From Rickettsiales bacterium (GTDB lineage: Bacteria > Pseudomonadota > Alphaproteobacteria > Rs-D84): a stretch of 64,000 bases of DNA. Location of the stretch: the NCBI GenBank assembly GCA_031266915.1, contig JAISAB010000001.1, forward strand, positions 37,994-101,993, read 5' to 3'. This document shows, piece by piece, positions 1 through 64,000 of the stretch. A program made the translations under genes and the position numbers. The notes under the pieces are model-generated. The model worked only from the letters and a program-made list of their open reading frames with translations, ran no database searches and had not been told where the DNA came from. Position 1 is the first letter of the stretch, and every line of letters starts with the position of its first letter.

Positions 1-1
1 G

Positions 2-1063
<1,062 letters not shown>

Positions 1064-1065
1064 TA

Positions 1066-1145
1066 GTCAATAGTCTTTAGTGATTAGTTTATAGTGCTAT
1101 GACTAGACAACTATTCACTAACGACTATAGACTAATGATTATTTG
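1066..1145. repeat. Dispersed TAGTC/ATAGT-unit palindromic repeat (family A) immediately 3' of mreB
   Basis: tagtcaatagtc...actatagactaatgat; same architecture at 14001,15888,16345,18650,24252,42903. Confidence 0.6.
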
Positions 1146-1367
1146 CTAATGTTTTTTAGAAATCGGCTTGTCCTGCAAATATGAATCTATGGTTGTGGTT
1201 AAATCGAATATCAGCAGTATCATGCCGATGAAGTAAATCAAATCTCGGAAGTCAAAATCCTGATTTTTCATACGTTCGCTCTTTGAATAAAGATTGCGGG
1301 CACGGGAGGAGCCTATCCAGAACGACAGCGACCCATTCCATCCTAGTAAGACATATTTCCTGCACAC
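1146..1367 (-). CDS. Hypothetical small membrane protein (possibly only the C-terminal 41 aa from Met at 1268)
   Basis: ORF only; hydrophobic segment LIYFIGMILLIFDL; no recognisable family. Confidence 0.2.
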   Translation of the reverse strand: MCRKYVLLGWNGSLSFWIGSSRARNLYSKSERMKNQDFDFRDLIYFIGMILLIFDLTTTIDSYLQDKPISKKH

Positions 1368-1383
1368 CTGTCAATAAAAAATA

Positions 1384-1439
1384 GGTACTGGGTACTAGGT
1401 ATCAGGTACTGCATACCCAATACCTAGTACCCAGTACCC
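1384..1439. promoter_or_regulatory. Perfect 19-bp inverted repeat (ggtactgggtactaggtat / atacctagtacccagtacc) with 18-nt spacer, upstream of xseB
   Basis: Read directly; the arms are exact reverse complements. Confidence 0.4.
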
Positions 1440-1498
1440 AACTATTGCTTTTTAGATTTTAATCTTGTATGCTGGGCCCATCGGCAAAAGGATTGGAA

Positions 1499-1699
1499 AT
1501 GAGCGAAACAAACAAAACAAAATTGTCTTTTGAAGAGGCTTACAAACAGTTGATGGAAATCGTCAAGAAAATGGAATCGGGCGAACTGCCCCTGGCCGAT
1601 TCGGTCGCTGCGTACGAGCAGGGCGTCAAACTAAAGGCTTATTGCGAACAATTGTTGAAAGAAGCAGAACTGAAAATCGAACAGGTCAAAATCAATTAA
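1499..1699 (+). CDS. xseB: Exodeoxyribonuclease VII small subunit
   Basis: 66 aa from Met at 1499 with AAGGA RBS; LSFEEAYKQLMEIVKKMESGELPLADSVAAYEQGVKL matches XseB consensus. Confidence 0.75.
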   Translation: MSETNKTKLSFEEAYKQLMEIVKKMESGELPLADSVAAYEQGVKLKAYCEQLLKEAELKIEQVKIN

Positions 1700-1783
1700 G
1701 AATTAAAAATTAACAATTAAAAATAAATGTGTCGCGCAGCGACATTCCATAATTCTTAATTCTTCATTCTTAATTTTTAATTA
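1693..1783. repeat. aattaagaattaa inverted-repeat element (family B) with a central GC hairpin
   Basis: aattaagaattaaaaattaa...gtgtcgcgcagcgac...taattcttaattcttcattcttaatt; copies at 5921, 28018, 46468. Confidence 0.55.
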
Positions 1784-1798
1784 TTCGGAGCGAATGCA

Positions 1799-4588
1799 AT
1801 GAGCGACAATAAACTTTCCCCCGTCATGCAGCAGTATGTTGATATGAAAGCCGAAAATCCGGATGCTTTGTTATTGTTTCGCCTGGGCGATTTTTACGAG
1901 GTTTTTTTCGAAGACGCCAAAACCGTCAGCGCGGCCATCGGAATTGTCCTGACACACCGCGGCGTCGACGCGAACGGCGACGATATTCCCATGTGCGGAA
2001 TTCCCTGGCATGCGGCGGACAACTATTTCGGCCGGCTGGTTCGTGACGGGTACAAGGTCGCGCTGGTCGAACAGATGGAGACACCCGCCCAGGCCAAGGC
2101 CGCCGGACGAAAATTTGTCACCCGCCAGGTCGTGCGCGTCCTGACGCCGGGCACGCTGACGGACGAGAATCTGCTGACGCCGAAGAATTCGAATTTTCTG
2201 GTCGCGGTCGCTCCCAGGAACAAGGAACAGGAACAAGGAACAGGGGTATTGTCACCCGTTCCTTGTTCCTTTTCCTCGTTCCTGATAGCCGGTTGCGATA
2301 TTTCGACCGGCGAATTCTTTATCGGCGAATCGGCGGCCATACTGGATGATTTGGTCCGCGTCAATCCGGCCGAAATTATTTATCCTGAAACAGACGCGGA
2401 AAACCCAGAAATCATGCGTCTGCGCGACACATTCAAAACGACGCCCGTTTATGAAAAGCTGTACAATCGCGCTGACATCGATCAAATAGTATTTAAGATA
2501 TTCGGACAGAACTTCGCCTCTTCGCGGCAGGTGGAAGAGCGCAGAGTGCAGAGCGCAGTTGAAAAATCGCAGGGCGATTTTTCATCGAATCACGAATCAC
2601 GAGTTACGAGTCACGCCGCCGCCGGTTTGTGTGGCAGCGCGACCTGCAATGGGGCGGTGGCGCTGCTGGCCGGGTATCTGTTCAATACCCAGCGCGACGC
2701 CAATATCGCGTTCCGCGCGCCGTACGCTTTCAAGGCCGGAACGCAATTGCTGGTTGACAGCGCGACTTGGAAAAGCTTGGAAATCGACAGCCCAATCAAC
2801 GACGGCGGAACATGTCTGGTCGACATTCTAGACAAGACCAAAACCGCTGCCGGGGCGCGGCGCCTGCGTTCATATCTGCGCGCGCTGTCGGGCGACATCG
2901 GCGAAATCCGCCGACGCCAGGAACACATCGGCCATCTGATTCTGAACCGCGACGTCATGGGCGGGCTGGAACGGATTCTATCCCGCGTGCCCGACGTCGG
3001 CCGCAGTCTGGCGCGATTGCTGTCGGGACGCGGCGCGCCGCGTGACCTGCGCGTGGCGGCCGATTTTATGGTCATGCTTGGCGATGCAAAATCCATGGGC
3101 GCCCGCTTGGATTCAGATTTGGCGGCCAAGTTCGCAAACATCGACACGCATGACGCGCTGGCGGGTGAATTGAAATTTGCGCTGAACGACGAACTGCCGA
3201 CTTTTTTCCGCGACGGCGGAATCATCCGCGCCGGATTCGACCCGTCGCTGGACAATATGAAAGAACTGGCGAACGGCGCCAAGGAAACAATCGCCGGCCT
3301 GCAGGCTCAGTACGCTGCTGCGACCGGTGTGGGCGCGCTGCGGATAAAATACAACAACATACTCGGGTATTTTATCGAGGTCCCCAGCCCCCGCGCCGAC
3401 GCGCTGATGAATCCTGAAAACGGATTTATTCATCGCCAGACAATGGCCGGCAACATGCGCTTTACCACGCCGCGTTTAATCGATTTGGACAATGATGTCC
3501 GCAGCGCCGCCGAAAAAGCCGGGGCAATCGAATCTGAAATCATTGCGAATCTGATTGAAAAAATCCGGGCGGCGGCCGACGATTTGCTGAACACGGCGGA
3601 ATTAATCGCGGACGCAGACGTGTGGCGCGCGCTGGCCGATGTGGCCGACGAATATTCATGGGTGCGCCCCGCCGTGACCGAATCCCGAGCGTTCGACGTG
3701 CGCGGCGGCCGCCATCCGGTTATCGAGGCCGTTCTGCGTTCCCGCGGCGACGCGTTCGTTAAAAACGACTGCGTCCTGGACGGGCGGCAAATCGCGCTGT
3801 TGACCGGTCCGAACATGGCCGGAAAATCCACCTATCTGCGCCAGAACGCGCTGATTGTCGTGCTGGCGCATCTGGGCGCGTTCGTGCCGGCAGAACGCGC
3901 CACAATCGGCGTCTGCGATCAGCTGTTCAGCCGCGTCGGCGCCAGCGACAACCTGGCCGCGGGCCAGTCAACGTTTATGGTCGAGATGACGGAAACGGCG
4001 AATATTCTGAACCGCGCGACGCGCCAGTCCTTTATCATTTTCGATGAAATCGGCCGCGGAACCGCGACATACGACGGCATGGCGATTGCCCAGGCCGTAC
4101 TGGAATTTTTGGATGACGTCAAACCGCGCACCTTGTTCGCGACACATTATCATGAACTGACCGCGCTGGTACCATCGTCAGAGTTCAAAGTTCAAGGTTC
4201 AAAGTTCAAATATTCCGGTGATGAACCCGGGATCACGATTTCGCAAGACGGTTCGGCTTGCGCCCATCTGAACTCTGTTAACTGTCTGACCATAGAAATT
4301 CGCGAGCATAACGGCGAGATTGTCTTTATGCATAAAATAATTCCCGGCGTGGCCAGCCGCTCCTATGGAATACACGTTGCAAAAATGGCCGGCATACCAA
4401 TATCGGTGATAAATCGCGCCGAAGACGTCCTGAACGCGCTAGAAACCCGGACCGACGCGCCTGCGCGAAAAACGCCGCCTGCGGTCAAAAAGGTCGAAGA
4501 TGTCGACATGATTGTCGACGAGCCGGGCGTAAAACCGCAAAAAGTCGCGGCGCCTGCAAACAAAACACAGCTTTCCCTGTTTGGATAA
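1799..4588 (+). CDS. mutS: DNA mismatch repair protein MutS (carries three in-frame repeat insertions)
   Basis: 929 aa; MQQYxxxK...LFRLGDFYE N-terminus, Walker A GPNMAGKST, TFMVEMTETA; insertions at 2213-2283, 2521-2615, 4181-4210. Confidence 0.9.
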   Translation: MSDNKLSPVMQQYVDMKAENPDALLLFRLGDFYEVFFEDAKTVSAAIGIVLTHRGVDANGDDIPMCGIPWHAADNYFGRLVRDGYKVALVEQMETPAQAKAAGRKFVTRQVVRVLTPGTLTDENLLTPKNSNFLVAVAPRNKEQEQGTGVLSPVPCSFSSFLIAGCDISTGEFFIGESAAILDDLVRVNPAEIIYPETDAENPEIMRLRDTFKTTPVYEKLYNRADIDQIVFKIFGQNFASSRQVEERRVQSAVEKSQGDFSSNHESRVTSHAAAGLCGSATCNGAVALLAGYLFNTQRDANIAFRAPYAFKAGTQLLVDSATWKSLEIDSPINDGGTCLVDILDKTKTAAGARRLRSYLRALSGDIGEIRRRQEHIGHLILNRDVMGGLERILSRVPDVGRSLARLLSGRGAPRDLRVAADFMVMLGDAKSMGARLDSDLAAKFANIDTHDALAGELKFALNDELPTFFRDGGIIRAGFDPSLDNMKELANGAKETIAGLQAQYAAATGVGALRIKYNNILGYFIEVPSPRADALMNPENGFIHRQTMAGNMRFTTPRLIDLDNDVRSAAEKAGAIESEIIANLIEKIRAAADDLLNTAELIADADVWRALADVADEYSWVRPAVTESRAFDVRGGRHPVIEAVLRSRGDAFVKNDCVLDGRQIALLTGPNMAGKSTYLRQNALIVVLAHLGAFVPAERATIGVCDQLFSRVGASDNLAAGQSTFMVEMTETANILNRATRQSFIIFDEIGRGTATYDGMAIAQAVLEFLDDVKPRTLFATHYHELTALVPSSEFKVQGSKFKYSGDEPGITISQDGSACAHLNSVNCLTIEIREHNGEIVFMHKIIPGVASRSYGIHVAKMAGIPISVINRAEDVLNALETRTDAPARKTPPAVKKVEDVDMIVDEPGVKPQKVAAPANKTQLSLFG

Positions 4589-4610
4589 ACATTGCGCAAA
4601 GGCATTTGAA

Positions 4611-5600
4611 ATGAACGGATGGATAATCTTGGACAAGCCGTCAGGCATGACCAGCCGCGCCGCGGGCGGGCGCGTCATGCGTATGTTTGGCGCCGAAACG
4701 TTCGGCCATATCGGAACCTTGGACCCGATGGCGTCGGGATTGCTGCCGATTGCGCTGGGCAATGCCACCAAGATGATTCCTTTTTTCGAGAGCGAAGAGC
4801 GTAGAGCGCAGAGCGAAGGTTCCGCCGCTTCGCGGCAGAGCGCAGGTCGCAAGTCGCAGGTAGAAGATGTTGATAATAACGAACCATCTACGCTCTGCGC
4901 TCTTCGCTCTTCGACCTCTAAAGAATATCTATTCAGCGTTCAGTTCGGATTCGAAACTGATACGCTGGATATTACCGGAACGGTTGTCAAGGAAACCAAT
5001 GTTGTCCCATTGCCGGCTCAGGTTATGGCAGCGTGCGCCGCACTGACCGGAACGATTTATCAAACGCCGCCGGCCTATTCCGCGGTGCATGTCGGCGGGC
5101 GGCGCGGCTATGAACTGGCGCGCGCGGGCAAAGAATTCGAAATTCCGCCACGCCCGGTTACCATCGACGCGCTGGAATTGCTGGACGCGGGCAGAAAATC
5201 CTGGCAATTCCGCGTGGTGTGCGCGCCCGGAACATACGTTCGCGCCATTGCCCGCGACATCGCCGCGATGTGCGATACGGTCGCAACCGTGGACATGATA
5301 CGGCGCCTGCGTACCAGCGGCCTGGATATAAAAGATGCGGTCGGGCTTGATTTTTTAGAAAATCTGTTTCATAATGGCGGGAACTTCGAAGATTATTTGA
5401 AGCCTGTGGATTTCGGACTGGGGGACATTCCGGTTCTGAATCTGAACGACGCGGACGCCGGTTTATATAAACAGGGCGGCTTTGTCGAAATTGCGGCGGC
5501 GGGCGAACCGGGATTGGTTCGGGTCTTTTCAAACGGGCGGTTCATCGGAATCGGAACGTTTGACGGCAACCTGTTGAAGCCGAAACGAACACTTAACTAA
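4611..5600 (+). CDS. truB: tRNA pseudouridine(55) synthase TruB with an in-frame 127-bp palindromic insertion
   Basis: [13 protein letters not shown] and [18 protein letters not shown] motifs; start moved to Met11 (4611) to avoid overlap with mutS. Confidence 0.85.
4789..4915. repeat. Family D palindromic element (gagcgaagagcgtagagcgcagagcg ... cgctctgcgctcttcgctcttcgac) inside truB
   Basis: Arms are reverse complements; copies at 27350-27485 (in queH) and 30911-30995 (fabG-mnmG spacer); fragments at 2521-2560 and 35581-35618. Confidence 0.75.
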
Positions 5601-5614
5601 ACAAAGGAAACACA

Positions 5615-5887
5615 ATGTCCATTGCAAAAGCAAAAAAGACTGAACTGATTAACGAATTCAAGACGACCGACGCCGACAACGGCGGCAGCGCGGCGTCCCA
5701 AGTCGCAGTATTGACCGAGCGCATTCGTAATTTGACCGAGCATATGAAGGCAAATCACAAGGACAACCATTCCAAGCGCGGCCTGCTGCTGATGGTCAAC
5801 CGCCGCAAGAAATTATTGGCCTATATCAAAAAGCGCAACGTGGCTGAATACGAAGACTTGATTAAGAAATTGGGTCTGAGAAAATAA
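5615..5887 (+). CDS. rpsO: 30S ribosomal protein S15
   Basis: 90 aa; [34 protein letters not shown] typical S15. Confidence 0.9.
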
Positions 5888-5913
5888 AAAACCGTCCAAT
5901 GGGCGGTTTTTTA
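5888..5913 (+). terminator. Rho-independent terminator after rpsO
   Basis: accgtccaatgggcggt hairpin followed by tttttt. Confidence 0.6.
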
Positions 5914-5920
5914 AAATAGC

Positions 5921-5962
5921 AATTGTTAATTAAGAATTAAAAAATAAGAATTAAGAATATTA
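5921..5962. repeat. Family B aattaagaattaa repeat
   Basis: aattgttaattaagaattaaaaaataagaattaagaat. Confidence 0.5.
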
Positions 5963-5973
5963 TTCCAGATTTT

Positions 5974-6250
5974 GTCATTGCGGGCGCAGCAAAGCAATCC
6001 AGTATAAATGGGTCTTTGGGGGCCGAATGACAGACTTCGTCTTGGAGAGACAACCCCCAAAGATAAAAACCGCGCTTAAATACAAAGGCGGTTGGAGGTT
6101 AAGAACTATCAAGTGAATAGTGCGGTGTATTCGGCAAGCCTTATTCCACCGGCCCTCCAACCGTAGTTGGAGCGTTTAACGTCAGCGCTGACGCACTTGT
6201 GGAGTTCTTAAACTCCGTGATGACAATTCGTCACCACGAAAAGTATTATA
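5974..6250. repeat. Family F ~250-bp structured dispersed element (ggcggttggaggtt ... ccctccaaccgNNggttggagcgtttaacgtcagcgctgacg)
   Basis: Three related copies (5974-6250, 37385-37560, 52411-52745) sharing gtcattgcg start, aaaaaccgcgc, ggcggttggaggtt, ccctccaacc and a gtcagcgctgac palindrome. Confidence 0.6.
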
Positions 6251-6275
6251 CCAAAAACGTATTGAAAATCCACAA

Positions 6276-6304
6276 TAAAAAAACCGCCAGATGGCGGTTT
6301 TTTC
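6276..6304. terminator. Bidirectional hairpin terminator (A-run, accgccagatggcggt, T-run)
   Basis: Symmetric A/T runs flank a GC hairpin. Confidence 0.4.
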
Positions 6305-6317
6305 ATGAATCATAATA

Positions 6318-6408
6318 GGTGGGGTGACCTTGTCCCAAGGTCACCTTGTTTTATAGGAACTTAATAGACATCAATATTAGGCAACCTTAGGGACAAGGTT
6401 GCCCCACC
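6318..6408. repeat. Family G palindromic element (ggtggggtgaccttgtcccaaggtcacc ... ggcaaccttagggacaaggttgccccacc)
   Basis: Second copy in inverted orientation at 52881-52945. Confidence 0.55.
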
Positions 6409-6427
6409 AAACACTAACGACTGCTGA

Positions 6428-6898
6428 CTATTTGTTGTCCGCCAGTTTTTTCCGAAAGTCGTCCAGCGACACGACGCGTTTGTCGTCCGGTATGGTGCCC
6501 GGCGCGTCGCTTAGCGGCAATTCCATATCGTTGCCGGCCGATGGCGCGATTTTTGGTTGGAACGACAGCATAAAGTCTGCAGACGGATCCTTGAATTCAA
6601 TCAGCGCCGAAAACGGAACGCGGATAAAGAACGGACGGCCGTCGAACGTCAGCTGGACGCCGAATTCCTTGTCCGAAATATTCAGGTTGTTGTACGAATA
6701 CTGCAGGACTATCGTCATAATGTCCGGATACCGTATGCGCAGAAAATCCGGCAGAACGACGCCCGGGTCGCGCGTCTTGAACGTGATGAAAAAATGCGTC
6801 CCGTCGCCCAGGCCGTTGAACTGGGCGTGGATCAGCGCGTCTTTCACGACCGACTTCAGCGCGTTATCCAATAATTTCGGATAATCTATTTTCTTCAT
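6428..6898 (-). CDS. Probable ClpXP adaptor SspB-like protein
   Basis: IVLQYSYNNLNISDKEFGVQLTFDGRPFFIRVPFSALIEFKD resembles the SspB core (IVLNI...NL.L..D.V.F.ARF.G....V.VP..AV). Confidence 0.45.
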   Translation of the reverse strand: MKKIDYPKLLDNALKSVVKDALIHAQFNGLGDGTHFFITFKTRDPGVVLPDFLRIRYPDIMTIVLQYSYNNLNISDKEFGVQLTFDGRPFFIRVPFSALIEFKDPSADFMLSFQPKIAPSAGNDMELPLSDAPGTIPDDKRVVSLDDFRKKLADNK

Positions 6899-7161
6899 TT
6901 TTCTTTCACCCGCTGTTTTTGATAAAGCATCATTATGCGAAACGCGTCATCTATTGCCAAAAACGTATCGTACGGAATCTGGTCGTCGAGCATTTCTTTG
7001 CCGAATTGCTTGAACCATACGGCCTTTTTCGCGTCAATATATGCGCACAGTTCACGGAATATTTCGCAGGCCCGTTCGTATTGCTGCTCTGTAATCTTCA
7101 TGCCGTGATTATTAAATAATCTTGCCGTTATCGCAAGCGACAAATATCGCGTCAGGAACAT
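6895..7161 (-). CDS. Hypothetical protein (possibly starting at Met 7101, MKITEQQYE)
   Basis: ORF only; overlaps the recF end. Confidence 0.3.
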   Translation of the reverse strand: MFLTRYLSLAITARLFNNHGMKITEQQYERACEIFRELCAYIDAKKAVWFKQFGKEMLDDQIPYDTFLAIDDAFRIMMLYQKQRVKEK

Positions 7162-8197
7162 AAGCGAACGTGTCCCTGTCCAAACCGGTGGCCCAGACCT
7201 GGGCGCCGGACTTTCCCAATTCGTCGAACATGCGGGCGCGGGCGGCGGCGTCCAGATGCGCCGCGGCCTCGTCCAGCAGGACCAGCGGCGTCTTGCCCGC
7301 GCGCGCGCGCACCAGTTTGGCGTGCGCCAGAATCAAATCGATTAAAACGGCCTTTTGCTGACCGGTGCTGGTCAGGCTGGCCGGCAATTTCAGCGCGTTG
7401 TTATAAACGCCGAAGTCCGATTTATGCGCGCCGTCGACGAGCATTTTGTCGCCCTGCAGCTCGCGGTTCGCAGCCAGATAATTCAGATACGTGCCCTCGG
7501 CGTCGGCCGCCGTCCCGTTCAAGACCAGCGATTCGACCGGGCCAGAAACGGACACGGCGCAATTTTTGAAAAAATAGTTTATTTCGCCGGCATATCGGAT
7601 GCGCGCCGCGGCGACGGCGACGGCTGTCCGGGCAATTTGGACATCCAGCGCGGCCAGCCAGTCTGTGTCCGCCCCGCTTTTTAACGCGAATCCGCGTTCC
7701 GACAGCAGTTTCGATAATTTCGCGACGCGGCCCGAATGAACATGGTCAAAACTGGAAACCAGACGGTCGAAAAACGCGCGCCGCTCGGACGCGGAATCGA
7801 CGAACAGCCGGTCTTCCCTGGGCGTCAGCCAAACAATCCGCAGGCGCGACGACAAGTCCGACAGGGCGGCATTGTCGCCGTCGACGCGCGCGCGGCGGTT
7901 CGAATCGCCGGGATTGAAACAAACTGAGATTTCCGTATCGTCGGCCAGTTCGGCAAACACCGAAAAGCCGCCGGCCGGCGCCATGCGTCCAGCGACGAAA
8001 TCCGGCGCGAAACGCGCGATTTCGGTCATCGGCGCACCACGCAACCCGCGGTCGCCGCCCAGCATGGAAATGGCTTCCAATACGGCGGTCTTGCCCGCCC
8101 CGTTCGGCCCTGTGATGACTATGTTTTTTCCCGCCCCGGCGACGATGCGCGACGCCGTATGGTTTCTGAAATCGGTAAGAGTCAGGGTCGTTATCAT
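7112..8197 (-). CDS. recF: DNA replication and repair protein RecF
   Basis: 361 aa; N-terminus L.LTDFRN...ITGPNGAGKTAVLEAI Walker A as in RecF. Confidence 0.85.
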   Translation of the reverse strand: MITTLTLTDFRNHTASRIVAGAGKNIVITGPNGAGKTAVLEAISMLGGDRGLRGAPMTEIARFAPDFVAGRMAPAGGFSVFAELADDTEISVCFNPGDSNRRARVDGDNAALSDLSSRLRIVWLTPREDRLFVDSASERRAFFDRLVSSFDHVHSGRVAKLSKLLSERGFALKSGADTDWLAALDVQIARTAVAVAAARIRYAGEINYFFKNCAVSVSGPVESLVLNGTAADAEGTYLNYLAANRELQGDKMLVDGAHKSDFGVYNNALKLPASLTSTGQQKAVLIDLILAHAKLVRARAGKTPLVLLDEAAAHLDAAARARMFDELGKSGAQVWATGLDRDTFAYVPDAIFVACDNGKII

Positions 8198-8245
8198 GAT
8201 TTCTGATTTAGGATTTATGATTTCTGATTTAAAAAATCAGAAATA
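8194..8245. repeat. gatttctgattta / gatttatgattt short tandem repeats (family I)
   Basis: tcatgatttctgatttaggatttatgatttctgatttaaaaaatcagaaata; related copies at 14612-14647 and 16419-16470. Confidence 0.45.
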
Positions 8246-8247
8246 AG

Positions 8248-8322
8248 GTGGAGGCCTGGGTCGGAATCGAACCGGCATACAAGGATTTGCAGTCCTCTGC
8301 ATAACCACTCTGCCACCAGGCC
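8248..8322 (-). tRNA. tRNA-Cys (GCA)
   Basis: Reverse complement GGCCTGGTGGCAGAGTGGTTATGCAGAGGACTGCAAATCCTTGTATGCCGGTTCGATTCCGACCCAGGCCTCCA; close to E. coli tRNA-Cys; anticodon loop CUGCAAA. Confidence 0.8.
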
Positions 8323-8489
8323 ATCTTCGGGGGTCAGAGTAAAACATCGGCCGCGACTATTCAAGATAAAAATTCGCGCAACTGACATGAATATAAAAAT
8401 TAAAAACAAATGATGAAAAAGGAATAATTGTGATATAATGCACACCGGTCGGGGCAAATGTGCCGCCCTGACAAAAGGGATAAAGAGAG

Positions 8490-9815
8490 ATGAAAAAAAT
8501 ATTAATGGCAATTCTTTGCCTGTATCCGGCGGTTTCGTTCGCCGCAGACGATTGCCTGTCCAGAAAAGACGTGCCGGCGGATCAGATGTCCCTGAGCCAA
8601 GTAATCGATTTGGGACTGTGCAGAAACCCGCAGACAGCCAGCGCCTATCTGACGGCTGAGGCTGCGCGCCTGAACAAAAACGCCGGATACGCCGACTATC
8701 TGCCCAGTGTCAGCGCGTCTGCATCCGTCAACAAGAATTACCGCAATAAAAAACTGGACGACGACTGGTCGACGGGGGCTTCGCTGTCCGCGTCTTATCT
8801 GATTTTCGATTTCGGCAAGCGACTGGCCGATTTGAACGCGCTGGCGGCCACTTGGCGCGCAACAGGGTTTGATTACGACGAATCCGTCCAGAATTACGTT
8901 TACAGCGTTATCGGGTCGTACTACGCGCTGCTGAACACGGACGCCGACGTAGCGACGGCGGAAAGCCTGCGCAAGGTGGCGCAGACCGCCAAGGACACCG
9001 CCGACAAGAAATTCAAGGCCGGATCGGTCGCCAAGGCCGACGTGCTGAAGGCCGAAACCACGCTGGCCAGCCGCGACTTGGAACTGGAGCGCGCCAAGAA
9101 CAACCGTGAAATCGCCAAGGGAACATTGTTGTCCAAGCTGTCCTTTCCCGCGAACCAAGACATTCAAATCACCGACATGCCGTCCGATTTCGGACGCGCC
9201 ACGGAAAACAAGAGCATCGACGAATTAATCGAAATGGCCCGTAAAACCCGGCCGGATTTACTGCGCGCGACCGCGAACAAGGACGCCGCATGGCACCGCC
9301 GCAACAGTTCGCTGTTGAAAAATCTGCCCAGCATTTCAGCCAGCGGTTCGCTGTCTTGGAACGACAATCCGTCAGATATATACAACGCAGGTTCGGACAA
9401 GGTGTCCGGCAGTATCGGGGTGCGCGCATCTATGCCGATATTCGCGGGCTTTGCCAATCTGTACGGCTTGCGCGCGGCCGAGGCCAACTATGACCGCGCC
9501 AAAGAGCAGGAACGCCAATCGAATGATTCTGCCGAGTTGGACATCTTCGCTGCGTATCAGAACTATAAAACCGCCCAAACGGTGCTGGTGCAGACGGAAA
9601 GCCTGTTGAAATCCGCGACGGAAAGCGAAAAGGCGACGGCCGGCATGTACAAGGTGGGACGCGCCACCATGCTGGACTGGCAGCAGGGCCAGGCCGACCT
9701 GGCGTCCGCGCAAAAGCAAAACAACGCCGCGAAGTACGACCTGTTCACCAAGCGCGCGGCCGTCGCGCTGGCCATCGGTGACATCAAGGCGGAACTTGAG
9801 ACAAGGAATCAGTAA
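8490..9815 (+). CDS. TolC-family outer membrane efflux protein
   Basis: 441 aa, signal peptide MKKILMAILCLYPAVSFA; helical-repeat outer membrane factor pattern; first gene of the efflux operon. Confidence 0.75.
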   Translation: MKKILMAILCLYPAVSFAADDCLSRKDVPADQMSLSQVIDLGLCRNPQTASAYLTAEAARLNKNAGYADYLPSVSASASVNKNYRNKKLDDDWSTGASLSASYLIFDFGKRLADLNALAATWRATGFDYDESVQNYVYSVIGSYYALLNTDADVATAESLRKVAQTAKDTADKKFKAGSVAKADVLKAETTLASRDLELERAKNNREIAKGTLLSKLSFPANQDIQITDMPSDFGRATENKSIDELIEMARKTRPDLLRATANKDAAWHRRNSSLLKNLPSISASGSLSWNDNPSDIYNAGSDKVSGSIGVRASMPIFAGFANLYGLRAAEANYDRAKEQERQSNDSAELDIFAAYQNYKTAQTVLVQTESLLKSATESEKATAGMYKVGRATMLDWQQGQADLASAQKQNNAAKYDLFTKRAAVALAIGDIKAELETRNQ

Positions 9816-9828
9816 AAAGGAATCAGAG

Positions 9829-11034
9829 ATGAAGAAAGATAACAAAGCACAGAGAAACAGATTTGGCTTTTTAAAGAAAACATGGTCTTGGATTAAACAC
9901 CGCAGGCGGTTGGCGATTATTGTCGCCGTATGCGCTGTGGGCGGCGCGCTGTGGCTTTTTGCCGGCGCTCAAAAATCCGTCCCGTCCCAATTTGCGTCGA
10001 CCGCGGTAACCAAGGGCGATTTGCGCCAGGTTGTCACCGCGACCGGCGAAATCAGGCCGATTAACACCATCAAGGTCGGTTCTCAGGTCAGCGGCACCAT
10101 CGAAAAAATCTATGTCGATTATAATTCCAAGGTCAAAAAAGGCGACGTTTTGCTGGAAATCGATCCTTCGGTCTTGCAGGCCTCGGTGGACGAAGCCAAA
10201 GCGTCCTTGGTCAGCGCCGAATCCCAGCGCAATTACGCGAAAAACGAATATACGCGTAACAAAACCCTGTACGGCGACGGATTTATCGCGCGCGCGGAAA
10301 TGGAGCAATCGCAGACAAACTACGAACAAGCCGACCAATCCGTCAAACGTATGAAATCCCAATACGACCGCGCGGTCACGAATCTGGGCTATGCGACGAT
10401 TACATCTCCGGTCGACGGCACCGTCATATCGCGCAAAGTGGACAAGGGCCAGACGGTCGCGGCCAGCTTTCAGACGCCTGACCTGTTCGAAATCGCCGAG
10501 GATTTGTCCCAAATGCAAATCGAAACATCCGTATCCGAGGCCGACATCGGCATGATTAAAGACGGCCAGGCCGTGACATTCACCGTGGACGCGTACCCGA
10601 CCCAGGTCTTCAACGGCCAGGTCCGTCAAATCCGCCTGTCGCCGACGACCACGTCGAACGTCGTTGTTTATACTGTCGTCATCAACCTGGACAATTCCGA
10701 TTTGCGCCTGATGCCGGGAATGACCGCCTTTGTGACGATTGTAATCGCCGAAAAGCATGATGTGTGGAAGGCCCAGAACTCGGCGTTCCTTATGCGCAGT
10801 TTCAGCGGCATTACCGACGCGCCGGACGATGTTACGCCGAAAACGCACCTGGCCGTCGAACGCGGCGGCAAGATAACGCTGGTTCCGTATAAAAAAGGCC
10901 TGATAACCGCGACCGAAACGGAAATTATCGCGGACGACCTGCGCGATGGCGACAGAATCGTCACCGGCAAACTGGGCCAGGCCGGCGCCGCCAACGTCCA
11001 GATGAGAATGGGCGGCGGCGGCGGACGCAGATAG
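9829..11034 (+). CDS. HlyD/MacA-family periplasmic adaptor (membrane fusion protein)
   Basis: Start set at Met 9829 with AAAAGGA RBS just after the tolC stop; N-terminal TM, biotinyl-lipoyl-like GTIEKIYV...GDVLLEID, beta-barrel region. Confidence 0.8.
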   Translation: MKKDNKAQRNRFGFLKKTWSWIKHRRRLAIIVAVCAVGGALWLFAGAQKSVPSQFASTAVTKGDLRQVVTATGEIRPINTIKVGSQVSGTIEKIYVDYNSKVKKGDVLLEIDPSVLQASVDEAKASLVSAESQRNYAKNEYTRNKTLYGDGFIARAEMEQSQTNYEQADQSVKRMKSQYDRAVTNLGYATITSPVDGTVISRKVDKGQTVAASFQTPDLFEIAEDLSQMQIETSVSEADIGMIKDGQAVTFTVDAYPTQVFNGQVRQIRLSPTTTSNVVVYTVVINLDNSDLRLMPGMTAFVTIVIAEKHDVWKAQNSAFLMRSFSGITDAPDDVTPKTHLAVERGGKITLVPYKKGLITATETEIIADDLRDGDRIVTGKLGQAGAANVQMRMGGGGGRR

Positions 11035-11037
11035 AAA

Positions 11038-11610
11038 ATGAAAAACATAAAATCGCTGATATACGAAATCCGCGGCGCTCAGGTCATGCTTGACGGCGAC
11101 TTGGCCCAATTGTACGGAATGGAAGCAAAACGACTAAATGAATCAGTCAAACGCAACATCGGTAAATTCCCACCGGAATTTATGTTTCAAATTACATTGG
11201 GAGAATGGGATGACTTGAAGTCGCAAATTGCGACCTCAAGTTTGAATAACATTTCAATCTTGAAGTCACAAATTGTGACTTCAAGATGGGGAGGCCGTAG
11301 AAAGCCGCCTTTCGTCTTTACCGAACACGGTGTCGTCATGCTGGCGTCCGTTCTGAACAGTCCGGCCGCCATCCAGATGAATATAGCAATAGTCAAATCC
11401 TTTATAAGCATGCGCGACTACGTTTCCCAGCCGATTCACAAAAAATTGGAAGACTTGGAAAAAATTCTTATGCTGCATATCGACGACACAAGTTTGAATT
11501 TTGCCGGCCATTCCGATGCAATCAATGAGATTATTGACAAATTGAACAACATGATGGAACATCCGCGCCCAAAACGGCAAATAGGATTTAAACTGGAAAA
11601 TTCGAAATGA
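11038..11610 (+). CDS. ORF6N-domain protein (phage/plasmid-type DNA-binding domain) inserted in the efflux operon
   Basis: IRGAQVMLDGDLAQLYGMEAKRLNESVKRNIGKFPPEFMFQ...LKSQIVTSRWGGRRKPPFVFTEHGVVMLASVL matches the ORF6N consensus; AT-rich; stop and start overlap the neighbours. Confidence 0.6.
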   Translation: MKNIKSLIYEIRGAQVMLDGDLAQLYGMEAKRLNESVKRNIGKFPPEFMFQITLGEWDDLKSQIATSSLNNISILKSQIVTSRWGGRRKPPFVFTEHGVVMLASVLNSPAAIQMNIAIVKSFISMRDYVSQPIHKKLEDLEKILMLHIDDTSLNFAGHSDAINEIIDKLNNMMEHPRPKRQIGFKLENSK

Positions 11611-12326
11611 AAGAGCCGAAAAATATTATCTCAATGGATAAAATCTGCAAAAGCTTTCCCATCGAAATGGGCGGCCAGCAGCAGGTCTTGTTCGACATAA
11701 CCTTCGATGTCCAGGCCGGCGAGTTCGTCGCCATCATGGGCCCGTCGGGCAGCGGAAAATCCACCTGTATGAATATCATCGGGGCGCTGGACACGCCGAC
11801 TTCCGGCGTATACAGGCTGTACGGCGACGACGTCACCCACATGTCGTCCGACGGGCTGGCGTTGATGCGAAACGAGCATATCGGGTTCGTCTTTCAGAAT
11901 TTCAACCTGCTGTCGAAACGCAACGTGCTGGACAACGTCATGCTGCCGCTGATGTATCGCGGCCTGTCGACGGACGAGCGCGTCGAACGCGCGCGCGCCA
12001 TGCTGCGGCGCGTGGGCTTGGAAAACTTCGAGACCTATCTGCCGCCGCAGCTGTCGGGCGGCATGCGCCAGCGCGTGGCCATCGCGCGCGCCTTGGCCGG
12101 CGACCCAAAGCTGATTTTGGCGGACGAGCCGACCGGCGCCCTGGACAGCAAGATGGGCAACGAAATCCTGCAATTCTTCAAGAAATTGAATAAAGAGATG
12201 GGCATTACCATCGTCATGATTACCCATGAATTCGACATCGCGAAATACGCCGGGCGCCTGATTCACATCCGCGACGGCCGCATAAACTATGACGGCGCCA
12301 TACCAAAGGACGATAGGAACCTGTAG
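11607..12326 (+). CDS. MacB/LolD-type ABC transporter ATP-binding protein
   Basis: Walker A GPSGSGKST, signature LSGGMRQRVAIARAL, Walker B LILADEPTGALD. Confidence 0.85.
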   Translation: MKEPKNIISMDKICKSFPIEMGGQQQVLFDITFDVQAGEFVAIMGPSGSGKSTCMNIIGALDTPTSGVYRLYGDDVTHMSSDGLALMRNEHIGFVFQNFNLLSKRNVLDNVMLPLMYRGLSTDERVERARAMLRRVGLENFETYLPPQLSGGMRQRVAIARALAGDPKLILADEPTGALDSKMGNEILQFFKKLNKEMGITIVMITHEFDIAKYAGRLIHIRDGRINYDGAIPKDDRNL

Positions 12327-12758
12327 GAGATAGTAGATACTAGATACGAGATAGGAGATATGCAACAATGTCCAAAGACAGCATTGCGCTTGAAAAAAGC
12401 AAAAAGTTTTCAGTCCGGATAATAAGATTCAGCAAATATTTGGGCGACAAACGGCGTGAATATGTTATGTCTAAACAGATATTGAGGTCCGGCACAGGAA
12501 TAAGCGCAAATCTATCTGAAGCAATTTATGCCGTTAGCAGAAGCGATTTTTTATCTAAACTGTATATCGCGCTAAAGGAATGTTCGGAAACGTTGCATTG
12601 GTTGGAATTGCTAAACGAATCAGGATACATAACCGATTTGCAATATACGAGTATGCATTCTGATTGTGAAGAAATACGCAAAATGTTGTCATCCGCAACA
12701 AAAACCGTACGGGAAGTGTGATTGGTATCTTGTATCTCCTATCTACTATCTCGTATCT
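12325..12758 (+). mobile_element. Candidate miniature insertion: four-helix-bundle gene flanked by imperfect inverted repeats (ggagatagtagatactagatacgagataggagata / tatcttgtatctcctatctactatctcgtatct)
   Basis: Inverted gagata/gtagata-unit repeats at 12325-12360 and 12725-12758 bracket an AT-rich gene that splits the ABC ATPase from its permease. Confidence 0.35.
12368..12721 (+). CDS. Four-helix-bundle protein (23S rRNA intervening-sequence protein family)
   Basis: KQILRSGTGISANLSEAIYAVSRSDFLSKLYIALKECSETLHWLELL matches the family core (RSGTSIGANI.EA..A.S..DFI.K..IALKEA.ET.YWL). Confidence 0.65.
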   Translation: MSKDSIALEKSKKFSVRIIRFSKYLGDKRREYVMSKQILRSGTGISANLSEAIYAVSRSDFLSKLYIALKECSETLHWLELLNESGYITDLQYTSMHSDCEEIRKMLSSATKTVREV

Positions 12759-12775
12759 AAAAAACGGAGTTTTTT

Positions 12776-13993
12776 ATGACTTTCAACGACATTTTAAAGG
12801 AATCCTGGCTGTCCATCAGCGGGAACAAGATTCGCAGCTTCCTGACCGTCCTGGGCATCATTATAGGCGTCATGGCGGTGGTGATTATGGTCGCCGTCGG
12901 CGAAACGGTGGAAAAGCAAATCAGCGACCAATTCTCGTCGCTGGGGACCAACACCATCGTGATTCGCGCCGGCGCGGCCCAGACCGGCGGCGTGCGAACC
13001 GGAAACCGCCAGACGCTGACCATTCAAGACGCCGAGGTCATCGCCCGACTGCCCGACGTCGCGGCGACCAGCCCGGTTCAATCCAGCGCGGGACAGATTA
13101 TTTACGGAAACAAGAACTGGTCCTCGTCGATTAACGGTGTTTATCCGGATTACGCCAACGTCCAGAATATTGAAATCGAATTTGGAACCATATTCGACCA
13201 GGCGGCGGTCCGGAACGCATCCACCTATGCCGTCATCGGCCCCAAGACCGCGCGCGAATTGGAAATGCCCGATAATCCCGTGGGCGAGGTTATACGCGTC
13301 CAAAACACGCCCTTTGTCATCATAGGCGTTACCAAAGAGCGCGGCGACAGCGCCATGGGTTCCCAGGACGACATGCTGATTATCCCGATTACAACGCTGA
13401 AAAAGCGCCTGCAGGGCAGCCGTTTCCCCAACGCTGTCAATATGATTGCACTGAAGCTGTATGCCGAATCCGACAATATTCTGACAACGGAACTTATCAC
13501 ATCGCTGCTGCGCGAACGGCACAAGCTGAAAGATTCCGACGAAGACGACTTTCAGATTATGGACATGAAACAGGTTCTGGAAACCATGAACACCATCACG
13601 GGATATATGAAGCTGCTGCTGATTGCGATTGCAGGCGTGTCGCTGCTGGTGGGTTCCATTGGAATTATGAATATGATGTTGGTCTCGGTGGCCGAGCGCA
13701 CGCGCGAAATCGGCATACGCAAGGCCATCGGCGCGCGCGAAAAGCATATCATTATCCAATTTCTGTCCGAATCCATTATGATTTCTTTTCTGGGCTCGAT
13801 GGTGGGCATGCTGCTGGGCATAGGATTGTCCCAGGGCGTGGGGCGTCTGGTTCTGCATTACAGCGTTCCGTTCAGCGCCTGGCCGGTTGTACTGTCGTTC
13901 AGCGTGGCGGTCGTGGTCGGCCTGGCGTCGGGCGTGACGCCCGCGATGAAGGCCGCGAAATTGAACCCCATCGACAGCCTGCGACATGAGTAA
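12776..13993 (+). CDS. MacB-type ABC transporter permease (FtsX-like)
   Basis: 405 aa; N-terminal TM, large periplasmic domain, C-terminal FtsX-like 3-TM with IGIRKAIGA motif. Confidence 0.85.
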   Translation: MTFNDILKESWLSISGNKIRSFLTVLGIIIGVMAVVIMVAVGETVEKQISDQFSSLGTNTIVIRAGAAQTGGVRTGNRQTLTIQDAEVIARLPDVAATSPVQSSAGQIIYGNKNWSSSINGVYPDYANVQNIEIEFGTIFDQAAVRNASTYAVIGPKTARELEMPDNPVGEVIRVQNTPFVIIGVTKERGDSAMGSQDDMLIIPITTLKKRLQGSRFPNAVNMIALKLYAESDNILTTELITSLLRERHKLKDSDEDDFQIMDMKQVLETMNTITGYMKLLLIAIAGVSLLVGSIGIMNMMLVSVAERTREIGIRKAIGAREKHIIIQFLSESIMISFLGSMVGMLLGIGLSQGVGRLVLHYSVPFSAWPVVLSFSVAVVVGLASGVTPAMKAAKLNPIDSLRHE

Positions 13994-14000
13994 AACACTA

Positions 14001-14102
14001 GCGGATAGTCAATAGTCATTGGTCTATAGTCAATAGTTAATAAAGCCGTCGGCTTCGCCGACACATTCACTACCAACTAACGACTATAGACTACTGACTA
14101 TG
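14001..14102. repeat. Family A element with central terminator-like hairpin (gccgtcggcttcgccgac)
   Basis: atagtcaatagtcattggtctatagtcaatagtt ... aactaacgactatagactactgactat. Confidence 0.6.
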
Positions 14103-14353
14103 TAAATAACCTCTGGATTTATCTGGCAATTGCGGTATAATGTTCGTCGACAGGCGCGTTGCCTGTTATGGAATTAACAATCCATCACCAAAAGGGTCTT
14201 GAACAGACCATAAACCTTCACCCAAAAGGGGTGGAGGGCGGCGTTATAAGGCTTGCCGAAGGCGTTGCACTATACTTTTGGATAGTTTGTTAATCTCCAT
14301 CCCACCTTGATTTTTAAAGGTGGTTTTCTTTTTGAAAAAAAAAGGGGGATTCG

Positions 14354-14584
14354 ATGGGACGGCAAATCACAGATGACGAAATTCAATTCAACAAAGCGCT
14401 GGGACTGGTGATACGTGTTGCCAGAATAAAGCTTGGCGTGTCGCAAAAGATACTGGGAGAAGTCGTTGGCGTATCCCTGCAGCAGATTCAAAAGTACGAA
14501 GCCGGGGAAGACGGCGTCTCTGTCGCCCGGTTTAACAAAATGGCGACTTATCTGGAAATCCCGTTTAGAATATTTGAAAAATAG
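14354..14584 (+). CDS. XRE-family helix-turn-helix transcriptional regulator
   Basis: 76 aa; LGVSQKILGEVVGVSLQQIQKYEAG is an HTH_3 signature. Confidence 0.6.
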   Translation: MGRQITDDEIQFNKALGLVIRVARIKLGVSQKILGEVVGVSLQQIQKYEAGEDGVSVARFNKMATYLEIPFRIFEK

Positions 14585-14692
14585 CGATCAGCAAACATCA
14601 AATATGCGTTTATTTAAGATTTATGATTTACGGATTTAAGATTTAGTTCAAGTGACAGGAATATATCTTTTTGGTCCCAAAACCTCAAGACT

Positions 14693-14765
14693 CGTCATTC
14701 CCGCTTGGACCACCCACGAAAAACAGTCGTTTTTCGCGGGGCCTGGTGGCGGGAATCCAATGTAT
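14693..14765. repeat. Family H 68-bp hairpin element
   Basis: cccgcttggaccacccacgaaaaacagtcgtttttcgcggggcctggtggcgggaa; near-identical copy, reverse-complemented, at 28086-28152. Confidence 0.7.
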
Positions 14766-15238
14766 TCAAGCTGTGAACAATGCCCGTATGATGAATACAT
14801 TGGATACCGGCCTTCGCCGGGGCTAAAGGCACCCGAGGTGACAATTTTTATTGTCATCGCTTCGCGATGCTTTACGTACCTGCGCTAGGCGTGACAAAAG
14901 TTTGTTTTAATTTAAGGCACATCCCTGTCGGTTGAGCGATAAACTATACGCTATCTGCCATATGCTATTTTTTCCTATTTTTCCATTGTGCTGAAAATTC
15001 GCACGCGCTATAGTTGTCTTGTCGACGGGTGTTCCGTCGATGGGGTCTGATAACCCTTTATTGTGCGTCGTGAATAATCACCGCGCTTTTGCGCCGTTTT
15101 TATTTCGACGAAAAACAACTCCTGACTCGGTCAGGAGGGCGCGATATATCTGAATAAGCGCGCAATTCACAATATTGTTATCAGCCTCCTGACCGCCTAT
15201 TTTCGGCGGTTTTTACTTAACTGCAACAGGAGGATATT

Positions 15239-15460
15239 ATGGGGAAAATTTTGCTGCTTTTGATAATCGCCGCTTTCGCGTCCATTGGCTCGTCGCCATC
15301 GCATGCGGTACAATCATACCAAAGTATAGCGGCATGCACCAATGCGGGCGGGGTGGTTTATGACGGCTGCATGTGCAAGGTCGCAAAAACCACCACGAAC
15401 TACGGCGTCATAACCACCAGCACGGAATGCGGTACCATAGCCGGTCTGGCCTGCATCTAA
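15239..15460 (+). CDS. Small cysteine-rich secreted protein
   Basis: Signal peptide MGKILLLLIIAAFASIGSSPSHA; six Cys in 50 residues; RBS AGGAGG. Confidence 0.4.
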   Translation: MGKILLLLIIAAFASIGSSPSHAVQSYQSIAACTNAGGVVYDGCMCKVAKTTTNYGVITTSTECGTIAGLACI

Positions 15461-15473
15461 AAAAGGATTAAAA

Positions 15474-15857
15474 ATGTCTAGATTTGTCTCTGTTTTTTCC
15501 GGGCTGTCGTTGCTGTCTGGGGCGGCGGCCAGCGCGCCGCCGCCGACTTCGCTTGGCGACGAATGCGACACGAAATCATATACCTGCGCGAACGGATATT
15601 ACGGCACGCCGACCGATAGTTCTACCGGATGTACGCTATGCCCCGAGCACGCTACATGCGCCGGCACGGGCAACACAACATTCATATGTATTTCAGGATA
15701 TTATAAAATTGGCGCCACGTGTGCGCCCTGCCCCGATGGCGGCACATCAATTGCGGGCGCGCGGGCGATAACCGATTGTTATCTGCCCACTGGAACATCA
15801 TTTGAAGATGCGTACGGAACTTTTGAATTGACCGACAAGTGTTATTATAGCAATTAA
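15474..15857 (+). CDS. Cysteine-rich secreted protein (eukaryote-like CxxCP / GYY repeats)
   Basis: Signal peptide; CTLCPEHATCAGTGNTTFICISGYYKIGATCAPCPDGG; followed by a terminator. Confidence 0.5.
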   Translation: MSRFVSVFSGLSLLSGAAASAPPPTSLGDECDTKSYTCANGYYGTPTDSSTGCTLCPEHATCAGTGNTTFICISGYYKIGATCAPCPDGGTSIAGARAITDCYLPTGTSFEDAYGTFELTDKCYYSN

Positions 15858-15884
15858 AAAACCGGCAAAAAAGCCGGTTTTTTA
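15858..15884 (+). terminator. Rho-independent terminator
   Basis: accggcaaaaaagccggt hairpin followed by tttttt. Confidence 0.6.
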
Positions 15885-15887
15885 ATA

Positions 15888-15982
15888 AATAGTCGTTAGT
15901 CTATAGTCATTAGTGAATAGTGCTTAGTTTATAGTGCATAGTTAATAGTTCACTAATCACTATGCACTATTCACTAGTGATT
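15888..15982. repeat. Family A element
   Basis: atagtcgttagtctatagtcattagtgaatagtgcttagtttatagtgcatag...cactattcactagtgat. Confidence 0.55.
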
Positions 15983-16029
15983 AAAAAAACCATCATCCCC
16001 CAAGTTTTTGTAACGCTGACGCTAACAAA

Positions 16030-16330
16030 AACTTTCCCCCTTTATCAAGGGGGACAAGTGCTAAACCAAGGGGTAAAAGAGCTGAGCCAAATGGGATAAG
16101 TGCCAAACCGAGGGGGGAAAAGAGCTGAACAAATTGGATAAGAGCCGAATCAAGGAAGACAAGTGCCAAGTTTTGTGCCAGTGCGCTGTTCTGGGCTGTT
16201 GCCCCTTTCATTTCACGCTTGTTCCCAGCAACCTGGCGCCAGCCACTCTTGTTTCATACTTGTTCCTAGAACTTGGCGCTGGCCCCTCTTGTTAAAGAGG
16301 GGTGAAAATCTTGGCAACTTGTTGCCATAG
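16030..16330. repeat. Degenerate ~38-nt tandem units (acaagtgctaaaccaagggg...) followed by an inverted counterpart
   Basis: Three tandem units around 16045-16170, then cttgttcc...cttggcgctggcccctcttgtt on the other arm; non-coding. Confidence 0.4.
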
Positions 16331-16344
16331 ATTTTCGGGGAGAT

Positions 16345-16470
16345 TAATAGTTAGTCAACAGTCATTGGTCTATAGTCAGTAGTGTATAGCAAATAGCACA
16401 TACAATTAGGTGGTTATTTCAGATTTATGATTTAAGATATAAGATTTAGGCGACATTAAATCTTAAATTT
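16345..16470. repeat. Family A unit followed by family I gatttatgatttaagat repeats
   Basis: tagtcaacagtcattggtctatagtcagtagtg; agatttatgatttaagatataagatttag...taaatcttaaattt. Confidence 0.5.
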
Positions 16471-16537
16471 TCCATTTGCTATTTGATATTTGCTAATTGA
16501 TATTTAAAAAAAGCCGGCCTTTTTGACGATTTTTGCA

Positions 16538-17413
16538 TTATTTTATCAGTTTGTCCACCAGTTCCTGCATCTGGGTGCGGGTGTCGAATTTCAAGACGAT
16601 TTCCCCTGCTCCGCCGCGCTTTTCGCGCAATTTCGCCGATACCCCCAGCGTCTTTTTGATACTGGATTCGATTTCCTTGACGGTGTCCGCGGCAATCGAT
16701 TTTGACGAAAAAGACCGGCTTTTTGATGATCGAACCGAATCTTTGACCTTTTTTTCCGTGTCCGACACGGACAGTTTTTTCTCGATGATTTCGCGCGCCA
16801 GCCCCTCGGCGTTTTCGGCTACGGCAATTGTGCGGGCATGGGACGCGCTGATTTCGCCCCGCTGGACCATTATTTTGACGGATTTAGGCAAGACATCCAG
16901 GCGCATGATGTTCCGAATATAGCTTTCCGATTTTCCAATCAAACGGGAAACATCGGCCAATTCATAGCCGCACTTTTCCATCAGGTTTTTATAAGCCGAC
17001 GCTTCTTCTATCGGGTTCAGGTTTTCGCGCTGGACGTTTTCAATCAATGCGATTTCCATCGCGTTTTCATCCGTAATGGTCTTGACCAAGGCCGGGATTT
17101 CAGCCAGTCCGGCCAGTTTGCTGGCGCGGAATCGGCGCTCGCCGGCGACGATTTCATACTGATGCGCCCTGCCCTTGACCGCGCGCAGCAAAATCGGCTG
17201 CAGAACGCCTTTTTCCCTGATTGACGCCGCCAGGTCCGCCAATTCGCTTTCCGTAAAAGTCTTGCGCGGCTGGTCCGGATTCGCGCCGATTTGAATCAGC
17301 GGAACCTGGCGGACGGCGACGCGCTCGCCGCCGGTCAGAACGGAAATATCCGGCATATTGCCCATTTCCGCCTTTAAATCCGCCAATCCTTTGCCTAGTC
17401 CGAATTTTGACAT
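16538..17413 (-). CDS. parB: Chromosome partitioning protein ParB
   Basis: IQIGANPDQPRKTFTESELADLAASIREKGVLQPILLR and HTH region typical of ParB. Confidence 0.9.
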   Translation of the reverse strand: MSKFGLGKGLADLKAEMGNMPDISVLTGGERVAVRQVPLIQIGANPDQPRKTFTESELADLAASIREKGVLQPILLRAVKGRAHQYEIVAGERRFRASKLAGLAEIPALVKTITDENAMEIALIENVQRENLNPIEEASAYKNLMEKCGYELADVSRLIGKSESYIRNIMRLDVLPKSVKIMVQRGEISASHARTIAVAENAEGLAREIIEKKLSVSDTEKKVKDSVRSSKSRSFSSKSIAADTVKEIESSIKKTLGVSAKLREKRGGAGEIVLKFDTRTQMQELVDKLIK

Positions 17414-17456
17414 TGTCGCTCCTTTTTTTTTCGTGACACGCGATACGTAATACGAA

Positions 17457-17828
17457 CTATTTTGTTATACTTTTCAATAATCCCGTCAGCATTTGATTTA
17501 TTCTTTCTATATCGCTTGTCAGTGTTTCAAACATGTTTTTATTTATAAAATTCAAATCCGACGCCAGCATAATCTGGCATTTTAATTCTGCGGCTGAACC
17601 TCTTGCAATACCAATAAACTGCTTTAACTCTCCGGTTGTAATCCTCGCGCCGCCCTCTGATAAATTAGAACAAACTGAAACCGCCGCACGGCGCATCTGA
17701 CTTGTTAATCCGAATTTTTCATCCTGCGGGAATTCTTTTGTAATTTCATAAATAACCTTTACAAAATTCCTAGATATTTTAAACACATCAAGTTCTTCTA
17801 TCGATTTCATTTTAGCCCCACGTATCAC
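17457..17828 (-). CDS. Four-helix-bundle protein (23S rRNA IVS protein family), second copy, between parA and parB
   Basis: LDVFKISRNFVKVIYEITKEFPQDEKFGLTSQMRRAAVSVCSNLSEGGAR...FIGIARGSAAELKCQIMLA closely matches the family consensus; AT-rich; start may be Met 17810. Confidence 0.65.
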   Translation of the reverse strand: MIRGAKMKSIEELDVFKISRNFVKVIYEITKEFPQDEKFGLTSQMRRAAVSVCSNLSEGGARITTGELKQFIGIARGSAAELKCQIMLASDLNFINKNMFETLTSDIERINQMLTGLLKSITK

Positions 17829-18586
17829 GCTTTCTCAACTATCTCCGTCGCGACGCGCAGGTACGCCTGGGCGCCGGCGGAGCCGAAATCATAGAATAAC
17901 GCCGGCTTGCCGTGGCTGGGGGCCTCGGAAACGCGGACGTTGCGCGGCACGACCGTTTTAAAGACCTTGTCGCCAAAGGTGTTGCGAACGTCTTCCTCGA
18001 CCGCCTTGGTCAATCCATAGCGTCGATCATACATCGTCAGCAAAACGCCCAGGATTTCCAAATTCGGATTCCAATTTTTGCGGATTTCCGAAATCGTATT
18101 GACCAGATGCTGGACGCCTTCCAGCGCAAAGAACTCGCATTGCAGCGGCACGACAATCGAATCGGCCGTCGTCAGCGCGTTCAGCGTCAGATAGCCCAGC
18201 GCCGGCGGACAGTCCAACAATATGTAATCGTAATGGCCGCGCACCGGTTCCAACGCGTCGCGTAGACGGTATTCGCGGTTGTCCATATCCAGCAGCTCGG
18301 CCTCGGCACCCGACAAGGCCGGACTGGCCGGCAGGATGTGCATGCCCGGAACGGCGGTGGACAGAATATTGTCGGCCGCGCTGGCGGTTCCCATGATAAC
18401 GCCGTACACGCTTTGACGATGGGCGGCGCGGACAAACCCCAGACCTGTTCCGGCGTTGCCCTGCGGGTCCAGGTCTATCAGCAGGACGCGCTTTTTGATG
18501 GCGGCCAGGGACGCCCCGATATTGATGGCCGTCGTAGTCTTGCCGACGCCGCCCTTTTGGTTGGCAAACGCGATAATCTTTGTCAT
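17825..18586 (-). CDS. parA: Chromosome partitioning ATPase ParA
   Basis: KIIAFANQKGGVGKTTTAINIGASLA deviant Walker A; 253 aa. Confidence 0.9.
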   Translation of the reverse strand: MTKIIAFANQKGGVGKTTTAINIGASLAAIKKRVLLIDLDPQGNAGTGLGFVRAAHRQSVYGVIMGTASAADNILSTAVPGMHILPASPALSGAEAELLDMDNREYRLRDALEPVRGHYDYILLDCPPALGYLTLNALTTADSIVVPLQCEFFALEGVQHLVNTISEIRKNWNPNLEILGVLLTMYDRRYGLTKAVEEDVRNTFGDKVFKTVVPRNVRVSEAPSHGKPALFYDFGSAGAQAYLRVATEIVEKA

Positions 18587-18649
18587 TTAATATTCCTGGG
18601 TGCTTTACGGGCATAGAATAGAAAATCAGACCGATTCGGTCAAGCAGAT

Positions 18650-18750
18650 TAGTCAATAGTGGATAGCAAATAGCATATAGAAAATAACAAAATTCTAAAC
18701 AAAATACTACCGACTATAGACTACTGACTAATGACTAATGACTAATACTA
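18650..18750. repeat. Family A element
   Basis: tagtcaatagtggatagcaaatagcatatag...ctaccgactatagactactgactaatgactaatgactaat. Confidence 0.55.
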
Positions 18751-18857
18751 CCGTTTCCGGCTCACAAAAAACAAACATTTATTAATAAACTCTTAGCTAT
18801 TTCATACGAAATTATATTTAGACTTGACAAAAACACCATTCGTAGTACTTTGACCGC

Positions 18858-19784
18858 ATGACTTTTCGCAAATTATATTCTTTGGGAATTAAAATCGCTT
18901 TGGGGACGGGGCTTGTCCTGATTCCAGCATGGTTTGTGCGACCTTTGGACACACCGACAGTTTCGACCAACCATGTATTCAAGCCGGCCTATGACGATAT
19001 TGTGTTCAAAACTGATACAAATTACATCACAGATGAAATTTATAACGATTTGGCTGGCAAAATCCGAAATTATGTTGAAAAACCACGAACAAAACGAACA
19101 TTAGCTTGGGGCATTTCATATCCGTACGCGAACAAGATTGTCATCTATTACAATATAACTAACAGCAAATCCCCAGCGGTCCAGCGCTATGTCGACTATT
19201 CGAACAGCCAAATTCGCCTGACAAAACGCCACGAGTTGGAACACGCCAGAAAATCGGCCTTTGTTCACGGCGTAGAGAACAATTTGCCATTCATACGCGG
19301 AAAAATCGCCATGATGAACGAGGTGATGGCGCCTGCCGGCGAGATAATCGAAGCCTTGGATCATCACGCCGAAACAGGCGAAGTTTATCCGAACGCACCG
19401 AACCAGATAAAATCCGCAGACGCCGCAATCATGCGCATTCTGGGACAAGACAAATTAACTGGTCCCGTTGATTTCAACAACCAACAGATTGCGGACATCG
19501 TCATGGAACACGCGCTGGCGAAATTCTTATTCCATTACAACCACGGCATATACCACTGGACAATCAGCAACGCTAAAAAAACCTTTAAATTCAAAAGCCC
19601 GCCAAAAAATTCCGAATATATGAAATACAGCGGCTATTCCTTTTTTCCGTTATTTAACGACTGGCAGGCACTGTGGGTCTTCGAAACCAAACGCGGAATG
19701 GCCGATTTGTGGAAAAATGCGTCAGACGAACAGAAAAAACGTCTTATCGCCACCACAGATTCCATTGTTAAACTAACACGATAA
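18858..19784 (+). CDS. AT-rich hypothetical membrane-anchored protein with HExxH motif (putative Zn metallopeptidase/effector)
   Basis: 308 aa; N-terminal TM LGIKIALGTGLVLIPAWFV; TKRHELEHARK; ~40% GC versus ~60% in flanking genes. Confidence 0.5.
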   Translation: MTFRKLYSLGIKIALGTGLVLIPAWFVRPLDTPTVSTNHVFKPAYDDIVFKTDTNYITDEIYNDLAGKIRNYVEKPRTKRTLAWGISYPYANKIVIYYNITNSKSPAVQRYVDYSNSQIRLTKRHELEHARKSAFVHGVENNLPFIRGKIAMMNEVMAPAGEIIEALDHHAETGEVYPNAPNQIKSADAAIMRILGQDKLTGPVDFNNQQIADIVMEHALAKFLFHYNHGIYHWTISNAKKTFKFKSPPKNSEYMKYSGYSFFPLFNDWQALWVFETKRGMADLWKNASDEQKKRLIATTDSIVKLTR

Positions 19785-19817
19785 TTCAAACAAATAACTT
19801 CTATTTCATATGAAATA

Positions 19818-20435
19818 TCAAGTGTCGTGACGGCAAAGTGGCCGGACGTTTTCAACCTGGATAACAAAGCCGTCGCCTGTCTGGGATGGCGTCAGCACAT
19901 AGTCAAAATCATAGCGTGTTTTCGCGGCCGCAATTTCAGTCTCTATTTCCCGGCCTTTTAATAGAAAAAGCCGGCATTTTGTAATCGCAACGTAATCCAA
20001 AATTTTCAGCAGGGGTGCGAACGCTCTGGCGGTAAAAATCAATTCTTTACCGGCTTTTTCGACGGTTTTTATAAAATCCTCGACCCGGCCGTGATATATT
20101 GTCAAATTCGGCAAATCCAATTTTTCTTTCAACATTTTTAAAAAGTTCGCCTTTTTGCCGACTGATTCGATACAAACCACGTCCCAGCCGCATACGGCCA
20201 GCACAACACCCGGGAATCCCGCCCCGCTGCCTAAATCCGCAATTCGGACGTTTTCCGGCAAAATGCCGGCCAATTGCATAGAATCGGCGAAATGACGCGA
20301 CTGTATGTCGTTCAAGGTGCTTGGGGCGACCAAATTCATCCTTTGCGACCAATCGCGTAGCAGACGTTCGTATTCGATAAATTTTTCTGGCGTATCCATA
20401 GATATTATTGTAGCATACATAGCGCAGATAAGCAA
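19818..20435 (-). CDS. rsmG: 16S rRNA (guanine527-N7)-methyltransferase RsmG (GidB)
   Basis: IADLGSGAGFPGVVLAV SAM motif and RsmG-length product; start may be Met 20399. Confidence 0.85.
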   Translation of the reverse strand: MLICAMYATIISMDTPEKFIEYERLLRDWSQRMNLVAPSTLNDIQSRHFADSMQLAGILPENVRIADLGSGAGFPGVVLAVCGWDVVCIESVGKKANFLKMLKEKLDLPNLTIYHGRVEDFIKTVEKAGKELIFTARAFAPLLKILDYVAITKCRLFLLKGREIETEIAAAKTRYDFDYVLTPSQTGDGFVIQVENVRPLCRHDT

Positions 20436-20450
20436 AAATTTTAAAACCCA

Positions 20451-22082
20451 TTGCGGAAAACCATGAGAAAATTAGAAGCTCTTTTCGTCTATACCATCCT
20501 GTTTGCCGTCATTATCGTGACCGGTGGCGCCGTTTGGCGCTTTGCCCTGCCCCAACCCAGCACAGAACAGGTTTACGAATATCCGGCGGGCAAATTCGGC
20601 GCATTTTTGGCCGGACAGCACGCTATATACGCGAACGATTTCGACCGGGCCGCACAATTCGCCCGGGACTTGGAAGACACGGACCTGCCGATTGTCCTGA
20701 ATACCGCCATTCTGGCCGATTTTCTAAGCGGAAAAATGCCTGCCAAGGCGGATATGCTGAAAGATGAAAAAGGGGCGGCGGCCCGGCTGATTTACGACGC
20801 GTACCTGGTGCGCCGGAATGATTGGAAGGCCGTTTACGACAGGCATAAAAACGACGATTCCGCACTGACCGCGCCGCTGCGCGTCTGGTCGTCGGTCGCC
20901 GTGGACAAATCCGGCGAAGCACTGAAATTCATCGACAGACTGAAAACGAACGATTCATGGAAGGCCTTTGTCCGCGGCCAGATTTATGCCGAAACCGGCC
21001 GGACAGACGCGGCCGCGCGGGAATTCGGCAGGGTATCTGTCGACTTTATGAACATCAACGATTACCTGTATATCCTTTCGTTTTATAAACACCACGGAAT
21101 GGATGGGGCCGCAGACGCGCTGCGGGCGGATTTCACTGGGCGACCGGGGGGCATGTATATGCTGAACGTCCGTGTTCCCGCCGATTGGAAAAATTATGCC
21201 GGGAACGGCAACGCCCTGGCCTTCAGCCTGATTCAAAACGTTTCCCACACCCAGATAATGATGTATTCCGATTTGTCGCTGCTGTTGCTGCGCTTTGCCG
21301 AATTGGCCGGGGATGACGGGGCAGGGGGGGTGGACGCGTTGCATTACTATCTTGGCCAGTATTTTTACAACAACGGCGGCGATTACGAGAAATATTTCCG
21401 CGCCATTGATTCAAACAGTCCTTTTCATTCCTTCGCGATGATGAAAGTGGCCGAGAAAACTGACGACATCGACGCGCTTCGCGCGGCGGCCGCGGCCAAC
21501 CCGCTGTTCGTGCCCGCGGTGAACAAGCTGGTGTCGAAATACGTTCAAACCGGGGACAAGAAAAAGGCCCTGGCGGTTGTCGACCGCGCCCTGAAAAACG
21601 CCAATCTGACCGAAGGCGGCCGGGCGTTCTTTTTCAAGACGCGCGCCAATATCCATCTGACGTTCGATGACTTGGAATCGGCCCAAGCGGACGTTCGCGC
21701 GGCCGCTGACGCCTTGCCGGCCGATGCCGGAATTCTGGCGATTCAGTCAAAAATATGGTCCACTCAGCGGCGCGAGTTGGATACGGCCTATGAATACGCC
21801 ATCGCGCTGGTGCGCCAAAACCCAACGGACATCGAATCCTGGGACGTGCTGGGCATGGCGGTCTGGGCGCGCGAAGGGGCCGCGGCCAGCCTGGAAGTCA
21901 TCGAAAGAGTAGGGCAAATATCTGAAACCTGTTCGGTTTTATTCGAACACCTGGGGGATTTGCACGTGGAAATGGGAAATAAAAAGCTGGCGCGGGACGC
22001 CTATCTGCGGGCCGTAGATTTATCGGCGGACGGCCTGACGGTCTTGCCCGTGCTGGAAAAGAAAATAAAAAACCTGAAGTAA
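20451..22082 (+). CDS. Conserved hypothetical membrane-anchored repeat (TPR-like) protein
   Basis: 543 aa; N-terminal TM; Ala/Leu-rich helical repeats; no specific family recognised. Confidence 0.45.
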   Translation: MRKTMRKLEALFVYTILFAVIIVTGGAVWRFALPQPSTEQVYEYPAGKFGAFLAGQHAIYANDFDRAAQFARDLEDTDLPIVLNTAILADFLSGKMPAKADMLKDEKGAAARLIYDAYLVRRNDWKAVYDRHKNDDSALTAPLRVWSSVAVDKSGEALKFIDRLKTNDSWKAFVRGQIYAETGRTDAAAREFGRVSVDFMNINDYLYILSFYKHHGMDGAADALRADFTGRPGGMYMLNVRVPADWKNYAGNGNALAFSLIQNVSHTQIMMYSDLSLLLLRFAELAGDDGAGGVDALHYYLGQYFYNNGGDYEKYFRAIDSNSPFHSFAMMKVAEKTDDIDALRAAAAANPLFVPAVNKLVSKYVQTGDKKKALAVVDRALKNANLTEGGRAFFFKTRANIHLTFDDLESAQADVRAAADALPADAGILAIQSKIWSTQRRELDTAYEYAIALVRQNPTDIESWDVLGMAVWAREGAAASLEVIERVGQISETCSVLFEHLGDLHVEMGNKKLARDAYLRAVDLSADGLTVLPVLEKKIKNLK

Positions 22083-22117
22083 ACCGATACTTTTTCACAA
22101 GATAAGGAAAACATATC

Positions 22118-22981
22118 ATGCAAATCGGTGTCCTGGGCGCGGGCGCGTGGGGAACAGCTTTATCAATCGTATCCGCCAGAAGCGGAAACGACGTGATTTT
22201 ATGGTCTTACGATGGGCAATACGCACGGTTTGATGGCCCGCGGATGCCGGAAAATATCACGATTACGAACGCTATGGCCGATTTGGCGTCGACCGACGCA
22301 TGGCTGGTGGTAACACCGGCGGCCTTTTTTCGTGAAACGCTGACGGCCGCAAGGCCAATTTACAAGGGCCAGCCCATTATAATCTGCACCAAGGGGATAG
22401 AGATATCCACGCACAAATTCATGTCCGAGATAATGGCCCACGAATTGCCGGAATGCGCGGATTGCGGCGTTTTGTCCGGCCCGCAGTTCGCGGCCGAGGT
22501 CGTGCGCGGCATCCCGACCGGCAGCACGCTGGCCGGCACGGCCGTGGCGATTGCCGCCGGAACGCAGGCGTTGGGGGACCTGCGCCTGGACGCGTCGGAC
22601 GACGTTATCGGCGCCGAGATATGCGGCGTCGGCAAAAATGCCGTGGCGCTGCTTGCCGGATTTTCCAGCGTCGAAATCCAGGGCGAAAACCAAAAGGCGC
22701 TGCTATTCACGCGGGCCTGGGGTGAAGTCGTAACATTCGGTCTGGCCCGCGGCGCGAAAATAGAGACATTTTTGGGACTGTGCGGCCTGGGCGATTTATA
22801 TCTGTCCGCAACCTCGGCGACCAGCCGAAATTATTCCGCGGGCGCCGCCATTGCGAAAGGCGAACCGGTCGTCGGAACGGTCGAGGGAATCGCCGCTTTG
22901 AACGGCTTGGTCCGCCGCGCGGCTGCGCAGAATATCGATTTGCCTATCCTGCGAGGCATGCGCGACAAGACAAATCTGTAA
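22118..22981 (+). CDS. gpsA: NAD(P)H-dependent glycerol-3-phosphate dehydrogenase
   Basis: MQIGVLGAGAWGTALSIVSARSGNDVILWSYD; GLCGLGDLYLSATSATSRNYSAG. Confidence 0.85.
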   Translation: MQIGVLGAGAWGTALSIVSARSGNDVILWSYDGQYARFDGPRMPENITITNAMADLASTDAWLVVTPAAFFRETLTAARPIYKGQPIIICTKGIEISTHKFMSEIMAHELPECADCGVLSGPQFAAEVVRGIPTGSTLAGTAVAIAAGTQALGDLRLDASDDVIGAEICGVGKNAVALLAGFSSVEIQGENQKALLFTRAWGEVVTFGLARGAKIETFLGLCGLGDLYLSATSATSRNYSAGAAIAKGEPVVGTVEGIAALNGLVRRAAAQNIDLPILRGMRDKTNL

Positions 22982-23004
22982 ATAAAATCAAACAAAAAAA
23001 CACC

Positions 23005-23031
23005 TATGCGCTGCCAGCGCATTTTTTTATC
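23005..23031 (+). terminator. Rho-independent terminator after gpsA
   Basis: atgcgctgccagcgcat hairpin followed by ttttttt. Confidence 0.55.
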
Positions 23032-24251
23032 ACAAAAAAAGTTGCAAAAAAGCCGGGAAGTTAAGCAGCAAAAATTTAACAAAAACAGTAAAATACCGGC
23101 CGTTTCGTATGAAATTGAATAAAAAACACATTGTTAAACATGCTTTTGGGCACATATCGTCGATATTTATGCAAAAAAGCCGGTAAAAACCGTTAAAATC
23201 ACCGGGAAAAGGCCGCAAACTCAGGCGGGCAGGGCGCAAACAATGGAAAAACATTATCCAAATAGGAAAAATACCGGCCTTTTTGATAGTTTTTTAAATT
23301 TCAAACGCCAAATTAAAATGCCGCGGGCCACACGGCGCACGGTGCAAAATGACGGTCAGCGTCGCTGGAAAAATGGAATTTTTGACATCAATGGGTCGCG
23401 TTTTGAAAAAAGCCCGTCCGATAGATTTATCCGGCGCAATTTTGACGAATCGATTTTTTACGTCGAATTATTTGTCGGATTTCACCTCGATTCCTTTTTC
23501 AGCCAATCGAATTCTTGAAAAACGAATCTATTTTCGGACATCCGCGGCATCGGATTTTGCAACTAAAAACGCCGAATTATTTTCATGGCCAAGACATATT
23601 TTTTACACAAAATGTCCGACGAAAATCAGGCATCCGCGACACCGAATTCGGCGAACAAAAAAGTCAAATTATTTTATGACCAAGGCACCGTTTTTCACGT
23701 TGAACATCATGTGCGAAATCGCCCCGATATTTTATATCGCCATGACGTCGAATCATGACGCGACGACGCGCCTTGACGCGGTCAAAACAGGCCATGCGGC
23801 AACCATAAAACCGCATGCCGCTTCGCACCTTGTTTTTCAAGGTCAAAAAATAGCGATTTTCAAACTGGACATGAATTCAAAAAAATGCTTTTTTGTCAAT
23901 TTTAAGCCTCAAACTGGTATTATCGGTTGCAAAAACAACCGGATTTTCGGTCTTGTCAGATTATATTCGTGAAAATACGCGTTTTTTATACAGGAACATA
24001 TTGCCGTATATTTTTGTCGTTTATTTTTAATAAAACCTATTGTTTTTCACATAAATCGATTCAAAAAACACGCCTGTTTATTCAACGCGTGCAACAGAAA
24101 AACACGTGGTCGAAACAGTCGGACCAGATTTGAAAAACCATATCGGAATTTTGACGTCGTATGAGTAAACCGGCGGCAAATTTCTTATCGATGATTTCGT
24201 GCGCCGCTTTGTCTTGTTTTAGAAAAATTTCTGAGGTAACATCATACCTGA

Positions 24252-24370
24252 TATAGTCTATAGTCAGTAGTCATTAGTGAATGTGTCGCGCAACCTGTCC
24301 ACCGAAGCCTTGGCGAAGGTGGAAGCGCGACGACTTTATTGACTATTGACTATATGATTATTGACTTTTC
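24252..24370. repeat. Family A element with central GC hairpin (gtgtcgcgcaacc...ccaccgaagccttggcgaaggtgg...gcgcgac)
   Basis: atagtctatagtcagtagtcattagtgaat ... attgactattgactatatgat. Confidence 0.6.
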
Positions 24371-24410
24371 ATTTGCAATTAAAATTCGGTTTGTTATAAT
24401 CCGCCGGTCC

Positions 24411-24487
24411 GGGTGTGTAGCTCAGTTGGCTAGAGCGTTACGTTGACATCGTAGAGGTCGTTGGTTCGAGCCCAATCACACCCACCA
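24411..24487 (+). tRNA. tRNA-Val (GAC)
   Basis: GGGTGTGTAGCTCAGTTGGCTAGAGCGTTACGTTGACATCGTAGAGGTCGTTGGTTCGAGCCCAATCACACCCACCA; anticodon loop TTGACAT. Confidence 0.8.
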
Positions 24488-24510
24488 ATTTGCAATCCGG
24501 CTTTGGCTTC

Positions 24511-24586
24511 GGATGGTTAGCTCAGCTGGTAGAGCACATCGTTCACATCGATGGGGTCGTTGGTTCGAGTCCAATACCATCCACCA
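24511..24586 (+). tRNA. tRNA-Val (CAC)
   Basis: GGATGGTTAGCTCAGCTGGTAGAGCACATCGTTCACATCGATGGGGTCGTTGGTTCGAGTCCAATACCATCCACCA; anticodon loop TTCACAT. Confidence 0.75.
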
Positions 24587-24894
24587 CCCTTCGCGTCTGC
24601 GACGCTTCGGGTGGCTGCGCTACGGGCGAGATTTAAGAATTTTGAGTACCACGACGTAGTCCGCCAAAGGCGCGACAAAGACGGGTTGATTCAAAATATG
24701 AGTGCCCGCCATATCCCGCAGGGCAAAGTGCGGCTGCTCGGGCGGGACAAAGACAGACGCGGAATATTAAATCATGACTTGTGATTATGGATTCTTTGCG
24801 GTTTTTATGATGCGCGCCGGCGCATAAGTTCTTCTATTTTTCCTTTACACTTTGATTTCTCCGTTTTAAACTCTTGAACATAAAGAGGCTTTTC

Positions 24895-26934
24895 ATGACC
24901 AAGAAAAAATACCTGATAACCAGCGCATTGCCCTATGTGAACAATATTCCGCATATCGGAAACTTTGTCGGCAGCGTTCTGCCGTCCGACGTGTACGCCA
25001 GATTCTGCCGCGCACGCTTTGGTTCGGAAAATGTTTTGTTTGTCTGTGGCGCGGACGCGCACGGCAGCCCGATTGTCATCCAGGCGAAGAAAGAGGGCGT
25101 CAGCCCCGCCGAACTGGTTGCGAAATACCACGCTTTGCACGCGAAAATTTTTCAGGATTTCGATATTTCCTTTGACGGCGGATACGGAACAACCCATACG
25201 GAACTGCAGGTAAATCTGGTTCACGATTTGTTCAGCGCTTTGGATAAAAACGGATTTATAGAGGAAAAGACGACAATCCAACCGTTTTCGGTCGACGACA
25301 ACATATTTTTGGCGGACAGGCAGATAGAGGGAACATGCCCGAAATGCGGTTACAACAAGGCGCGCGGCGACCAATGCGACAAGTGCGGCGAATTGCTGGA
25401 CCCGGCGGACCTGATAAACCCCTATGCTGCGGACAGCGGCAGCAGAAATATTGAAATGCGGGAAACAAAAAATCTTTTCTATCGCGCCGACAAGGTCAAG
25501 GATTCGGTTTCCGCCTGGGTTTTCAAGACCGCCGAGAAAAACAAGTGGTCGCGCTCGGCATTCGCGGCGACGAAAAAATATCTGTCCGAAGACGTTCCGA
25601 ATCCGTCGGTCTCGCGCGATTTGCCATGGGGCATTCCAGTAAACAAGCCGGGCTATGAAGACAAGGTTTTTTATGTCTGGTTCGACGCGCCGTGGGGCTA
25701 TGTTTCGATTTCCCAGGCGGCAAAACCCGGTCGCGCCGCAGCAAACGGCGAAGGCGGATGGGCCGATTGGTGGCACGGCGGCGAAAACTGCCACTATGCG
25801 CAATTCATGGGCAAGGATAACATAAAATTCCATTCGCTGTTCTTTCCGGGCCAGGAAATCGCCTGGGCGGACGGGAATTGGAAAAAGGTCGATTTGCTCA
25901 AAGGCATGAACTTTTTGAATTTCGAGGGCAATAAAATATCCAAAAGCATGGGGAACGGCATCGATTTGTCTCAGGCACTGACGGCTGCGCCGGCCGATTG
26001 CTGGCGCTATGCGCTGATTGCCAGCGCGCCGGAAACCGACGATACCGACTTTACCGTCCGCCGGTTCGCAGACATCGTGAACAAGGATTTGAACGGCATG
26101 CTGGGCAACTTCGTGTCTCGCGTGGCCAAGCTGACCGAAAAGAATTTCGGGCTGACAGTACCCACATTCCAAAAAGGATTCGAAACTCCAATTGAAACAA
26201 TGAACGCACATTTGGCCGATTTGAGCGCCGCGCTGGAGGCCTGCGAATTTCGAAAATCAATCGAGGCGCTGCGTTCCATGTGGGCTGTCGCGAACGAGTA
26301 TATGACATCAAAGGCGCCGTGGACGCTGGTTAAAAACGGCGAAATGATTGCAGCCGGCGCAGTCTTGAACGAATGCTTTCAGATGATAGATTTCTTCGCG
26401 CGCGTGTCCGCGCCGTTTATTCCGGGTGCCGCGGAAAAAATTCAGAATATTTTCCCCGCCAGACACGACCTTTCTTGGCCAACCGAATATGAATGGCGTA
26501 TTCAGGACGGTGAAGAATTTACTGTGCCGGAAAATCTGTTCGAGCGAATCGACGACGCGCGCGTGGCGCAGCTGACCGAAAAATATTCGTCCAAGCCGAC
26601 CGACGCGCTGAAAATCGTCATCGCCAAAATCCTGACCGCAACACCGCACCCGACGCGCGAAGGCCTGTCCGTACTTTCGGTTGACGCAGGCGATGCGGCG
26701 CCTTTGCAAATCGTATGCGGCGCGCCGAACGTCCGCGCCGGTTTTATCGGCGTTCTGGCGCACGTCGGCGCCACACTGCCGGGACAAAAGAAACCGCTGG
26801 CCAAGCGCGCGGTGGCCGGCGTCGAATCGCATGGCATGATGTGCAGCGCGGCGGAACTGGGCGTCGGCGCGGACGACGACAATATTTTGGAACTGGGCGC
26901 AGATTCCAAAATCGGCGAAGAATTCAAGAAATAA
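24895..26934 (+). CDS. metG: Methionyl-tRNA synthetase with C-terminal tRNA-binding (EMAP/Trbp111-like) domain
   Basis: Start Met 24895 (AAAGAGG RBS); LITSALPYVNNIPHIGN HIGH motif; KISKSMGN KMSKS motif; zinc knuckle CPKCG...CDKCG. Confidence 0.9.
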   Translation: MTKKKYLITSALPYVNNIPHIGNFVGSVLPSDVYARFCRARFGSENVLFVCGADAHGSPIVIQAKKEGVSPAELVAKYHALHAKIFQDFDISFDGGYGTTHTELQVNLVHDLFSALDKNGFIEEKTTIQPFSVDDNIFLADRQIEGTCPKCGYNKARGDQCDKCGELLDPADLINPYAADSGSRNIEMRETKNLFYRADKVKDSVSAWVFKTAEKNKWSRSAFAATKKYLSEDVPNPSVSRDLPWGIPVNKPGYEDKVFYVWFDAPWGYVSISQAAKPGRAAANGEGGWADWWHGGENCHYAQFMGKDNIKFHSLFFPGQEIAWADGNWKKVDLLKGMNFLNFEGNKISKSMGNGIDLSQALTAAPADCWRYALIASAPETDDTDFTVRRFADIVNKDLNGMLGNFVSRVAKLTEKNFGLTVPTFQKGFETPIETMNAHLADLSAALEACEFRKSIEALRSMWAVANEYMTSKAPWTLVKNGEMIAAGAVLNECFQMIDFFARVSAPFIPGAAEKIQNIFPARHDLSWPTEYEWRIQDGEEFTVPENLFERIDDARVAQLTEKYSSKPTDALKIVIAKILTATPHPTREGLSVLSVDAGDAAPLQIVCGAPNVRAGFIGVLAHVGATLPGQKKPLAKRAVAGVESHGMMCSAAELGVGADDDNILELGADSKIGEEFKK

Positions 26935-26970
26935 CCGGGAAGAGGAGAGATAAAAACAAAGGATTATAAT

Positions 26971-27291
26971 ATGTATATGACATCAAAAGAACTTCCAGCA
27001 ATGCATAAACTTGCCATACGTGGTTCAGGCAGTTTAGGCGGCAATATGGTGCAGTTTTTCTGCGGGGACCATTGCAAAAACTATCATAACGGAATATGCG
27101 AAAAATATTGCGAGTTTAGTGAAGTCTTTCTTAAGAGGGTGTACATTTCCGATACCCCGTTTGTCATTACCGGCTATTCACCGAATGTTTTTCTGACCAC
27201 CAGCAATGAATCTGATAGAACGAAAATTTTAAATATGTTTAACCAGACAATGGCACAATTCGCAAAGCAAAACGATGGACGCAATGCATGA
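26971..27291 (+). CDS. Hypothetical AT-rich Cys/His-rich small protein
   Basis: ORF only; FFCGDHCKNYHNGICEKYCEF; ~38% GC; overlaps the queH start. Confidence 0.3.
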   Translation: MYMTSKELPAMHKLAIRGSGSLGGNMVQFFCGDHCKNYHNGICEKYCEFSEVFLKRVYISDTPFVITGYSPNVFLTTSNESDRTKILNMFNQTMAQFAKQNDGRNA

Positions 27292-28000
27292 AAAAATCCG
27301 CCTTGTTTTGTTGTCGTGCTGCGCGCCGTGTTCCTGCGGCGCTATAAAAGAGTTAGTAGAGTGTAGAGCGCAGAGCGAAGGTTTCGCCGCTTCGCGGCAG
27401 AGTGAATGTCGCAGGTCGCAGGTAGAAGGTGTTGATAATGACGAACCACCTACGCTCTGCGACCTGCGATCTACGCTCTTCGACTTTATCGTCTTGTTCT
27501 ATAACCCTAATATTTATCCCGATACCGAATACCAGAAACGGTTGGCGGAACAAATCAGATACTGCGAATCATTGGATGTGAAATATGCCGTCGGCGATTA
27601 TGACCACGCCGCGTGGCTGAATTCCGTGCGCGGCCTAGAATCAGAGCCTGAGCGTGGCAAGCGCTGCACGCAGTGTTTCCGCCACAGATTTCGTTTCGCA
27701 AAACAGTGGGCGATGGAAAACGGATACAACGCTATCGCGTCCGTTCTGGGCGTGTCACGTCACAAAGACCAGGCACAGGTCGACAGCGCGGCGCGGGAAG
27801 AAATAGGGAACGGGGAACCCGCCTTCGCCATCCACCTTCGCCGAGGCTACGGGGGACAAGAGGCTACGGCGGGCAGGCAGGAACAAGGAATAATTTATCT
27901 GCCTATCAAATTGGATGAAAGTCTGCGCCAGGAAATTAGCAAAAAGGCCGGCTTTTACCGCCAGAATTACTGCGGCTGCGAGTTTTCAATGCGAAAATAA
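27275..28000 (+). CDS. queH: Epoxyqueuosine reductase QueH (DUF208) with two in-frame repeat insertions
   Basis: LLSCCAPCS, LFYNPNIYPDTEY, RCTQCFRHRF, YRQNYCGCEFS hallmarks of QueH; insertions at 27350-27485 (family D) and 27805-27895 (family E). Confidence 0.7.
   Translation: MDAMHEKIRLVLLSCCAPCSCGAIKELVECRAQSEGFAASRQSECRRSQVEGVDNDEPPTLCDLRSTLFDFIVLFYNPNIYPDTEYQKRLAEQIRYCESLDVKYAVGDYDHAAWLNSVRGLESEPERGKRCTQCFRHRFRFAKQWAMENGYNAIASVLGVSRHKDQAQVDSAAREEIGNGEPAFAIHLRRGYGGQEATAGRQEQGIIYLPIKLDESLRQEISKKAGFYRQNYCGCEFSMRK
27350..27485. repeat. Family D palindromic element inside queH
   Basis: agagcgcagagcgaaggtttcgccgcttcgcggcagag...ggtagaaggtgttgataatgacgaaccacctacgctctgcg; co-linear with the truB copy. 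Confidence 0.75.
27805..27895. repeat. Family E element (ccttcgccgaggctacggcgggcaggcaggaacaaggaa) inside queH
   Basis: Reverse complement of 40094-40186; shares the ggaacaaggaacagg core with mutS 2213-2283. Confidence 0.65.
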
Positions 28001-28017
28001 GCCTTTTGATTATATAT

Positions 28018-28085
28018 CAATTAAGAATTAAAAGTAAATGGGCCGCGCAGCGGCAAGCCGCAATTCATAATTCTTAATTTTTAAT
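28018..28085. repeat. Family B aattaagaattaa element
   Basis: caattaagaattaaaagtaaatgggccgcgcagcggcaagccgcaattcataattcttaattttta. Confidence 0.55.
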
Positions 28086-28152
28086 ACATTGGATTCCCGC
28101 CACCAGGCCCCGCGAAAAACGACTGTTTTTCGTGGGTGGTCCAAGCGGGAAT
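28086..28152. repeat. Family H 68-bp hairpin element (reverse orientation)
   Basis: Reverse complement is ~identical to 14693-14765. Confidence 0.7.
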
Positions 28153-28214
28153 TATATTTGCGAATTGAAAAACATCAGGCTATAATAACCCCGACATCAT
28201 CAGGAGTACAAATT

Positions 28215-29114
28215 ATGTCGTCTATTTTTATCTTCCCCGGCCAAGGCAGCCAATCCGTCGGCATGGGCAAGGATTTGTATGACAGCAACGCGGCCGCGCG
28301 CGCCGTGTTCGACGAAGTCGACGACGCGCTGGACCAGAAACTATCCGATATTATTTTTGGCGGCCCGTCCGACGAACTGACGCTGACCGCGAACGTCCAG
28401 CCCGCGATTATGGCCGTATCGATGGCGATGCTGCGCGCGGCCGGCCCGGAAATGACGACGTACGTCGCGGGCCACAGCCTGGGCGAATACACAGCGCTGT
28501 GTGCGGCGGGCGCATTGACGCTGGCGGATACGGCCCGACTGCTGCGGCTGCGCGGCGACGCGATGCAGCGCGCCGTGCCCGTCGGCCAGGGCGCTATGGC
28601 GGTCGTATTGGGACTGGATATTGAAACATTGACCGATGTATGCCACCGGGCCGAGGCCAAGGTCGGCGGGGACATGGTCTGCGACATCGCGAACGACAAT
28701 GCGCCGGGTCAGGTCGTCATATCCGGCTCTCGACCCGCGATTGAGGCCGCAATGGAACTGGCCAAAGAGATTGGCGCCAAGCGCGCGATGTTGTTGCCAT
28801 TGTCGGTGCCGCCGCATTCGCGCCTGATGGCGCCCGTCGCCGAAGAGATGCTGGGCGCCCTGGACGAGATTCATATCGAAACCCCAACCGTTCCACTGAT
28901 TTCGAACAAGACCTGCGCGCCGATGTCCGACGTCGCCGACACCAAAGAGGCGCTGGTTTATCAAATCACGCACGGCGTGCGCTGGCGCGAGACGATTCTG
29001 GCCCTGCCGGCGCTGGGCGTTACCGAGACAATCGAGGTCGGACCGGGCAGCGTTCTGACCGGCTTGACAACGCGCATCAACCCAAATTTAACCGCAAAAA
29101 AACTGGAAGTATAA
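28215..29114 (+). CDS. fabD: Malonyl-CoA:ACP transacylase
   Basis: Start Met 28215 (AGGAG RBS); FIFPGQGSQSVGMGKDLY and GHSLGEYTALCAAG active-site motif; the upstream ORF-track extension covers repeats. Confidence 0.85.
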   Translation: MSSIFIFPGQGSQSVGMGKDLYDSNAAARAVFDEVDDALDQKLSDIIFGGPSDELTLTANVQPAIMAVSMAMLRAAGPEMTTYVAGHSLGEYTALCAAGALTLADTARLLRLRGDAMQRAVPVGQGAMAVVLGLDIETLTDVCHRAEAKVGGDMVCDIANDNAPGQVVISGSRPAIEAAMELAKEIGAKRAMLLPLSVPPHSRLMAPVAEEMLGALDEIHIETPTVPLISNKTCAPMSDVADTKEALVYQITHGVRWRETILALPALGVTETIEVGPGSVLTGLTTRINPNLTAKKLEV

Positions 29115-29115
29115 A

Positions 29116-29895
29116 ATGAGCATTTTTTCTTTGGATGGAAAAGTAGCACTTGTCACCGGCGCGTCGGGGGTAATCGGTGGCGCTGTTGCGCGCGCGATGT
29201 ATGAAAACGGCGCGACCGTTGTCTTGAATGGGCGCAACACCGAGAAGCTGAACGCTTTGAAAGAAAACTTGACAAACGGGGGGGGGGTACAAACTTCCCT
29301 TTCTTCCCAAGAAGCACATACTGTCGCATTAAGTCTGATGGATGTCGACGCGACGAAAAAATTGGTCAAGTCCGCGACCGAGTTGACCGGAAAAAACATC
29401 GATATTTTAGTGAATGTGGCGGGGCTGCATCAGTTGAAAGTTTTTGGAAAAATATCCAAAGACCTGCTGTACAACATTATGAATATAAATTTTACGATTC
29501 CGTTCATTCTGTGCCAAGAGGTTATGCCCGCGATGGTCCAAAACAAGTTCGGTCGGATTATCAATTTTTCATCCGTTGCGGCGCACGGCGCGGCCGGGCA
29601 GGCGCATTATAATTCGTCGAAATCCGCGGTCGAGGGACTGACATGCTCGTTGGCGTCGAACGAAAACTTCGTCAAAAACGGCGTCACAATAAACGCTATC
29701 GCGCCCGGAATCATCGATTCGGATATGTCGAAAATGATTCGCGGCAAGGCCAAGGAACGCAACCTTATGATGATTCCTATGGAACGTTTCGGCCGGCCCG
29801 AAGAAGTCGCCGGCGCCGCCGTCTTTTTGGCCAGCAATGCCGCAAGTTATATAAACGGCCAGATTATTCGCGTCGACGGTGGAATGGTCCGGTAA
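29116..29895 (+). CDS. FabG-like short-chain dehydrogenase/reductase (paralog), contains a G10 homopolymer
   Basis: GKVALVTGASGVIGGAVA Rossmann motif, YNSSK catalytic motif; poly-G at 29278-29287. Confidence 0.7.
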   Translation: MSIFSLDGKVALVTGASGVIGGAVARAMYENGATVVLNGRNTEKLNALKENLTNGGGVQTSLSSQEAHTVALSLMDVDATKKLVKSATELTGKNIDILVNVAGLHQLKVFGKISKDLLYNIMNINFTIPFILCQEVMPAMVQNKFGRIINFSSVAAHGAAGQAHYNSSKSAVEGLTCSLASNENFVKNGVTINAIAPGIIDSDMSKMIRGKAKERNLMMIPMERFGRPEEVAGAAVFLASNAASYINGQIIRVDGGMVR

Positions 29896-29907
29896 AAGGA
29901 AAACGCC

Positions 29908-30192
29908 ATGCCTGATTTTTTGATTACGATTTCTGAAATCATGATATTTATTTGCGGCGCGGGTTCGATTCTGTTGCTGAACCTGAACAACAAGTATTCA
30001 AAATACGGCGTGTTTATCGGACTGCTGAGCCAGCCTTTTTGGTTCATATCGGCCGCAAACAGCCAATCGTGGGGAATTTTTGCGGTTTCATTTATTTATA
30101 CCGCGTCTTATCTGACAGGCATTTACAATTTTTGGATAAGAATCAATCGGACAAACAAAATAAAAAAAGGAAAGGAAAAATGTTCTCGTTAA
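29908..30192 (+). CDS. Hypothetical small membrane protein between the two fabG paralogs
   Basis: ORF only; three hydrophobic segments; AT-rich. Confidence 0.3.
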   Translation: MPDFLITISEIMIFICGAGSILLLNLNNKYSKYGVFIGLLSQPFWFISAANSQSWGIFAVSFIYTASYLTGIYNFWIRINRTNKIKKGKEKCSR

Positions 30193-30908
30193 AAGACAAA
30201 GTGGCGCTGGTGACCGGCGCGACGGGCGGAATCGGCGTTTGCGTCGCCAAGAAACTGCATGACGCGGGCGCGACGGTTGTCGTGACCGGCCGCAATATTG
30301 ACAAGCTGAACGCCGAGTTCGACGACGCCTATATCAAGATTCCATCCGACCTATCGCTGGATGGCGCGGCGGATGAATTGGTTGCAAAAACTATCGAAAA
30401 GGCCGGTAAAATCGATATTTTAATCAACAACGCCGGCATTACAAAAGACACCCTGATAATGCGCATGACGGACCAGCAGTTCGACGACGTCATCAACACC
30501 AATTTGCGCTCGACCTTCAAAATGTGCCGCGCGGCGGTGCTGCCGATGGCGAAGAACAAATTTGGCCGCATTATCAACATGGCGTCCATCATCGGCGTCA
30601 TCGGCAACGCGGGCCAGGCGAACTATGCCGCGTCCAAGGGCGGAATGATTGCGATGACTAAATCCATCGCAGCAGAGATGGGCAAAAAAGGCATCACGGC
30701 GAACTGCGTCGCGCCTGGATTTATCCGCACGCCGATGACGGATGTTTTGACCGACGAGCAAAAGGAAGCATATCTGAAGCAAATCCCCGCGGGGCGTTTC
30801 GGCGAGCCTGAAGACATCGCCTGCGCATGCGTTTTCCTGGCCAGCGACGGCGCATCGTACATCAACGGCCAGACGCTGCACGTCAACGGCGGGCTGGGAC
30901 GGTTTTAA
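30180..30908 (+). CDS. fabG: 3-oxoacyl-[ACP] reductase
   Basis: Start Met 30180; KVALVTGATGGIGVCVA, NAG, YAASKGG; 243 aa like FabG. Confidence 0.85.
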   Translation: MFSLKDKVALVTGATGGIGVCVAKKLHDAGATVVVTGRNIDKLNAEFDDAYIKIPSDLSLDGAADELVAKTIEKAGKIDILINNAGITKDTLIMRMTDQQFDDVINTNLRSTFKMCRAAVLPMAKNKFGRIINMASIIGVIGNAGQANYAASKGGMIAMTKSIAAEMGKKGITANCVAPGFIRTPMTDVLTDEQKEAYLKQIPAGRFGEPEDIACACVFLASDGASYINGQTLHVNGGLGRF

Positions 30909-30910
30909 CA

Positions 30911-30995
30911 AGTTCGAAGAGCGCAGAGCGTAGAGCGCAGGTGGAGTATATTGATAATAAGGAACCACCTTCGCTCTACGCTCTGCGAATTTCGA
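30911..30995. repeat. Family D palindromic element (intergenic copy)
   Basis: caagttcgaagagcgcagagcgtagagcgcaggtggagtatattgataataaggaaccaccttcgctctacgctctgcgaa. Confidence 0.7.
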
Positions 30996-31007
30996 TCTGA
31001 GGAAAAA

Positions 31008-32660
31008 ATGATAAACTACGACGTCATCATTATCGGCGGCGGGCATGCCGGCGTTGAAGCTGCGGCCGCCGCGGCGCGGCGCGGCGCGAAAACATTGTTG
31101 CTGACTCAGTCGGAAACCGACCTGGGCGCGATGTCGTGTAATCCGTCCATCGGCGGACCGGGCAAATCGCAGATGGTCGCAGAAATCGACGCGCTGGGCG
31201 GAATCATGCCGGTCGCGGCCGATATGTCGGGAATCCACTGGCGCATGCTGAACGCCACGCACGGTGCGGCGACGCGGGCCCTGCGCGCGCAAATCGACAG
31301 GGCTTTGTATTGCAAAGCAATACAAAGAGAGTTAGAGAGTAAAAGAGTTGGAGAGTTAAAGATAGTATTTGAATTCGTGACCGATTTGGATTTAGAAAAC
31401 AAAACCGTCAATAAAAAATACGCCGCGAAATCCATTGTTCTGACCACGGGAACTTTTATGCGCGGGCTGGTTCATCGCGGCGACGAAAAAATTGAATCGG
31501 GCCGTTTGCGGGATGACGGCACCTACCAGGACGCCGACAAAAACATATCGAAAATACTCGAAAAGGCCGGCTTTTCGCTGCTGCGGCTGAAGACAGGAAC
31601 GCCTGCGCGCCTGCGCCGCGATTCGATTGATTTCAGCGGTTTGGAAATCCAGCCCGGCGATGCCGAACATGAATGGTTTTCCGGCGGGGGCGACGAAGAC
31701 GCTGGCCAGGTTTCATGCTTTATCACGCACACAACCCCGGCCACGCACGACATCATCCGCGAAAACATCAATGCGTCGCCGATGTACAATGGCGACATCC
31801 GCGGCACCGGCCCGCGATACTGCCCATCGCTGGAAGACAAGGTCATGCGCTTTCCCGAACACCAAACGCACCATGTTTTTCTGGAACCCGAAGGCCTGGA
31901 CAGCGACCAGATATATCCCAACGGGGTTTCGACCAGCTTTGGCGCCGACATTCAGGAAAAATGGCTGCGCACCATTCCAGGCCTGGAAAACGTGCATATA
32001 GCGCGATTCGGCTACGCCATCGAATACGACGCGATTGATGCGCGGGCGCTGAATGCGAATCTGGAATCCAGAGACATTCCAGGGCTGTTCTTCGCCGGGC
32101 AAATCAACGGAACATCCGGATATGAAGAGGCCGCCGCCCAAGGCGTTGTTGCGGGCGCGAACGCCGCCGCGCGCGCGCTGGGGTTGCAAACGCTGGACCT
32201 GGACCGCACGAATTCTATGATAGGCGTGCTGATTGACGACATCACGACGCTGGGCGTGGACGAGCCGTATCGCATGTTCACATCGCGCGCGGAATACCGG
32301 TTGAGTCTGCGCAGCGACAACGCGATTGCGCGGCTGGGGCCGATGGCCGCGCGGCTGGGATTGATTCCGCAAGCGCGTTATGAAAAAATCTTAAATCTGA
32401 AATTCGAAATCATAAATCGCAACGATGAATTCTATGCCGGGTATATCGCGCGCAACGCGCGCGAAATCGCCGCGTATCGGCGCGACGCCGCCATGGCCGT
32501 TCCATCGGATTTCGATTATAAATCCATGCCCGGACTGACCAATGAATTGATTGAAAAGCTGACACGTGCCCGTCCGCGCAGCATCGCGGCGCTGGGGCGC
32601 ATTCCGGGCATGACGCCGGCCGGCGTCATGGTCGTCCTGCGCAGGATAAAAAACGGCTGA
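31008..32660 (+). CDS. mnmG: tRNA uridine 5-carboxymethylaminomethyl modification enzyme MnmG (GidA)
   Basis: Start Met 31008; YDVIIIGGGHAGVEAAAAAARRGAKTLLLT FAD motif; 551 aa; contains the perfect palindrome ctttgtattgcaaagcaatacaaag at 31305-31329. Confidence 0.9.
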   Translation: MINYDVIIIGGGHAGVEAAAAAARRGAKTLLLTQSETDLGAMSCNPSIGGPGKSQMVAEIDALGGIMPVAADMSGIHWRMLNATHGAATRALRAQIDRALYCKAIQRELESKRVGELKIVFEFVTDLDLENKTVNKKYAAKSIVLTTGTFMRGLVHRGDEKIESGRLRDDGTYQDADKNISKILEKAGFSLLRLKTGTPARLRRDSIDFSGLEIQPGDAEHEWFSGGGDEDAGQVSCFITHTTPATHDIIRENINASPMYNGDIRGTGPRYCPSLEDKVMRFPEHQTHHVFLEPEGLDSDQIYPNGVSTSFGADIQEKWLRTIPGLENVHIARFGYAIEYDAIDARALNANLESRDIPGLFFAGQINGTSGYEEAAAQGVVAGANAAARALGLQTLDLDRTNSMIGVLIDDITTLGVDEPYRMFTSRAEYRLSLRSDNAIARLGPMAARLGLIPQARYEKILNLKFEIINRNDEFYAGYIARNAREIAAYRRDAAMAVPSDFDYKSMPGLTNELIEKLTRARPRSIAALGRIPGMTPAGVMVVLRRIKNG

Positions 32661-32716
32661 ATTCCGTTTTATTTTGCTTGAAATTGGCCGCGAGCGGGGA
32701 TATACTCTTGTCCAGC

Positions 32717-32792
32717 GCCGATGTAGCTCAGCTGGTAGAGCATCTCATTCGTAATGAGGGGGTCGCAGGTTCGAATCCTGTCATCGGCACCA
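32717..32792 (+). tRNA. tRNA-Thr (CGT)
   Basis: GCCGATGTAGCTCAGCTGGTAGAGCATCTCATTCGTAATGAGGGGGTCGCAGGTTCGAATCCTGTCATCGGCACCA; anticodon loop TTCGTAA. Confidence 0.8.
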
Positions 32793-33130
32793 CCATTTTT
32801 GTCCGAACGAAGCGAGGAATACAAAAATGAGTGCCCGCCGGAGCCTGAATTTCGGCGTAGCGCGAAGTGCGAAGTGCGGAGACAAATGGCGAAGGCTTGG
32901 CTGGCCAAGTTTGGAAAGCATCCGCCAAGAAGTGCAATCCGTCAGTAAATTTTTGTGGAAATCGTCAGAAACTTGTACTAGGATTATCGCCGATGGCAAC
33001 ACAAACGGTTATTATTATAGAATAAACAGGCACGCGCTTTGGCGGATGCCCGGGTGCAATGCGCCCGTTTTTTTATCCCGCCCGCGGGGCCGCGAAACGG
33101 GCGGAAAAAGAGTTAAAAAGGAAATACACG

Positions 33131-36181
<3,051 letters not shown>

Positions 36182-36191
36182 AGAAACAAAA

Positions 36192-36935
36192 ATGAAAATA
36201 ACATTGACGCCTGAAATTTATTTTACAAAAGTGCCGCCTACGCTGGATATGAACGTGCGCAGCGAATTGTACAGCACCAACGAATTCACTTTCGCAGTGG
36301 CGGTCATCCTGTCGGCCCAGGCCACGGATAAAAAGGTGAACGAAGTCACGCCCGCGCTATTCGCCGAAGCCCCGACGCCCGAAGCGATGCTGATATTGGG
36401 CGAGGACGGCCTGAAAAAACATATCAAGGTTATATCTTTTTTTAACAACAAGGCGAAAAATATTATCGGACTGGCGCAAATGCTTGTCTCCCCCCTCTTG
36501 GGGGGGAATACCCGCGGAGCGGGGGAGGGGGAGCTCCCCCCAGTCTCGCTCCGCGAGACAGCCCCCCTCAAAGAGGGGGGCACATGGCGCTTTCCGGACG
36601 AATATCATAACCAGCGGGCGCTGATGGCGCTGCCCGGAATCGGGCAAAAGACCGCCAACGTCGTCATGAACGTCTTATGGGGCGCGCCGATGATTGGCGT
36701 GGACACGCATGTTTTCCGCAATGCGCATCGCTACGGATGGGTCGGCGCATCCGACGACACGCCCGAAAAGGTCGAGGCGAAACTGCTGAAACTGATTCCG
36801 AAAAAATACCACGCGATGGTCAACCACGTGATGGTCCTGCACGGGCGTTATACCTGCAAGGCATTGCGACCGCGATGCGCGGACTGCCCAGTTGCGCAAT
36901 GGTGCAACGCGCCTGACAAGAATCTGCCGATATAA
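36192..36935 (+). CDS. nth: Endonuclease III (Nth) with ~100-bp in-frame G/C-rich palindromic insertion
   Basis: HhH motif LPGIGQKTANVVMNVLWG and FeS cluster C-x6-C-x2-C-x5-C at the C-terminus; insertion at 36486-36585. Confidence 0.8.
   Translation: MKITLTPEIYFTKVPPTLDMNVRSELYSTNEFTFAVAVILSAQATDKKVNEVTPALFAEAPTPEAMLILGEDGLKKHIKVISFFNNKAKNIIGLAQMLVSPLLGGNTRGAGEGELPPVSLRETAPLKEGGTWRFPDEYHNQRALMALPGIGQKTANVVMNVLWGAPMIGVDTHVFRNAHRYGWVGASDDTPEKVEAKLLKLIPKKYHAMVNHVMVLHGRYTCKALRPRCADCPVAQWCNAPDKNLPI
36486..36585. repeat. Family J G/C-rich palindromic element (gtctcccccctcttggggggg ... cccccctcaaagaggggggcac) inside nth
   Basis: Related cccccctcttgggggg segment at 52490-52512. Confidence 0.6.
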
Positions 36936-36941
36936 TTCAAT

Positions 36942-36974
36942 ATCGAATTACGAGTCACGAATTACGAATCTCGA
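36942..36974. repeat. Family C cgaattacgagtcacgaattacgaatc repeat
   Basis: Copies at 2586, 37604, 41862, 45208, 50491, 52951; usually next to terminator hairpins. Confidence 0.55.
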
Positions 36975-36975
36975 A

Positions 36976-37003
36976 AAAACCGGCCGCGGCCGGTTTTTTT
37001 TAC
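36976..37003. terminator. Bidirectional terminator (aaccggccgcggccggtt with flanking A/T runs)
   Basis: Serves nth on + and the small genes on -. Confidence 0.55.
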
Positions 37004-37071
37004 CCGACCATATATCCGCATATAAATATCGCAACCGCGGCGATAGCGAATACAAACATTTTTGCTTTCAT
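37000..37071 (-). CDS. 23-aa hydrophobic micropeptide MKAKMFVFAIAAVAIFICGYMVG
   Basis: Perfect SD TAAGGAGG 9 nt upstream of the ATG, overlapping the stop of the upstream gene; followed by a terminator. Confidence 0.4.
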   Translation of the reverse strand: MKAKMFVFAIAAVAIFICGYMVG

Positions 37072-37089
37072 GATTTTTTTTCCTCCTTA

Positions 37090-37368
37090 TTACCAGCCGC
37101 CTTTTAGCTTTTCGGCGCACCCAACCGATTCGCTGCCCATCAAGAAACTGATGCCGATACCGATTGCAAACAGCAGCGCGAATCCGACCAGCATTGGGAT
37201 GCCTTTGGATTTCAGGGTTTCCATAACGGTCGTTTTCCCGTCCGTCGTAATCAGCCCCCACGCCATGTTGGCCAGGACGAATCCCGCGCCGACAAACGCC
37301 AGAACGCGCAGCGTCTGGAATACACCCTGCATCGAGTCTATAAGATTGCATAATCCTGATTCGTTCAT
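37090..37368 (-). CDS. Two-TM small membrane protein, possibly VirB2/TrbC-like pilin
   Basis: 92 aa from Met 37368 (GGAGG SD); LIDSMQGVFQTLRVLAFVGAGFVLANMAWG resembles the VirB2 core (NNICTFILGPFGQSLAVLGIVAIGISWMFG); a second hydrophobic helix follows. Confidence 0.4.
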   Translation of the reverse strand: MNESGLCNLIDSMQGVFQTLRVLAFVGAGFVLANMAWGLITTDGKTTVMETLKSKGIPMLVGFALLFAIGIGISFLMGSESVGCAEKLKGGW

Positions 37369-37384
37369 TTCAAACCTCCGTGTT

Positions 37385-37560
37385 TTACGAACAAAAAAAC
37401 CGCGCAATTGTGTGGCGGTTGGAGGTTCATGACAATTTTTGGGAATTGTGCCGCTTATTCAATATATTCGCAGGCCCTCCAACCGACGGTTGGAGTTTTT
37501 CGTCGAAACACCGACGCCCAAAACAGAGGTCATGACACCCCATCGCAGGAACACCCCGCG
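37385..37560. repeat. Family F structured element (short copy)
   Basis: aaaaaccgcgc...ggcggttggaggtt...ccctccaaccgacggttggag. Confidence 0.55.
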
Positions 37561-37633
37561 ACAAACTGATTATATCAGAATATAAGACAATTACAAATAA
37601 AATATCGAATCACGAGTCACGAATTACGAATCA

Positions 37634-37662
37634 CGAAAAAAACCGCCGAACGGCGGTTTTTT
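37634..37662. terminator. Bidirectional terminator downstream of pheT
   Basis: aaaaaaaccgccgaacggcggttttttt. Confidence 0.6.
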
Positions 37663-37666
37663 TATT

Positions 37667-40072
37667 TCACGTCCGCAGTTTTGCGTCGCAACTTTTTTCA
37701 ACCAGCGCGATAACCGAATTCTGAATTTCCATCAATTCCGCATCCGCGATATTGCCCAGCGGCTGCAGCACGATTTCAAACGCTATTGATTTTTTTCCGT
37801 CCGGCAAATCGAATATGTCGAACACATTCGTCTCGATAATGCGGTCGTCCGCGCCACGCGCGATTTCCGCCAATTCGGCCGGCTCGACATTATTCGCCGC
37901 GATAAACGCAAAATCGCGCGTAATCAGCGGGAATTCCGCCAACTCAATTTTGTCCAGCGCCGGGGCGTCCGCCGTCCATGGCGAATAAGACGCCAAAGAC
38001 GACACATCGTCGACCAATCCCAGCGCGACATTCGTCTTGATGCCGAACTTTTTCGCAACTGACGGGTGCAATTCAGCGAACACGGCGACCGTTTTGTTAT
38101 CCAAAATCAATTTTCCGGCACGATACGGATGCGCCCACAATGGCGGATTGTCGTCGTTTTCCGCGACTGCGCCCGGAAACAGGGACATCAAATCGTCGCG
38201 AATATCATAGACAGACGCATCGCGGCCGTGCTTTACGCCGATTTTTCCGCCCAGGATGCCCGTGCGCACGACTATCAATTGGTCGTGCTGCCACCCGGGG
38301 ACCGGACCGTCGAACACAGCCGCCAGTTCGAACAGAGACAAATTCGAACGGCGGAATCTGTCGTTGCCGGCAACAACGTCCAGCATCGATTGAACCAAAG
38401 AGTTCCGCGCCGTATCGAACGTATCGATAATCGGATTCAAGACGCGGACGCTTTCCTTGTACGACAGGATTTTTTCCTTTTTCGAATCTCCGAAGCCGTA
38501 ATTCATGCATTCGTAATATCCCATCGCCGCCAGCTGTTTTTTCACGGACGGGGCGCGCGCGGTGAAATCTATTTTGGCAGCGTTTTCATCCCTGACGATA
38601 TTGTCGTATCCGTATAATCTTATCAGCTCCGAGACAATGTTCTCGGGAATCGCCACGTCCACGCGCGCGGGCCTGGGGGTAATGGTCCATATGTCGTTAT
38701 TTTCTTCGACGACAAACCCCAGGGCTTCCAGAATCCGTTTCTGCATCGCCGCGTCCAATTCGATTCCGGTCTTTTTCTTGAACAGCGCCGGAGTATATTC
38801 TATGCGGCGCGGTTCCATAATTTTCAGCCATTCGGCGCCGCTTATATTTTTCATCGAATCCGGCGTTTCAGACATAAACGTCAGCTTCGGATTTTTTTCG
38901 TCCCAAACATAACGCGGCGTCATGGCGATTCCGCCGCACGCGTCCGTGATTATTTTCACGGCCTGCAGAATGCCTTGGGGCGCGATTGTCGGGTCTATGC
39001 CGCGCTCGTACCTGTAAGACGCGTCCGTGCTTATTCCGATTCGTTTGGCGGTCCTGCGCACGGTCACCGGGTCGAAATATGCGCTTTCCAGTAAAATATT
39101 TTTCGTCGCATCGGTCGTCATGCCACGCGCGCCGCCGATAACGCCTGCCAGCGCCAGAATCCCGGCCGCGTCCGCAATCACCAAATCGGTTTCTACTAAT
39201 TCGTGCTCGGCGCCGAACAGGTCGGTGAATTTCTCGCCCCGCTTCGCGTTGCGAACGATAATATCGCCGTGAATTTCGTCGGCGTCAAAGCAATGCATAG
39301 GCTGCCCCAGATCATAGCAGATATAATTAGTCGCGTCGATTGGAGCGTTCTTTGGGTTGATTCCGATGGCCGCCAGGCGCGCGGCAATCTTCGGATTCGA
39401 CGGCGCCATCTTGATGTTCTTAATCTCGCACAGATAATAAACCGGACACGCGTCATAGTTTTCAACAACCGCCCGGCGCGCGCCGTCTTTGAATTCGCCG
39501 GCATAATTGTCGTACCTGTCGATAAATTCGCCGATTCCGGCCGCGGCCAAATCACGCGCGATGCCGCGCACCGCCAGATAGTCCGGACGGTTCGGCGTAA
39601 TGCCGGCGTCAAAAATGGATAATGGACAATGGATGATGGATGATGGAATCTGCCCCAATTTCTCAACCTTTTCATCCAGTTCGATAATGCCGTCGTGGTC
39701 GTCGTTTATGCCCAGTTCCCGGCCCGAACACATCATGCCGTCGGATATAACGCCGCGGATTTTGCCCGATTTGATTTCCATATTGCCAATCTTACATCCG
39801 GGGACCGCCAGCGCGGACACCAATCCGACGCGGACGTTTGGCGCGCCGCACACGACCGTGCGCAATGCGCCGGTGCCGTCGTCGACCCGCAGCACATGCA
39901 GGTGGTCGCTGTCGGGATGCTTTTCGCATTCGACAATCCTGGCCGCAACCGGATGCGCGGTTTCGATTAATTCTTCGACCTCCAGACCGATTCGGGTCAG
40001 GGTGTCGGCAATCTCGGCCGGCGTCGCATTGGTGTCCAAATAATCTTTCAACCAATCATAAGTCCATTTCAT
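37667..40072 (-). CDS. pheT: Phenylalanyl-tRNA synthetase beta subunit
   Basis: 801 aa; N-terminal tRNA-binding domain, B3/B4, B5, C-terminal FDX-ACB-like domain order. Confidence 0.9.
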   Translation of the reverse strand: MKWTYDWLKDYLDTNATPAEIADTLTRIGLEVEELIETAHPVAARIVECEKHPDSDHLHVLRVDDGTGALRTVVCGAPNVRVGLVSALAVPGCKIGNMEIKSGKIRGVISDGMMCSGRELGINDDHDGIIELDEKVEKLGQIPSSIIHCPLSIFDAGITPNRPDYLAVRGIARDLAAAGIGEFIDRYDNYAGEFKDGARRAVVENYDACPVYYLCEIKNIKMAPSNPKIAARLAAIGINPKNAPIDATNYICYDLGQPMHCFDADEIHGDIIVRNAKRGEKFTDLFGAEHELVETDLVIADAAGILALAGVIGGARGMTTDATKNILLESAYFDPVTVRRTAKRIGISTDASYRYERGIDPTIAPQGILQAVKIITDACGGIAMTPRYVWDEKNPKLTFMSETPDSMKNISGAEWLKIMEPRRIEYTPALFKKKTGIELDAAMQKRILEALGFVVEENNDIWTITPRPARVDVAIPENIVSELIRLYGYDNIVRDENAAKIDFTARAPSVKKQLAAMGYYECMNYGFGDSKKEKILSYKESVRVLNPIIDTFDTARNSLVQSMLDVVAGNDRFRRSNLSLFELAAVFDGPVPGWQHDQLIVVRTGILGGKIGVKHGRDASVYDIRDDLMSLFPGAVAENDDNPPLWAHPYRAGKLILDNKTVAVFAELHPSVAKKFGIKTNVALGLVDDVSSLASYSPWTADAPALDKIELAEFPLITRDFAFIAANNVEPAELAEIARGADDRIIETNVFDIFDLPDGKKSIAFEIVLQPLGNIADAELMEIQNSVIALVEKSCDAKLRT

Positions 40073-40093
40073 TGTAAAAAACTCCGTTTTTTT

Positions 40094-40186
40094 AGGAACA
40101 GGAACAAGGTGCGGGAACGGGTTGTCTGTTCCTTGTTCCCGCCTGCCCGCCGTAGCCTCGGCGAAGGAGGGTTCCTCGTTCCTTTT
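40094..40186. repeat. Family E element in the pheT-pheS spacer
   Basis: ggaacaggaacaaggtgcgggaacgggttgtctgttccttgttcccgcctgcccgccgtagcctcggcgaagg. Confidence 0.65.
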
Positions 40187-41170
40187 TCAATTATTCTTCA
40201 GCCACCGAATATCGCCTTCAAAGAATTTGCGGCCGTCCGGCAGTCCGTATTTCAACATTGCAATACGATCCCAGCCGAATCCGAACGCGAAACCCTGGTA
40301 TTTGTCAGGGTCTACGCCGCAGTTTCGCAAAACATTCGGATGAACCATTCCCGCGCCGCCCATTTCCAACCAATCCTTTCCGACGCCGATCCGGCCGGTT
40401 TTTTTATCCCATTGCAAATCGAATTCCACCGACGGTTCGGTAAACGGAAAGTACGACGGGCGTATGCGCAGCGCCATGTCGCGCGCGTCGAAATACGACC
40501 TGAAAAACAGTTTCACATCGTTCACCAAATCCGACAGTGTCGTGTCGGCGTCCACAACCAGGCCCTCGATTTGGCGAAACATCGGGAAATGCGTGGCATC
40601 CATTTCTTTGCGGTACGTCGCGCCGGGACAGAATATCTTAATCGGGACGCCTTCGGATTCCATCGCCCGCACTTGGACCGCCGACGTCTGGGTGCGCAGA
40701 ACGTTGCCGCCGTTGACAAAGAACGTGTCCTGCATGTCGCGGGCGGGATGGTGCGCCGGGGTGTTCAATGCGGTGAAGTTGTGCCAATCGTCCTCGATTT
40801 CAGGCCCGGTGCGAATTTCGTATCCCATCGATTCGAATATGCCGCTGATTTCCGACAAAGCCCGGGTCAGCGGGTGCAGTTTTCCCATTGTTTTTTCCGC
40901 CGGCGCGCCGGTCTTCTCGACCTTGGCGGTTACATCTAGCTTTTGCAGCGCCAGCGACGCAGTCATGACGGCATTTTCGATTTCCAGCTGGCGGACTTTG
41001 AACGCCTCGCGCAGTTCCGCGTTTTCCTGATTCAGCGCCGCGCGCGCATCGTTGTCCAGGTTCTTCATTTCCTTCAGCCGCACGGTCATCGCGCCGTTCT
41101 TGCCAAAGACGGACGCGTGCAGCGCCTGCAGCTTTTCCGGCGAATCAATCTTTTTTATCTGTTCCAACAT
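40187..41170 (-). CDS. pheS: Phenylalanyl-tRNA synthetase alpha subunit
   Basis: 327 aa; class II motifs, FRPSYFPFTEPS and GFAFGFGWDRIAML. Confidence 0.9.
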   Translation of the reverse strand: MLEQIKKIDSPEKLQALHASVFGKNGAMTVRLKEMKNLDNDARAALNQENAELREAFKVRQLEIENAVMTASLALQKLDVTAKVEKTGAPAEKTMGKLHPLTRALSEISGIFESMGYEIRTGPEIEDDWHNFTALNTPAHHPARDMQDTFFVNGGNVLRTQTSAVQVRAMESEGVPIKIFCPGATYRKEMDATHFPMFRQIEGLVVDADTTLSDLVNDVKLFFRSYFDARDMALRIRPSYFPFTEPSVEFDLQWDKKTGRIGVGKDWLEMGGAGMVHPNVLRNCGVDPDKYQGFAFGFGWDRIAMLKYGLPDGRKFFEGDIRWLKNN

Positions 41171-41175
41171 ATTTT

Positions 41176-41212
41176 TTCTCTTTTAAAACAAAAACCGTCC
41201 ATTGGACGGTTC
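41176..41212 (-). terminator. Hairpin plus T-run between rplT and pheS (pheST attenuator-like)
   Basis: Minus strand reads ccgtccaatggacgg followed by tttttgtttt. Confidence 0.45.
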
Positions 41213-41247
41213 TTATTATTACAAACAATCAACCTTACCGCCAAGGC

Positions 41248-41616
41248 TTATTTAGCATCAGCGTTATTAAATCGTTTCGCGGTGTCGACCAGCTTGTCGA
41301 ATCCGGCGTCGCCGGCGTACGCCATTTCGGCCAAAACTTTGCGGTCCAGTTCCACGCCGGCCTTTTTCAAGCCGTTCATGAACTGGCTGTACGTCAGCCC
41401 GGCCGCGCGCGTCGCCGCGTTGATGCGCACAATCCACAGCCCGCGGAATTCACGCTTTTTCACGCGGCGGTCGCGATAGGCGTATTGTCCCGCCTTTTCG
41501 GTCTTTTCGCGCGCGGCGCGGTAAGTCGTGCTGTGGCGGCCCAGGTAACCCTTGGCGCGCGTTAGTATTTTCTTGTGTTTCTGATTTACGGTTGTACCGC
41601 GTTTAACTCTTGCCAT
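41248..41616 (-). CDS. rplT: 50S ribosomal protein L20
   Basis: [38 protein letters not shown] typical L20. Confidence 0.9.
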
Positions 41617-41632
41617 TTTAAGTCCCCTTTTT

Positions 41633-41839
41633 TTATTTCAAGCCGTACGGGGCGAGTAATTTCGCCTGTCCGACCATATTGTCGTTCAAATATTGGGCCT
41701 TGGAGCCCTGGTTGTTTGCACGATTGGACTTTTTTCGCAAAAGTTTCTTATGCGCGTTGCGGGCAACGCGGATTTTTCCCGTCGCCGTTACGCTCGCACG
41801 TTTTTTCATGTACGATTTCGTTTTCATTTTATTAGGCAT
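41633..41839 (-). CDS. rpmI: 50S ribosomal protein L35
   Basis: [25 protein letters not shown]; gene order rpmI-rplT-pheST. Confidence 0.8.
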
Positions 41840-41861
41840 TTTAAAGCTCCTTGCCGTAGCC

Positions 41862-41935
41862 GTGATTCGTAATCGGTAATCGGTAATCCGAATTTTGCGG
41901 TCGGATTACGGATTACGGATTACCAGTCACGAAAT
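41862..41935. repeat. Family C long palindromic form (cgtgattcgtaatcggtaatcgg ... cggattacggattacggattac)
   Basis: Arms reverse-complementary around ttttgcggtc. Confidence 0.55.
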
Positions 41936-42077
41936 TCACCTGATGGCAATGCCTTGCCACTTCGGACCGCGTCAGAATTGCTTGTGACGCCGCAGTATTC
42001 TGACATATTGAAACAAAAAATCAAGTTTTTATTGCCAATCGCTTATTTAAGGGTTAGACTGGTGCACAGAGAATAGG

Positions 42078-42905
42078 TTGGCGATGAACCAGAAAAAAAT
42101 ATCTTCCAAAGTGCTGTCTTATGCGAAATCGGCGCTGGCCGCGGCTGTTTTGCCGGTCTTTTTGATATATGTCATGATTGACAAGCCCGATTACAAGATT
42201 ATCGGCGCCATGTCGCACATTGTCCTGCCGGCGGCGAACTGGGTCGGCGATGTCGTGTCGTGGCCGATACGGGCCGTGGCCAGCGGCGTGGCGGGAATAC
42301 GCGAGCTGTCCAATCTGCGCGGCGAGAACGAAGAACTGCGCGCCAAATTGGACCAGGCCCTGCGCATGCGCAACGAATGCGGCGTGGCAATTTCGGAAAA
42401 CCAAAGGCTGGCCCGAGAGCTGGACATGGTCCGCGCGTCGCCGCAAAAGGCGGTCGCTGCGCTGGTTTCCTATAACAACGACGCGTTTCACCACAGCACG
42501 TTTTTCATAGACAAGGGCGCGCGCGCCGGCATCGAGCCCGGCATGGCCGTCGTTTCGTTTGACGGGCGGCTGGCGGGCATCGTCATCGACGCGGGGCCGA
42601 CCTTTGCCAAGGTCCGCAGCCTGACGGATTCGAAATCGAACATACCCGTCCGCGTCGCCGGGTCCGAGGTCTACGGTTTTCTGCAGGGCAGCGGTTCCGG
42701 CGACCCGACGATGGGATTTTTCAGCGACCCTGAATTCCAGCCAACCCGGGGCTTGAAACTGGTCACCAGCAACATCCGCGGCGTGCTGCCCGACGGAATA
42801 ATCGTGGGCGAGATGTCCAATTCGACGGACGCGTCCGTTCTGCGCCCGACGCGCATGTCCAGCGTTATGGTTCTGCAGTTCGACGGCAAGGACAAATACA
42901 AATAG
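42078..42905 (+). CDS. mreC: Rod shape-determining protein MreC
   Basis: N-terminal TM, coiled coil LRGENEELRAKLDQAL, beta-rich C-terminal domain; followed by mreD-mrdA-rodA. Confidence 0.8.
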   Translation: MAMNQKKISSKVLSYAKSALAAAVLPVFLIYVMIDKPDYKIIGAMSHIVLPAANWVGDVVSWPIRAVASGVAGIRELSNLRGENEELRAKLDQALRMRNECGVAISENQRLARELDMVRASPQKAVAALVSYNNDAFHHSTFFIDKGARAGIEPGMAVVSFDGRLAGIVIDAGPTFAKVRSLTDSKSNIPVRVAGSEVYGFLQGSGSGDPTMGFFSDPEFQPTRGLKLVTSNIRGVLPDGIIVGEMSNSTDASVLRPTRMSSVMVLQFDGKDKYK

Positions 42906-43005
42906 TGAATAGTGATTAGTGCATAGTTTATAGTGACTAGCGGGCTAGCTACAACACTGCAAACTAAACACTAAGCACTATAAACTAAACACTATAAACT
43001 AATGG
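42903..43005. repeat. Family A element
   Basis: atagtgaatagtgattagtgcatagtttatagtgactag...cactataaactaaacactataaactaatgg. Confidence 0.55.
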
Positions 43006-43442
43006 TTTACTTGAAACGCCTTTTTCCGTTCTTCGCTGTGCTGTTGCTGTGGCGGCTGTCGTTTCCGTTTTGGAATCCGGGCGGCATTCTGGCCCTGATT
43101 CCGATTTTTTATTATTCCTTTATCAAACCTGTCGACTGGTTTGTCCTTTTCGCGGCCGCCTTTTGTTTTCTGATTGACTACAAGTCCGACACGCTGCTGT
43201 TCTGGACGGCCGTCTATTGCTTTTTCTACTCCGTCAACGGCTTTCAGAACTTCGTCGATTTGACGCGGCAGAAAAACGATGGACTGCCGGTGTTTATGGC
43301 GTATTTCGGCGTCCCGGCGCTGATTCTGGCCGCCGTGGGATGGACCTGGGTCGGCTTTATCCGCGCCGCGTGGCTGCTGTGCTGGCTAAGCGTCCTATAC
43401 ATTCCTTTCGCGGCGCTGGCAAAAAGGGTGAACGATGATTGA
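43002..43442 (+). CDS. mreD: Rod shape-determining protein MreD (polytopic membrane protein)
   Basis: 146 aa, five hydrophobic segments; position between mreC and mrdA. Confidence 0.6.
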   Translation: MVYLKRLFPFFAVLLLWRLSFPFWNPGGILALIPIFYYSFIKPVDWFVLFAAAFCFLIDYKSDTLLFWTAVYCFFYSVNGFQNFVDLTRQKNDGLPVFMAYFGVPALILAAVGWTWVGFIRAAWLLCWLSVLYIPFAALAKRVNDD

Positions 43443-45210
43443 CACCGAAGTCGCGCGCCTTTTCGACAGACGCTCGGCCCTGTTTCTGACAACGGGCGCG
43501 GTTCTGACGTCCGCGTTGGTGCTGCGCATGCTGCAGATGCAGTTCTTCGGCTATAACGAGTACAAGCGCAAATCCGAAAACAATTCCTTTCGCATTCAAA
43601 TCAACATGCCCGAGCGCGGAAAAATACTCAGCGCGTCCGGCGCGCCCATTTCGCGCGACACGCCCATTTATCGGATTTATATTATTCCCGAAGAGGCCGA
43701 AGACCTGGACGCGCTGATTGGCCTGGTCGCGCGCGAGTTGAAACTGAATAAAAAGAAATCGGACAGAATCCACGCCAGGATTCGCCGCCAGGCCCGGTTC
43801 CAGCCTGTCTTGGTCAGCGAGAATTCCGACTGGAACAAACTGGCCGAACTGCAGGCGCAGAATCTTCCCGGCCTGCATATCCGCAGCGGATTCGCGCGCG
43901 TCTACGAATTGGGGCCGGCCGGCGCTCAGGTCTTCGGCTATGTCGGCATGCCGGACAAGCCCGTGGCCAACGCGCCGTTCTATACCGCCGGCATAACTGG
44001 GCTGGAAAAAACGTTCAACACAGAATTGCTGGGCGCGCCCGGCCAGACCGTCATGATTGCCAACGCCGTCGGGCGCATCACCGGCGAGGACAAGTCCCAA
44101 TTCATCGAGGCCCAAAGCGGCGAAAGCATTAAAACGACGATTGTCGACGGCGTTCAAAAGAAACTGTACGACGCGCTGTCGATGCAGCGCTCTGGGTGCG
44201 GCGCGGCGATTGAAATCGCGACGGGCAATGTTGTCGCGATGGTGTCGACCCCCAGCTTCGACCCGAACAATTTCCGCAACGACGACGGCGAGGAATACAT
44301 CGCCGAACTGCGTAAGGACGCCGCCAAGCCATTTATGAACAAGGCGCTGGAGGGATTGTATCCGCCGGGCTCGACATTTAAAATCGTCGTGGCGCTGGCG
44401 GCGCTGGAATCGGGCGCCGTGACGCCGGGCGAAAAAATCTTCTGCCCGGGCCACTGGGATTACGGCGACCGGCGGTACCACTGCTGGGAATCGAAAGGTC
44501 ATGGGCACGTCGACCTGGTTGGCGCGCTGAAGCATTCGTGCGACACGTACTTTTACCAAATCGCGCTGCGCATCGGAATCGACGCAATAAAATCCATGGC
44601 GCTGCGGCTGGGGCTGGCGGAAACGTTCATGCACGACATATTGCCGCGGGAAATGGCCGGCGTCGTTCCGGACAGATTGTGGAAAGAAAAACACGTCGGC
44701 GCACGCTGGGTGCACGGCGATACCATTATTTCGGGAATCGGCCAGGGATTCATCCTGTCCAATTGCCTGCAGCTGGCGGTCATGATGGCGCGCGCGGCCA
44801 GCAACAGCGCCATAGTGCCGCGCCTGGTGGCCGGCGGCGACGGGCGGGCCGCGGGATTCGGCCCCTTGGGGCTGCAGAAGAAAAACATCGACATCGTGCT
44901 GAAAGGCCTGGAACAGGTCACGCAGCCTGGCGGCACCGCCGCGGGCGGCGCCATCAATGTCGGCGGAAAAAAGATGGGTGGCAAGACCGGCACGTCCCAG
45001 GTGCGCAGCATTTCGCGCAGCGAACGCGACAGCGGCGTTTTGTCCAACGAGCAGTTGAAATGGAACCTGCGGAATCACGGACTGTTCGTCGGATACGCGC
45101 CGACCGTCAATCCCAGGTACGCCGTCTGCGCGATTACGGAACACTCGGGCGGCTCGGGTCCGGCGGCGCGCGCCGCGGCGGCCGCAATGAGGGAACTATT
45201 AAAGTCGTGA
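43435..45210 (+). CDS. mrdA: Penicillin-binding protein 2 (peptidoglycan D,D-transpeptidase MrdA)
   Basis: STFK active-site serine motif (YPPGSTFKIVVALAALE), SCD, KTG; 591 aa. Confidence 0.9.
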   Translation: MIDTEVARLFDRRSALFLTTGAVLTSALVLRMLQMQFFGYNEYKRKSENNSFRIQINMPERGKILSASGAPISRDTPIYRIYIIPEEAEDLDALIGLVARELKLNKKKSDRIHARIRRQARFQPVLVSENSDWNKLAELQAQNLPGLHIRSGFARVYELGPAGAQVFGYVGMPDKPVANAPFYTAGITGLEKTFNTELLGAPGQTVMIANAVGRITGEDKSQFIEAQSGESIKTTIVDGVQKKLYDALSMQRSGCGAAIEIATGNVVAMVSTPSFDPNNFRNDDGEEYIAELRKDAAKPFMNKALEGLYPPGSTFKIVVALAALESGAVTPGEKIFCPGHWDYGDRRYHCWESKGHGHVDLVGALKHSCDTYFYQIALRIGIDAIKSMALRLGLAETFMHDILPREMAGVVPDRLWKEKHVGARWVHGDTIISGIGQGFILSNCLQLAVMMARAASNSAIVPRLVAGGDGRAAGFGPLGLQKKNIDIVLKGLEQVTQPGGTAAGGAINVGGKKMGGKTGTSQVRSISRSERDSGVLSNEQLKWNLRNHGLFVGYAPTVNPRYAVCAITEHSGGSGPAARAAAAAMRELLKS

Positions 45211-45285
45211 TTGGTAATTGGTAATCCGTAATCGGTAATTCGAACATTGCGGTCGGATTACCGATTACGAATCACGAGTCACGGC
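45208..45285. repeat. Family C long palindromic form
   Basis: gtgattggtaattggtaatccgtaatcggtaattcgaacattgcggtcggattaccgattacgaatcacgagtcacg. Confidence 0.55.
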
Positions 45286-45307
45286 GAAAATACGGAGTAT
45301 TTTTGCA

Positions 45308-46453
45308 ATGTCCAGACAAACCAGAGTCTCTAATGCGAACATGATGACGATGGCGGAAAAGCTGAAGCGTTTTTCGCCGGCGCTGTTTGTGTCCATGATC
45401 TTGGCGATGGCGGTTTCGCTGATTGTTCTGTATTCGGCGGGCGGCGGCTCGTGGCGGCCGTTCGCGTTGTCGCAGATGGGCAAGATGGCCGTGGGATTCG
45501 CCGTTTTCTTTTTCGCAGCGTTTTCGAACATCAAGCTGTGGATAAAATCGGCCTATCTCATTTACGCGGCCGCGCTGATACTGATTGTGCTGGTCACGTT
45601 CGTGGGCCATACGGGAATGGGCGCGCAGCGGTGGCTGGATTTCGGCGTGTTTCATTTCCAGCCGTCCGAATTTATAAAAATCGCGCTGGTGCTAGTGCTG
45701 GCGCGCTATTTCGCCTGGATGAACTCTGTCGAATCGACCAAGCTGGAAAACTATCTGATTCCGGCGGGCCTGGTGCTGGTGCCGTTCGCGCTGATTGCGG
45801 CCCAGCCTGATTTGGGCACGGCGCTGTCGCTGGGGATGATTGCGGCCGGCATGCTTTATATTGCGGGCGCGCAAAAGAAATGGTTCGCCATCATGGCGAT
45901 ACTGGCGGTTCTGGCCGCGCCGGCGGTGTGGTTCGGCGGCCTGCACGATTACCAGCGCGAGCGCATCGTCACGTTCGTCGACCCGGGCCACGACGCACGC
46001 GGGTCGGGGTACCAGATAAACCAGGCCAAAATCGCGTTCGGTTCCGGCGGTATGGTCGGCAAGGGATACCTGTCCGGCACCCAGTCCCAGCAGCAGTTCC
46101 TGCCGGAAAAACAGACCGACTTTATCTTCACCATGCTGGGCGAGGAATTCGGATTCGCGGGCGCGGCGTCGCTGCTGCTGTTGTACGGCGCCATCGTGGC
46201 GTTCCTGTTCTGGACGGCCAAAACGTGCCGGAACAGATTCGGCCAACTGTTGTGTTTTGGATTTATGTTGAATTTTTTCATTTATTACTTTATAAATATT
46301 TCCATGGTTTTGGGTCTGATGCCGACGGTGGGGGTGCCGCTGCCGCTGATGTCGTTCGGGGGCAGTTCGCTGCTGTCGCTGATGTTCGGGTTCGGCCTGT
46401 GCCAGAACGCGCATATAAACAAAGACCAGCAGCTTTCAGCAAAAGGCTTTTAG
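45308..46453 (+). CDS. rodA: Peptidoglycan glycosyltransferase RodA (SEDS family)
   Basis: 381 aa, about 10 TM; GHTGMGAQRWLDFGVFHFQPSEF typical of FtsW/RodA. Confidence 0.9.
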   Translation: MSRQTRVSNANMMTMAEKLKRFSPALFVSMILAMAVSLIVLYSAGGGSWRPFALSQMGKMAVGFAVFFFAAFSNIKLWIKSAYLIYAAALILIVLVTFVGHTGMGAQRWLDFGVFHFQPSEFIKIALVLVLARYFAWMNSVESTKLENYLIPAGLVLVPFALIAAQPDLGTALSLGMIAAGMLYIAGAQKKWFAIMAILAVLAAPAVWFGGLHDYQRERIVTFVDPGHDARGSGYQINQAKIAFGSGGMVGKGYLSGTQSQQQFLPEKQTDFIFTMLGEEFGFAGAASLLLLYGAIVAFLFWTAKTCRNRFGQLLCFGFMLNFFIYYFINISMVLGLMPTVGVPLPLMSFGGSSLLSLMFGFGLCQNAHINKDQQLSAKGF

Positions 46454-46467
46454 CCTTTTGCTGAAAG
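46433..46467. other. Perfect 15-bp-arm stem-loop spanning the rodA stop (ctttcagcaaaaggc / gccttttgctgaaag)
   Basis: Read directly; no T-run follows. Confidence 0.4.
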
Positions 46468-46542
46468 CAATTAAGAATTAATAATTAAGAATTACATTTG
46501 CAAATTTAATTATTAATTCTTAACTCTTAATTCTTAATTAAA
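46468..46542. repeat. Family B aattaagaattaa palindromic element
   Basis: aattaagaattaataattaagaattacatttgcaaatttaattattaattcttaactcttaattcttaatt. Confidence 0.6.
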
Positions 46543-46556
46543 TAAACGAGTTTGAA

Positions 46557-48818
46557 ATGAAATTATTAATCGTAGAATCTCCGTCCAAGGCGAAAACCAT
46601 CGGAAAATATCTGGGGGCGGGATGGCGCGTCGTCGCGTCGGTCGGCCATGTGCGCGACCTGGTGCCTGAAAACGGCAGCGTGGATGTCGACAACGACTTC
46701 GCCATGAAATGGCAGATTATGCCCGGCAAGGAAAAACAAATCAAACAGATTACCGACGAATTGAAAAAGGCCGACGCGGTATATCTGGCGTCCGACCCCG
46801 ACCGCGAGGGCGAAGCAATCGCCTGGCACATCCTGGATATTCTGAAAGACAAAAAGGCGCTGAACGGAAAAACTGTCTACCGCGTCGCGTTCCATGAAAT
46901 CACGAAAAAGGCCGTTCTGGCCGCGCTGGAAAATCCGCGCGAAATCGACGGGAATTTGGTCGACGCGTATCTGGTCCGGCGCGCGCTGGATTATCTGATT
47001 GGATTCGGAGTCTCGCCGCTGCTGTGGCGCAAGCATCTGGGCCGCAGCGCGGGCCGCGTGCAATCGGTCGCGGTCAAGCTGGTCGTTGACCGCGAGCGCG
47101 AAATCGAGGCCTTCCGCGCCAAAGAATACTGGTCGCTGGAGGCTGACTGTCTGAAAGAAAAATCCGCATTCGTGGCAAAACTGTCGCAGTTCGATGGCAA
47201 GAAAATCGAAAAGATGTCTATCGAGAACAAAGAACAGATGGACAAAATCCTGTCTGTGCTGCGTGTACCGATTGCCGCGTCCGTCACGAACATAGAAAAG
47301 AAAAAAATCAGCCGACGGCCGGCCGCGCCGTTCACGACGTCGACCCTGCAGCAAGAGGCCGCGCGCAAACTGTACTTCTCGTCCAAGCGCACCATGTCCG
47401 CCGCCCAGAAATTGTACGAGCAGGGCCTTATCACCTACATGCGCACCGACGCGACGAATTTGTCCGCGGACAGCGTGGCCGACATCCGCGGATTTATTTC
47501 CGGAAACTACGGCGCCGCGTTCCTGCCGAAAACGCCGAACGTCTACGTCACAAAATCCAAGAACGCGCAAGAGGCGCACGAGGCCATACGCCCCACGCAT
47601 TTTGAATCGGCGGCGCGCGACCTAGCCGGCGACGAAGCGAAACTCTACGACCTGATTTGGAAACGCACAATCGCGTGCCAGATGACGAACGCCGAATTCG
47701 ATTCCGTGGCCGTCGACATAACCGAATCCAACAGCGGCGCCGTTTTCCACGCGGTCGGCACGACTCGCACCTTTGACGGATTTATGAAAGTCTATATCGA
47801 AGACAGTGACGACGCGGTCGACGAAGACGGCGAAACCCGGTTGCCGGCGCTGGCGGTCGGCGACAGCGTCTCGATTGAAAAGCTGAATCCGAACCAGCAC
47901 TTCACCCAGCCGCCCGCCAGATATACCGAGGCGTCTTTGGTCAAAAAACTGGAAGAACTTGGCATCGGCCGCCCATCCACGTACGCGGCGATTATGTCGA
48001 CCATCGTCGACCGCGATTATGTCGAACAAGACAAACAGCGCCGTTTTCACCCGACAGACGGCGGGTGGATTATTGCCGCCTATCTGAACAAATACTTCGC
48101 CGATTTAATCGACGTGAACTTCACAGCCAGGACCGAAGATATTCTGGACGACGTGTCGAACGGCGCAGCGAAAAAGATTCCGGCGCTGCAAGGCTTTTGG
48201 AATCCGACGCACACGATGATTGAATCGGCCCGGAATATCACCACGACCGAGATTATCGACGTGCTGAATCAAAACCTGCGCGCCCATCTGTTCGGCGACG
48301 GCGACGACAAATGCCCCGAATGCGGCGGAAATCTGGGCTTAAAATTGTCCAAGTACGGCGCGTTTATCGGATGTTCGAATTATCCGGCGTGCAAGTACAC
48401 CCGGCGCCTGGACACGGCGGCCGACGGCGTGATTCATGACACGTCCGAAGAAAAGAATTCGCCGGCGTCCGTCGCGCTGTCCGACGCGATTCAATACAAG
48501 GTCGGACGTTACGGCCCGTATGTGACAGACGGCAAAAAGAACGCGTCCGCCAAGGGCTATACGGCGGAAACCATAACGTTGGACATCGCGAACGAATTGC
48601 TGTCTGCCGAAAAGAAAAAGGCCGAAAGCATCGAATTGGGCGAAAATCCCAAGACCGGAAAAACGATTCTATACTATCCGTCGGGACGCTTCGGCGCATA
48701 TATTTCCAGCAACAAAGTCAATGTTTCGGTCAAGGAACAGCCAACGCTGGACCAGGCCGCCGAATTAATCAACAACAAGAAACCCGGCGTCAAGCGCGGT
48801 TTCACCAAGAAGAAATAA
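46557..48818 (+). CDS. topA: DNA topoisomerase I
   Basis: Toprim N-terminus LLIVESPSKAKTIGKYLG; C-terminal zinc ribbon CPECGG...CSNYPACKYT; 753 aa. Confidence 0.9.
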   Translation: MKLLIVESPSKAKTIGKYLGAGWRVVASVGHVRDLVPENGSVDVDNDFAMKWQIMPGKEKQIKQITDELKKADAVYLASDPDREGEAIAWHILDILKDKKALNGKTVYRVAFHEITKKAVLAALENPREIDGNLVDAYLVRRALDYLIGFGVSPLLWRKHLGRSAGRVQSVAVKLVVDREREIEAFRAKEYWSLEADCLKEKSAFVAKLSQFDGKKIEKMSIENKEQMDKILSVLRVPIAASVTNIEKKKISRRPAAPFTTSTLQQEAARKLYFSSKRTMSAAQKLYEQGLITYMRTDATNLSADSVADIRGFISGNYGAAFLPKTPNVYVTKSKNAQEAHEAIRPTHFESAARDLAGDEAKLYDLIWKRTIACQMTNAEFDSVAVDITESNSGAVFHAVGTTRTFDGFMKVYIEDSDDAVDEDGETRLPALAVGDSVSIEKLNPNQHFTQPPARYTEASLVKKLEELGIGRPSTYAAIMSTIVDRDYVEQDKQRRFHPTDGGWIIAAYLNKYFADLIDVNFTARTEDILDDVSNGAAKKIPALQGFWNPTHTMIESARNITTTEIIDVLNQNLRAHLFGDGDDKCPECGGNLGLKLSKYGAFIGCSNYPACKYTRRLDTAADGVIHDTSEEKNSPASVALSDAIQYKVGRYGPYVTDGKKNASAKGYTAETITLDIANELLSAEKKKAESIELGENPKTGKTILYYPSGRFGAYISSNKVNVSVKEQPTLDQAAELINNKKPGVKRGFTKKK

Positions 48819-50449
48819 TGGCTTCATTCGGCAGCAATTTCACAGACGAACTACGCGCGCGTTTATCGATTGTGGACGTTGTGGGCCGGCGCGTGCCGCT
48901 GGTCAAAAAGGGTCAGAAATTCTGGGGATGCTGTCCGTTCCACAACGAAAAAACACCCAGCTTTACCGTGGACGAGGAACGCGGCCGCTATCACTGCTTC
49001 GGCTGCGGCGAACATGGCGACATAATCTCGTTCGTGATGAAGACCAACAATATGGATTTCAAGGCCGCCATCGCCGAGCTTGCGCAACAGGCCGGATTAA
49101 AACTGCCTGATTACAAACCAAAATCCGCCACGCAAATCGCGGCCGAGGAAAATTATTTTTCCATATCCGAATCAGCGGCGAAAATATACCAGCAGAAACT
49201 GTTCGACGCGGACGGCGCGCACGCATTGGAATATATAAAAAAGCGCGGATTCAGTGCGGATACAATCAAAAAATATCGCCTGGGGTACGCGCCGAAAAAC
49301 AATATAATATCCGCCAAATTCAGTAATACGAAAATTGAAAATTTAATGGCGACGGGCCTTGTGCGCCAGGGAAATTACGGTCCGTACGATTTCTTTCGCG
49401 AAAAGTTAATGTTCCCGATTTTCAATCCAGCGGGCCAGGTCATCGCCTTTTCCGGCCGCAGCCTGGACGGCAGCGAACCGAAATACATCAACACGTCCGA
49501 CACCGAAATGTTTCATAAAAGGGGCACCGTGTTCGGGCTGAACTTCGCGCGGGACGCCATCCACAGAAAAAACCGCAGCATCGTGGTCGAGGGCCAAATC
49601 GACGCAATCCAAATGCAGGTCCACGGATTCGGCGAGACAGTCGCACCGCTGGGCACCGCACTGACCGAGGAACACATAGCAATACTGTGCAAATTAAACC
49701 GCAATATAATATTCTGTTTTGACGGCGACACTGCCGGGCAAAAGGCCGCGGCGCGCGCCTGCGGCATCGTGCTGTCATTCGTGCGCGACACGTCGGACAT
49801 CCGCTTCGCCTTTATGCCGCGCGGCGCGGACCCGGACGAAGTTTTAAAATCGCCCGGCGGCGCGAACGCAATGGCGAAAATCATCGACAGCGCCCAGCAC
49901 CTGACCGACTATTTCTGGGACATGGCGAACAAATCCTTTGTCACGGCCACGCCGGGCGGCCGGACCCAAGCTGAGAAATTTATTAAAAAAGAATTGGAAA
50001 AAATCACGGATTCCGCCTTGCGCGGCGAATTCGAAAAGGAATACAATACCCGAAAATTCAACCAATGGCACAAATGGACCAGGACCAAAGGCGATGGGCA
50101 AAAAGCCCCGATTCCCAGCGTCGACGCGCTGACGCAAAAAACGCTGGGCGGCATTTGCGCCGCATACCCCGAACTGATTGAAAAGCACGCCGAATTTTTT
50201 ATCAGCGCCGGTATTAACCTTGACACCGACGAATTACCCGATACCCAATACCCATTACCCATCGAGGACGCCGAAAAGTTTATCGTGTCGCTGAAGTTGA
50301 AAAAGTATTTGGAAAAATTGAAAATTGAAAAACGCGAATTGACGAACAAATTGCTGACAGGCGATGAAACGGCGCGCGGCCGGATTTCCGCCATCGACGC
50401 CGAGATTGATAAATCGTCGCAGCGCTTGAATTTGATAACTGGGGACTGA
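48818..50449 (+). CDS. dnaG: DNA primase
   Basis: Zinc-binding CPFHNEKTPSFTV...YHCFGCGEHGD; Toprim EGQIDAIQ and DGDTAGQKAA. Confidence 0.9.
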   Translation: MASFGSNFTDELRARLSIVDVVGRRVPLVKKGQKFWGCCPFHNEKTPSFTVDEERGRYHCFGCGEHGDIISFVMKTNNMDFKAAIAELAQQAGLKLPDYKPKSATQIAAEENYFSISESAAKIYQQKLFDADGAHALEYIKKRGFSADTIKKYRLGYAPKNNIISAKFSNTKIENLMATGLVRQGNYGPYDFFREKLMFPIFNPAGQVIAFSGRSLDGSEPKYINTSDTEMFHKRGTVFGLNFARDAIHRKNRSIVVEGQIDAIQMQVHGFGETVAPLGTALTEEHIAILCKLNRNIIFCFDGDTAGQKAAARACGIVLSFVRDTSDIRFAFMPRGADPDEVLKSPGGANAMAKIIDSAQHLTDYFWDMANKSFVTATPGGRTQAEKFIKKELEKITDSALRGEFEKEYNTRKFNQWHKWTRTKGDGQKAPIPSVDALTQKTLGGICAAYPELIEKHAEFFISAGINLDTDELPDTQYPLPIEDAEKFIVSLKLKKYLEKLKIEKRELTNKLLTGDETARGRISAIDAEIDKSSQRLNLITGD

Positions 50450-50490
50450 CACGGCCCGCGCGTACGACCTTGAATTGATGTTTTGTCATC

Positions 50491-50549
50491 TTACGAGTCA
50501 CGAGTTACGAATCACGAAAAAAACCGGTCTTTTTGCCGGCTTTTTAATT
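50491..50549. repeat. Family C repeat plus weak hairpin/T-run
   Basis: cttacgagtcacgagttacgaatcacgaaaaaaaccggtctttttgccggcttttt. Confidence 0.4.
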
Positions 50550-51623
50550 ATTGAACAAGAAATGACAAATGTCGCCGTCGTTCATGATGTAATCGCGACC
50601 GACCAGTTTCATTTTGCCGGCCTCTTTGACGGCCGTTTCGCTGCCGAGCGCGATATAGTCCGCCGGCGTTATAACCTCGGCCCGGATAAAGCCCTTTTCG
50701 AAATCAGTATGGATTTTTCCGGCCGCCTGGGGCGCGGTCATGCCGCGGCTGATTGTCCAGGCATGCGCCTCTTTCGGGCCGATTGTATAAAACGTCTGCA
50801 ACCCCAAAGTCTCGTATCCGGTGCGAATCACCTTGTCCAGTCCAGATTCGGACAATCCCAATTCGTCCAGGAACATCCGGCGTTCGGCCACGTCAACAAT
50901 CTGGGAAATTTCCATTTCGATTTTGCCCGATATTACCAGCACCGGCGCGGCGCCGGCGAATTTGTCCGCGACCTGTTTCGAATAGCTGTTGCCGGCCGCA
51001 GCCGCGCTTTCTTCAACGTTGCAGACGTAAATCACCGGCTTTTTTGTTAATAAATTAAAAGGCGTCGCATCGACGGATTGCGCGCGTGCCGGAATTCCGG
51101 CATCCAGGCCCTTTTTCAATTCATTTGCATCGGCCAGCAGTTTCGCGGCATCTTTATCCAAACCGCGGGCCTTTTTTTCCAAGTTCTTAATCTGTTTGTC
51201 CAGGGATTCCAAATCGGCCAGCATCAGTTCGGTTTCGATTGTCTCGATATCCGACAGCGGGTCGATTTTTCCATCCACATGAACGATGTCGTCGTTCTGA
51301 AAACACCGGACTACATGAATTATCGCGTCCGTCGCCAGAATGTTGCCCAAGAATTTGTTGCCTAATCCCTCGCCGGCCGAGGCGCCCCGCACCAAGCCGG
51401 CGATGTCCACGATTTCCAATTGCGTCGGCAGAATTTTGGCCGAGCCCGCGACCCGCGCCAAATCATGTAGCGTCGCATCCGGCACGACGACGCGGCCGGT
51501 GTTCGGCTCGATAGTGCAGAATGGATAATTCTGCGCATCGGCCGCCGCGCTGGCCGTCAGCGCATTAAACAAAGTCGATTTCCCGACATTCGGCAATCCG
51601 ACAATTCCGCAGTTGAATCCCAT
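50544..51623 (-). CDS. ychF: Ribosome-binding ATPase YchF
   Basis: CGIVGLPNVGKSTLFNALT G1 motif; 359 aa; TGS-like C-terminus. Confidence 0.9.
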   Translation of the reverse strand: MGFNCGIVGLPNVGKSTLFNALTASAAADAQNYPFCTIEPNTGRVVVPDATLHDLARVAGSAKILPTQLEIVDIAGLVRGASAGEGLGNKFLGNILATDAIIHVVRCFQNDDIVHVDGKIDPLSDIETIETELMLADLESLDKQIKNLEKKARGLDKDAAKLLADANELKKGLDAGIPARAQSVDATPFNLLTKKPVIYVCNVEESAAAAGNSYSKQVADKFAGAAPVLVISGKIEMEISQIVDVAERRMFLDELGLSESGLDKVIRTGYETLGLQTFYTIGPKEAHAWTISRGMTAPQAAGKIHTDFEKGFIRAEVITPADYIALGSETAVKEAGKMKLVGRDYIMNDGDICHFLFNN

Positions 51624-52332
51624 TCTTTACACCTTGCGATTTATGATTTATAATGCGCCTACTATGAACTACCTTTGGCAAGAATTCAATATAAAAACCT
51701 TTCCGGCAGAAACCATCGTTTTCAAAGACGGTGTTTTTATGCCGGAATTATCGACCCTGGAATCGTGCATTATCGATAAAAAGTACGATTTGCCCGTCCA
51801 TATTATTTATGCGGGCGAAATTGCCGGCGAAAACAACATAAATATAGAAATCAATATCCCCGGCCAAAAGGTGTTTTTAACGGCAAAAATTCAAAATAAT
51901 TTACCGGCCTTTTTGAACATTTTTGTTAAAAACACCGGGAAAAAATCTTTTTTTCGCGGCCAGGTTTTGGCCCAGAATTATTCCGAATTGAACATAAGCG
52001 CCCATGGGCACCATTTGGCGCCGGAAACCGGTATAATCCTGTCGACCAAAGTCGTCGCCCATTCGGGCAGCGTTTCAAAACTGACGGGCGCGGCGGAAAT
52101 TGAAAAAAATTGCACAGATTGCGATTCCGATATTGGATTCAGTGCGCTGGCGGCGCCGAACGCCCGAATTGAATTTACCCCGAAACAGCTGATAAGGTCG
52201 ACCCCGGCCGCGGCCGGGCATTCCGCGTCCTTGTACCGCGGCAGCCGGCACCAGATTGAATATCTGCGCGAATCGGGCTTGTCCGGGGCTGAGGTAAAAG
52301 CTGTGCTGGAAGAGGCGTTTTTATTCTGTTAA
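51613..52332 (+). CDS. Hypothetical protein, weak resemblance to the SufD C-terminal beta-helix (truncated?)
   Basis: HHLAPETGIILSTKVVAHSGSVSKLTGAAEI...ARIEFTPKQLIRS...LYRGSRHQIEYLRESGLSGAEVKAVLEEAFL loosely follows the SufB/SufD C-terminal pattern; only ~220 aa. Confidence 0.3.
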   Translation: MNPILYTLRFMIYNAPTMNYLWQEFNIKTFPAETIVFKDGVFMPELSTLESCIIDKKYDLPVHIIYAGEIAGENNINIEINIPGQKVFLTAKIQNNLPAFLNIFVKNTGKKSFFRGQVLAQNYSELNISAHGHHLAPETGIILSTKVVAHSGSVSKLTGAAEIEKNCTDCDSDIGFSALAAPNARIEFTPKQLIRSTPAAAGHSASLYRGSRHQIEYLRESGLSGAEVKAVLEEAFLFC

Positions 52333-52410
52333 CAATTAACAGAGCAGAGATAACAGTTAACAAATAATAAAGAATAGAGAATAAAGAATAAATAACATTA
52401 TCACCAGTGT

Positions 52411-52745
52411 GTCATTGCGAGGGGCGTCAGCCCCGCGGCAATCCAGTAAAACAAATTCGTGCGCCCAATGGGCGCACTCTCTTTTTTTCTCCCCCCTCTT
52501 GGGGGGCAAATGCAAAATAATCACAAATTAGGTCTTTTGGGGTCGAATGACACACTTATATCTTGGAGAGAAATAACAACCCCCAAAGGTAAAAACCGCG
52601 CTTTGCAAATTAAAGGCGGTTGGAGGTTAGTTACTACTATATAGAATAGTGCGGTGTTTTTGGACAAGTCCTTATGGCACCGACCCTCCAACCGATGGTT
52701 GGAGCGGTTTAACGTCAGCGCTGACGCTATATAGAAGGGTAACTA
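52411..52745. repeat. Family F structured element (long copy, with nested cccccctcttgggggg segment)
   Basis: gtcattgcg...ggtcttttggggtcgaatgacac...aaaaaccgcgctttgcaaattaaaggcggttggaggtt...ccctccaaccgatggttggagcggtttaacgtcagcgctgacgc. Confidence 0.6.
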
Positions 52746-52880
52746 CACCCCCGTCGCCGGACGAGTATATCATCCGCCGACCTAGGTATTATACACGAAT
52801 ATATTTGAAAAATCTACAAATTAAAAAATTAATGTTTCTTTTATGCCGGTATGACGCCAAATGAGAAGAATGTCGAAAAA

Positions 52881-52945
52881 GGTGGGGCAACCTTGGGACA
52901 AGGTTGCCTGAAAAAGGTGACCTTGTCCCCAAGGTCACCCCACCC
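52881..52945. repeat. Family G element (inverted relative to 6318-6408)
   Basis: ggtggggcaaccttgggacaaggttgcc...ggtgaccttgtccccaaggtcaccccacc. Confidence 0.55.
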
Positions 52946-53532
52946 AATATTTCGGATTACGATTCACGAAAAAAATCGCGCCCGTTGGGCGCGATACTTT
53001 AAATACAAGGGATTCCCATCTTCATGGGAATTTCCTTACTTTTTCTTAAAACCCTGTTTCGCCTTGAATTTGGGATTGTCTGGGTCAATAAGAATAACTT
53101 GTTTGCCGCGGCGAATCTGTTTTACATTGCCGCGCTTTTTCCAAGCCTTCAAAGAACTTAAGAACTTCATGTCATATTCCTTTTTGCCATGCGATTATAA
53201 CCGCTTTTTATAAGAAATCAACCAAAACTTCTAATAATAGTTTAATATTCGCTATACATTCAACCGTTATATGAAATTTCAATTTCTTATTAATATATTG
53301 TTGTTGTTTTTATACAGGTTAAAATTGTTAAAAACGCTTTTAATTTTTTTATCAACTGATTTTCAACAAAAAAAGCCGGTGTTTTCGCGCCTGTTTATAA
53401 AAATGTTAAAAAATATCGCCGGTAATCAACAGTTGAAAAACATATAAGTTTCCGGCTTTTTCAACAAATTTTTCAGATTTGTTTTTATGCTTGTTGAAAA
53501 ATGTTGAAATTGTTATAATTAACCCGTACCGA

Positions 53533-53844
53533 ATGGAGACGAGAGAATTGCGGCAACAAGTCCTGAAAGCTTTGGCGAACCCATCGCGCATATTTTATGT
53601 GCCCTATACGCTGGCGGTTTTAAATTTCGTGCTGCAGTTTCTGGTATTCATCGTCATTTTCATAGGCGGTCTGATAATTTCCGGCGGCGGCGTGGGAATA
53701 AACCCTCTGGCGTTTTTAATATCCGTGATGGCGGTTCATTCGATTTTGGCCGGCTTTTCCAAACGAGAGCCTCAGCTGGCGCAGATTATCGCGGCCAAAT
53801 TGCGCCTATTTAAATCGCGCGCCCCGAACAAGTTGACGGCATGA
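53533..53844 (+). CDS. virB3: Type IV secretion system protein VirB3-like
   Basis: ~104 aa; IFYVPYTLAVLNFVLQFLVFIVIF ... VMAVHSILAGFSKREPQLAQI fits the VirB3 pattern; immediately upstream of virB4. Confidence 0.6.
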   Translation: METRELRQQVLKALANPSRIFYVPYTLAVLNFVLQFLVFIVIFIGGLIISGGGVGINPLAFLISVMAVHSILAGFSKREPQLAQIIAAKLRLFKSRAPNKLTA

Positions 53845-53845
53845 T

Positions 53846-56254
53846 ATGAATCAATTCTTGGAATATTTTATCACTGGGGGATTTTCGATGACATCGGTCA
53901 TTCTGGCCATGGCCGTCGTTTTCGTGTTCATTATCCTGATGTTGTACGTTCCTACAATCGCGCTGTGGATTTTCCCAAAGTTCGGATACAAGAAATATTC
54001 TCAATACCTGCCGTTCGCGACGGTGTTCACGGACAATTCGATTCAGCTGACCGACGGGTCCTTGATAAGGGCTTATAAAATCGACGGTGTTCAAACCAGC
54101 ATGCAGGACGAGAAAACCCGCAACCAATTCCTGGATTTGCGCGCACAGCTGTTCAACCAAATCAACGACCCCGGCGTTACCCTGCGCTTTTACACAATTC
54201 GCGATTTCGCGGCCGATAAGACTGATTACGAATTCGACGGGCCGACGCTGCAGAAAATTTACGACAAGTGGAACAGCCAGGGGTTGAAGATTTTCACGAA
54301 CAGCTATTATGTGGTTCTGTCGGTTGGCGGGTCGAACGCCAGAGAAAAGCTGAACCAGTACGGCAACTATATCGAATCCATACTGGCCGCGTACGGACCC
54401 AGCGTTCTGGACAACGCGCGCCCGGAAAATATGGCGAAATTGTTCGCCCGAATCCTATCGCCGATCACCAAGCCGCGGCCTGCACGGTGCGACCAAAGAA
54501 TCGCGGAAACAATAACCGTCGACGATGTGGAATTTCTGGGCAACGGACTGATCCGGTATTCCAGCGGCGCCAAAAAATCGTACGCCGCGACCGTATCGTT
54601 CAAGGTGTCCCCGGATTATCTGGACGAGGAATTCTTCAACACCGTGTCCACCATCCAATGCGAGATGATAACCATGAACGGATTCCGCATTATGGGCGCG
54701 GCCGATATAGGCAACGTCATCCGCCAACGGCGCGCCACGTCCGATAATAACGACGACGCGGCCGAGGAACAAATCCGCGACGCGCAATCCGCGATGGACG
54801 AGAACGCGGCCGGCACGCAGACGCTGCTGAACTATTACCCGCTGTTCGTTCTGTTCGGCGACACGGTCGAATCTCTGCAGGACGGCGTCGACGAATTCAA
54901 AAAGATTTCGGCGGCTTTCGGCATATCGCCGGTTGTGGAAAACTTTGCGTCCAAGGTTTCGTGGTTCTCGCAGATTCCTGGATTCGACGTGTTTCCGCGC
55001 AGTTTCAAAATGCTGTCGAAAACAGCCGCGGTCAGCATACCAATGTCATCGACGCCCAAAGGCGTCGCGAATTCAGACTGGGGTCCGGGCCCGCTGGTCG
55101 TATTTCCGACAGCCCAGGGAACGCCGTATATGTTCCAATTCCACGTATCCGCCGCGCCCGCGGCCGTGGGCCATACGCTGACGGTCGGCCCGACGGGCGG
55201 CGGAAAAACGACGCTGTTCTCGTTCCTGATAGCGCAATCGCTGCGACATCCGAAATTAAAGGCTTTCTTTTTCGACCGGAACAAGGGCGCCGAAATCTTC
55301 ACGCTGTCGGTCGGCGGAAAATACGTGACCATGCAGAACAAGGAAAAATCCGCCGGCATGGGATTCGAGGCGCATTTGAATCCACTGAAGATGGAGGACA
55401 GTGTCGCCAACCGCGCGTTCCTGCGCCGATGGCTCGCGATGATTTCGGGGCAGTCCGACACGCGTTCCGCGGACGAAATCGCACGCGCGGTATCCGTCAA
55501 TTTCGATTACTTGGGCGACAAGGACCGGATGTTGAAAAGCCTATGGGAAAGCTGCTTTTCGTCCGAGGGCAATATGCGCGGCGCGCTGAAAAAATGGGTC
55601 GACCCGCTGCAATACGGCGAAATATTCAATGAAACCGCCGATACGCTGGATTTGCAGTCGCGTCTGACCACGTTCGATTTTACCGAAATTCTGCAGGACC
55701 AGACATTGTCGCCGGCCGTGATTTCATACATCCTGCACCGGATAAACAACACGACCGTGTCGGGCGGAAATCCGTCGCTGATTATGATTGACGAAACGGC
55801 GCCGATGCTGGAAAACAAGATGTTCCGCGACAACTTTATCGTCGGCCTGCAAGAGGGCCGCAAAAACCGCCAGGCCTATATGGTGGCCTTTCAGCGCGCG
55901 AACGTGCTGGACAAGCTGGGTATCGGCGACGTGGTGCGCGGCCAGGCGCAGACGGTTTTATTCTTCCGCAATCCGGCGGCCGACGCGAACGATTACCAGT
56001 ACTGGAATCTCAATCCCTTGGAAATGGCGTTCATCCAGGGCAAGGCTTATCCGAACCTGAAGCGCGCGGTGCTGCTCTCGCGCCCGGTAAATGGCGAATC
56101 AGTGATTCTGAATACGGAGCTCGGCGGATTGGGCAGTTTGCTGCGCCTGTTCGAATCCGGCCGCTCCAGCGTGCTTTTGGCCGAAGAGCTGTACAGGCAG
56201 TACGGGAATAATTTCGTCGGCGAATACTTGCGCAAACAGGGCGCGGTGGAATAA
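53846..56254 (+). CDS. virB4: Type IV secretion system ATPase VirB4
   Basis: 802 aa; Walker A TVGPTGGGKTTLFSFL; Walker B LIMIDETAPML; N-terminal TM region. Confidence 0.9.
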   Translation: MNQFLEYFITGGFSMTSVILAMAVVFVFIILMLYVPTIALWIFPKFGYKKYSQYLPFATVFTDNSIQLTDGSLIRAYKIDGVQTSMQDEKTRNQFLDLRAQLFNQINDPGVTLRFYTIRDFAADKTDYEFDGPTLQKIYDKWNSQGLKIFTNSYYVVLSVGGSNAREKLNQYGNYIESILAAYGPSVLDNARPENMAKLFARILSPITKPRPARCDQRIAETITVDDVEFLGNGLIRYSSGAKKSYAATVSFKVSPDYLDEEFFNTVSTIQCEMITMNGFRIMGAADIGNVIRQRRATSDNNDDAAEEQIRDAQSAMDENAAGTQTLLNYYPLFVLFGDTVESLQDGVDEFKKISAAFGISPVVENFASKVSWFSQIPGFDVFPRSFKMLSKTAAVSIPMSSTPKGVANSDWGPGPLVVFPTAQGTPYMFQFHVSAAPAAVGHTLTVGPTGGGKTTLFSFLIAQSLRHPKLKAFFFDRNKGAEIFTLSVGGKYVTMQNKEKSAGMGFEAHLNPLKMEDSVANRAFLRRWLAMISGQSDTRSADEIARAVSVNFDYLGDKDRMLKSLWESCFSSEGNMRGALKKWVDPLQYGEIFNETADTLDLQSRLTTFDFTEILQDQTLSPAVISYILHRINNTTVSGGNPSLIMIDETAPMLENKMFRDNFIVGLQEGRKNRQAYMVAFQRANVLDKLGIGDVVRGQAQTVLFFRNPAADANDYQYWNLNPLEMAFIQGKAYPNLKRAVLLSRPVNGESVILNTELGGLGSLLRLFESGRSSVLLAEELYRQYGNNFVGEYLRKQGAVE

Positions 56255-56940
56255 TGTTCAAGGTTCAAAGTTCAAAGTTCAAAGAATTGTCGCGCCGGCG
56301 ATTGCCTGTATTGAAGTTCAATCTTTTATATATATATCTTATCTCGTATCTCGTATCTGGTATCTCATACGCGGACGATTGTCTGCCTTATAAATTAAAT
56401 CCTGAAATCGAGGTATTGACGCCGTCCTGGCACAAGGAGGTTGTCCAGCCGCTGAAACCTATGGAATTGTTGGACGGGCTGCATGGAAACGTAGTGGCCA
56501 CATTGGATAACGATTATGAGGTAACGGGCGACACGACGTCCGTCGAGGACGGTTTCTGCGTTTCGCTGAAATCGGTATCGGCGACCATCGGGTACAGCGG
56601 ATTCCAGGTCGGGATAGATTCGCGCCATGCGCCGGAATCATGCGTATACAACGCGATTTTAACGCACGAGGACGAACATATACGGGCCTATCTGTCGGTG
56701 ATAGACGATTACAGTGACGATATTCGGACGGCGGTCCGCGCGGCGGCGAACTCGGTCATGCCGATTTTCGTCCGAACCGGGACAGAGGCAGAATCGGCCC
56801 TTGATTCGCTGCACGACAGCCTGCAAAGCCATCCGGAATTGATTCTGATGAACCAGCGCATCCAGGCCGAACAGGAAATTAGAAACAAGCGCGTGGACCA
56901 GGTCGAAACCGGCAGTCATCTTAAGATGTGTATGGAATAA
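56254..56940 (+). CDS. Hypothetical secreted protein with HExxH motif (LTHEDEHIRAY) downstream of virB4
   Basis: 228 aa; the N-terminal 40 codons are built from family K (gttcaaggttcaaagttcaaa) and tatctcgtatct repeats; the true start may lie downstream. Confidence 0.4.
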   Translation: MFKVQSSKFKELSRRRLPVLKFNLLYIYLISYLVSGISYADDCLPYKLNPEIEVLTPSWHKEVVQPLKPMELLDGLHGNVVATLDNDYEVTGDTTSVEDGFCVSLKSVSATIGYSGFQVGIDSRHAPESCVYNAILTHEDEHIRAYLSVIDDYSDDIRTAVRAAANSVMPIFVRTGTEAESALDSLHDSLQSHPELILMNQRIQAEQEIRNKRVDQVETGSHLKMCME

Positions 56941-57061
56941 ATATTATATTATGTATAAATGGTCAGATTCTTTAGAGAATAACAACAATGTATTCAACAG
57001 TTGGTTGAATGTTTTTTAGAAATAGGTTCTTGTAACAATATGAATAAAAATGAGCCGTTTT

Positions 57062-60061
57062 TTATCCAATTTCTTTCATTATGTTATCGGTTTCCAACAA
57101 GATAGCGATTATCTTTTGGTAGTGAATAACGTCTTCAAATGACAATGTGCGGCCACGGCGGTCTTTCAACCACTTTTGCGCCGGCTGATAGCCGCCGATA
57201 AAAAATTCCCATGCAGTATCCGGCACATTATCAAAATATTGGGTTTTGTTTATATAAACTCGGTTGCCATCTCGTACAACCTTTTCAACAGTGTCATCTC
57301 CGGATATAGGATAGGTACAGGTTGTCGCGGGGACAAATTCCATCAGGTGCAGCTTTCGCAGGCGTTCGCCCAGTTTTGCCAGTCGTTCAAATTCTTTGAC
57401 ATCTTTCGGATATGGAATCTTTGGAAAATCTATTTTTAGAAATTCACGATATTTTTCCCGATATGACGGACTGTGCAGCACCGCATAAATATAATCAAAT
57501 ATTTCAACAGCATCTGCATCACGCCCGATGGATTTAGATATTTGATTTACTATACGCTGGTCCAAGTTTGATTCCGGCCGTTCGCCAAAGTATGTATATA
57601 ACGGAAATATAACATATGAAGCAAAAGGCTGAGATGATATTTCAGATAATTTGTCAGTTATAAAAGATATAAAATGTTTTTTAGCGCCAAATTGACGAGT
57701 CGCTATTAAAGCAATGTTTGGCTTTAACATATGTTGCATGACGCTATATCTGTGTCTGACAACTTTATCCAAATCATAATTTATCCATCTGGTATCAAAT
57801 GGTCTGTAAGAAATTTTTTGGTTAAACTTGGTATCAAATGCATTAAAAGAAATCAATTCAGAATCATTATGTGTTTTTATACCGGTCGTGTTTATTTGAA
57901 ACAAATCTGTCAAAGAAAACCCATTATCATACACGTTTCTTTCTGATAAGTCTTTGTCCACAAAAAAGCAATACGGTTCAATCGGTTTTAGCTCTTTATA
58001 TTTTGTTGAGTCTAAATCATTCTTGCTTAAAAAGTCGTATTTCTCATTGCGTTTTCCATAAATATCATTATAAAAAACCTTGCCTAGAGTTTTCTTTTTA
58101 TCCAATGTTTTTATAAATATATTGATGGACACACCCTGCATAATATCAAACACGTTTTCATCCTTGCCGCCGTCCGGTATGGTTTCGCCAATATTTGAAT
58201 TCCCGTGTAAATTTAATATATAAATTTTATCGAATGTTTCCATCAGCGATTTGCGCATCTGACGATGTATCACGCCGTCAAGAAAACTATTGTTTGTGAT
58301 AAACGCCAGTATTCCGGAACCGTTCTTTTCTATAAAGTTCTGACCCAGCGCAATAAACTTTATATAATCATCCGAAAGCGGCTGAATATTTCTCTCGTTT
58401 AAGTCTTCTTTGTATTTTTTAATCAAATGCTTGGCATAATCGTTATTGTTCGAGCTGCTGACGCTATACGGCGGATTTCCTATCACGCACATCACCGGAG
58501 TATCTTGTTTGATAGTATTCGCCTCGCGCGCTTCGTTGGACAGCCACTGGGCAAAGAAAAGCGTCTGTGTGTTCGGGTCGGCTTCTTCAAGGCTGTTGGT
58601 CAGATATACCCCCAAGCGTTGAGTTGAGTTTTTTATCACGGCATTCTTGCCGATATCGGCCAATTTATTATCAAACAAATCATCTTGCCGGAACATCTTT
58701 TCATTAATTGGCGCATCGTCCTGAATATATCCGGTTTCGCGTAATACCAAGTCTAACTTCAAATGTGCCATGGCATAACTGGCCATCAATAATTCAAACC
58801 CATGAATGCGCGGCAACAAATGCTCATCAACGTACTTTGTCCAAAGCCCGGTATTGTTTTCAAAACTCTTGTGTATAAAGCGAATTGTTTCGGCCAAAAA
58901 AGTTCCGGTTCCGGTCGCGGGGTCAAGAACCTGAACGCGATGAAATTCTTTGTCTATCGGCTTATTCGTGCCTTGGGTGTTTGTCTTCTTGATAATTTTT
59001 GAATTATCGGCCAATCCCAAAGGCAATTCAAAGTCTGTCTTTAATATATTGTCAACCGCGCGGACTATATAATCAACCACAGGTTGCGGGGTATAGAAAA
59101 CGCCACGGCTTTTCCGCAAAGCCGGATTGTATTCAGCAAGGAACGTCTCATAGAAATGTATAATAGGGTCGCTTGTTTTTGTCTTGCGTCCAAAGTCGCG
59201 CATAATATCCGCAACATCTGTGTACGAGAAAATCTCGGCAAGGTTATCAACCACCAAAACAATTCGTTCATCTATTTCCGTGCCGGCGATATATCCGAAT
59301 AAATTACGCAAAAATGGATTTGTTTTCGGTATAAGGCTTGCGGCTTCAACGCGTGTAAAAGTGCTTAGCGACTTATCATGTAAACGAGCCGCAAACATTC
59401 CATAGGCTATAGTTTGCGCATACACGTCGGCAAATTCGCTGGTGGTTATATCATGTATCAGCATTTCTTGGAAGACTGTCATTTGCTCGCGCAGTGATGA
59501 ATTACTCTTACCGTCTTTTTCCAAAGCCTCATTGATAACGTTGGCAACCAGTTTTGCTTTGCCGGCCATCAATTCGGCCAGTCTTGACGCAGATTTAATG
59601 GTTGTGGTTTTCTTGATATAAAAATCACGTAGCAAATTTTCCAAGAAATCATAGTGTTCTGGTATCGGCGTAATTGTTTTGCTGTCAAAATCGGCAATTC
59701 TTACGCGTTTAAAAACAATGCCGCTTTTATAAAAGATAAAATCAAAGTAATCCGTATAAATTAAATTATCAAATCCGTTGCGATAGCGTTCCAACTGGTC
59801 TTTTTCATACCCGTGCAGGTTATCAAGGCGAGACACGCCGATACCTTTAGTTTCAATATATCCAACAGCAACGTCTTTAAGTTTTATTACGAAATCCGGT
59901 GCACCGAAAGTCCCGCGAGTCGGCTCGTTTATAGCAATTATGTCCGGGTTTAAAGATTCCAGCAATTTCTTCAGATGCGGACGATATGTATGTTCATTCG
60001 CTTCGCCTGTTTTCCATTCCCGTTCAATCGCAGAGATATAGTTTGTAAATAACTGTGACAT
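57062..60061 (-). CDS. Type IIG restriction-modification enzyme (MmeI-like: N-terminal PD-ExK nuclease fused to N6-adenine methyltransferase and TRD)
   Basis: 999 aa; PDFVIKL...GYIETKGIG aligns with MmeI D..WPGILLIEMKSRG; FYTPQPVVDYIV resembles AHYTSE; GNPPY catalytic motif; AT-rich. Confidence 0.75.
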   Translation of the reverse strand: MSQLFTNYISAIEREWKTGEANEHTYRPHLKKLLESLNPDIIAINEPTRGTFGAPDFVIKLKDVAVGYIETKGIGVSRLDNLHGYEKDQLERYRNGFDNLIYTDYFDFIFYKSGIVFKRVRIADFDSKTITPIPEHYDFLENLLRDFYIKKTTTIKSASRLAELMAGKAKLVANVINEALEKDGKSNSSLREQMTVFQEMLIHDITTSEFADVYAQTIAYGMFAARLHDKSLSTFTRVEAASLIPKTNPFLRNLFGYIAGTEIDERIVLVVDNLAEIFSYTDVADIMRDFGRKTKTSDPIIHFYETFLAEYNPALRKSRGVFYTPQPVVDYIVRAVDNILKTDFELPLGLADNSKIIKKTNTQGTNKPIDKEFHRVQVLDPATGTGTFLAETIRFIHKSFENNTGLWTKYVDEHLLPRIHGFELLMASYAMAHLKLDLVLRETGYIQDDAPINEKMFRQDDLFDNKLADIGKNAVIKNSTQRLGVYLTNSLEEADPNTQTLFFAQWLSNEAREANTIKQDTPVMCVIGNPPYSVSSSNNNDYAKHLIKKYKEDLNERNIQPLSDDYIKFIALGQNFIEKNGSGILAFITNNSFLDGVIHRQMRKSLMETFDKIYILNLHGNSNIGETIPDGGKDENVFDIMQGVSINIFIKTLDKKKTLGKVFYNDIYGKRNEKYDFLSKNDLDSTKYKELKPIEPYCFFVDKDLSERNVYDNGFSLTDLFQINTTGIKTHNDSELISFNAFDTKFNQKISYRPFDTRWINYDLDKVVRHRYSVMQHMLKPNIALIATRQFGAKKHFISFITDKLSEISSQPFASYVIFPLYTYFGERPESNLDQRIVNQISKSIGRDADAVEIFDYIYAVLHSPSYREKYREFLKIDFPKIPYPKDVKEFERLAKLGERLRKLHLMEFVPATTCTYPISGDDTVEKVVRDGNRVYINKTQYFDNVPDTAWEFFIGGYQPAQKWLKDRRGRTLSFEDVIHYQKIIAILLETDNIMKEIG

Positions 60062-60848
60062 TCTTGCGTCCTATTTTATATTATTCCTAGTATAGCACTA
60101 ATAAATGGCATAAAACAAGTTTTTATAGGGTTTAAAGAATATCAGATTTTTCGCTTATCATCTTTTTTTGCGGAATTAAAGGCGTGTCAGACTATTGTTG
60201 CCGCGATATAATCCGGCGATGTAAACATTTCTAGATGCCATCTGGAACGAAAGTGCAAAAATGAGTTTTCCATAAAGCATAATTTTGAAGTGGATGCAGA
60301 GCCATCAATCAACGAACTAAACGAATCCAAAGGCCTTTTTAAAGCATTGGAAGATTATAAAATAAAAGTATCTAAAGATAACCCAGTTTTTTTAGTATCC
60401 TGCGCTTGAATTTGCAAAATTAAAAAACTCTCTATAATTACATAGAACTAAATTTGGTTGTTCGCAATAGACAAAGTTCTAACCAACCATGTGTACGAGT
60501 TGGTAGATTTTATAAACCAGTAAAATCCCTTTCGGGAACTGTTATCTATCGAGCACAATGAACTAATATCTATAGCCACCAGAAACCGTAATTAATAGCA
60601 ATAATCTACCTCAAACATCCAATTTTTACCCAAACCTTGATAATAACACCAATTTTCACTCCCAAGGCTTTCAGACCTTTTGTTTCGTTTATAACCTATT
60701 AATATTTCTTAGTAATCTTAAATAACAATTGATTTTATGCAGATTGTAGGATATTGTAAAATTAATAAAGCGCGGTGGCAAATAACCAAAATTGGTAGCA
60801 AAAAGCACCCGTGGTAGCAAATAGGTAGAAAAAAAATGAAAAGGTAAT

Positions 60849-61646
60849 GTGTCAGAAAAGGCAATGAAAATGGAATATAAATTAAAAAATAGATATAAGG
60901 CCGATTTAGAAAAACAACTAAATAGATTATGTTGTCATACCATGGAGGCGGTGGTTGATTTAGAGATGTTTTTTTATCCTTTGCGAGATCCCAGCGTACA
61001 TAATGATAGCTTTGCATTTAAACATTCTTTAGATATATTTTTTGAGAGAGCTCTCTTGTCTATAAGAAAGCTCGTAGAGCCGTCACAGAAAAATGACAAA
61101 GCAACTTTGAATTCAATAGGCAAGATAATCTTGCAGCCTGATTTTTACTTGATCCCAGATGAGGATTCAGATTGGACAGATGTTTTAAGAACAGTGGGAA
61201 GAGCAGAAGAAGTTATAGACCTTGCACAAAGGCATGCAGAGAAGTTTTTTCAAAAAAACTATGGGGATGCATTGCAAAAATTATCCAAAAATATTATGGC
61301 CTTTTTAAACTCAGAACAAGCGTTGCGAATAAAAGACTATAGAGATTATTCTTGTCACATATTATTGAACAAGCCAAAAAGCGTTTCATTTGAAATTTAT
61401 GATAATATGTCCAATACTCTAAACAAAACAGTCGATTTTTTATCAAGATTACATGATTTTGTCTTTGATGAAAAAGCAGACTTCTTTAAACAAATAGCCA
61501 TTTTAGCCCCCGTGCTTGCTGAAAATTACTGGAAAACCATCAACGAAGGGGCAAAATTGGTTGAAAATAAAAAACAAGAAAGAGAAACCTTAGCAGAGAT
61601 TTTAAAGAGAGCATCTAATAATTCTGGGGTAAGAAATAACCAATAA
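60849..61646 (+). CDS. Hypothetical island protein with candidate HEPN-type Rx4H motif (RDYSCH)
   Basis: 265 aa, predicted all-helical; preceded by TGGYAGCAAA direct repeats at 60770-60830; no family confidently recognised. Confidence 0.4.
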   Translation: MSEKAMKMEYKLKNRYKADLEKQLNRLCCHTMEAVVDLEMFFYPLRDPSVHNDSFAFKHSLDIFFERALLSIRKLVEPSQKNDKATLNSIGKIILQPDFYLIPDEDSDWTDVLRTVGRAEEVIDLAQRHAEKFFQKNYGDALQKLSKNIMAFLNSEQALRIKDYRDYSCHILLNKPKSVSFEIYDNMSNTLNKTVDFLSRLHDFVFDEKADFFKQIAILAPVLAENYWKTINEGAKLVENKKQERETLAEILKRASNNSGVRNNQ

Positions 61647-61668
61647 AATCAACTTTACCGAACGTGTA

Positions 61669-62803
61669 TTGGAAAATATGCCAGTTCCGACTGATAAACA
61701 GACTGTATATTACGACAGTGGCAGTAAAGATGGCCTGTGTGTCATCGTGACATATGGTGGGGCAAAGACTTATTATGCTTACATGAAGTTCCAAGGTGTC
61801 CCAAAACGTATCAAAATTGGTCGTATGGGACAAATTAAACTGATCAAAGCACGCGAAATTGCACATAGCCTTAAAGAACATCAACCCTTGGCTAAGATCC
61901 CAGCGCAAAGCGTAAAGAAGATTTAAAAGACATAACATTAAAGCAGTTTTACGAAACGGCTTATAAACCGGAGTATTCTTTGTTGTACAAAAAGTCGGGG
62001 TCAGTGGCAAATGATGACAGTTTGTTTAATCACAGGCTGAAAGATTTTTAAAACAGGCGGTTATTAAGCATAAAATCGGAGGAGATTGAAAAACTACATA
62101 ATAAAACAAAGAAAGAGTTATCTCCATACACAGCAAATCGCGTTTTGTCATTGATAAAACATGTTTATGTAATTGCTATAAAGCACGGCCACATCCGCAG
62201 AGATGCAAATCCGGCAGAATTAATCCGTAAATTTCCAGAGGCTAGCCGCGATCGATTCTTAAAATCAGATGAAATGAAACGATTTTTTGATGCGCTTACG
62301 GTCGAAGATAACCCAGTGTTTAAAAACTATATATTATTGTCGTTGTTTACAGGTCAACGCCGCAATAATGTGTTGACGATGCGCTGGGATAACATAGACC
62401 TTAAGAATGTTTTATTTACTTTCCTGACTCCAAGAATGGCGAACCGCCGCAAGTTCCCATGACAACACAGGTAAAAGAACTGCTGGGATCAATGGAACAC
62501 GATTCTGACAGCGAATGGGTATTGCCAAGCAAAAAGTCCGCTAGCGGACACCTTGAAGACCCAAAACGTCCATGGCAAGATCTGTTGGCGCGCGCCGGTA
62601 TAGAAAACCTGCGCCTACATGATTTACGGCGCACACAGGGCAGCTATCAGGCTATTACTGGTTCCAGCTTACATATCATCGGAAAGTCCCTAGGACATAA
62701 ATCGCCCAGCGCAACAGAGTTGTATTCTAGACTAACCACCGATCCAATCCGCGAATCTATGCAACGCGCTACTGATAAAATGTTAGAGTTTACGGAAGGC
62801 TAA
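61669..62803 (+). pseudogene. Frameshifted/interrupted P4-type tyrosine integrase
   Basis: Three collinear fragments: N-terminal arm-binding (DUF4102-like, 61669-61926), core-binding (62145-62462), catalytic (62459-62803; HDLRRT ... ELYSRL). The 61927-62144 gap translates as integrase in another frame. Confidence 0.7.
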
Positions 62804-63010
62804 CAATTATTAAGGCAGGCTATATTATGTATTAAATTACTCGAAGTAGTTGATATCTGATAAGAAGATGATAAACTTCATGCAAAAATGAAGGAATGGC
62901 AAATGGCAGTTCGTATTGATATAAATAATAACAGCGAGGCTTTGGACTATGATTTAAGGAAGTATTTTCAATCTGGTAAGCTCAACTTTCTAATTGGATA
63001 AGGCGCATCT

Positions 63011-63967
63011 ATGCCGGCCATATCAGCAGGTGGCAATATAGAAAATGAATTAAAAGAGTTGGCAAGCGACCCTGAGCAGAGCAATGAATACGAGAAAAAA
63101 CTCTATGGATTTTTGGCTGGGGTTCAGAAAGCCCAAAACGATATTATAGCGGGAAGTTTTATTGATGGCGCAGGAGCAAACAATACGGGTAATACGCTAT
63201 CAAATTATGAGAAATTTATAACTACCATCGTATCACTTTTACTGGCCAGGAATAACCCTATCATTCTAAAGCGAATGAACATATTTTCGACAAATTATGA
63301 TATGTTTATTGAGAAGGCTGTTGAAGAAGTTTCGCCACTACATGTAAATGACGGTTTTGTTGGGAGTTGTAGAATTGATGCGAAATTTCCATTCTCGACG
63401 CACACATTTTCTAATTGTATGCATAATGCCGGAGATTATTACAAAACATATATACCGACAATCAACATAATAAAATTACACGGTTCATTGTCATGGCAAT
63501 CGAATGAGGTGGGTAAAATTTTCTTTGGTAATAATTCGTTACCAGAACTTTCGAATGATGACATTAATGATTTAGACACATTGAAAGAACGTAATAAAAA
63601 GTACAGCAATATAATTATTCCAACTTTGAAAAAATTTGAAGATACTGTCCTTATGCAAACATATTACGATTTACTACGGATATATTCAAACGAGCTAGAT
63701 AAAGAGAATAGCGTTATGTTTGTATTTGGTTTTTCATTCAATGATGAACGCATTTTAGAGATCACAAAACGGGCATTAAAAAACACTACTCTTGAAGTCA
63801 TCATCTTTGCTTATGGCGCTGCTGAAGTTGCAGATTTTGAAAGAAAGTTTACTGGGTTTCAAAATGTGAAAATTGTTTATGATTCAGCAAATGATGCAAA
63901 TATTAGTTTTGAGCGGTTGAACTCAATCTTTTCAGATATAAAACCAGCAGAAGGCCAAGATGTCTAA
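63011..63967 (+). CDS. SIR2-like (SIR2_2 family) protein, probable NAD+-depleting defense effector
   Basis: 318 aa; DGAGAN, IFSTNYDMFIE, IIKLHGSLSW, FVFGFSFNDERI match ThsA/DSR-type SIR2 motifs (GAGxS, TTNYD..LE, KLHGS, hFIGYSxxD). Confidence 0.65.
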   Translation: MPAISAGGNIENELKELASDPEQSNEYEKKLYGFLAGVQKAQNDIIAGSFIDGAGANNTGNTLSNYEKFITTIVSLLLARNNPIILKRMNIFSTNYDMFIEKAVEEVSPLHVNDGFVGSCRIDAKFPFSTHTFSNCMHNAGDYYKTYIPTINIIKLHGSLSWQSNEVGKIFFGNNSLPELSNDDINDLDTLKERNKKYSNIIIPTLKKFEDTVLMQTYYDLLRIYSNELDKENSVMFVFGFSFNDERILEITKRALKNTTLEVIIFAYGAAEVADFERKFTGFQNVKIVYDSANDANISFERLNSIFSDIKPAEGQDV

Positions 63968-64000
63968 TTTGGAAAAAATTGTTCAGCAAAACACAATCCT
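63960..64000 (+). CDS. Partial gene (MSNLEKIVQQNTI...) overlapping the SIR2 stop by 8 nt; truncated by the window edge
   Basis: ATG at 63960 in the +1 frame relative to the SIR2 stop; translational coupling implied. Confidence 0.3.
   Translation, partial: MSNLEKIVQQNTI

Follow-up and report, generated by a model that had tools for sequence, protein, structure and literature searches.

The two genes described here lie on the minus strand of a 64-kb stretch of DNA (64,000 nucleotides, hereafter the window), flanked by ileS and nth on one side and by pheT-pheS on the other. The first, ORF-A, occupies positions 37090..37368 including its stop codon (ATG 37368..37366, TAA 37092..37090) and encodes a 92-residue protein with two transmembrane (TM) segments that begins MNESGLC and ends KLKGGW (full sequence, MNESGLCNLIDSMQGVFQTLRVLAFVGAGFVLANMAWGLITTDGKTTVMETLKSKGIPMLVGFALLFAIGIGISFLMGSESVGCAEKLKGGW). 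As an earlier note on this DNA had described, it is preceded by a GGAGG Shine-Dalgarno (SD) sequence (37375..37379, minus strand), with the ATG 6 nt downstream. The second gene, ORF-B, spans 37000..37071 including the stop (ATG 37071..37069, stop 37002..37000) and encodes a 23-residue micropeptide, MKAKMFVFAIAAVAIFICGYMVG. The junction between the genes had been described as a stop codon embedded in the SD of the micropeptide, and this has to be corrected: ORF-A ends in a tandem TAA-TAA, its true stop only abuts TAAGGAGG (37082..37089), and it is the second in-frame TAA (37089..37087) that begins this element, which comprises the second stop and the SD of the micropeptide. The GGAGG is separated from the ATG of ORF-B by 10 nt, and the SD-driven hydrophobic micropeptide previously proposed is present in all its parts: the open reading frame, the GGAGG and a single TM helix. 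The bidirectional terminator said to follow it was also confirmed, as A6-CCGGCCGCGGCCGG-T8 at 36974..37001. A program called this terminator on the plus strand, and it is bidirectional because its A and T runs are symmetric; it serves both the operon of the micropeptide and the nth gene that converges on it, and the stop codon of ORF-B overlaps its T-run. On the other side of ORF-A, where a family F element had been placed immediately upstream, we found a structured element of about 150 nt (37393..37542, minus strand), taken here to be that element (element F), with its own terminator ending 25 nt before the ATG of ORF-A. A sigma-70-like promoter, TTGTAA-16-TATAAT with a TG (37569..37596, minus strand; a consensus match only), lies upstream of element F and the operon, and heptamer repeats are present at 37606..37631 and 36951..36969. 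The best explanation of this layout is that ORF-A and ORF-B form one small operon downstream of pheST, closed by the bidirectional terminator.

A protein identical to ORF-A is annotated as a 'hypothetical protein' in 'MAG: Rickettsiales bacterium'. Its family is small: a profile search of 1.84 billion representatives returned only 79 relatives at 50% identity, and a word-indexed search gathered 684 clusters at 90% identity. Scanning the GTDB species genomes yielded 57 ORF-A loci, all in gut-associated alphaproteobacterial MAGs, namely Ca. Enterousia, RUG/RGIG bins from rumen and hindgut, UBA3635/3760, and termite 'Rickettsiales' bins. The loci that carry a genus name are Ca. Enterousia, which is assigned to Rs-D84, an order with genomes below 1 Mb and a predicted dependence on partner cells (PMC12306168). 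The source organism belongs to this gut order, among the relatives of Ca. Enterousia, under the NCBI label 'Rickettsiales bacterium'; it is not a classical rickettsia. The neighbours of the ORF-A gene are always housekeeping genes, either pheT/nth/ileS or, in Enterousia, fbaA/copG/tolB.

Hydropathy places the TM cores of ORF-A at residues ~19-40 and ~54-80, separated by a short loop (TTDGKTTVMETLKSKG) whose three lysines make it positively charged. This two-helix pattern is kept in 67 relatives, and the AF2 model of the protein is a helical hairpin (helices 3-41 and 48-78, pLDDT 72). Across the family there is almost no variation at Cys7, at Cys84, at a Trp close to the C-terminus and at several Gly/Phe/Trp positions; the window protein ends in Trp. 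Most members are 115-125 residues long and begin with a signal peptide whose last residues are AxA (MKNYAKVLVFAAIVALVVVPAQA). The ORF-A of the window has no signal peptide: its start codon lies 6 residues before the first conserved Cys, the GGAGG stands directly upstream of this start, and no hydrophobic in-frame N-terminal extension was found. Other leaderless variants (P0007, L048 and L019) occur on separate branches.

Evidence that ORF-B is a gene was obtained by comparing the related loci. A six-frame regular-expression scan of the 57 loci and the window (1.04 Mb) for CGYM[IVLM]x0-4-stop gave 21 occurrences, and a further 1.2 Mb added 2, for a total of 23 in 2.26 Mb. All 23 motifs lie directly downstream of an ORF-A ortholog and on the same strand, and in every locus the gap between ortholog and micropeptide measures 12-26 nt and contains a purine-rich SD. 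Among 18 distinct loci, the four CGYM codons differ pairwise by 208 synonymous and 0 non-synonymous changes; the codon-position entropy is greatest at the third position (1.32), followed by the first (0.87) and the second (0.48). In a neighbor-joining tree of the mature ORF-A proteins, all 16 micropeptide-bearing tips, the window included, fall in one clade, within which ORF-A identity descends to 40%, and none of the 41 other tips has the micropeptide. These comparisons show that both genes are real, are under purifying selection and are strictly linked in one clade. The pairing, which the earlier note had proposed to seek elsewhere in the genome and next to paralogs, is kept in about 20 other genomes; no paralogs of ORF-A or ORF-B were found in the 64-kb window, so the conservation of the micropeptide is next to orthologs. 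The description of the micropeptide as unannotated also stands, given that seven of its eight versions are missing from ~15 billion proteins and the eighth is present but unnamed. We conclude from these comparisons that the micropeptide is almost certainly a real gene, new to annotation, and, whatever its function, it is a clean case in which comparative genomics by itself was enough to prove such a conserved bacterial gene. A derivation of the micropeptide from ORF-A itself, as a detached signal peptide or a truncated tandem copy, was considered and rejected on the grounds of purifying selection and of three loci that keep both a leader and the micropeptide (L004, MRKKLMMFIIAAVAIFACGYMVG; L003, MKITKEHMVFVIMVIAILACGYMIAQ; L002, MKITDKRKKLIVYCIAIALVMLCGYMIGQ).

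The earlier note had classed ORF-A as a VirB2-like pilin, to be checked by an HMM search against TrbC/VirB2. The two TM cores agree with this classification, but the window protein itself gave no HMM match: single-sequence Pfam and NCBIfam scans of ORF-A and ORF-B returned no family, and PF04956 (TrbC/VirB2) did not match ORF-A at E <= 10. Its relatives behaved differently, since 8 of the 27 relatives matched PF04956, at 21-27.1 bits, all under the curated gathering threshold of 27.9 bits. The best of them (24.8-27.1 bits, E to 5e-6) covered profile positions 10-90 of 98. PF04956 was the only recurrent family-specific model among the relatives, the other matches being to scattered TM families with E > 0.01, and it is also present as a precomputed label on three ORF-A clusters. 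Comparisons with genuine VirB2 were negative. Alignment of the ORF-A family with an Agrobacterium-type VirB2 profile using hhalign gave E 0.2 and a probability of 0.3%, and hmmsearch between the ORF-A family and VirB2 gave at most 7 bits in both directions. The VirB2 profile was built from 120 bona fide sequences, all of the Agrobacterium/Rhizobium (Rhizobiales) type, and because this set is narrow the negative result is a weak one. As a separate observation, the non-significant hhalign alignment puts the region from the N-terminal Cys through TM1 roughly in register with VirB2. Sequence searches of the PDB with the protein and two profiles found no solved pilin, fold searches were uninformative given that helical hairpins are not discriminated, and a tblastn search of plasmids with one relative (P0230) found no match.

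Since the PF04956 scores of the relatives are all under the cut-off and the VirB2 and PDB tests are negative, membership in PF04956 is not established; what remains is a resemblance of ORF-A to pilins by architecture and borderline sequence similarity. With VirB2/TrbC pilins the family shares a length of ~90-120 residues, a leader in most relatives, two helices, a short basic loop, the near-full-length sub-threshold similarity to PF04956, and a virB3-virB4 pair in the same genome. In contrast, the window protein is leaderless and has no HMM match, the family is never beside virB3, the two nearly invariant Cys and the C-terminal Trp of the family are absent from the features of the Pfam family, and the Agrobacterium-type VirB2 profile does not recognise the family. 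Leaderless variants are not known among the characterised VirB2/TrbC/TraA pilins.

The virB genes of the window lie 16 kb from ORF-A, on the opposite strand. A virB3 homolog (53479..53844, plus strand) scored 25.6 bits with PF05101, above the cut-off of 23.9, and E 1.6e-4 with PRK13899; its true start is likely the internal ATG of METRELRQQ. It is followed by a virB4 ATPase homolog (53846..56254, plus strand; PF03135, E 4.9e-14; TIGR00929, E 2.5e-112). No VirB2-like ORF precedes virB3 in the window, and neither virB6 nor virB8-11 was seen next to virB4. The gene after virB4 encodes a 228-residue protein with no Pfam or NCBIfam match; in locus L072 this position is occupied by a 209-residue protein without a Pfam match, followed by DUF374, lpxK and lpxC, with a T2SSE/T2SSF pair also downstream. 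The region adjoining virB4 at 57-64 kb is clearly foreign, with a G+C content of 0.33-0.41, a Type ISP restriction enzyme and a SIR2-like gene. The G+C content of virB4 itself is like that of core genes (0.55-0.57), and VirB4 proteins 65-82% identical to it are present on at least 139 metagenome contigs; from this core-like composition and conservation we consider the type IV secretion system (T4SS) native to the lineage.

Physical linkage between ORF-A and these genes is rare. In none of the 57 genomes was virB3 or virB4 found within 10 kb of the ORF-A ortholog, and an ORF-A ortholog lies within 3 kb of virB4 in 2 of the 80 metagenome virB4 loci (L143 and L088), a frequency close to that expected by chance in a genome of 0.9 Mb. 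The gene order in these two loci, pheT - pilin-like gene - micropeptide - ychF (opposite strand) - sufBD-like - virB3 - virB4, equals that of the window after one inversion. A dispersed arrangement of this kind resembles the rvh 'archipelago' of Rickettsia, in which T4SS genes are scattered among housekeeping genes of a reduced alphaproteobacterial genome, with virB2 alone in islet B and virB3-virB4a-virB6 in islet A (PMC2653234); the solitary pilin candidate of the window would have its counterpart there. The likeness is one of layout; the present organism belongs to the gut-associated order Rs-D84 and has no virB6 after virB4. The sections on rvh consulted in PMC2653234 describe no micropeptide partner. 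No paper linking Rs-D84 with type IV secretion came up in a full-text literature search, and the metabolic survey of the group (PMC12306168) mentions no secretion system. The proposal of a scattered T4SS pilin locus is plausible with respect to the virB3-virB4 pair, which stands 16 kb away and has no virB2, but the identity of the pilin is weakly backed.

Weighing the sub-threshold similarity together with the genomic context, we regard ORF-A as probably a T4SS pilin. The main alternative takes ORF-A for a small protein of the envelope or membrane, specific to this lineage and housekeeping in role, with the micropeptide as its accessory subunit and with TrbC matches that reflect only a shared two-TM composition. 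This would account for the scores that stay under the curated cut-off without exception, for the negative hhalign, hmmsearch and PDB searches, for a gene that always sits among housekeeping genes and never clusters with virB genes above the chance rate, and for the repeated appearance of leaderless variants. It is less able to explain why PF04956 is the sole recurrent family, matched over nearly its full length with E values down to 5e-6, or why the lineage keeps a virB3-virB4 pair with no other VirB2 candidate beside it; furthermore, virB2 of Rickettsia as a rule forms an islet of its own (PMC2653234). On balance, we hold a non-pilin ORF-A to be possible and the less probable of the two.

The micropeptides are 23-31 residues long; their N-terminus is basic, a single TM helix follows, and CGYM[IVLM] is conserved at the C-terminal end. 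Hydropathy exceeds 2 across the peptide, the hydrophobic stretch continues unbroken through the Cys to the C-terminus, and only 5-7 residues follow the Cys. Among 20 species, this Cys is preceded by A in 10, by I or L in 4 each and by V in 2; the micropeptide of the window reads I-F-I-C, which departs from the canonical lipobox [LVI][ASTVI][GAS]-C. The ~120-residue lipoprotein of the same lineage described below, which served as a control, has L-[AGSV]-[GA]-C, and its Cys follows G or A in 35 of 35 sequences. The variable residue at this position, against the constancy of the control, indicates that the micropeptide is not selected for a canonical lipobox. We read it as most likely a partner that crosses the inner membrane once, in N-in/C-out orientation, and not as a lipoprotein.

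A working analogy is offered by TraQ, which, as a bitopic protein of the inner membrane, binds the F-pilin TraA and keeps it stable (PMC7555446). Both would be small N-in/C-out single-pass proteins dedicated to a two-helix T4SS pilin; however, TraQ has 94 residues, a polar periplasmic tail and a gene that is not beside traA, whereas the micropeptide has 23-31 residues, consists mostly of its TM helix and has its translation linked to that of ORF-A (PMC7555446 for TraQ). The micropeptide has the features of the single-TM accessory class, being shorter than 50 residues, with one helix, co-operonic and co-conserved with a membrane protein. KdpF, CydX and AcrZ are operon-encoded accessory micropeptides of membrane complexes; like the micropeptide, they have fewer than 50 residues and a single TM helix, are encoded in the operon of the membrane partner (presumed in our case) and are often missed by annotation. 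Unlike theirs, the partner of the micropeptide is itself only ~90 residues long. The resemblance to VirB7-type lipoproteins lies in the small size, the signal-peptide-like N-terminus, the conserved Cys and the association with T4SS-type genes, but the lipobox of the micropeptide is non-canonical in half of the species, and a mature part of 5-7 residues contains no VirB9-binding segment.

A lipoprotein does accompany ORF-A in the sister clade, where a gene for a protein of ~120 residues lies ~200 nt upstream of the ORF-A ortholog on the same strand. In the example MKKVLVSVFALAALAAC, followed by SSYDYYKGG..., the conserved YDYY and Cys motifs can be seen; no Pfam family was found for this sister-clade (group-2) lipoprotein, and its mature N-terminus, C-x-x-Y-Y-D-Y-Y, has a faint resemblance to C-G-Y-M. 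We scored both partners over 69 ORF-A gene copies, a genome represented by redundant contigs being counted once per contig. The lipoprotein gene was found upstream in 36 and the micropeptide gene downstream in 19, and in no copy were the two found together. Neither partner was scored in the remaining 14, which include L026 and L061 (frameshifted, with the micropeptide kept) and one copy truncated by the end of its contig. No homolog of the lipoprotein was detected within 10 kb of the micropeptide-bearing loci or in the window. This mutually exclusive distribution suggests that ORF-A may commonly act together with a small protein anchored in the membrane, and that one partner may have replaced the other on a single occasion.

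The same distribution bears on a second alternative, in which the micropeptide is a mini-lipoprotein, cut by Lgt/LspA at the Cys to leave a lipidated peptide of 6-8 residues (CGYMVG) that would serve either as a minimal anchor of the VirB7 kind or in place of the sister-clade lipoprotein. The basic n-region, the hydrophobic h-region and the invariant Cys are in keeping with such processing, as are the good lipobox I-L-A-C in 10 of the 20 species and the canonical lipoprotein found upstream in 36 of the 69 copies and never with the micropeptide, whose C-G-Y-M can be set beside C-x-x-Y-Y-D-Y-Y. Nevertheless, I, V or L precedes the Cys in the other 10 species (I in the window), breaking the [GAS]-C rule that the real lipoprotein of the lineage obeys with G or A in 35 of 35; the mature part of 5-7 residues is too short for the VirB9-binding region of VirB7, and hydrophobicity does not stop at the Cys but extends to the C-terminus, as a plain TM helix would have it. 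Lipidation of the micropeptide thus appears distinctly unlikely. The weakest alternative, that ORF-B is a functionless chance ORF or a decaying remnant (the signal-peptide stub of a truncated tandem paralog or lipoprotein), could appeal to its being very short, signal-peptide-like, unannotated and missing from two thirds of the family loci, but is effectively refuted by a pattern of conservation that makes it extremely improbable: an invariant motif with 208 synonymous against 0 non-synonymous differences, found at one position only in six frames of 2.26 Mb, lost by no member of a clade in which ORF-A identity goes down to 40%, and accompanied by a conserved SD in every locus.

Returning to the micropeptide as an inner-membrane partner of a pilin, we propose the following model. 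ORF-A is predicted to be a helix-loop-helix inner-membrane protein with both termini in the periplasm and the basic loop in the cytoplasm, and would most likely be a very divergent VirB2/TrbC-type pilin of a scattered, vertically inherited T4SS that includes virB3-virB4. With this topology, Cys7 would lie just before TM1 and Cys84 just after TM2, both on the periplasmic side, where a Cys7-Cys84 disulfide may join the ends of the protein and so possibly take the place of the head-to-tail cyclisation that P-type pilins undergo. ORF-B would be translated from its own SD, abutting the ORF-A stop, and inserted with its basic N-terminus inside and its CGYM end at the periplasmic face. Its most likely role would be that of a TraQ-like stabilising or assembly cofactor, packed alongside the helix pair of ORF-A within the inner membrane; TraQ shows that a T4SS pilin can have a bitopic inner-membrane partner. 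We judge the chances that the micropeptide is a single-helix membrane cofactor of a divergent, possibly disulfide-stapled pilin to be evenly balanced.

A broader proposal is that Rs-D84 possesses a conserved scattered T4SS with a disulfide-stapled, sometimes leaderless pilin and a micropeptide cofactor that replaces the ~120-residue lipoprotein in one clade. In this full form the proposal is speculative and rather unlikely. If true, it would define a new class of pilin-biogenesis factor and provide a handle on the host contact of Rs-D84. The pilin reading of ORF-A, if right, would identify the missing pilin of a conserved T4SS in a widespread, uncultured, genome-reduced gut lineage, together with a new kind of pilin accessory, a micropeptide overlooked by standard annotation, and the leaderless and two-cysteine variants would widen the definition of a VirB2-like pilin.

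Element F is present in five copies in the window; in addition to the copy upstream of ORF-A, these lie at 52589-52752 and 6063-6217 on the minus strand and at 15041-15216 and 14169-14330 on the plus strand. Eight more copies were found in related loci, and no Rfam family was found for it. In a model-fitted alignment, 96.8% of cells in the predicted six-helix structure are paired, compared with ~45% when the partners are slid, and compensatory changes occur in 21 of the 36 pairs. RNAalifold on an independent MAFFT alignment gave 12 compensated pairs among 5 sequences. The position upstream of ORF-A is conserved only in L004 and L007; three genomes carry a copy upstream of the pilin-like gene. 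A general role of element F as the riboswitch or attenuator leader of the pilin-like gene was therefore rejected: the other copies face convergent genes, and this, together with its restriction to three genomes at this position, indicates that element F is a dispersed structured element or a small RNA and not a dedicated leader.

The virB3-virB4 pair (53479-56254, + strand) has a G+C content like that of the core genes, and VirB4 proteins showing 65-82% identity occur in gut and rumen metagenomes, on at least 139 contigs (relatives that include loci L069-L148). This occurrence of VirB4 marks the pair as a conserved type IV secretion remnant or system of order Rs-D84. Neither virB6 nor any of virB8-11 adjoins the pair. 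A metabolic survey of Rs-D84 does not mention any secretion system (PMC12306168), and our full-text literature search found no publication describing type IV secretion in this order. The related locus L072 carries, 6 kb downstream of virB4, two genes of type II secretion or type IV pilus-like machinery (18346-21047), one for a T2SSE ATPase and the other for a T2SSF platform protein.

In three or more separate branches of its family, the pilin-like protein occurs in versions that lack a signal peptide and have an in-frame stop just upstream. These include the protein of the window (37090-37368), its relative P0007, and those encoded at L048 9998-10276 and L019 1069-1365. This recurrence implies that the leaderless proteins would be inserted into the membrane independently of a signal peptide. 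In the clade without the micropeptide, the pilin-like gene is directly preceded by one for a conserved lipoprotein of approximately 120 aa, as in L063 (9437-9796), L066 (1170-1556) and at least 30 further loci (including L011, L014, L016, L018 and L021). This lipoprotein has a canonical lipobox, a YDYY motif and several Cys residues, matches no Pfam family, and was never found together with the micropeptide.

Element F, a structured multi-copy repeat of approximately 150 nt, is present five times in the 64 kb of the window: at 37393-37542, 52589-52752 and 6063-6217 on the - strand, and at 15041-15216 and 14169-14330 on the + strand. Among the relatives, it was found once in L004 (9825-9976), twice in L007 (9741-9888 and 19073-19252), and also in L023, L020, L050 and L056. 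Besides the terminator hairpin in which it ends, the element contains an AACCUCCAACCGCC segment and the conserved hairpin CUCCAACC/GGUUGGAGGG. Its covariation is strong, with compensatory changes in 21 of the 36 pairs, and 96.8% of its cells were paired, a share that dropped to about 45% in slid controls. No Rfam family corresponds to it; element F may represent either a hitherto unknown family of small RNAs or a mobile element that is RPE-like. Its exposed CCUCC motifs resemble anti-Shine-Dalgarno sequences. Two copies lie within 13994-16537, a 2.5 kb region between the macB-like and parB genes in which no ORF reaches 150 aa.

Runs of a 7-nt repeat (CGAATTA, CGAGTCA or CGAATCA) occur on the + strand at 36951-36969, 37606-37631, 50494-50519 and 2586-2611 (seven matches versus 0.02 expected). 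Three of these four sites are intergenic and adjoin intrinsic terminators, and that at 2586-2611 is within the mutS ORF. A G/C-rich palindromic stretch with runs of C6 and G7 (36484-36590) lies in frame inside nth, the endonuclease III gene (36192-36935), and is reminiscent of Rickettsia palindromic elements that are inserted in coding sequence; a related 25-nt match (52485-52509) is found beside a copy of element F.

Over 57062-64000, immediately beyond virB4 and the gene of a 228-aa protein without an assigned family, the G+C content falls to 0.33-0.41, versus about 0.55. The region is probably a defence island that was acquired; it encodes a restriction-modification enzyme of Type ISP (57062-60061, - strand) as well as a SIR2-like protein (63011-63967).

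Follow-up and report, generated by a model that had tools for sequence, protein, structure and literature searches.

The window analysed here, a 64,000-nt stretch from a metagenome-assembled genome designated 'Rickettsiales bacterium', changes composition sharply near its right end, from 52.5% GC over positions 1–56,941 to 37.2% over 56,942–64,000. The AT-rich segment (56,942–64,000), in which the highest 1-kb GC value is at most 44%, is delimited by its composition and by the end of the alignment to a relative, and it runs past the end of the window. The left junction is marked by the stop of a conserved 228-aa gene (56,254–56,940), which follows virB3 (53,479–53,844) and virB4 (53,846–56,254), identified by the Pfam models VirB3 and CagE_TrbE_VirB; this flank (53,479–56,940, plus strand) is native and is preceded by the chromosomal genes ileS, pheST, mreC, PBP2, rodA, topA, dnaG and ychF. 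The genes of the flank are common to two relatives, L011 (88% nucleotide identity) and L012 (73%). The L011 contig aligns over 56,145–56,941 and diverges from 56,942; past this breakpoint it encodes the C-terminus of a serine recombinase on the minus strand, and the junction in L011 is occupied by different mobile DNA and is not an empty site. A second assembly (Logan, run SRR14710922) is 100% identical over 54,897–64,000 and reproduces the junction and every lesion described below. A sequence-only reading of the window had placed an abrupt GC drop at ~56.9 kb next to the virB3-virB4 locus; the drop, the adjacency and the positions of the open reading frames are all borne out, and the comparison with a close relative that it had proposed finds that the segment is not common to L011 at the left junction.

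On the minus strand (57,062–60,061) lies the intact gene of a 999-aa single-chain restriction-modification enzyme of Type IIG/IIL, which matches the PADLOC model REase_MTase_IIG (8.7e-288) and the Pfam domains Type_ISP_C (8.1e-67), Eco57I (2.6e-11), N6_Mtase (1.7e-10) and MmeI_Mtase (5e-8). Its domain order is that of an N-terminal PD-ExK nuclease (PD at residues 55–56 and ExK at 70–72), a gamma-class N6-adenine methyltransferase (DPATGTGTF at 380 and NPPY at 529) and a C-terminal target-recognition domain, in agreement with the PD-ExK and NPPY motifs reported earlier. Among PDB sequences the best match is DrdV (7lo5, 5.4e-36), followed by LlaBIII (2.3e-30) and LlaGI (5.6e-30). The earlier label 'MmeI-like' holds for the methyltransferase domain, where the match is weak, but not for the C-terminal target-recognition domain, which is of the Type_ISP_C kind. 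With the DrdV/MmeI family of Type IIL enzymes the protein shares a length of ~1,000 aa (DrdV has 1,029) in a single polypeptide, the PD-ExK nuclease, the gamma-class methyltransferase with NPPY and the C-terminal target-recognition domain. The methyltransferase and C-terminal specificity domains of the Type ISP enzymes LlaGI and LlaBIII are also homologous to those of the window enzyme; however, these enzymes are 1,400–1,600 aa long and their matches cover only residues 484–756 of the 999-aa protein, which lacks the helicase-like ATPase motor and so does not belong to the translocating Type ISP enzymes. By analogy with DrdV and MmeI, the polypeptide would methylate its own recognition site on host DNA and cut unmodified incoming DNA at a distance.

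The next gene (60,849–61,646, plus strand) encodes a 265-aa, all-helical protein that is predicted to be a divergent, AbiU2-like member of the HEPN superfamily, as judged from conservation within its family, links to HEPN_AbiU2 and an AF2 model. The family is very rare, with 11 relatives among 1.84 billion representatives, and a 35-aa insertion in the window protein is found otherwise in one relative only (P0130). The protein contains Ex3K at 77–81 and R-D-x3-H (RDYSCH) at 165–170; R165 is invariant, and E77 and H170 are each at least 90% conserved. The Rx4H motif pointed out in the sequence-only reading shows the strongest conservation in the family. These features resemble the HEPN hallmarks, which are Rx4-6H at a helix end, a polar residue after the arginine and an upstream Ex3[KR] (PMC3710099), and in the AF2 model (pLDDT 81.6) the motif ends the helix 156–170, before a loop. 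One relative, P0141, matches Pfam HEPN_AbiU2 above the cut-off (28.9 against 26.8 bits) and matches a profile of the 265-aa protein family at 4.5e-43, while another, P0131, scores 25.7 bits and the window protein itself has an E value of 0.093. Fold searches returned generic helical bundles only and did not confirm the HEPN fold by structure, and a PADLOC search gave no match. AbiU2 (PF18734; Anantharaman et al. 2013, PMC3710099) shares with the window protein the all-helical composition, the conserved Ex3K and R-[D/N]-x3-H motifs and a restriction-modification neighbour, AbiU2 having been reported in restriction-modification operons; in contrast, the window protein is very divergent, and the partner to which its gene is coupled is an integrase gene, not AbiU1 or a Sel1-repeat gene. 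The protein is a predicted metal-independent RNase that may act in abortive infection or in maintenance of the element.

In a different role, possible but unlikely, the protein would be no defence RNase; it would assist or regulate the recombinase module (e.g., integrase expression or excision direction) and merely keep a HEPN-like helical scaffold. In the two known HEPN-integrase loci the HEPN gene runs into the start of the integrase; in L016 a relative's gene follows a serine recombinase at a distance of 23 nt, in L013 a MerR_1-domain protein comes after another relative, and no antitoxin-like partner is conserved, all of which, like the lack of a PADLOC match, fits such a role. Abi-type genes, however, often adjoin integrases as cargo. 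Moreover, conservation is highest at R165, H170 and E77, in keeping with a catalytic HEPN site (PMC3710099), and one family member exceeds the HEPN_AbiU2 cut-off.

Upstream of the HEPN gene is a non-coding leader of ~140 nt (60,709–60,848, plus strand), homologous to positions 52–184 of L015, a 3.5-kb locus with the one further HEPN-integrase gene pair that is known. The downstream proteins of the two loci are only 22% identical, whereas the leaders share a 26-nt block with 25 identical positions, in which TGGTAGCAAATAGGTAG is exact. The leader includes the direct repeats noticed ahead of the 265-aa gene in the sequence-only reading: two units are exact copies of TGGTAGCAAA (60,793–802 and 60,812–21) and two, CGGTGGCAAA (60,773–82) and TAGGTAGAAA (60,822–31), are degenerate, all on the plus strand. 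By counts alone the repeats are not significant, but they are conserved in L015, which establishes them as real. The leader may contain arm-type binding sites of the integrase, an operator, or both.

The integrase gene (61,636–62,803, plus strand) is a pseudogene of the P4 type, which overlaps the HEPN stop by ~11 nt, as it does in L015; the HEPN gene is coupled to the integrase gene and is not loose cargo. Its fragments match Pfam Arm-DNA-bind_3 and Phage_integrase. A tblastn search with the intact 393-aa L015 integrase covers residues 2–390 in three frames at 43–56% identity and, together with three-frame translation, upholds the earlier description of an integrase broken into three frames. 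There are two frameshifts, near 61,880–61,895 and 62,411–62,430, and an in-frame TAA at 62,049; a further TAA at 61,893 may lie on the reading path, and no canonical start codon is found where the orthologue starts. The integrase is dead, and the element can therefore no longer excise. With tRNA-targeting islands that carry P4-type integrases, the locus shares the Arm-DNA-bind_3 N-terminal domain and the tyrosine recombinase core, and the integrase has in L015 an intact relative whose distance to a tRNA-Asn 3' fragment is ~140 nt, the direct repeats lying between the two. The window differs from such islands in that it contains neither a tRNA nor a tRNA fragment, its junction follows a protein-coding gene and its integrase is a pseudogene; of P4's own genes (psu, sid, delta and alpha), none is in the window.

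These features most likely reflect two adjacent pieces of acquired DNA, a model built on the one homologous locus L015. The acquired DNA, in the chromosome of an uncultured member of the Rickettsiales, is inserted immediately past the stop of the conserved gene downstream of virB4. The first piece (~56.94–60.70 kb) would be a left neighbour that carries the intact Type IIG/IIL enzyme, and the second (from ~60.70 kb to beyond the window) would be one end of a small integrative element, the end nearer the integrase, with, in order, the leader and its repeats, the AbiU2-like HEPN gene, the overlapping P4-type integrase and SIR2-HerA cargo. We place the end of this element near 60.70 kb, just upstream of the HEPN gene, because of the homology to the L015 leader, which abuts the truncated tRNA-Asn 3' fragment; no tRNA fragment is found in the window at the corresponding position. 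In L015, too, further cargo (an AAA_14/DUF4143 gene) follows the integrase. The idea of a degraded integrative element thus gains a dead integrase, but the segment is probably not one element, given the L015 terminus upstream of the HEPN gene.

The sequence-only reading had seen neither a flanking tRNA nor an att repeat. Within the segment (56,942–64,000) there is indeed no tRNA gene or Rfam match, but a candidate att is present, an imperfect 15-nt direct repeat on the plus strand with a left copy (TATATTATGTATAAA, 56,945–56,959) 3 nt inside the divergence point and a right copy (TATATTATGTATTAA, 62,821–62,835) 18 nt past the integrase stop. It allows for a single 5.9-kb element between the two copies that would comprise the Type IIG, HEPN and integrase genes, with the integrase at the right end and SIR2-HerA as a separate neighbouring island. 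In Markov simulations, only ~3% of the runs yield a 15-nt repeat (at most one mismatch) that has a copy no more than 25 nt from the boundary. However, chance alone predicts ~4.5 such repeats in these 7 kb of AT-rich DNA, where eight are observed, the match stops at 15 nt, and L011 does not have the repeat as a single copy. In L015, moreover, the tRNA-derived att is beside the leader upstream of the HEPN-integrase pair and the cargo is downstream of the integrase. We therefore consider a single 5.9-kb element improbable and retain the two-piece model.

The last genes of the window are a SIR2 gene (62,903–63,967, plus strand), matched by PADLOC SIR2 PDLC04080, Pfam SIR2_2 (6.5e-11) and homologues, and the start of a downstream gene (63,960–64,000, plus strand) that overlaps the SIR2 stop by 8 nt (ATGTCTAA, 63,960–63,967), as the sequence-only reading had noted. 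The first 184 codons of the latter are readable in L001 and L002, to a position equivalent to 64,511, and ~70% of the gene lies beyond; its translated start ends in a Walker A motif (FGNTGSGKSN) and matches PADLOC HerA PDLC04097 (3.7e-56) and NCBIfam HerA_antiphage (4.7e-11). Of seven homologue loci, six have a HerA reading frame of 631–656 aa after SIR2, and in the seventh (L007) HerA begins and the contig ends within it. By these matches, the partner is HerA and the pair represents the known SIR2-HerA system (PMC11472057, PMC11514289), with which it shares a SIR2 of the 353-aa class, a HerA gene that overlaps it and encodes an N-terminal barrel and Walker A, matches to PADLOC and NCBIfam anti-phage models and a gene order kept across homologue loci. 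Such a pair would act in abortive infection by depleting NAD+. The window SIR2 differs, however, by a nonsense codon at residue 33: from the true start at 62,903, an in-frame TAA (63,000–63,002) replaces the Ser of FLIGSG. When the stop is read as X, the protein covers positions 1–341 of the 347 in PDLC04080 (5.5e-92).

The nonsense codon removes the first beta-strand and the Gly-rich NAD-binding loop of SIR2, and the system is therefore probably disabled, not defence cargo that the element left behind intact. Function could be retained by re-initiation at Met37 (ATG 63,011) or by read-through of the TAA, as the 318-aa ORF that follows the TAA is free of further interruptions, retains the catalytic Asn (TNYD) and His (LHGS) and is annotated by NCBI as a SIR2 family protein, and the first 184 HerA codons are intact. 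We regard this as quite unlikely: in all seven homologues (353 aa) the protein starts 36 residues before this Met and FLIGSGCS is conserved, the match to the PADLOC model includes the N-terminus from model position 1 onwards, deletion of residues 1–34 of S. aureus Sir2 abolished the NADase activity of the complex (PMC11514289), and no read-through signal was found.

It is very improbable that this low-GC DNA is native, or that it is a chimera of assembly or binning and no insertion: the window does contain further short low-GC stretches and comes from a metagenome-assembled genome, but the second assembly has the same junction at 100% identity, the breakpoint is where homology to the relative ends, an integrase lies within the segment, and the nearest retrieved relatives of the defence genes are in unrelated bacteria, e.g., Thermotogaceae at 41%.

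The final 7 kb of the window consists of foreign, horizontally acquired AT-rich DNA with known anti-phage genes, as the sequence-only reading had proposed; the SIR2 and Type IIG calls both passed HMM searches (Pfam and PADLOC), and the relative lacks the segment at the left junction. As a whole, the locus is best explained as acquired DNA in two adjacent pieces with a decayed integrase and SIR2, an explanation to which we assign a probability of roughly 0.75. The HEPN, integrase and SIR2-HerA genes would then belong to one immobilised element. The segment is a genuine defence island in decay, of a fairly ordinary kind, in which two genes, those for the integrase and SIR2, are broken, while those for the HEPN protein and the Type IIG enzyme are uninterrupted and the most likely to be still working.

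The AT-rich segment at the right end of the window (56,942-64,000) is a composite acquired defence island that consists of known system types and is partly decayed. The GC content is 52.5% for positions 1-56,941 versus 37.2% for 56,942-64,000, and the values of 100-nt windows drop from 0.53-0.61 to 0.25-0.30 across 56,800-56,950. The abrupt drop at about 56.9 kb described in the sequence-only reading is hence real, and all the ORFs named in that reading are found where it had placed them. L011, a relative's contig from JGI, aligns with 56,145-56,941 at 88% nucleotide identity and then diverges, the alignment ending exactly one base past the stop codon of a conserved 228-aa gene (56254-56940) that follows virB4 and is common to both. 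The left boundary is confirmed as a true breakpoint. The segment would be ancestral if close relatives shared it, and the divergence of L011 after 56,941 favours acquisition instead. Past the same stop codon, L011 (798-1152) carries a hairpin and then, on the minus strand, the C-terminal part of a serine recombinase that is cut off by the contig end. Two close relatives therefore differ in the mobile DNA that occupies the site after virB4 and the 228-aa gene, and what L011 presents at the junction is other mobile DNA, not an empty site. The 228-aa gene itself has no Pfam, NCBIfam or PADLOC match; a hydrophobic segment at the N-terminus of its product, together with HEDEH, an HExxH motif, at residues 138-142 (56665-56679), suggests a small zinc protease that is secreted or located in the membrane.

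The window is chromosomal, with ileS, pheS/pheT, mreC, a PBP2-type transpeptidase gene, rodA, topA, dnaG and ychF found upstream of virB3/virB4, and megablast of 50-64 kb against plasmids returned zero matches. Its four tRNA genes are all at or before 32.8 kb, and an Rfam scan of the segment also returned zero matches. Further 1-kb windows with GC below 45% are found elsewhere in this chromosome of about 52% GC, at 1001-2000, 14001-15000, 18501-20500 and 23001-24500. Within 51613-53500, a 239-aa ORF that matches the C-terminal part of SUFBD_core only (3.7e-8) may be what remains of a gene. Next to it, just upstream of virB3, is a stretch of 31-38% GC containing short ORFs without matches, and the equivalent region of L012, a contig of another relative, carries a ribosomal L36 gene.

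On the minus strand, positions 57,062-60,061 encode a Type IIG/IIL R-M enzyme of 999 aa in an uninterrupted frame. The PADLOC model REase_MTase_IIG matches this protein at 8.7e-288, while Pfam identifies Type_ISP_C (8.1e-67; residues 738-995), Eco57I, N6_Mtase and, weakly, MmeI_Mtase, so that of the original description as an MmeI-like Type IIG enzyme the class stands and the likeness to MmeI applies only loosely. Nuclease and methyltransferase are fused in a single polypeptide, with PD at 55-56 and ETK at 70-72 as PD-(D/E)xK, DPATGTGTF at 380 as motif I and NPPY at 529 as motif IV, and the same chain also contains a C-terminal target-recognition domain (Type_ISP_C). By sequence, the best solved relative is DrdV (7lo5; 5.4e-36); next come LlaBIII and LlaGI, both Type ISP enzymes, whose alignments cover the methyltransferase and target-recognition part only, from residue 484 onward. 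No SF2 helicase-like ATPase motor is found by Pfam between nuclease and methyltransferase; because this motor is missing, a Type ISP identity is ruled out and the protein is assigned to Type IIG/IIL. The approximately 650 nt (60062-60708) between the start of this gene and a conserved leader possess no ORF longer than 47 aa and no Rfam match, and may contain the Type IIG promoter, remains of a gene, or an att or target sequence that has decayed.

To the right of this leader, a HEPN gene is followed by a P4-type integrase gene that was previously described as broken into three frames. Alignment with the intact 393-aa integrase of L015, a 3.5-kb locus retrieved as the context of the HEPN-family relative P0135, bears this out: residues 2-390 align at 43-56% identity with three fragments at 61,636-61,911 (frame +1), 61,890-62,459 (frame +3) and 62,411-62,800 (frame +2). 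The gene is a pseudogene, interrupted by two frameshifts and by one or more in-frame TAA codons (in frame +3, at 62,049, with another at 61,893). Pfam nevertheless identifies on the fragments both the Arm-DNA-bind_3 N-domain and the catalytic core (R...HxxR...Y), and TGQRR, HDLRR and LYSRL are kept. In L015, the HEPN gene and the integrase start overlap by 11 nt, and in the window the HEPN stop codon comes about 11 nt after the start of the integrase-homologous frame; the gene pair is conserved on the basis of this shared overlap. L015 carries further cargo past its integrase, and a direct repeat of about 35 nt (GGATAATCTAAA...TTTAAATTGGTC; L015 2059-2165) is found after the integrase and upstream of an AAA_14/DUF4143 gene. 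The HEPN-family alignment is too divergent for pattern scanning; a motif scan of viral contigs for further HEPN-integrase loci gave 0 matches, the L015 integrase was likewise not found in viral contigs, and its best matches in plasmids are at most 34% identical.

The non-coding DNA upstream of the HEPN gene is also conserved, as L015 52-184 aligns with 60,709-60,850 and includes a block of 26 nt, TGGTAGCAAATAGGTAG followed by an A-run, in which 25 of 26 positions are identical. Four direct repeats of the TGGTAGCAAA type are found here, at 60,773-82, 60,793-802, 60,812-21 and 60,822-31. Taken alone, the count of TGGTAGCAAA is not significant; the repeats are recognized as a genuine cis element because the leader is conserved in L015 while the two HEPN proteins are only 22% identical. 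They are best explained, by inference, as arm-type sites of the integrase or as an operator. Promoter and terminator scans gave no signal above background. On the minus strand of L015, positions 1-45 contain the 3' part of a truncated tRNA-Asn(GUU) that adjoins the leader and runs off the contig end, and this arrangement reads as the att-junction signature of a tRNA-targeting element. The window contains no tRNA-Asn remnant, and a laxer Rfam scan of 60,050-60,900 gave a chance Histone3 match only.

The 265-aa protein encoded downstream of the leader has no Pfam, PADLOC or NCBIfam match at normal thresholds, and an exhaustive HMMER search found 11 relatives among 1.84 billion representatives. 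In the resulting 12-sequence alignment, R165 is the sole invariant residue, and H170, E77, S155 and W228 are conserved at 90% or more. The Rx4H motif recognized from the sequence is thereby substantiated as R165-D-Y-S-C-H170, with the family form R-D/N-x3-H that places a polar residue after the arginine, and E77-P-S-Q-K81 forms an Ex3K that most family members share. Catalytic HEPN proteins are characterized by Rx4-6H, a polar residue after Arg and an upstream Ex3[KR], and AbiU2 is listed as occurring in R-M operons (Anantharaman et al.; PMC3710099). Against the Pfam cut-off of 26.8 bits for HEPN_AbiU2, the family members P0141, P0131 and P0137 score 28.9, 25.7 and 21.5 bits, respectively, and the window protein reaches only an E-value of 0.093; its link to HEPN_AbiU2 is transitive via the family profile, which P0141 matches at 4.5e-43. 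On the evidence of its sequence, the protein is filed as a putative divergent AbiU2-like HEPN protein. A search with tblastn of the neighbours from L010 and the HEPN-family locus L013 against the segment identified no conserved partner or antitoxin, and neither plasmids nor phages gave a tblastn match to the HEPN protein. In L013 (1-2013), the gene for P0131 overlaps the ORF upstream of it, and a gene for a 309-aa MerR_1-domain protein comes next. In L016 (932-2213), another HEPN-family locus, a gap of 23 nt separates the relative P0134 from a Resolvase/HTH_7 gene upstream; as this member follows a serine recombinase, the HEPN family travels with recombinase modules in general.

A SIR2 gene with an overlapping downstream partner had also been proposed; the overlap (8 nt) is found and the partner, which directly follows, is HerA, while the SIR2 gene is not intact. 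It starts at 62,903, not 63,011, and with its stop codon masked it matches positions 1-341 of the 347 of the PADLOC SIR2 model (5.5e-92). Codon 33 is TAA (63,000-63,002) within FLIG*GAS, where all seven SIR2 homologues retrieved (41-43% identity, 353 aa) read FLIGSGCS. Scans of genome and metagenome contigs with SIR2 gave relatives of 41-43% identity only. The N-terminal Gly-rich loop is therefore interrupted by this stop codon and no complete frame contains it, and the catalytic Asn and His are still present downstream of the TAA. In the Staphylococcus aureus Sir2-HerA system, deletion of Sir2 residues 1-34 abolishes NADase activity (PMC11514289), and by this analogy the 318-aa SIR2 remnant is probably inactive. 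Through a 9.6-kb Logan contig (L001), HerA can be read for 511 nt past the window end; the first 184 codons thus covered end in Walker A and match PADLOC HerA at 3.7e-56. Of the seven homologue loci, six have a HerA frame of 631-656 aa after SIR2, and in the seventh, L007, HerA is truncated by the contig end; searches for the HerA protein returned short fragments only and no full-length protein of its own. A separate Logan assembly (L002; run SRR14710922) is 100% identical to 54,897-64,000, and hence all the lesions described are reproduced in a second assembly. As predicted from their frames, integrase and SIR2 are dead, and the Type IIG and HEPN frames are uninterrupted.

The sequence-only reading proposed a single degraded integrative element that left its defence cargo behind. 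The DNA is indeed acquired and partly decayed, with SIR2 among the broken parts; a single structure is not upheld, and the segment likely consists of two pieces. By homology with L015, an element would have one end near 60.70 kb and run rightwards through leader, HEPN gene, integrase and SIR2-HerA. We favour a model in which this integrase-borne element adjoins a separate Type IIG piece (56.94-60.70 kb); the right end of the segment falls beyond the window. The alternative is one 5.9-kb element bounded by 15-nt repeats (TATATTATGTAT) at 56,945 and 62,821, the sole att candidate seen as a flanking direct repeat; such a repeat is placed at the boundary in only about 3% of simulations, although several of this length are expected in AT-rich DNA. 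It is unlikely that HEPN gene, overlapping integrase gene and repeat-bearing leader constitute an undescribed functional unit, rather than ordinary defence cargo, in which the HEPN RNase would work with or control the recombinase, for instance by keeping the integrated element stable or by controlling, at the RNA level, whether the integrase is expressed.

The locus also calls for caution in annotation: a defence-finder would report SIR2-HerA despite the nonsense codon in the NAD-binding loop, and the 318-aa remnant is annotated by NCBI as a SIR2 family protein. In this host-associated Rickettsiales chromosome, phage-defence DNA was acquired next to the type IV secretion genes and has since decayed, mobility first and the NAD-depleting effector next, with the Type IIG and HEPN frames still uninterrupted. 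The interest of the locus rests mainly on what is fresh here, a HEPN branch that is very rare, is associated with recombinase genes and, where coupled to an integrase, possesses a conserved leader. This recombinase-linked branch is a small, testable lead that leaves current understanding unchanged.

What the first reader, a model, noticed from the sequence alone, without database searches (positions are those of the whole stretch)
57062..60061. MmeI-family Type IIG enzyme in a repeat-saturated, probably host-restricted genome
A single-chain nuclease-methyltransferase-TRD enzyme is unexpected in a reduced genome. Its recognition specificity could be read from the TRD and compared with the methylome. 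A BREX PglX-like alternative was considered but rejected.
Basis: partly seen in the sequence, partly recalled or inferred. Interest (0 to 1): 0.5.

Follow-up and report, generated by a model that had tools for sequence, protein, structure and literature searches.

The report
DrdV-like single-chain restriction-modification enzyme
This is an intact gene for a single protein that both cuts and methylates DNA; it belongs to a very common known family and lies in a recently imported defence island, so it is ordinary.

Summary
The ORF is real: 57062-60061, minus strand, 999 aa, uninterrupted and full length compared with its homologues.

[quoted passage not shown] The catalytic residues D56, E70 and K72, together with E23 and Q89xxxY93, are invariant in 32 homologues. 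The methyltransferase carries FYTP, DPATGTGTF and NPPY.

The family assignment is not.
- MmeI and PglX match only at about 1e-10.
- No MmeI-specific N-terminal, helical, TRD or C-terminal Pfam domain is found.
- There is no ATPase motor, so it is not Type ISP either.

The family is very large, spans many phyla, and has no conserved neighbour gene. The exact protein is already in NCBI as "N-6 DNA methylase", from a Rickettsiales-labelled MAG.

The gene sits in a low-GC island (GC3 0.41 against 0.62-0.79 for the chromosomal genes measured) with a decayed integrase and a SIR2-HerA system. The "reduced genome" premise could not be verified, and relapsing-fever Borrelia plasmids carry full-length homologues. 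This is a new member of a known kind, of low interest.

The parts
57062..60061 (-). Complete gene for a 999-aa single-chain restriction-modification enzyme (DrdV-like Type IIG/IIL)
   Evidence: ORF and translation. PADLOC REase_MTase_IIG E 8.7e-288. Identical to NCBI MDR1337484.1.
59612..60061 (-). N-terminal PD-(D/E)xK nuclease domain (aa 1-150)
59894..59896 (-). Codon of catalytic Asp56 (the PD of PD-ExK)
   Evidence: Invariant in 32 homologues. Aligns with DrdV D64, a metal ligand in the DrdV structure.
59846..59854 (-). Codons Glu70-Thr71-Lys72 (the ExK of PD-ExK)
   Evidence: E70 and K72 are invariant. They align with DrdV E79 and K81.
59162..59611 (-). Helical connector (aa about 151-300)
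   Evidence: All-helical in the model. Same position as the DrdV 'helical connector region'.
58202..59161 (-). Gamma-class N6-adenine methyltransferase domain (aa about 301-620), with a clade-specific, low-confidence insert at about aa 419-511
   Evidence: Pfam N6_Mtase, Eco57I and MmeI_Mtase. Motifs FYTP 322-325, DPATGTGTF 380-388 and NPPY 529-532. Aligned with DrdV and LlaBIII.
58898..58924 (-). Motif I (AdoMet binding), DPATGTGTF
   Evidence: Positions. Nearly invariant in homologues.
58466..58477 (-). Motif IV (catalytic), NPPY
   Evidence: Positions. Invariant.
57065..58201 (-). Target recognition domain (aa about 621-999). It contains a hypervariable core (aa 741-850) and a conserved C-terminal 'guide' (GGYQPAQKWLKDR).
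   Evidence: Pfam Type_ISP_C at aa 739-996, E 8e-67. Identity to homologues in aa 741-850 is 35-70%, against 71-81% in the methyltransferase domain. This stretch has the lowest GC in the gene, 0.32-0.34.
56941..64000 (.). Low-GC, horizontally acquired defence island that carries the gene. The right end lies beyond the window.
   Evidence: GC falls from 0.48-0.59 to 0.31-0.45. GC3 is 0.30-0.45 for island genes against 0.62-0.79 for the ten chromosomal genes measured. None of the genome's heptamer arrays occurs here.
61630..62803 (+). Decayed P4-type tyrosine integrase (pseudogene)
   Evidence: The Phage_integrase Pfam match is split over two ORFs. The three-frame reading shows at least two frameshifts and an internal stop.
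63011..63967 (+). SIR2 protein of a neighbouring SIR2-HerA anti-phage system (context, a separate system)
   Evidence: PADLOC SIR2 E 2.4e-80. Pfam SIR2_2.
63960..64000 (+). Start of the HerA partner gene, which runs off the window
   Evidence: The 184-aa N-terminal fragment on L001 hits PADLOC HerA at E 3.7e-56.
60849..61646 (+). 265-aa ORF of unknown function between the restriction-modification gene and the integrase remnant (island cargo; may or may not be a real gene)
   Evidence: No hit in Pfam, PADLOC or NCBIfam. GC3 0.30.

Best explanation
The gene encodes a stand-alone restriction-modification enzyme of the DrdV type (Type IIG/IIL). One 999-aa chain carries a PD-(D/E)xK nuclease, a helical connector, a gamma-class N6-adenine methyltransferase and a Type ISP-style TRD.

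The mechanism is inferred by homology with DrdV. The methyltransferase-TRD unit binds a short asymmetric site, flips out one adenine and slowly methylates one strand, which protects the host. When several unmethylated sites are bound at once, as on incoming DNA, DNA-bound monomers oligomerise. [quoted passage not shown] No ATP or translocation is needed.

The gene arrived by horizontal transfer as part of a low-GC defence island that also carries a SIR2-HerA system and a now-decayed integrase. The island lies next to virB3-virB4 in the chromosome of an uncultured alphaproteobacterium labelled Rickettsiales.

Shown: the ORF, the domain architecture, the intact catalytic motifs, the family placement, the stand-alone status and the foreign composition. 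Inferred: activity, one-strand methylation, the oligomerisation-licensed cut and the recognition sequence (unknown).
For: - The ORF is intact and full length.
- PADLOC REase_MTase_IIG scores 8.7e-288.
- Pfam finds Type_ISP_C plus N6_Mtase and Eco57I.
- The best solved relatives by sequence and profile are DrdV 7LO5 (5.4e-36 and 5.4e-58), then LlaBIII and LlaGI.
- Foldseek on the whole-protein model gives DrdV 2.8e-39, LlaGI and LlaBIII about 1e-33, BrxX 4.5e-11 and MmeI 1.8e-10.
- E23, D56, E70 and K72 are invariant in 32 homologues. They align with DrdV E25, D64, E79 and K81, which form its active site; K81 mutation abolishes catalysis.
- Motifs I and IV are intact.
- There is no ATPase domain.
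- No gene family is shared by more than 3 of 80 related loci, so the gene is self-sufficient.
- Foreign composition: GC3 is 0.41 against 0.62-0.79. The island also holds integrase remnants and SIR2-HerA.
- The DrdV mechanism is taken from 10.1101/2021.01.06.425610.
Against: - There are no functional data: no methylome, no expression evidence and no recognition sequence.
- Overall identity to DrdV is only about 20-25%, so the details of oligomerisation and cut distance may differ.
- The whole-chain model is moderate (pLDDT 72, pTM 0.50), with a disordered insert at aa 419-511.
- The promoter scan found no more sites than shuffled sequence.
- The adjacent integrase is decayed, so other island genes could be decaying too, although this one shows no lesion.
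Confidence: 0.8

Rival explanations
1. It is a member of the MmeI family proper, with MmeI-type nuclease, helical, TRD and C-terminal domains.
For: The overall domain order is the same. Pfam MmeI_Mtase is hit at 32.9 bits against a cutoff of 27. Foldseek finds MmeI 5HR4 at 1.8e-10.
Against: Pfam reports no other MmeI domain at E<=0.1, and nothing for the N-terminal 324 aa at E<=10 apart from a marginal N6_Mtase match at E 0.075. The TRD is Type_ISP_C. MmeI is absent from the phmmer and profile searches of the PDB at E<=1. DrdV and the Type ISP enzymes match 23-29 orders of magnitude better by fold.
Confidence: 0.04
2. It now works only as a DNA methyltransferase, either as an orphan or epigenetic enzyme or as a silenced nuclease, as the NCBI name 'N-6 DNA methylase' implies.
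For: NCBI annotates it and several homologues as N-6 DNA methylase. Toxic nucleases are often lost while methyltransferases persist. The neighbouring integrase is a pseudogene.
Against: The nuclease domain is complete and folds confidently. All active-site residues are conserved. No frameshift, stop or truncation is present. The foreign GC3 indicates recent arrival, leaving little time for decay.
Confidence: 0.12
3. It is a Type ISP enzyme (ATP-driven translocation and collision cleavage), as the PGAP name for its homologues ('type ISP restriction/modification enzyme') and the JGI name ('predicted helicase') suggest.
For: Pfam Type_ISP_C is hit at 8e-67. There is strong similarity to the LlaGI and LlaBIII methyltransferase-TRD units. 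Homologues carry these names.
Against: The protein is 999 aa, against 1578 aa for the solved LlaBIII chain. No helicase or ATPase family is hit. The matches to LlaGI and LlaBIII cover only their methyltransferase-TRD halves, residues about 840-1520. About 150 aa of helices link the nuclease directly to the methyltransferase. No adjacent helicase gene is present.
Confidence: 0.02
4. It is the methyltransferase component of a multi-gene defence system such as BREX PglX or MADS MAD2.
For: Faint hits only: NCBIfam MAD2 at 22.8 bits and BREX_1_MTaseX at 19.2 bits, PADLOC mad2 at 6e-12, and Foldseek BrxX at 4.5e-11.
Against: These scores are far below the curated cutoffs of 720 and 500 bits. A nuclease domain is present. 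Every ORF of 500 aa or more in the window was scanned: nine are housekeeping or T4SS genes and one has only a TPR repeat match. The flanking genes are virB4, an unknown 228-aa ORF, an unknown 265-aa ORF, an integrase remnant and SIR2-HerA. No conserved neighbour appears in 80 related loci.
Confidence: 0.02

Closest known systems
DrdV (Deinococcus wulumuqiensis; Type IIL; PDB 7LO5/7LVV)
   Same: The chains are collinear and of similar length (999 aa against 1029 aa): PD-ExK nuclease, helical connector, gamma N6A methyltransferase, TRD. DrdV is the best match by sequence, profile and fold. The active-site residues align: E23, D56, E70 and K72 with DrdV E25, D64, E79 and K81.
   Different: Identity is only about 20-25%. 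The TRD differs, so the recognition site is presumably not DrdV's (5' CATGNAC 3'). The window protein has a clade-specific insert of about 35 aa in the methyltransferase region (aa about 445-480) that the Bacteroidota homologues in A1 lack. Conservation of DrdV's oligomerisation contacts (K8, R12, D15, E41, R46) was not tested.
Type ISP enzymes LlaGI / LlaBIII (PDB 5FFJ, 4XQK)
   Same: The methyltransferase and TRD (Pfam Type_ISP_C) are homologous, including the NNSF and NPPY elements and the C-terminal guide.
   Different: The window protein has no SF2/RecA ATPase motor or coupler, and its nuclease resembles that of DrdV and BpuSI. The expected mechanism is therefore fixed-distance cutting without ATP, not translocation and collision.
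MmeI family (Type IIL; PDB 5HR4)
   Same: The enzyme class and domain order are the same, with one-strand methylation and multi-site licensing of cleavage. The methyltransferase fold is distantly similar.
   Different: No MmeI-type N-terminal, helical, TRD or C-terminal domain is found. There is no detectable sequence match to the MmeI chain. The fold match is 29 orders of magnitude weaker than that to DrdV.
BpuSI (Type IIG; PDB 3S1S)
   Different: There is no sequence-level match. BpuSI is shorter (870-residue chain) and its TRD is not matched at sequence level.
BREX PglX/BrxX (PDB 9EWZ, 8C45)
   Same: The gamma-class methyltransferase core with motifs I and IV is shared, as is one-strand methylation of an asymmetric site.
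   Different: PglX has no nuclease domain, needs the other BREX proteins and has BREX-specific N- and C-terminal domains. The window protein has a nuclease, is stand-alone and scores 19 bits against the 500-bit cutoff.

Membership tests
DrdV-like single-chain Type IIG/IIL restriction-modification enzymes | N-terminal PD-(D/E)xK nuclease domain with the catalytic D...ExK triad | tested here: met
DrdV-like single-chain Type IIG/IIL restriction-modification enzymes | Helical connector directly joining nuclease and methyltransferase, with no motor domain | tested here: met
   The model shows helices from aa 133 to about 318. No ATPase family is hit.
DrdV-like single-chain Type IIG/IIL restriction-modification enzymes | Gamma-class N6-adenine methyltransferase with motif X, then motif I, then motif IV (NPPY) | tested here: met
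   FYTP 322-325, DPATGTGTF 380-388 and NPPY 529-532. Pfam N6_Mtase and Eco57I.
DrdV-like single-chain Type IIG/IIL restriction-modification enzymes | C-terminal TRD of the Type ISP/DrdV kind | tested here: met
   Pfam Type_ISP_C 8e-67 over aa 739-996. Profile alignment to DrdV residues 427-897 at 5.7e-47.
DrdV-like single-chain Type IIG/IIL restriction-modification enzymes | Works as a single gene (no obligatory partner) | tested here: met
   No neighbour family is shared by more than 3 of 80 related loci.
DrdV-like single-chain Type IIG/IIL restriction-modification enzymes | Methylates one strand of an asymmetric site and cuts at a fixed distance when several sites are bound | not testable with these tools
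   This needs a methylome and biochemistry. It is inferred from DrdV.
MmeI family | MmeI-type N-terminal nuclease, helical spacer, TRD and C-terminal domains (Pfam MmeI_* families) | tested here: not met
   Only MmeI_Mtase is hit (32.9 bits). No other MmeI family appears at E<=0.1 or, for aa 1-324, at E<=10.
MmeI family | Detectable sequence homology to MmeI across the chain | tested here: not met
   MmeI (5HR4) is absent from the phmmer and profile searches of all PDB chains at E<=1. The Foldseek match is only 1.8e-10 at 12% identity.
Type ISP restriction-modification enzymes | SF2/RecA-like ATPase translocase between nuclease and methyltransferase | tested here: not met
   The protein is 999 aa. 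No helicase family is hit. Matches to LlaGI and LlaBIII cover only their methyltransferase-TRD halves.
BREX PglX | Reaches the curated PglX model cutoff | tested here: not met
   NCBIfam BREX_1_MTaseX scores 19.2 bits against a cutoff of 500.
BREX PglX | Encoded in an operon with PglZ, BrxC and BrxL | tested here: not met
   The neighbours are virB4, ORF228, ORF265, an integrase remnant and SIR2-HerA. Every ORF of 500 aa or more in the window was scanned: nine are housekeeping or T4SS genes and one has only a TPR repeat match.
MADS (MAD2 methyltransferase) | Reaches the curated MAD2 model cutoff and has MADS partner genes | tested here: not met
   22.8 bits against a cutoff of 720. No MADS partner genes are adjacent.

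The most novel reading that the evidence does not exclude
The enzyme has a recognition specificity not yet catalogued: the best match to its hypervariable TRD core among the 59 closest homologues compared is about 70% identical. It is also active in a host-associated, Rickettsiales-like alphaproteobacterium. In this reading it arrived together with SIR2-HerA, next to the virB3-virB4 type IV secretion genes, and now stabilises the immobilised island as an addiction module. That would indicate ongoing phage or mobile-element pressure and gene flow in a lineage assumed to be isolated.
Probability: 0.15. Interest if true: 0.3.

Novelty: new member of a known kind. Interest (0 to 1): 0.15.

Why it matters
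It matters little beyond annotation.

- Public names are misleading. The exact protein is called "N-6 DNA methylase", and homologues are called "type ISP restriction/modification enzyme" or "predicted helicase". The evidence here points to a motor-less, DrdV-type cutting and methylating enzyme.
- For anyone studying this organism, the gene predicts one asymmetric, one-strand m6A motif in the methylome and a barrier to DNA uptake.
- The low-GC island (restriction-modification gene, SIR2-HerA, dead integrase) shows that this lineage has recently received foreign DNA. That weakens the premise of an isolated, reduced genome.

Tried and rejected
- **MmeI membership**: rejected.
- **Type ISP**: rejected because there is no ATPase.
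- **PglX/BREX and MADS**: rejected on scores and on missing partner genes.
- **Pfam match for the nuclease domain alone**: none, even at E<=10. The domain was identified by motif conservation and structure instead.
- **Conserved partner gene in 80 related loci**: none found.
- **Borrelia burgdorferi BBE02 as a reduced-genome precedent**: tested and rejected. It shares only methyltransferase motifs. The true precedent is the 1048-aa protein on relapsing-fever Borrelia plasmids.
- **Phage carriage**: only two partial, weak Listeria-phage hits.
- **Phase-variable repeats**: no homopolymer of 7 or more bases and no simple-sequence repeat inside the gene.
- **Promoter and terminator scans**: uninformative, no excess over shuffles.
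- **Rfam**: only the four tRNAs. Nothing in the 790-nt gap upstream of the gene at gathering thresholds.
- **Rest of the 105-kb contig**: attempts to fetch it, to find the right end of the island and any virB6 genes, returned only a 9.6-kb contig.
- **Recognition sequence from the TRD**: not attempted seriously, because no characterised enzyme with a closely similar TRD core was available.
Full report
**Observation**

The window holds an uninterrupted ORF at 57062-60061 on the minus strand (ATG start, 999 codons). At the gene's own base composition, 999 consecutive sense codons would occur by chance with probability about 5e-31. Both termini and the length agree with homologues of 995-1005 aa. 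An AGGA motif lies a few bases upstream of the ATG. A separately assembled 9.6-kb contig from run SRR14710922 is identical over 9104 nt and spans the gene and both flanks.

**What the protein is**

- Pfam finds Type_ISP_C (aa 739-996, 8e-67), Eco57I, N6_Mtase and, more weakly, MmeI_Mtase.
- PADLOC's REase_MTase_IIG model PDLC03610 matches at 8.7e-288.
- Among solved structures, the best sequence matches are DrdV (7LO5, 5.4e-36), LlaBIII and LlaGI. A 20-sequence profile raises these to 5.4e-58, 3.5e-57 and 7.7e-52. MmeI and BpuSI are still not found at E<=1.
- An AlphaFold model of the whole chain (pLDDT 72) gives Foldseek matches of 2.8e-39 to DrdV and about 1e-33 to LlaGI and LlaBIII. It gives only 4.5e-11 to BrxX/PglX and 1.8e-10 to MmeI.

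**The nuclease domain**

- No Pfam family covers the first 150 residues, even at E<=10.
- In 32 homologues E23, D56, E70, K72, Q89 and Y93 are invariant.
- The profile alignment puts E23, D56, E70 and K72 opposite DrdV E25, D64, E79 and K81. The DrdV paper describes these as the nuclease active site, and K81 mutation abolishes catalysis.
- A model of residues 1-150 is confident (pLDDT 92.8).

The nuclease is therefore present and looks catalytically competent.

**The methyltransferase and TRD**

The motifs FYTP (322-325), DPATGTGTF (380-388) and NPPY (529-532) occur in the gamma-class order and are conserved. The NNSF segment aligns with the same element of LlaBIII. The segment at aa 741-850 is hypervariable among relatives (35-70% identity, against 71-81% in the methyltransferase domain). 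It also has the lowest GC in the gene. This is the usual signature of a specificity-determining TRD core. No relative among the 59 closest compared shares it closely, so the recognition sequence cannot be read off.

**Family placement**

The enzyme has the DrdV architecture: nuclease, helical connector, methyltransferase and TRD. [quoted passage not shown]

- It is not a Type ISP enzyme. It has no ATPase motor, whereas Type ISP enzymes are defined by one.
- It is not a member of the MmeI family in the strict sense.
- It is not PglX. It scores 19.2 bits against a 500-bit cutoff, it has a nuclease domain, and no BREX genes are present.

The 'MmeI-family' label is not.

**How common it is**

- The protein search hit its ceiling: all 8000 scored candidates were significant. 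The 120 best listed, apart from the window protein itself, are roughly 50-78% identical in their best local alignments and nearly all of them carry Type_ISP_C.
These span Bacteroidota, several proteobacterial classes, Spirochaetes, Planctomycetes, Chloroflexota, candidate phyla and others.
- No neighbouring gene family is shared by more than 3 of 80 related loci, so the gene is self-sufficient.
- Forty-four plasmid records carry matches covering at least 80% of the query, including Acinetobacter, Paracoccus, Agrobacterium and Pseudomonas plasmids and the linear plasmids of relapsing-fever Borrelia. Phages essentially lack it.
- The exact protein is already public as MDR1337484.1, 'MAG: N-6 DNA methylase [Rickettsiales bacterium]'.

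**Context**

The rest of the window is ordinary chromosome: mreB, mutS, truB, recF, parB, metG, ileS, pheST, mreC, PBP2, rodA, topA, dnaG, ychF, and then virB3-virB4. These genes have GC 0.52-0.61 and GC3 0.65-0.79.

From about 57000 to the window end, GC drops to 0.31-0.45, and GC3 of the genes there is 0.30-0.45 (0.41 for the restriction-modification gene). This stretch also holds:
- a P4-type tyrosine integrase broken by at least two frameshifts and a stop;
- a 265-aa ORF with no known family;
- a SIR2-HerA anti-phage pair (PADLOC 2.4e-80 and 3.7e-56).

The genome's very frequent heptamer tandem arrays (about 40 arrays before position 56400) are absent from the island. By my rough estimate about 5 would be expected there, giving a Poisson P of about 0.007. 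Together these point to a recently acquired, now immobilised defence island.

**The 'reduced genome' premise**

This premise was not verified.
- The window shows dense, intact housekeeping genes.
- The closest TopA relatives (77-83% identity) are uncultured Alphaproteobacteria that recur on many metagenome contigs, up to hundreds of kilobases long.
- Restriction-modification enzymes of this very family occur on plasmids of relapsing-fever Borrelia, which from general knowledge are obligate parasites with small genomes.
- The literature search turned up a Type III system in the small genome of host-adapted Mycoplasma bovis.

The presence of such an enzyme is therefore not surprising.

**Mechanism**

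Inferred by homology with DrdV. The methyltransferase-TRD unit binds an asymmetric site and methylates one adenine on one strand. Cleavage is licensed only when several unmethylated sites are bound and DNA-bound monomers assemble. [quoted passage not shown] ATP is not needed. Activity, site and cut distance are untested.

**Verdict**

This is a real, intact and probably functional DrdV-like Type IIG/IIL restriction-modification gene in a horizontally acquired defence island. It is a new member of a well-known and very abundant family. Interest is low.

Noticed in passing
window 1-56400 (for example 1694-1782, 14005-14042, 15888-15976, 41869-41923, 42901-43002, 46469-46539): About 40 tandem arrays of 7-nt units (such as TAGTCAN, GATTACG, AATTAAG) occur here, usually as inverted pairs of arrays that can form long hairpins. 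Most are intergenic. None occurs in the low-GC island after 57000. From memory, they resemble cyanobacterial STRR heptamers; I do not know of them in Rickettsiales-like genomes.
   Followed up: partly
window 4796-4913 (inside truB, 4581-5600) and 27358-27475 (inside ORF 27275-28000): A palindromic element of about 118 nt with heptamer arms occurs in two copies (88% identical), both inside protein-coding ORFs. In truB it splits the TruB family match into aa 8-73 and aa 110-257. The DNA fold is -38.4 kcal/mol, z -5.3. Its behaviour resembles in-frame Rickettsia palindromic elements. Similar heptamer arrays lie inside mutS (2215-2283), ileS (35582-35616), pheT (39614-39647) and dnaG (50235-50261).
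   Followed up: partly
window 63011-64000 and L001:1-1501: A SIR2-HerA anti-phage system lies immediately to the right of the integrase remnant, in the same low-GC island. HerA runs off the window end.
   Followed up: partly
window 61630-62803: A P4-type tyrosine integrase pseudogene: its arm-binding N-terminus and catalytic domain are spread over three frames, and there is an internal stop. No tRNA gene is adjacent.
   Followed up: yes
window 60062-61646: A 790-nt AT-rich gap with no convincing ORF or Rfam match is followed by a 265-aa ORF (GC3 0.30) with no hit in Pfam, PADLOC or NCBIfam. This is unexplained island cargo.
   Followed up: partly
window 53479-56940: virB3 and virB4 (type IV secretion) are followed by a 228-aa ORF of unknown family whose 5' end consists of heptamer repeats (56256-56366), so its annotated start is doubtful. 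No virB6 gene follows before the island begins. Whether the island interrupts a Rickettsiales-type virB3-B4-B6 cluster could not be checked.
   Followed up: partly
window 14000-16540: A stretch of about 2.5 kb next to parB is largely non-coding and has lower GC (0.46). It is packed with heptamer arrays and with 21-, 40- and 42-nt tandem repeats (16046-16293). It may be a replication-origin or partition region.
   Followed up: no
restriction-modification protein aa about 445-480 (window about 58620-58730): A clade-specific insert of about 35 aa in the methyltransferase region is shared with the closest (alphaproteobacterial) homologues and absent from the Bacteroidota homologues in A1. It lies within the stretch predicted to be disordered (pLDDT below 50, aa 419-511).
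   Followed up: no
public annotation of this family: Motor-less homologues of about 1000 aa are named 'type ISP restriction/modification enzyme' by PGAP and 'predicted helicase' by JGI, although they have no ATPase domain. The window protein itself is named only 'N-6 DNA methylase'.
   Followed up: yes

Follow-up and report, generated by a model that had tools for sequence, protein, structure and literature searches.

The window, a stretch of 64,000 nt from a Rickettsiales bacterium contig, ends in two overlapping genes on the + strand, of which the first encodes a SIR2-like protein and the second a HerA-type ATPase. An earlier note on this DNA had described the first as a SIR2-like gene, and a 318-aa ORF is indeed called in the window at 63011..63967 (+ strand). 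Its product matched the Pfam SIR2_2 profile (E=4.9e-11; 43.3 bits, cut-off 24.5), the HMM result on which the note had staked its assignment. The ORF is 100% identical to NCBI protein P0001, named 'SIR2 family protein', which carries no pseudogene flag in the NCBI annotation. The next ORF starts at ATG 63960 (MSNLEKIVQQNTI...), and the sir2 stop codon is TAA 63965-63967, so that the two ORFs share 63960-63967 (ATGTCTAA), the 8-nt overlap that had been noted before. Only the start of this second gene (63960..64000, + strand) lies in the window; the gene runs past the window end and encodes a 620-aa protein.

A tyrosine integrase gene upstream of sir2 (61669..62803, + strand) is decayed, as had been claimed: Pfam recognized three fragments in three frames. 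These fragments correspond to Arm-DNA-bind_3 at 61669-61926 and to positions 2-56 and 79-169 of the Phage_integrase profile at 62145-62462 and 62459-62803, respectively. Further upstream, a type IIG (MmeI / type ISP-like) restriction-methyltransferase of 999 aa is encoded intact on the − strand at 57062-60061. It matched PADLOC PDLC03610 with E=8.7e-288, as well as Pfam Type_ISP_C, Eco57I and N6_Mtase, and is a second defence gene on the same low-GC island. Between the restriction enzyme and the integrase remnant lies a near-orphan ORF of 265 aa (60849-61646, + strand; 258 aa from the first ATG), in the stretch of lowest GC content (34%). It had no match in Pfam, NCBIfam, PADLOC or PHROGs, and an exhaustive HMMER search of 1.84 billion representatives returned just 12 relatives with E<=1e-3; the best of them other than the ORF itself is 42% identical.

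The GC content is ~53% in the window up to ~56 kb and 34-43% from there onward, a drop that fits a gain of the block comprising the restriction enzyme, the integrase and sir2-herA by horizontal transfer. The low-GC island begins directly after a block of type IV secretion genes on the + strand, VirB3-like (53479-53844) and VirB4/TrbE-like (53846-56254), and a 228-aa ORF (56254-56940, + strand) that overlaps the VirB4/TrbE-like gene and had no family match. The sir2-herA pair is cargo of a decayed integrative element adjoining these type IV secretion genes. A scan for promoters and terminators yielded nothing over background (9 found versus 5.9 ± 2.2 expected).

The HerA partner

The earlier note had proposed that the partner be identified by obtaining downstream sequence and running an HMM search. 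A Logan contig, L001 (run SRR14710922), corresponds to window positions 54897-64000 with 0 mismatches over 9104 bp and adds 511 bp beyond the window. The extended ORF comprised 184 aa of the partner, up to the Walker A motif FGNTGSGKSN, and matched the PADLOC HerA model PDLC04097 (3.7e-56) and Pfam DUF87. The full partner was found with a chimeric query that joined the target N-terminus to the C-terminus of a related locus, L002; the 184-aa query gave short proteins only. The protein recovered, P0245, is annotated as 'MAG: ATP-binding protein [Rickettsiales bacterium]' and has 620 aa, of which the first 184 are those of the L001 extension. The HerA sequence past residue 184 was taken from this public record.

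According to the profile searches, P0245 matched PDLC04097 over positions 3-612/618 (E=3.1e-196) and Pfam DUF87 (3.6e-18). It fits the HerA-family ATPase expected of a SIR2-HerA system, which has an N-terminal β-barrel, Walker A, Walker B and an arginine finger. In an alignment of 120 sequences, P0245 keeps every invariant column, including the motifs GNTGSGKS of Walker A (K182), D483-E484-A485-H486 of Walker B, and S526-Q527-R528-P529. Compared by sequence with the PDB, it was closest to HerA chains from the SIR2-HerA complexes of S. aureus, Paenibacillus and E. coli. On this basis the partner is an intact HerA ATPase and the pair a canonical SIR2-HerA abortive-infection module, neither Thoeris nor a new system. 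Among the partners that had been entertained, the SIR2-HerA option was therefore borne out, and the Thoeris-like option and that of a novel partner are excluded.

P0245 deviates at 29 of the columns that are >=90% conserved, versus a mean of 4.8. The suggestion that HerA is also decaying was dropped: the sister proteins of loci L075 and L076 show 23 and 29 such deviations, and a Tajima test was not significant. The impression of decay is an artefact of a homologue set biased by the chimeric query. A search of a phage genome collection returned no close HerA homologue, only terminase-like matches with 25-27% identity.

The sir2 reading frame and its nonsense codon

The sir2 frame runs upstream of 63011 to ATG 62903, with the translation MAVRIDINNNSEALDYDLRKYFQSGKLNFLIG*GASMPAISAGG.... 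A TAA codon on the + strand at 62999..63001 interrupts the frame inside ...KLNFLIG*GASMPAI..., where it stands in place of Ser33 in the G-S-G-A-S NAD-binding loop. The gene is accordingly divided into a 5′ segment (62903..62998, + strand; codons 1-32) and, in frame with it, a 3′ segment (63011..63967, + strand; codons 37-354 plus the TAA stop). A Shine-Dalgarno sequence, GAAGGAA, is found 6 nt 5′ of ATG 62903.

The homologues agree with the longer frame. All 119 (325-382 aa) start ~36 residues ahead of the annotated Met, with 'MA...', and none starts at the Met37 position. The PADLOC 'SIR2' model PDLC04080 matched the 318-aa ORF at 2.4e-80 over profile positions 36-341 only; the stop-masked 354-aa product matched the same model at E=5.5e-92 over positions 1-341/347. 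Because the frame, the homologue starts and the profile coverage all extend upstream, ATG 63011 is the internal Met37 of ...GSGAS-M-PAI... and no start codon, and ATG 62903, overlooked in the earlier note, is the true start. The target does not have the uninterrupted N-terminal helix, β1 strand and GxGxS loop of a full-length SIR2.

In the alignment, position 33 is Ser in 109 of the 119 homologues and Ala in the other 10; the flanking G32 and G34 do not vary among the 120 sequences. Ser is encoded by TCA in 22, TCG in 21, TCT in 11 and TCC in 7 of the 61 related SIR2 ORFs with a recognized motif. We infer that the TAA at Ser33 arose through one C>A change, from TCA to TAA. Recoding of the TAA was ruled out, as TAA also serves as the terminal stop of sir2 itself and of an integrase fragment. 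The identical TAA is present in L001, in which the gene caller reports the N-terminal piece as a separate 32-aa gene. This second assembly excludes an assembler error. A strain polymorphism, as minority or majority variant, could still account for the stop, because the reads of SRR14710922 may be the same as those behind the MAG.

The 3′ segment retains the catalytic residues N131, D133 and H193, which lie in invariant columns of the alignment. N131 and H193 align with N226 and H287 of SaSir2 (PMC11514289), and the three residues fit the N163/D165/H212 pattern of PsSIR2 (PMC11472057). The segment also carries two substitutions that are unique to the target lineage. At the site of R154G, 115 of 119 homologues have Arg. 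H283R replaces a His found in 119 of 119 homologues as well as in SaSir2 (DEH) and EcSir2 (DYH). The occurrence of these substitutions at conserved sites suggests that constraint has already been lost.

We examined the N-terminal region in an AlphaFold model of P0002, the closest relative, which is 63% identical to the target and numbered alike at the N-terminus. The model (pLDDT 92, pTM 0.92) comprises a strand at residues 3-6, helix α1 at 11-24, the Rossmann strand β1 at 26-31 and the GSGAS turn at 32-36. All of these elements precede Met37, and a product begun at Met37 would lack α1, β1 and the turn. In sirtuins, the GxGxS loop after β1 binds the phosphates of NAD+. Translation from ATG 63011 may well yield such a protein, as the Shine-Dalgarno-like sequence AAGG lies 7 nt ahead of this codon.

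In SaSir2, T48 of the GSGCST loop touches the adenine of ADPR, helix α1 is clamped by the β3-β4 hairpin of HerA, and deletion of residues 1-34 abolishes NADase activity (PMC11514289). In the Paenibacillus system, defence is lost when the catalytic residues of either protein are mutated (PMC11472057). Since the Met37 product would be without α1, β1 and the phosphate-binding loop, the NADase of the target is probably inactive, and with it the defence is probably dead or dying; the homologues behind this prediction are only ~20% identical to the target. The earlier view that the SIR2_2 motifs are intact holds for N131, D133 and H193 and fails for the GxGxS loop, which the TAA splits off, and for R154G and H283R. 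The associated proposal of a likely active product is unsupported, given the nonsense codon at Ser33 and the two radical substitutions at conserved sites.

Related loci and known SIR2-HerA systems

Metagenome contigs were scanned with the HerA N-terminus, yielding 73 related loci, none more than 67% identical; together with the target's L001, 74 loci were compared. In 72 of the 74 loci herA is directly preceded by a SIR2 gene on its own strand, usually with an overlap, and in the other two the upstream sequence is absent. The commonest junction is a 4-nt overlap (44 loci), and intact HerA proteins of the related loci have 601-639 aa. The target has the same operon layout, with herA following sir2 at once on one strand and the ORFs overlapping. 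Its 8-nt overlap is shared only with the closest clade, the sister loci L075, L076 and L077, and takes the place of the commoner 4 nt. The L075 proteins are 63% (SIR2) and 71% (HerA) identical to those of the target, and the L076/L077 proteins 54% and 70%. The sister loci (L075 1-5300, L076 7400-14282 and L077 5900-10900) adjoin genes for a terminase large subunit, DUF5681, a ParB-N6_N4 methyltransferase and T5orf172, and the L076/L077 pairs also adjoin the defence-type genes KAP NTPase, NERD and PLD. These phage-like and defence-type neighbours suggest that the L075-L077 clade travels on prophages or defence islands.

Short or split genes occur among the related metagenomic loci, affecting SIR2 in 5 of 64 and HerA in 6 of 56. 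Disrupted SIR2-HerA copies appear common, at ~10% of these loci, a count that metagenome assembly errors may inflate. Examples of split or truncated SIR2 or HerA are L064 8103-9145, L070 1647-3717, L016, L035, L047, L061 and L009.

The sub-family defined by PDLC04080 and PDLC04097 is also carried by E. coli IncF conjugative plasmids, as WP_024232765 (SIR2, 39% identical to the target) and WP_044863035 (HerA, 48% identical). The target matches both profiles over their full length. The pair on the IncF plasmid NZ_CP027311 has similar sizes (~350 and 600-620 aa), the same gene order and overlapping ORFs; unlike this sub-family, the target has the nonsense codon at Ser33, R154G and H283R. A literature search for WP_024232765 and WP_044863035 was empty, and we found no experimental work on the PDLC04080/PDLC04097 sub-family.

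In a PDB search with the P0002 model, ranks 1-38 were all SIR2 subunits of SIR2-HerA complexes from E. coli, S. aureus or Paenibacillus (E ~1e-15, TM ~0.6, 16-20% identity). ThsA, DSR2 and Avs5 ranked after these 38 chains. The best structural match was the SIR2 of the E. coli Nezha / SIR2-HerA system (8J4U, 8SU9, 8SUB; Foldseek E ~3e-15, TM 0.63), and the Nezha HerA matched the target HerA in sequence (8e-24). The two-gene layout is the same, and the intact relatives of the target presumably share the Nezha mechanism, in which a SIR2 dodecamer on a HerA hexamer depletes NAD+. Nezha nevertheless belongs to a different sub-lineage, with only ~18-20% identity to the target and a longer SIR2 of 415 aa.

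The best PDB sequence match was SaSir2-HerA of S. aureus (8YHX/8YHO; PMC11514289), at 2.7e-12 for SIR2 and 2.1e-29 for HerA. SaSir2 aligns with the target at the GSGxS loop, the TNYD asparagine, the KxHGS histidine and the DEH motif. It is distant and longer (428 aa), and the target is without an intact N-terminus, the region whose deletion kills the SaSir2 NADase. The system of Paenibacillus sp. 453MF (8WLD; PMC11472057) resembles the target in its N/D/H catalytic triad and its overlapping ORFs, although its overlap is 26 nt, and its defence requires both genes (PMC11472057). Identity to the target is ~16-18%, and the Paenibacillus HerA, of 696 aa, has an extra arm domain. The target scored far under the cut-offs of the NCBIfam models SIR2_antiphage (82.6 vs 500) and HerA_antiphage (152 vs 800). 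By these equivalog scores it belongs to a sub-lineage distinct from the structurally studied SIR2-HerA systems, yet squarely within the family.

Thoeris ThsA and DSR2, like the target family, are NADases of SIR2 fold that defend by depleting NAD+. Their structural matches to the P0002 model were much weaker (E 1e-7 to 1e-5). Unlike them, the target has neither a SLOG nor a sensor domain, and its partner is not a TIR protein.

State of the defence system

In the published model of intact SIR2-HerA systems, an autoinhibited SIR2 dodecamer docks on a HerA hexamer; docking involves the N-terminal helix and large domain of SIR2 and the N-terminal β-barrel of HerA. The trigger differs by subtype, being a drop in ATP or phage SSB-type signals. 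Infection frees the NADase and the ATPase and nuclease/nickase activities of HerA, NAD+ collapses and the cell is arrested (PMC11514289, PMC11472057, PMC13434337).

In the reading that we favour, with a probability of roughly 75%, the locus is a canonical SIR2-HerA module on a low-GC island in which a recent stop at Ser33 has left the defence dead or dying and herA intact. The low-GC integrative island would have brought sir2-herA along with the type IIG restriction-modification enzyme, the module consisting of a 354-codon sir2 (62903-63967) followed by a 620-codon herA with an 8-nt overlap. In the present copy, a single-base change would then have introduced the stop at Ser33 of the GSGAS loop. 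At most, ribosomes may reinitiate at Met37 (ATG 63011), 9 nt after the TAA, and the resulting product would be without the HerA-contacting α1, the Rossmann β1 and the phosphate-binding loop. NADase activity and defence would be lost, with herA still intact.

The age of the lesion bears on this reading. In Tajima relative-rate tests against the sister lineage, SIR2 showed 32 versus 33 unique changes, with no acceleration, and HerA 43 versus 51 (chi-square 0.68, not significant). Because neither gene has a raised substitution rate and the 318 codons downstream of the stop are still open, we infer that the nonsense mutation is recent.

The same openness of the frame and lack of rate acceleration could be taken to mean that the system still functions, the stop at Ser33 being a polymorphism or consensus artefact, or being overcome through reinitiation at Met37 or reassembly of the 32-aa and 318-aa pieces with HerA. 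The retained catalytic triad, the intact herA with every invariant residue, the AAGG ahead of ATG 63011 and the preserved overlap, which permits coupled translation, all fit a working system, and NCBI annotates the 318-aa product as a normal protein. Against this stand the recurrence of the stop in two assemblies, the loss of β1 and of the invariant G32/G34 loop from the truncated product, and the abolition of NADase activity by the N-terminal deletion of SaSir2 (PMC11514289). The two conserved-site substitutions, which suggest that constraint is already lost, and the lack of any homologue that starts at the Met37 position count against it as well. We regard continued function as unlikely, but to be reckoned with.

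There is a slim chance that the locus works in an altered form, either with a Met37-start or two-piece SIR2 acting with HerA, or through HerA alone as an unrepressed nuclease/ATPase defence. If true, this would make the target a naturally split or SIR2-independent variant of the SIR2-HerA sub-lineage. The specific proposal that SIR2 is dead and that HerA keeps a SIR2-independent nuclease/nickase or ATPase role, as a remodelled one-protein defence, draws on the conservation of all invariant residues in HerA and on its evolution at the rate of the sister lineage. In addition, the HerA nickase of the E. coli type III Sir2-HerA is repressed by Sir2 (PMC13434337). A very recent lesion would, however, account for the normal rate just as well; moreover, characterized systems require both proteins for defence (PMC11472057), and SIR2 is always directly upstream in the related loci that have upstream sequence. 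A one-protein defence is very improbable.

Practically no weight can be given to the idea of a Thoeris-like or DSR-like system, or of a new SIR2 system whose partner has yet to be described: the resemblance is confined to the shared SIR2 domain, with ThsA and DSR2 as distant structural matches, while the partner is HerA (E=3e-196), the 354-aa single-domain SIR2 has neither the SLOG domain of Thoeris (SIR2-SLOG ThsA with TIR ThsB) nor the large C-terminal sensor domain of the single ~1000-aa DSR1/DSR2 proteins, and the closest structures are the SIR2 chains of SIR2-HerA complexes.

The favoured reading, a recently inactivated SIR2-HerA module, qualifies the description in the earlier note of a system that is no longer mobile but is retained. 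Retention is doubtful in view of the nonsense codon and the conserved-site substitutions in sir2. Decay seems to affect the island as a whole, even though herA and the neighbouring type IIG gene remain intact. We speculate that, if the host is intracellular, relaxed selection on phage defence would fit this pattern.

The locus is thus probably a further, freshly pseudogenized instance of an already known system, SIR2-HerA, for which several solved structures and dedicated PADLOC and NCBIfam models exist. Defence-system finders would likely score it as a complete SIR2-HerA despite the truncated gene, a reminder that dead copies enter the tallies of defence systems in MAGs. With its decayed integrase, broken sir2 and intact herA and type IIG genes, the island would offer a snapshot of a costly abortive-infection system in early decay.
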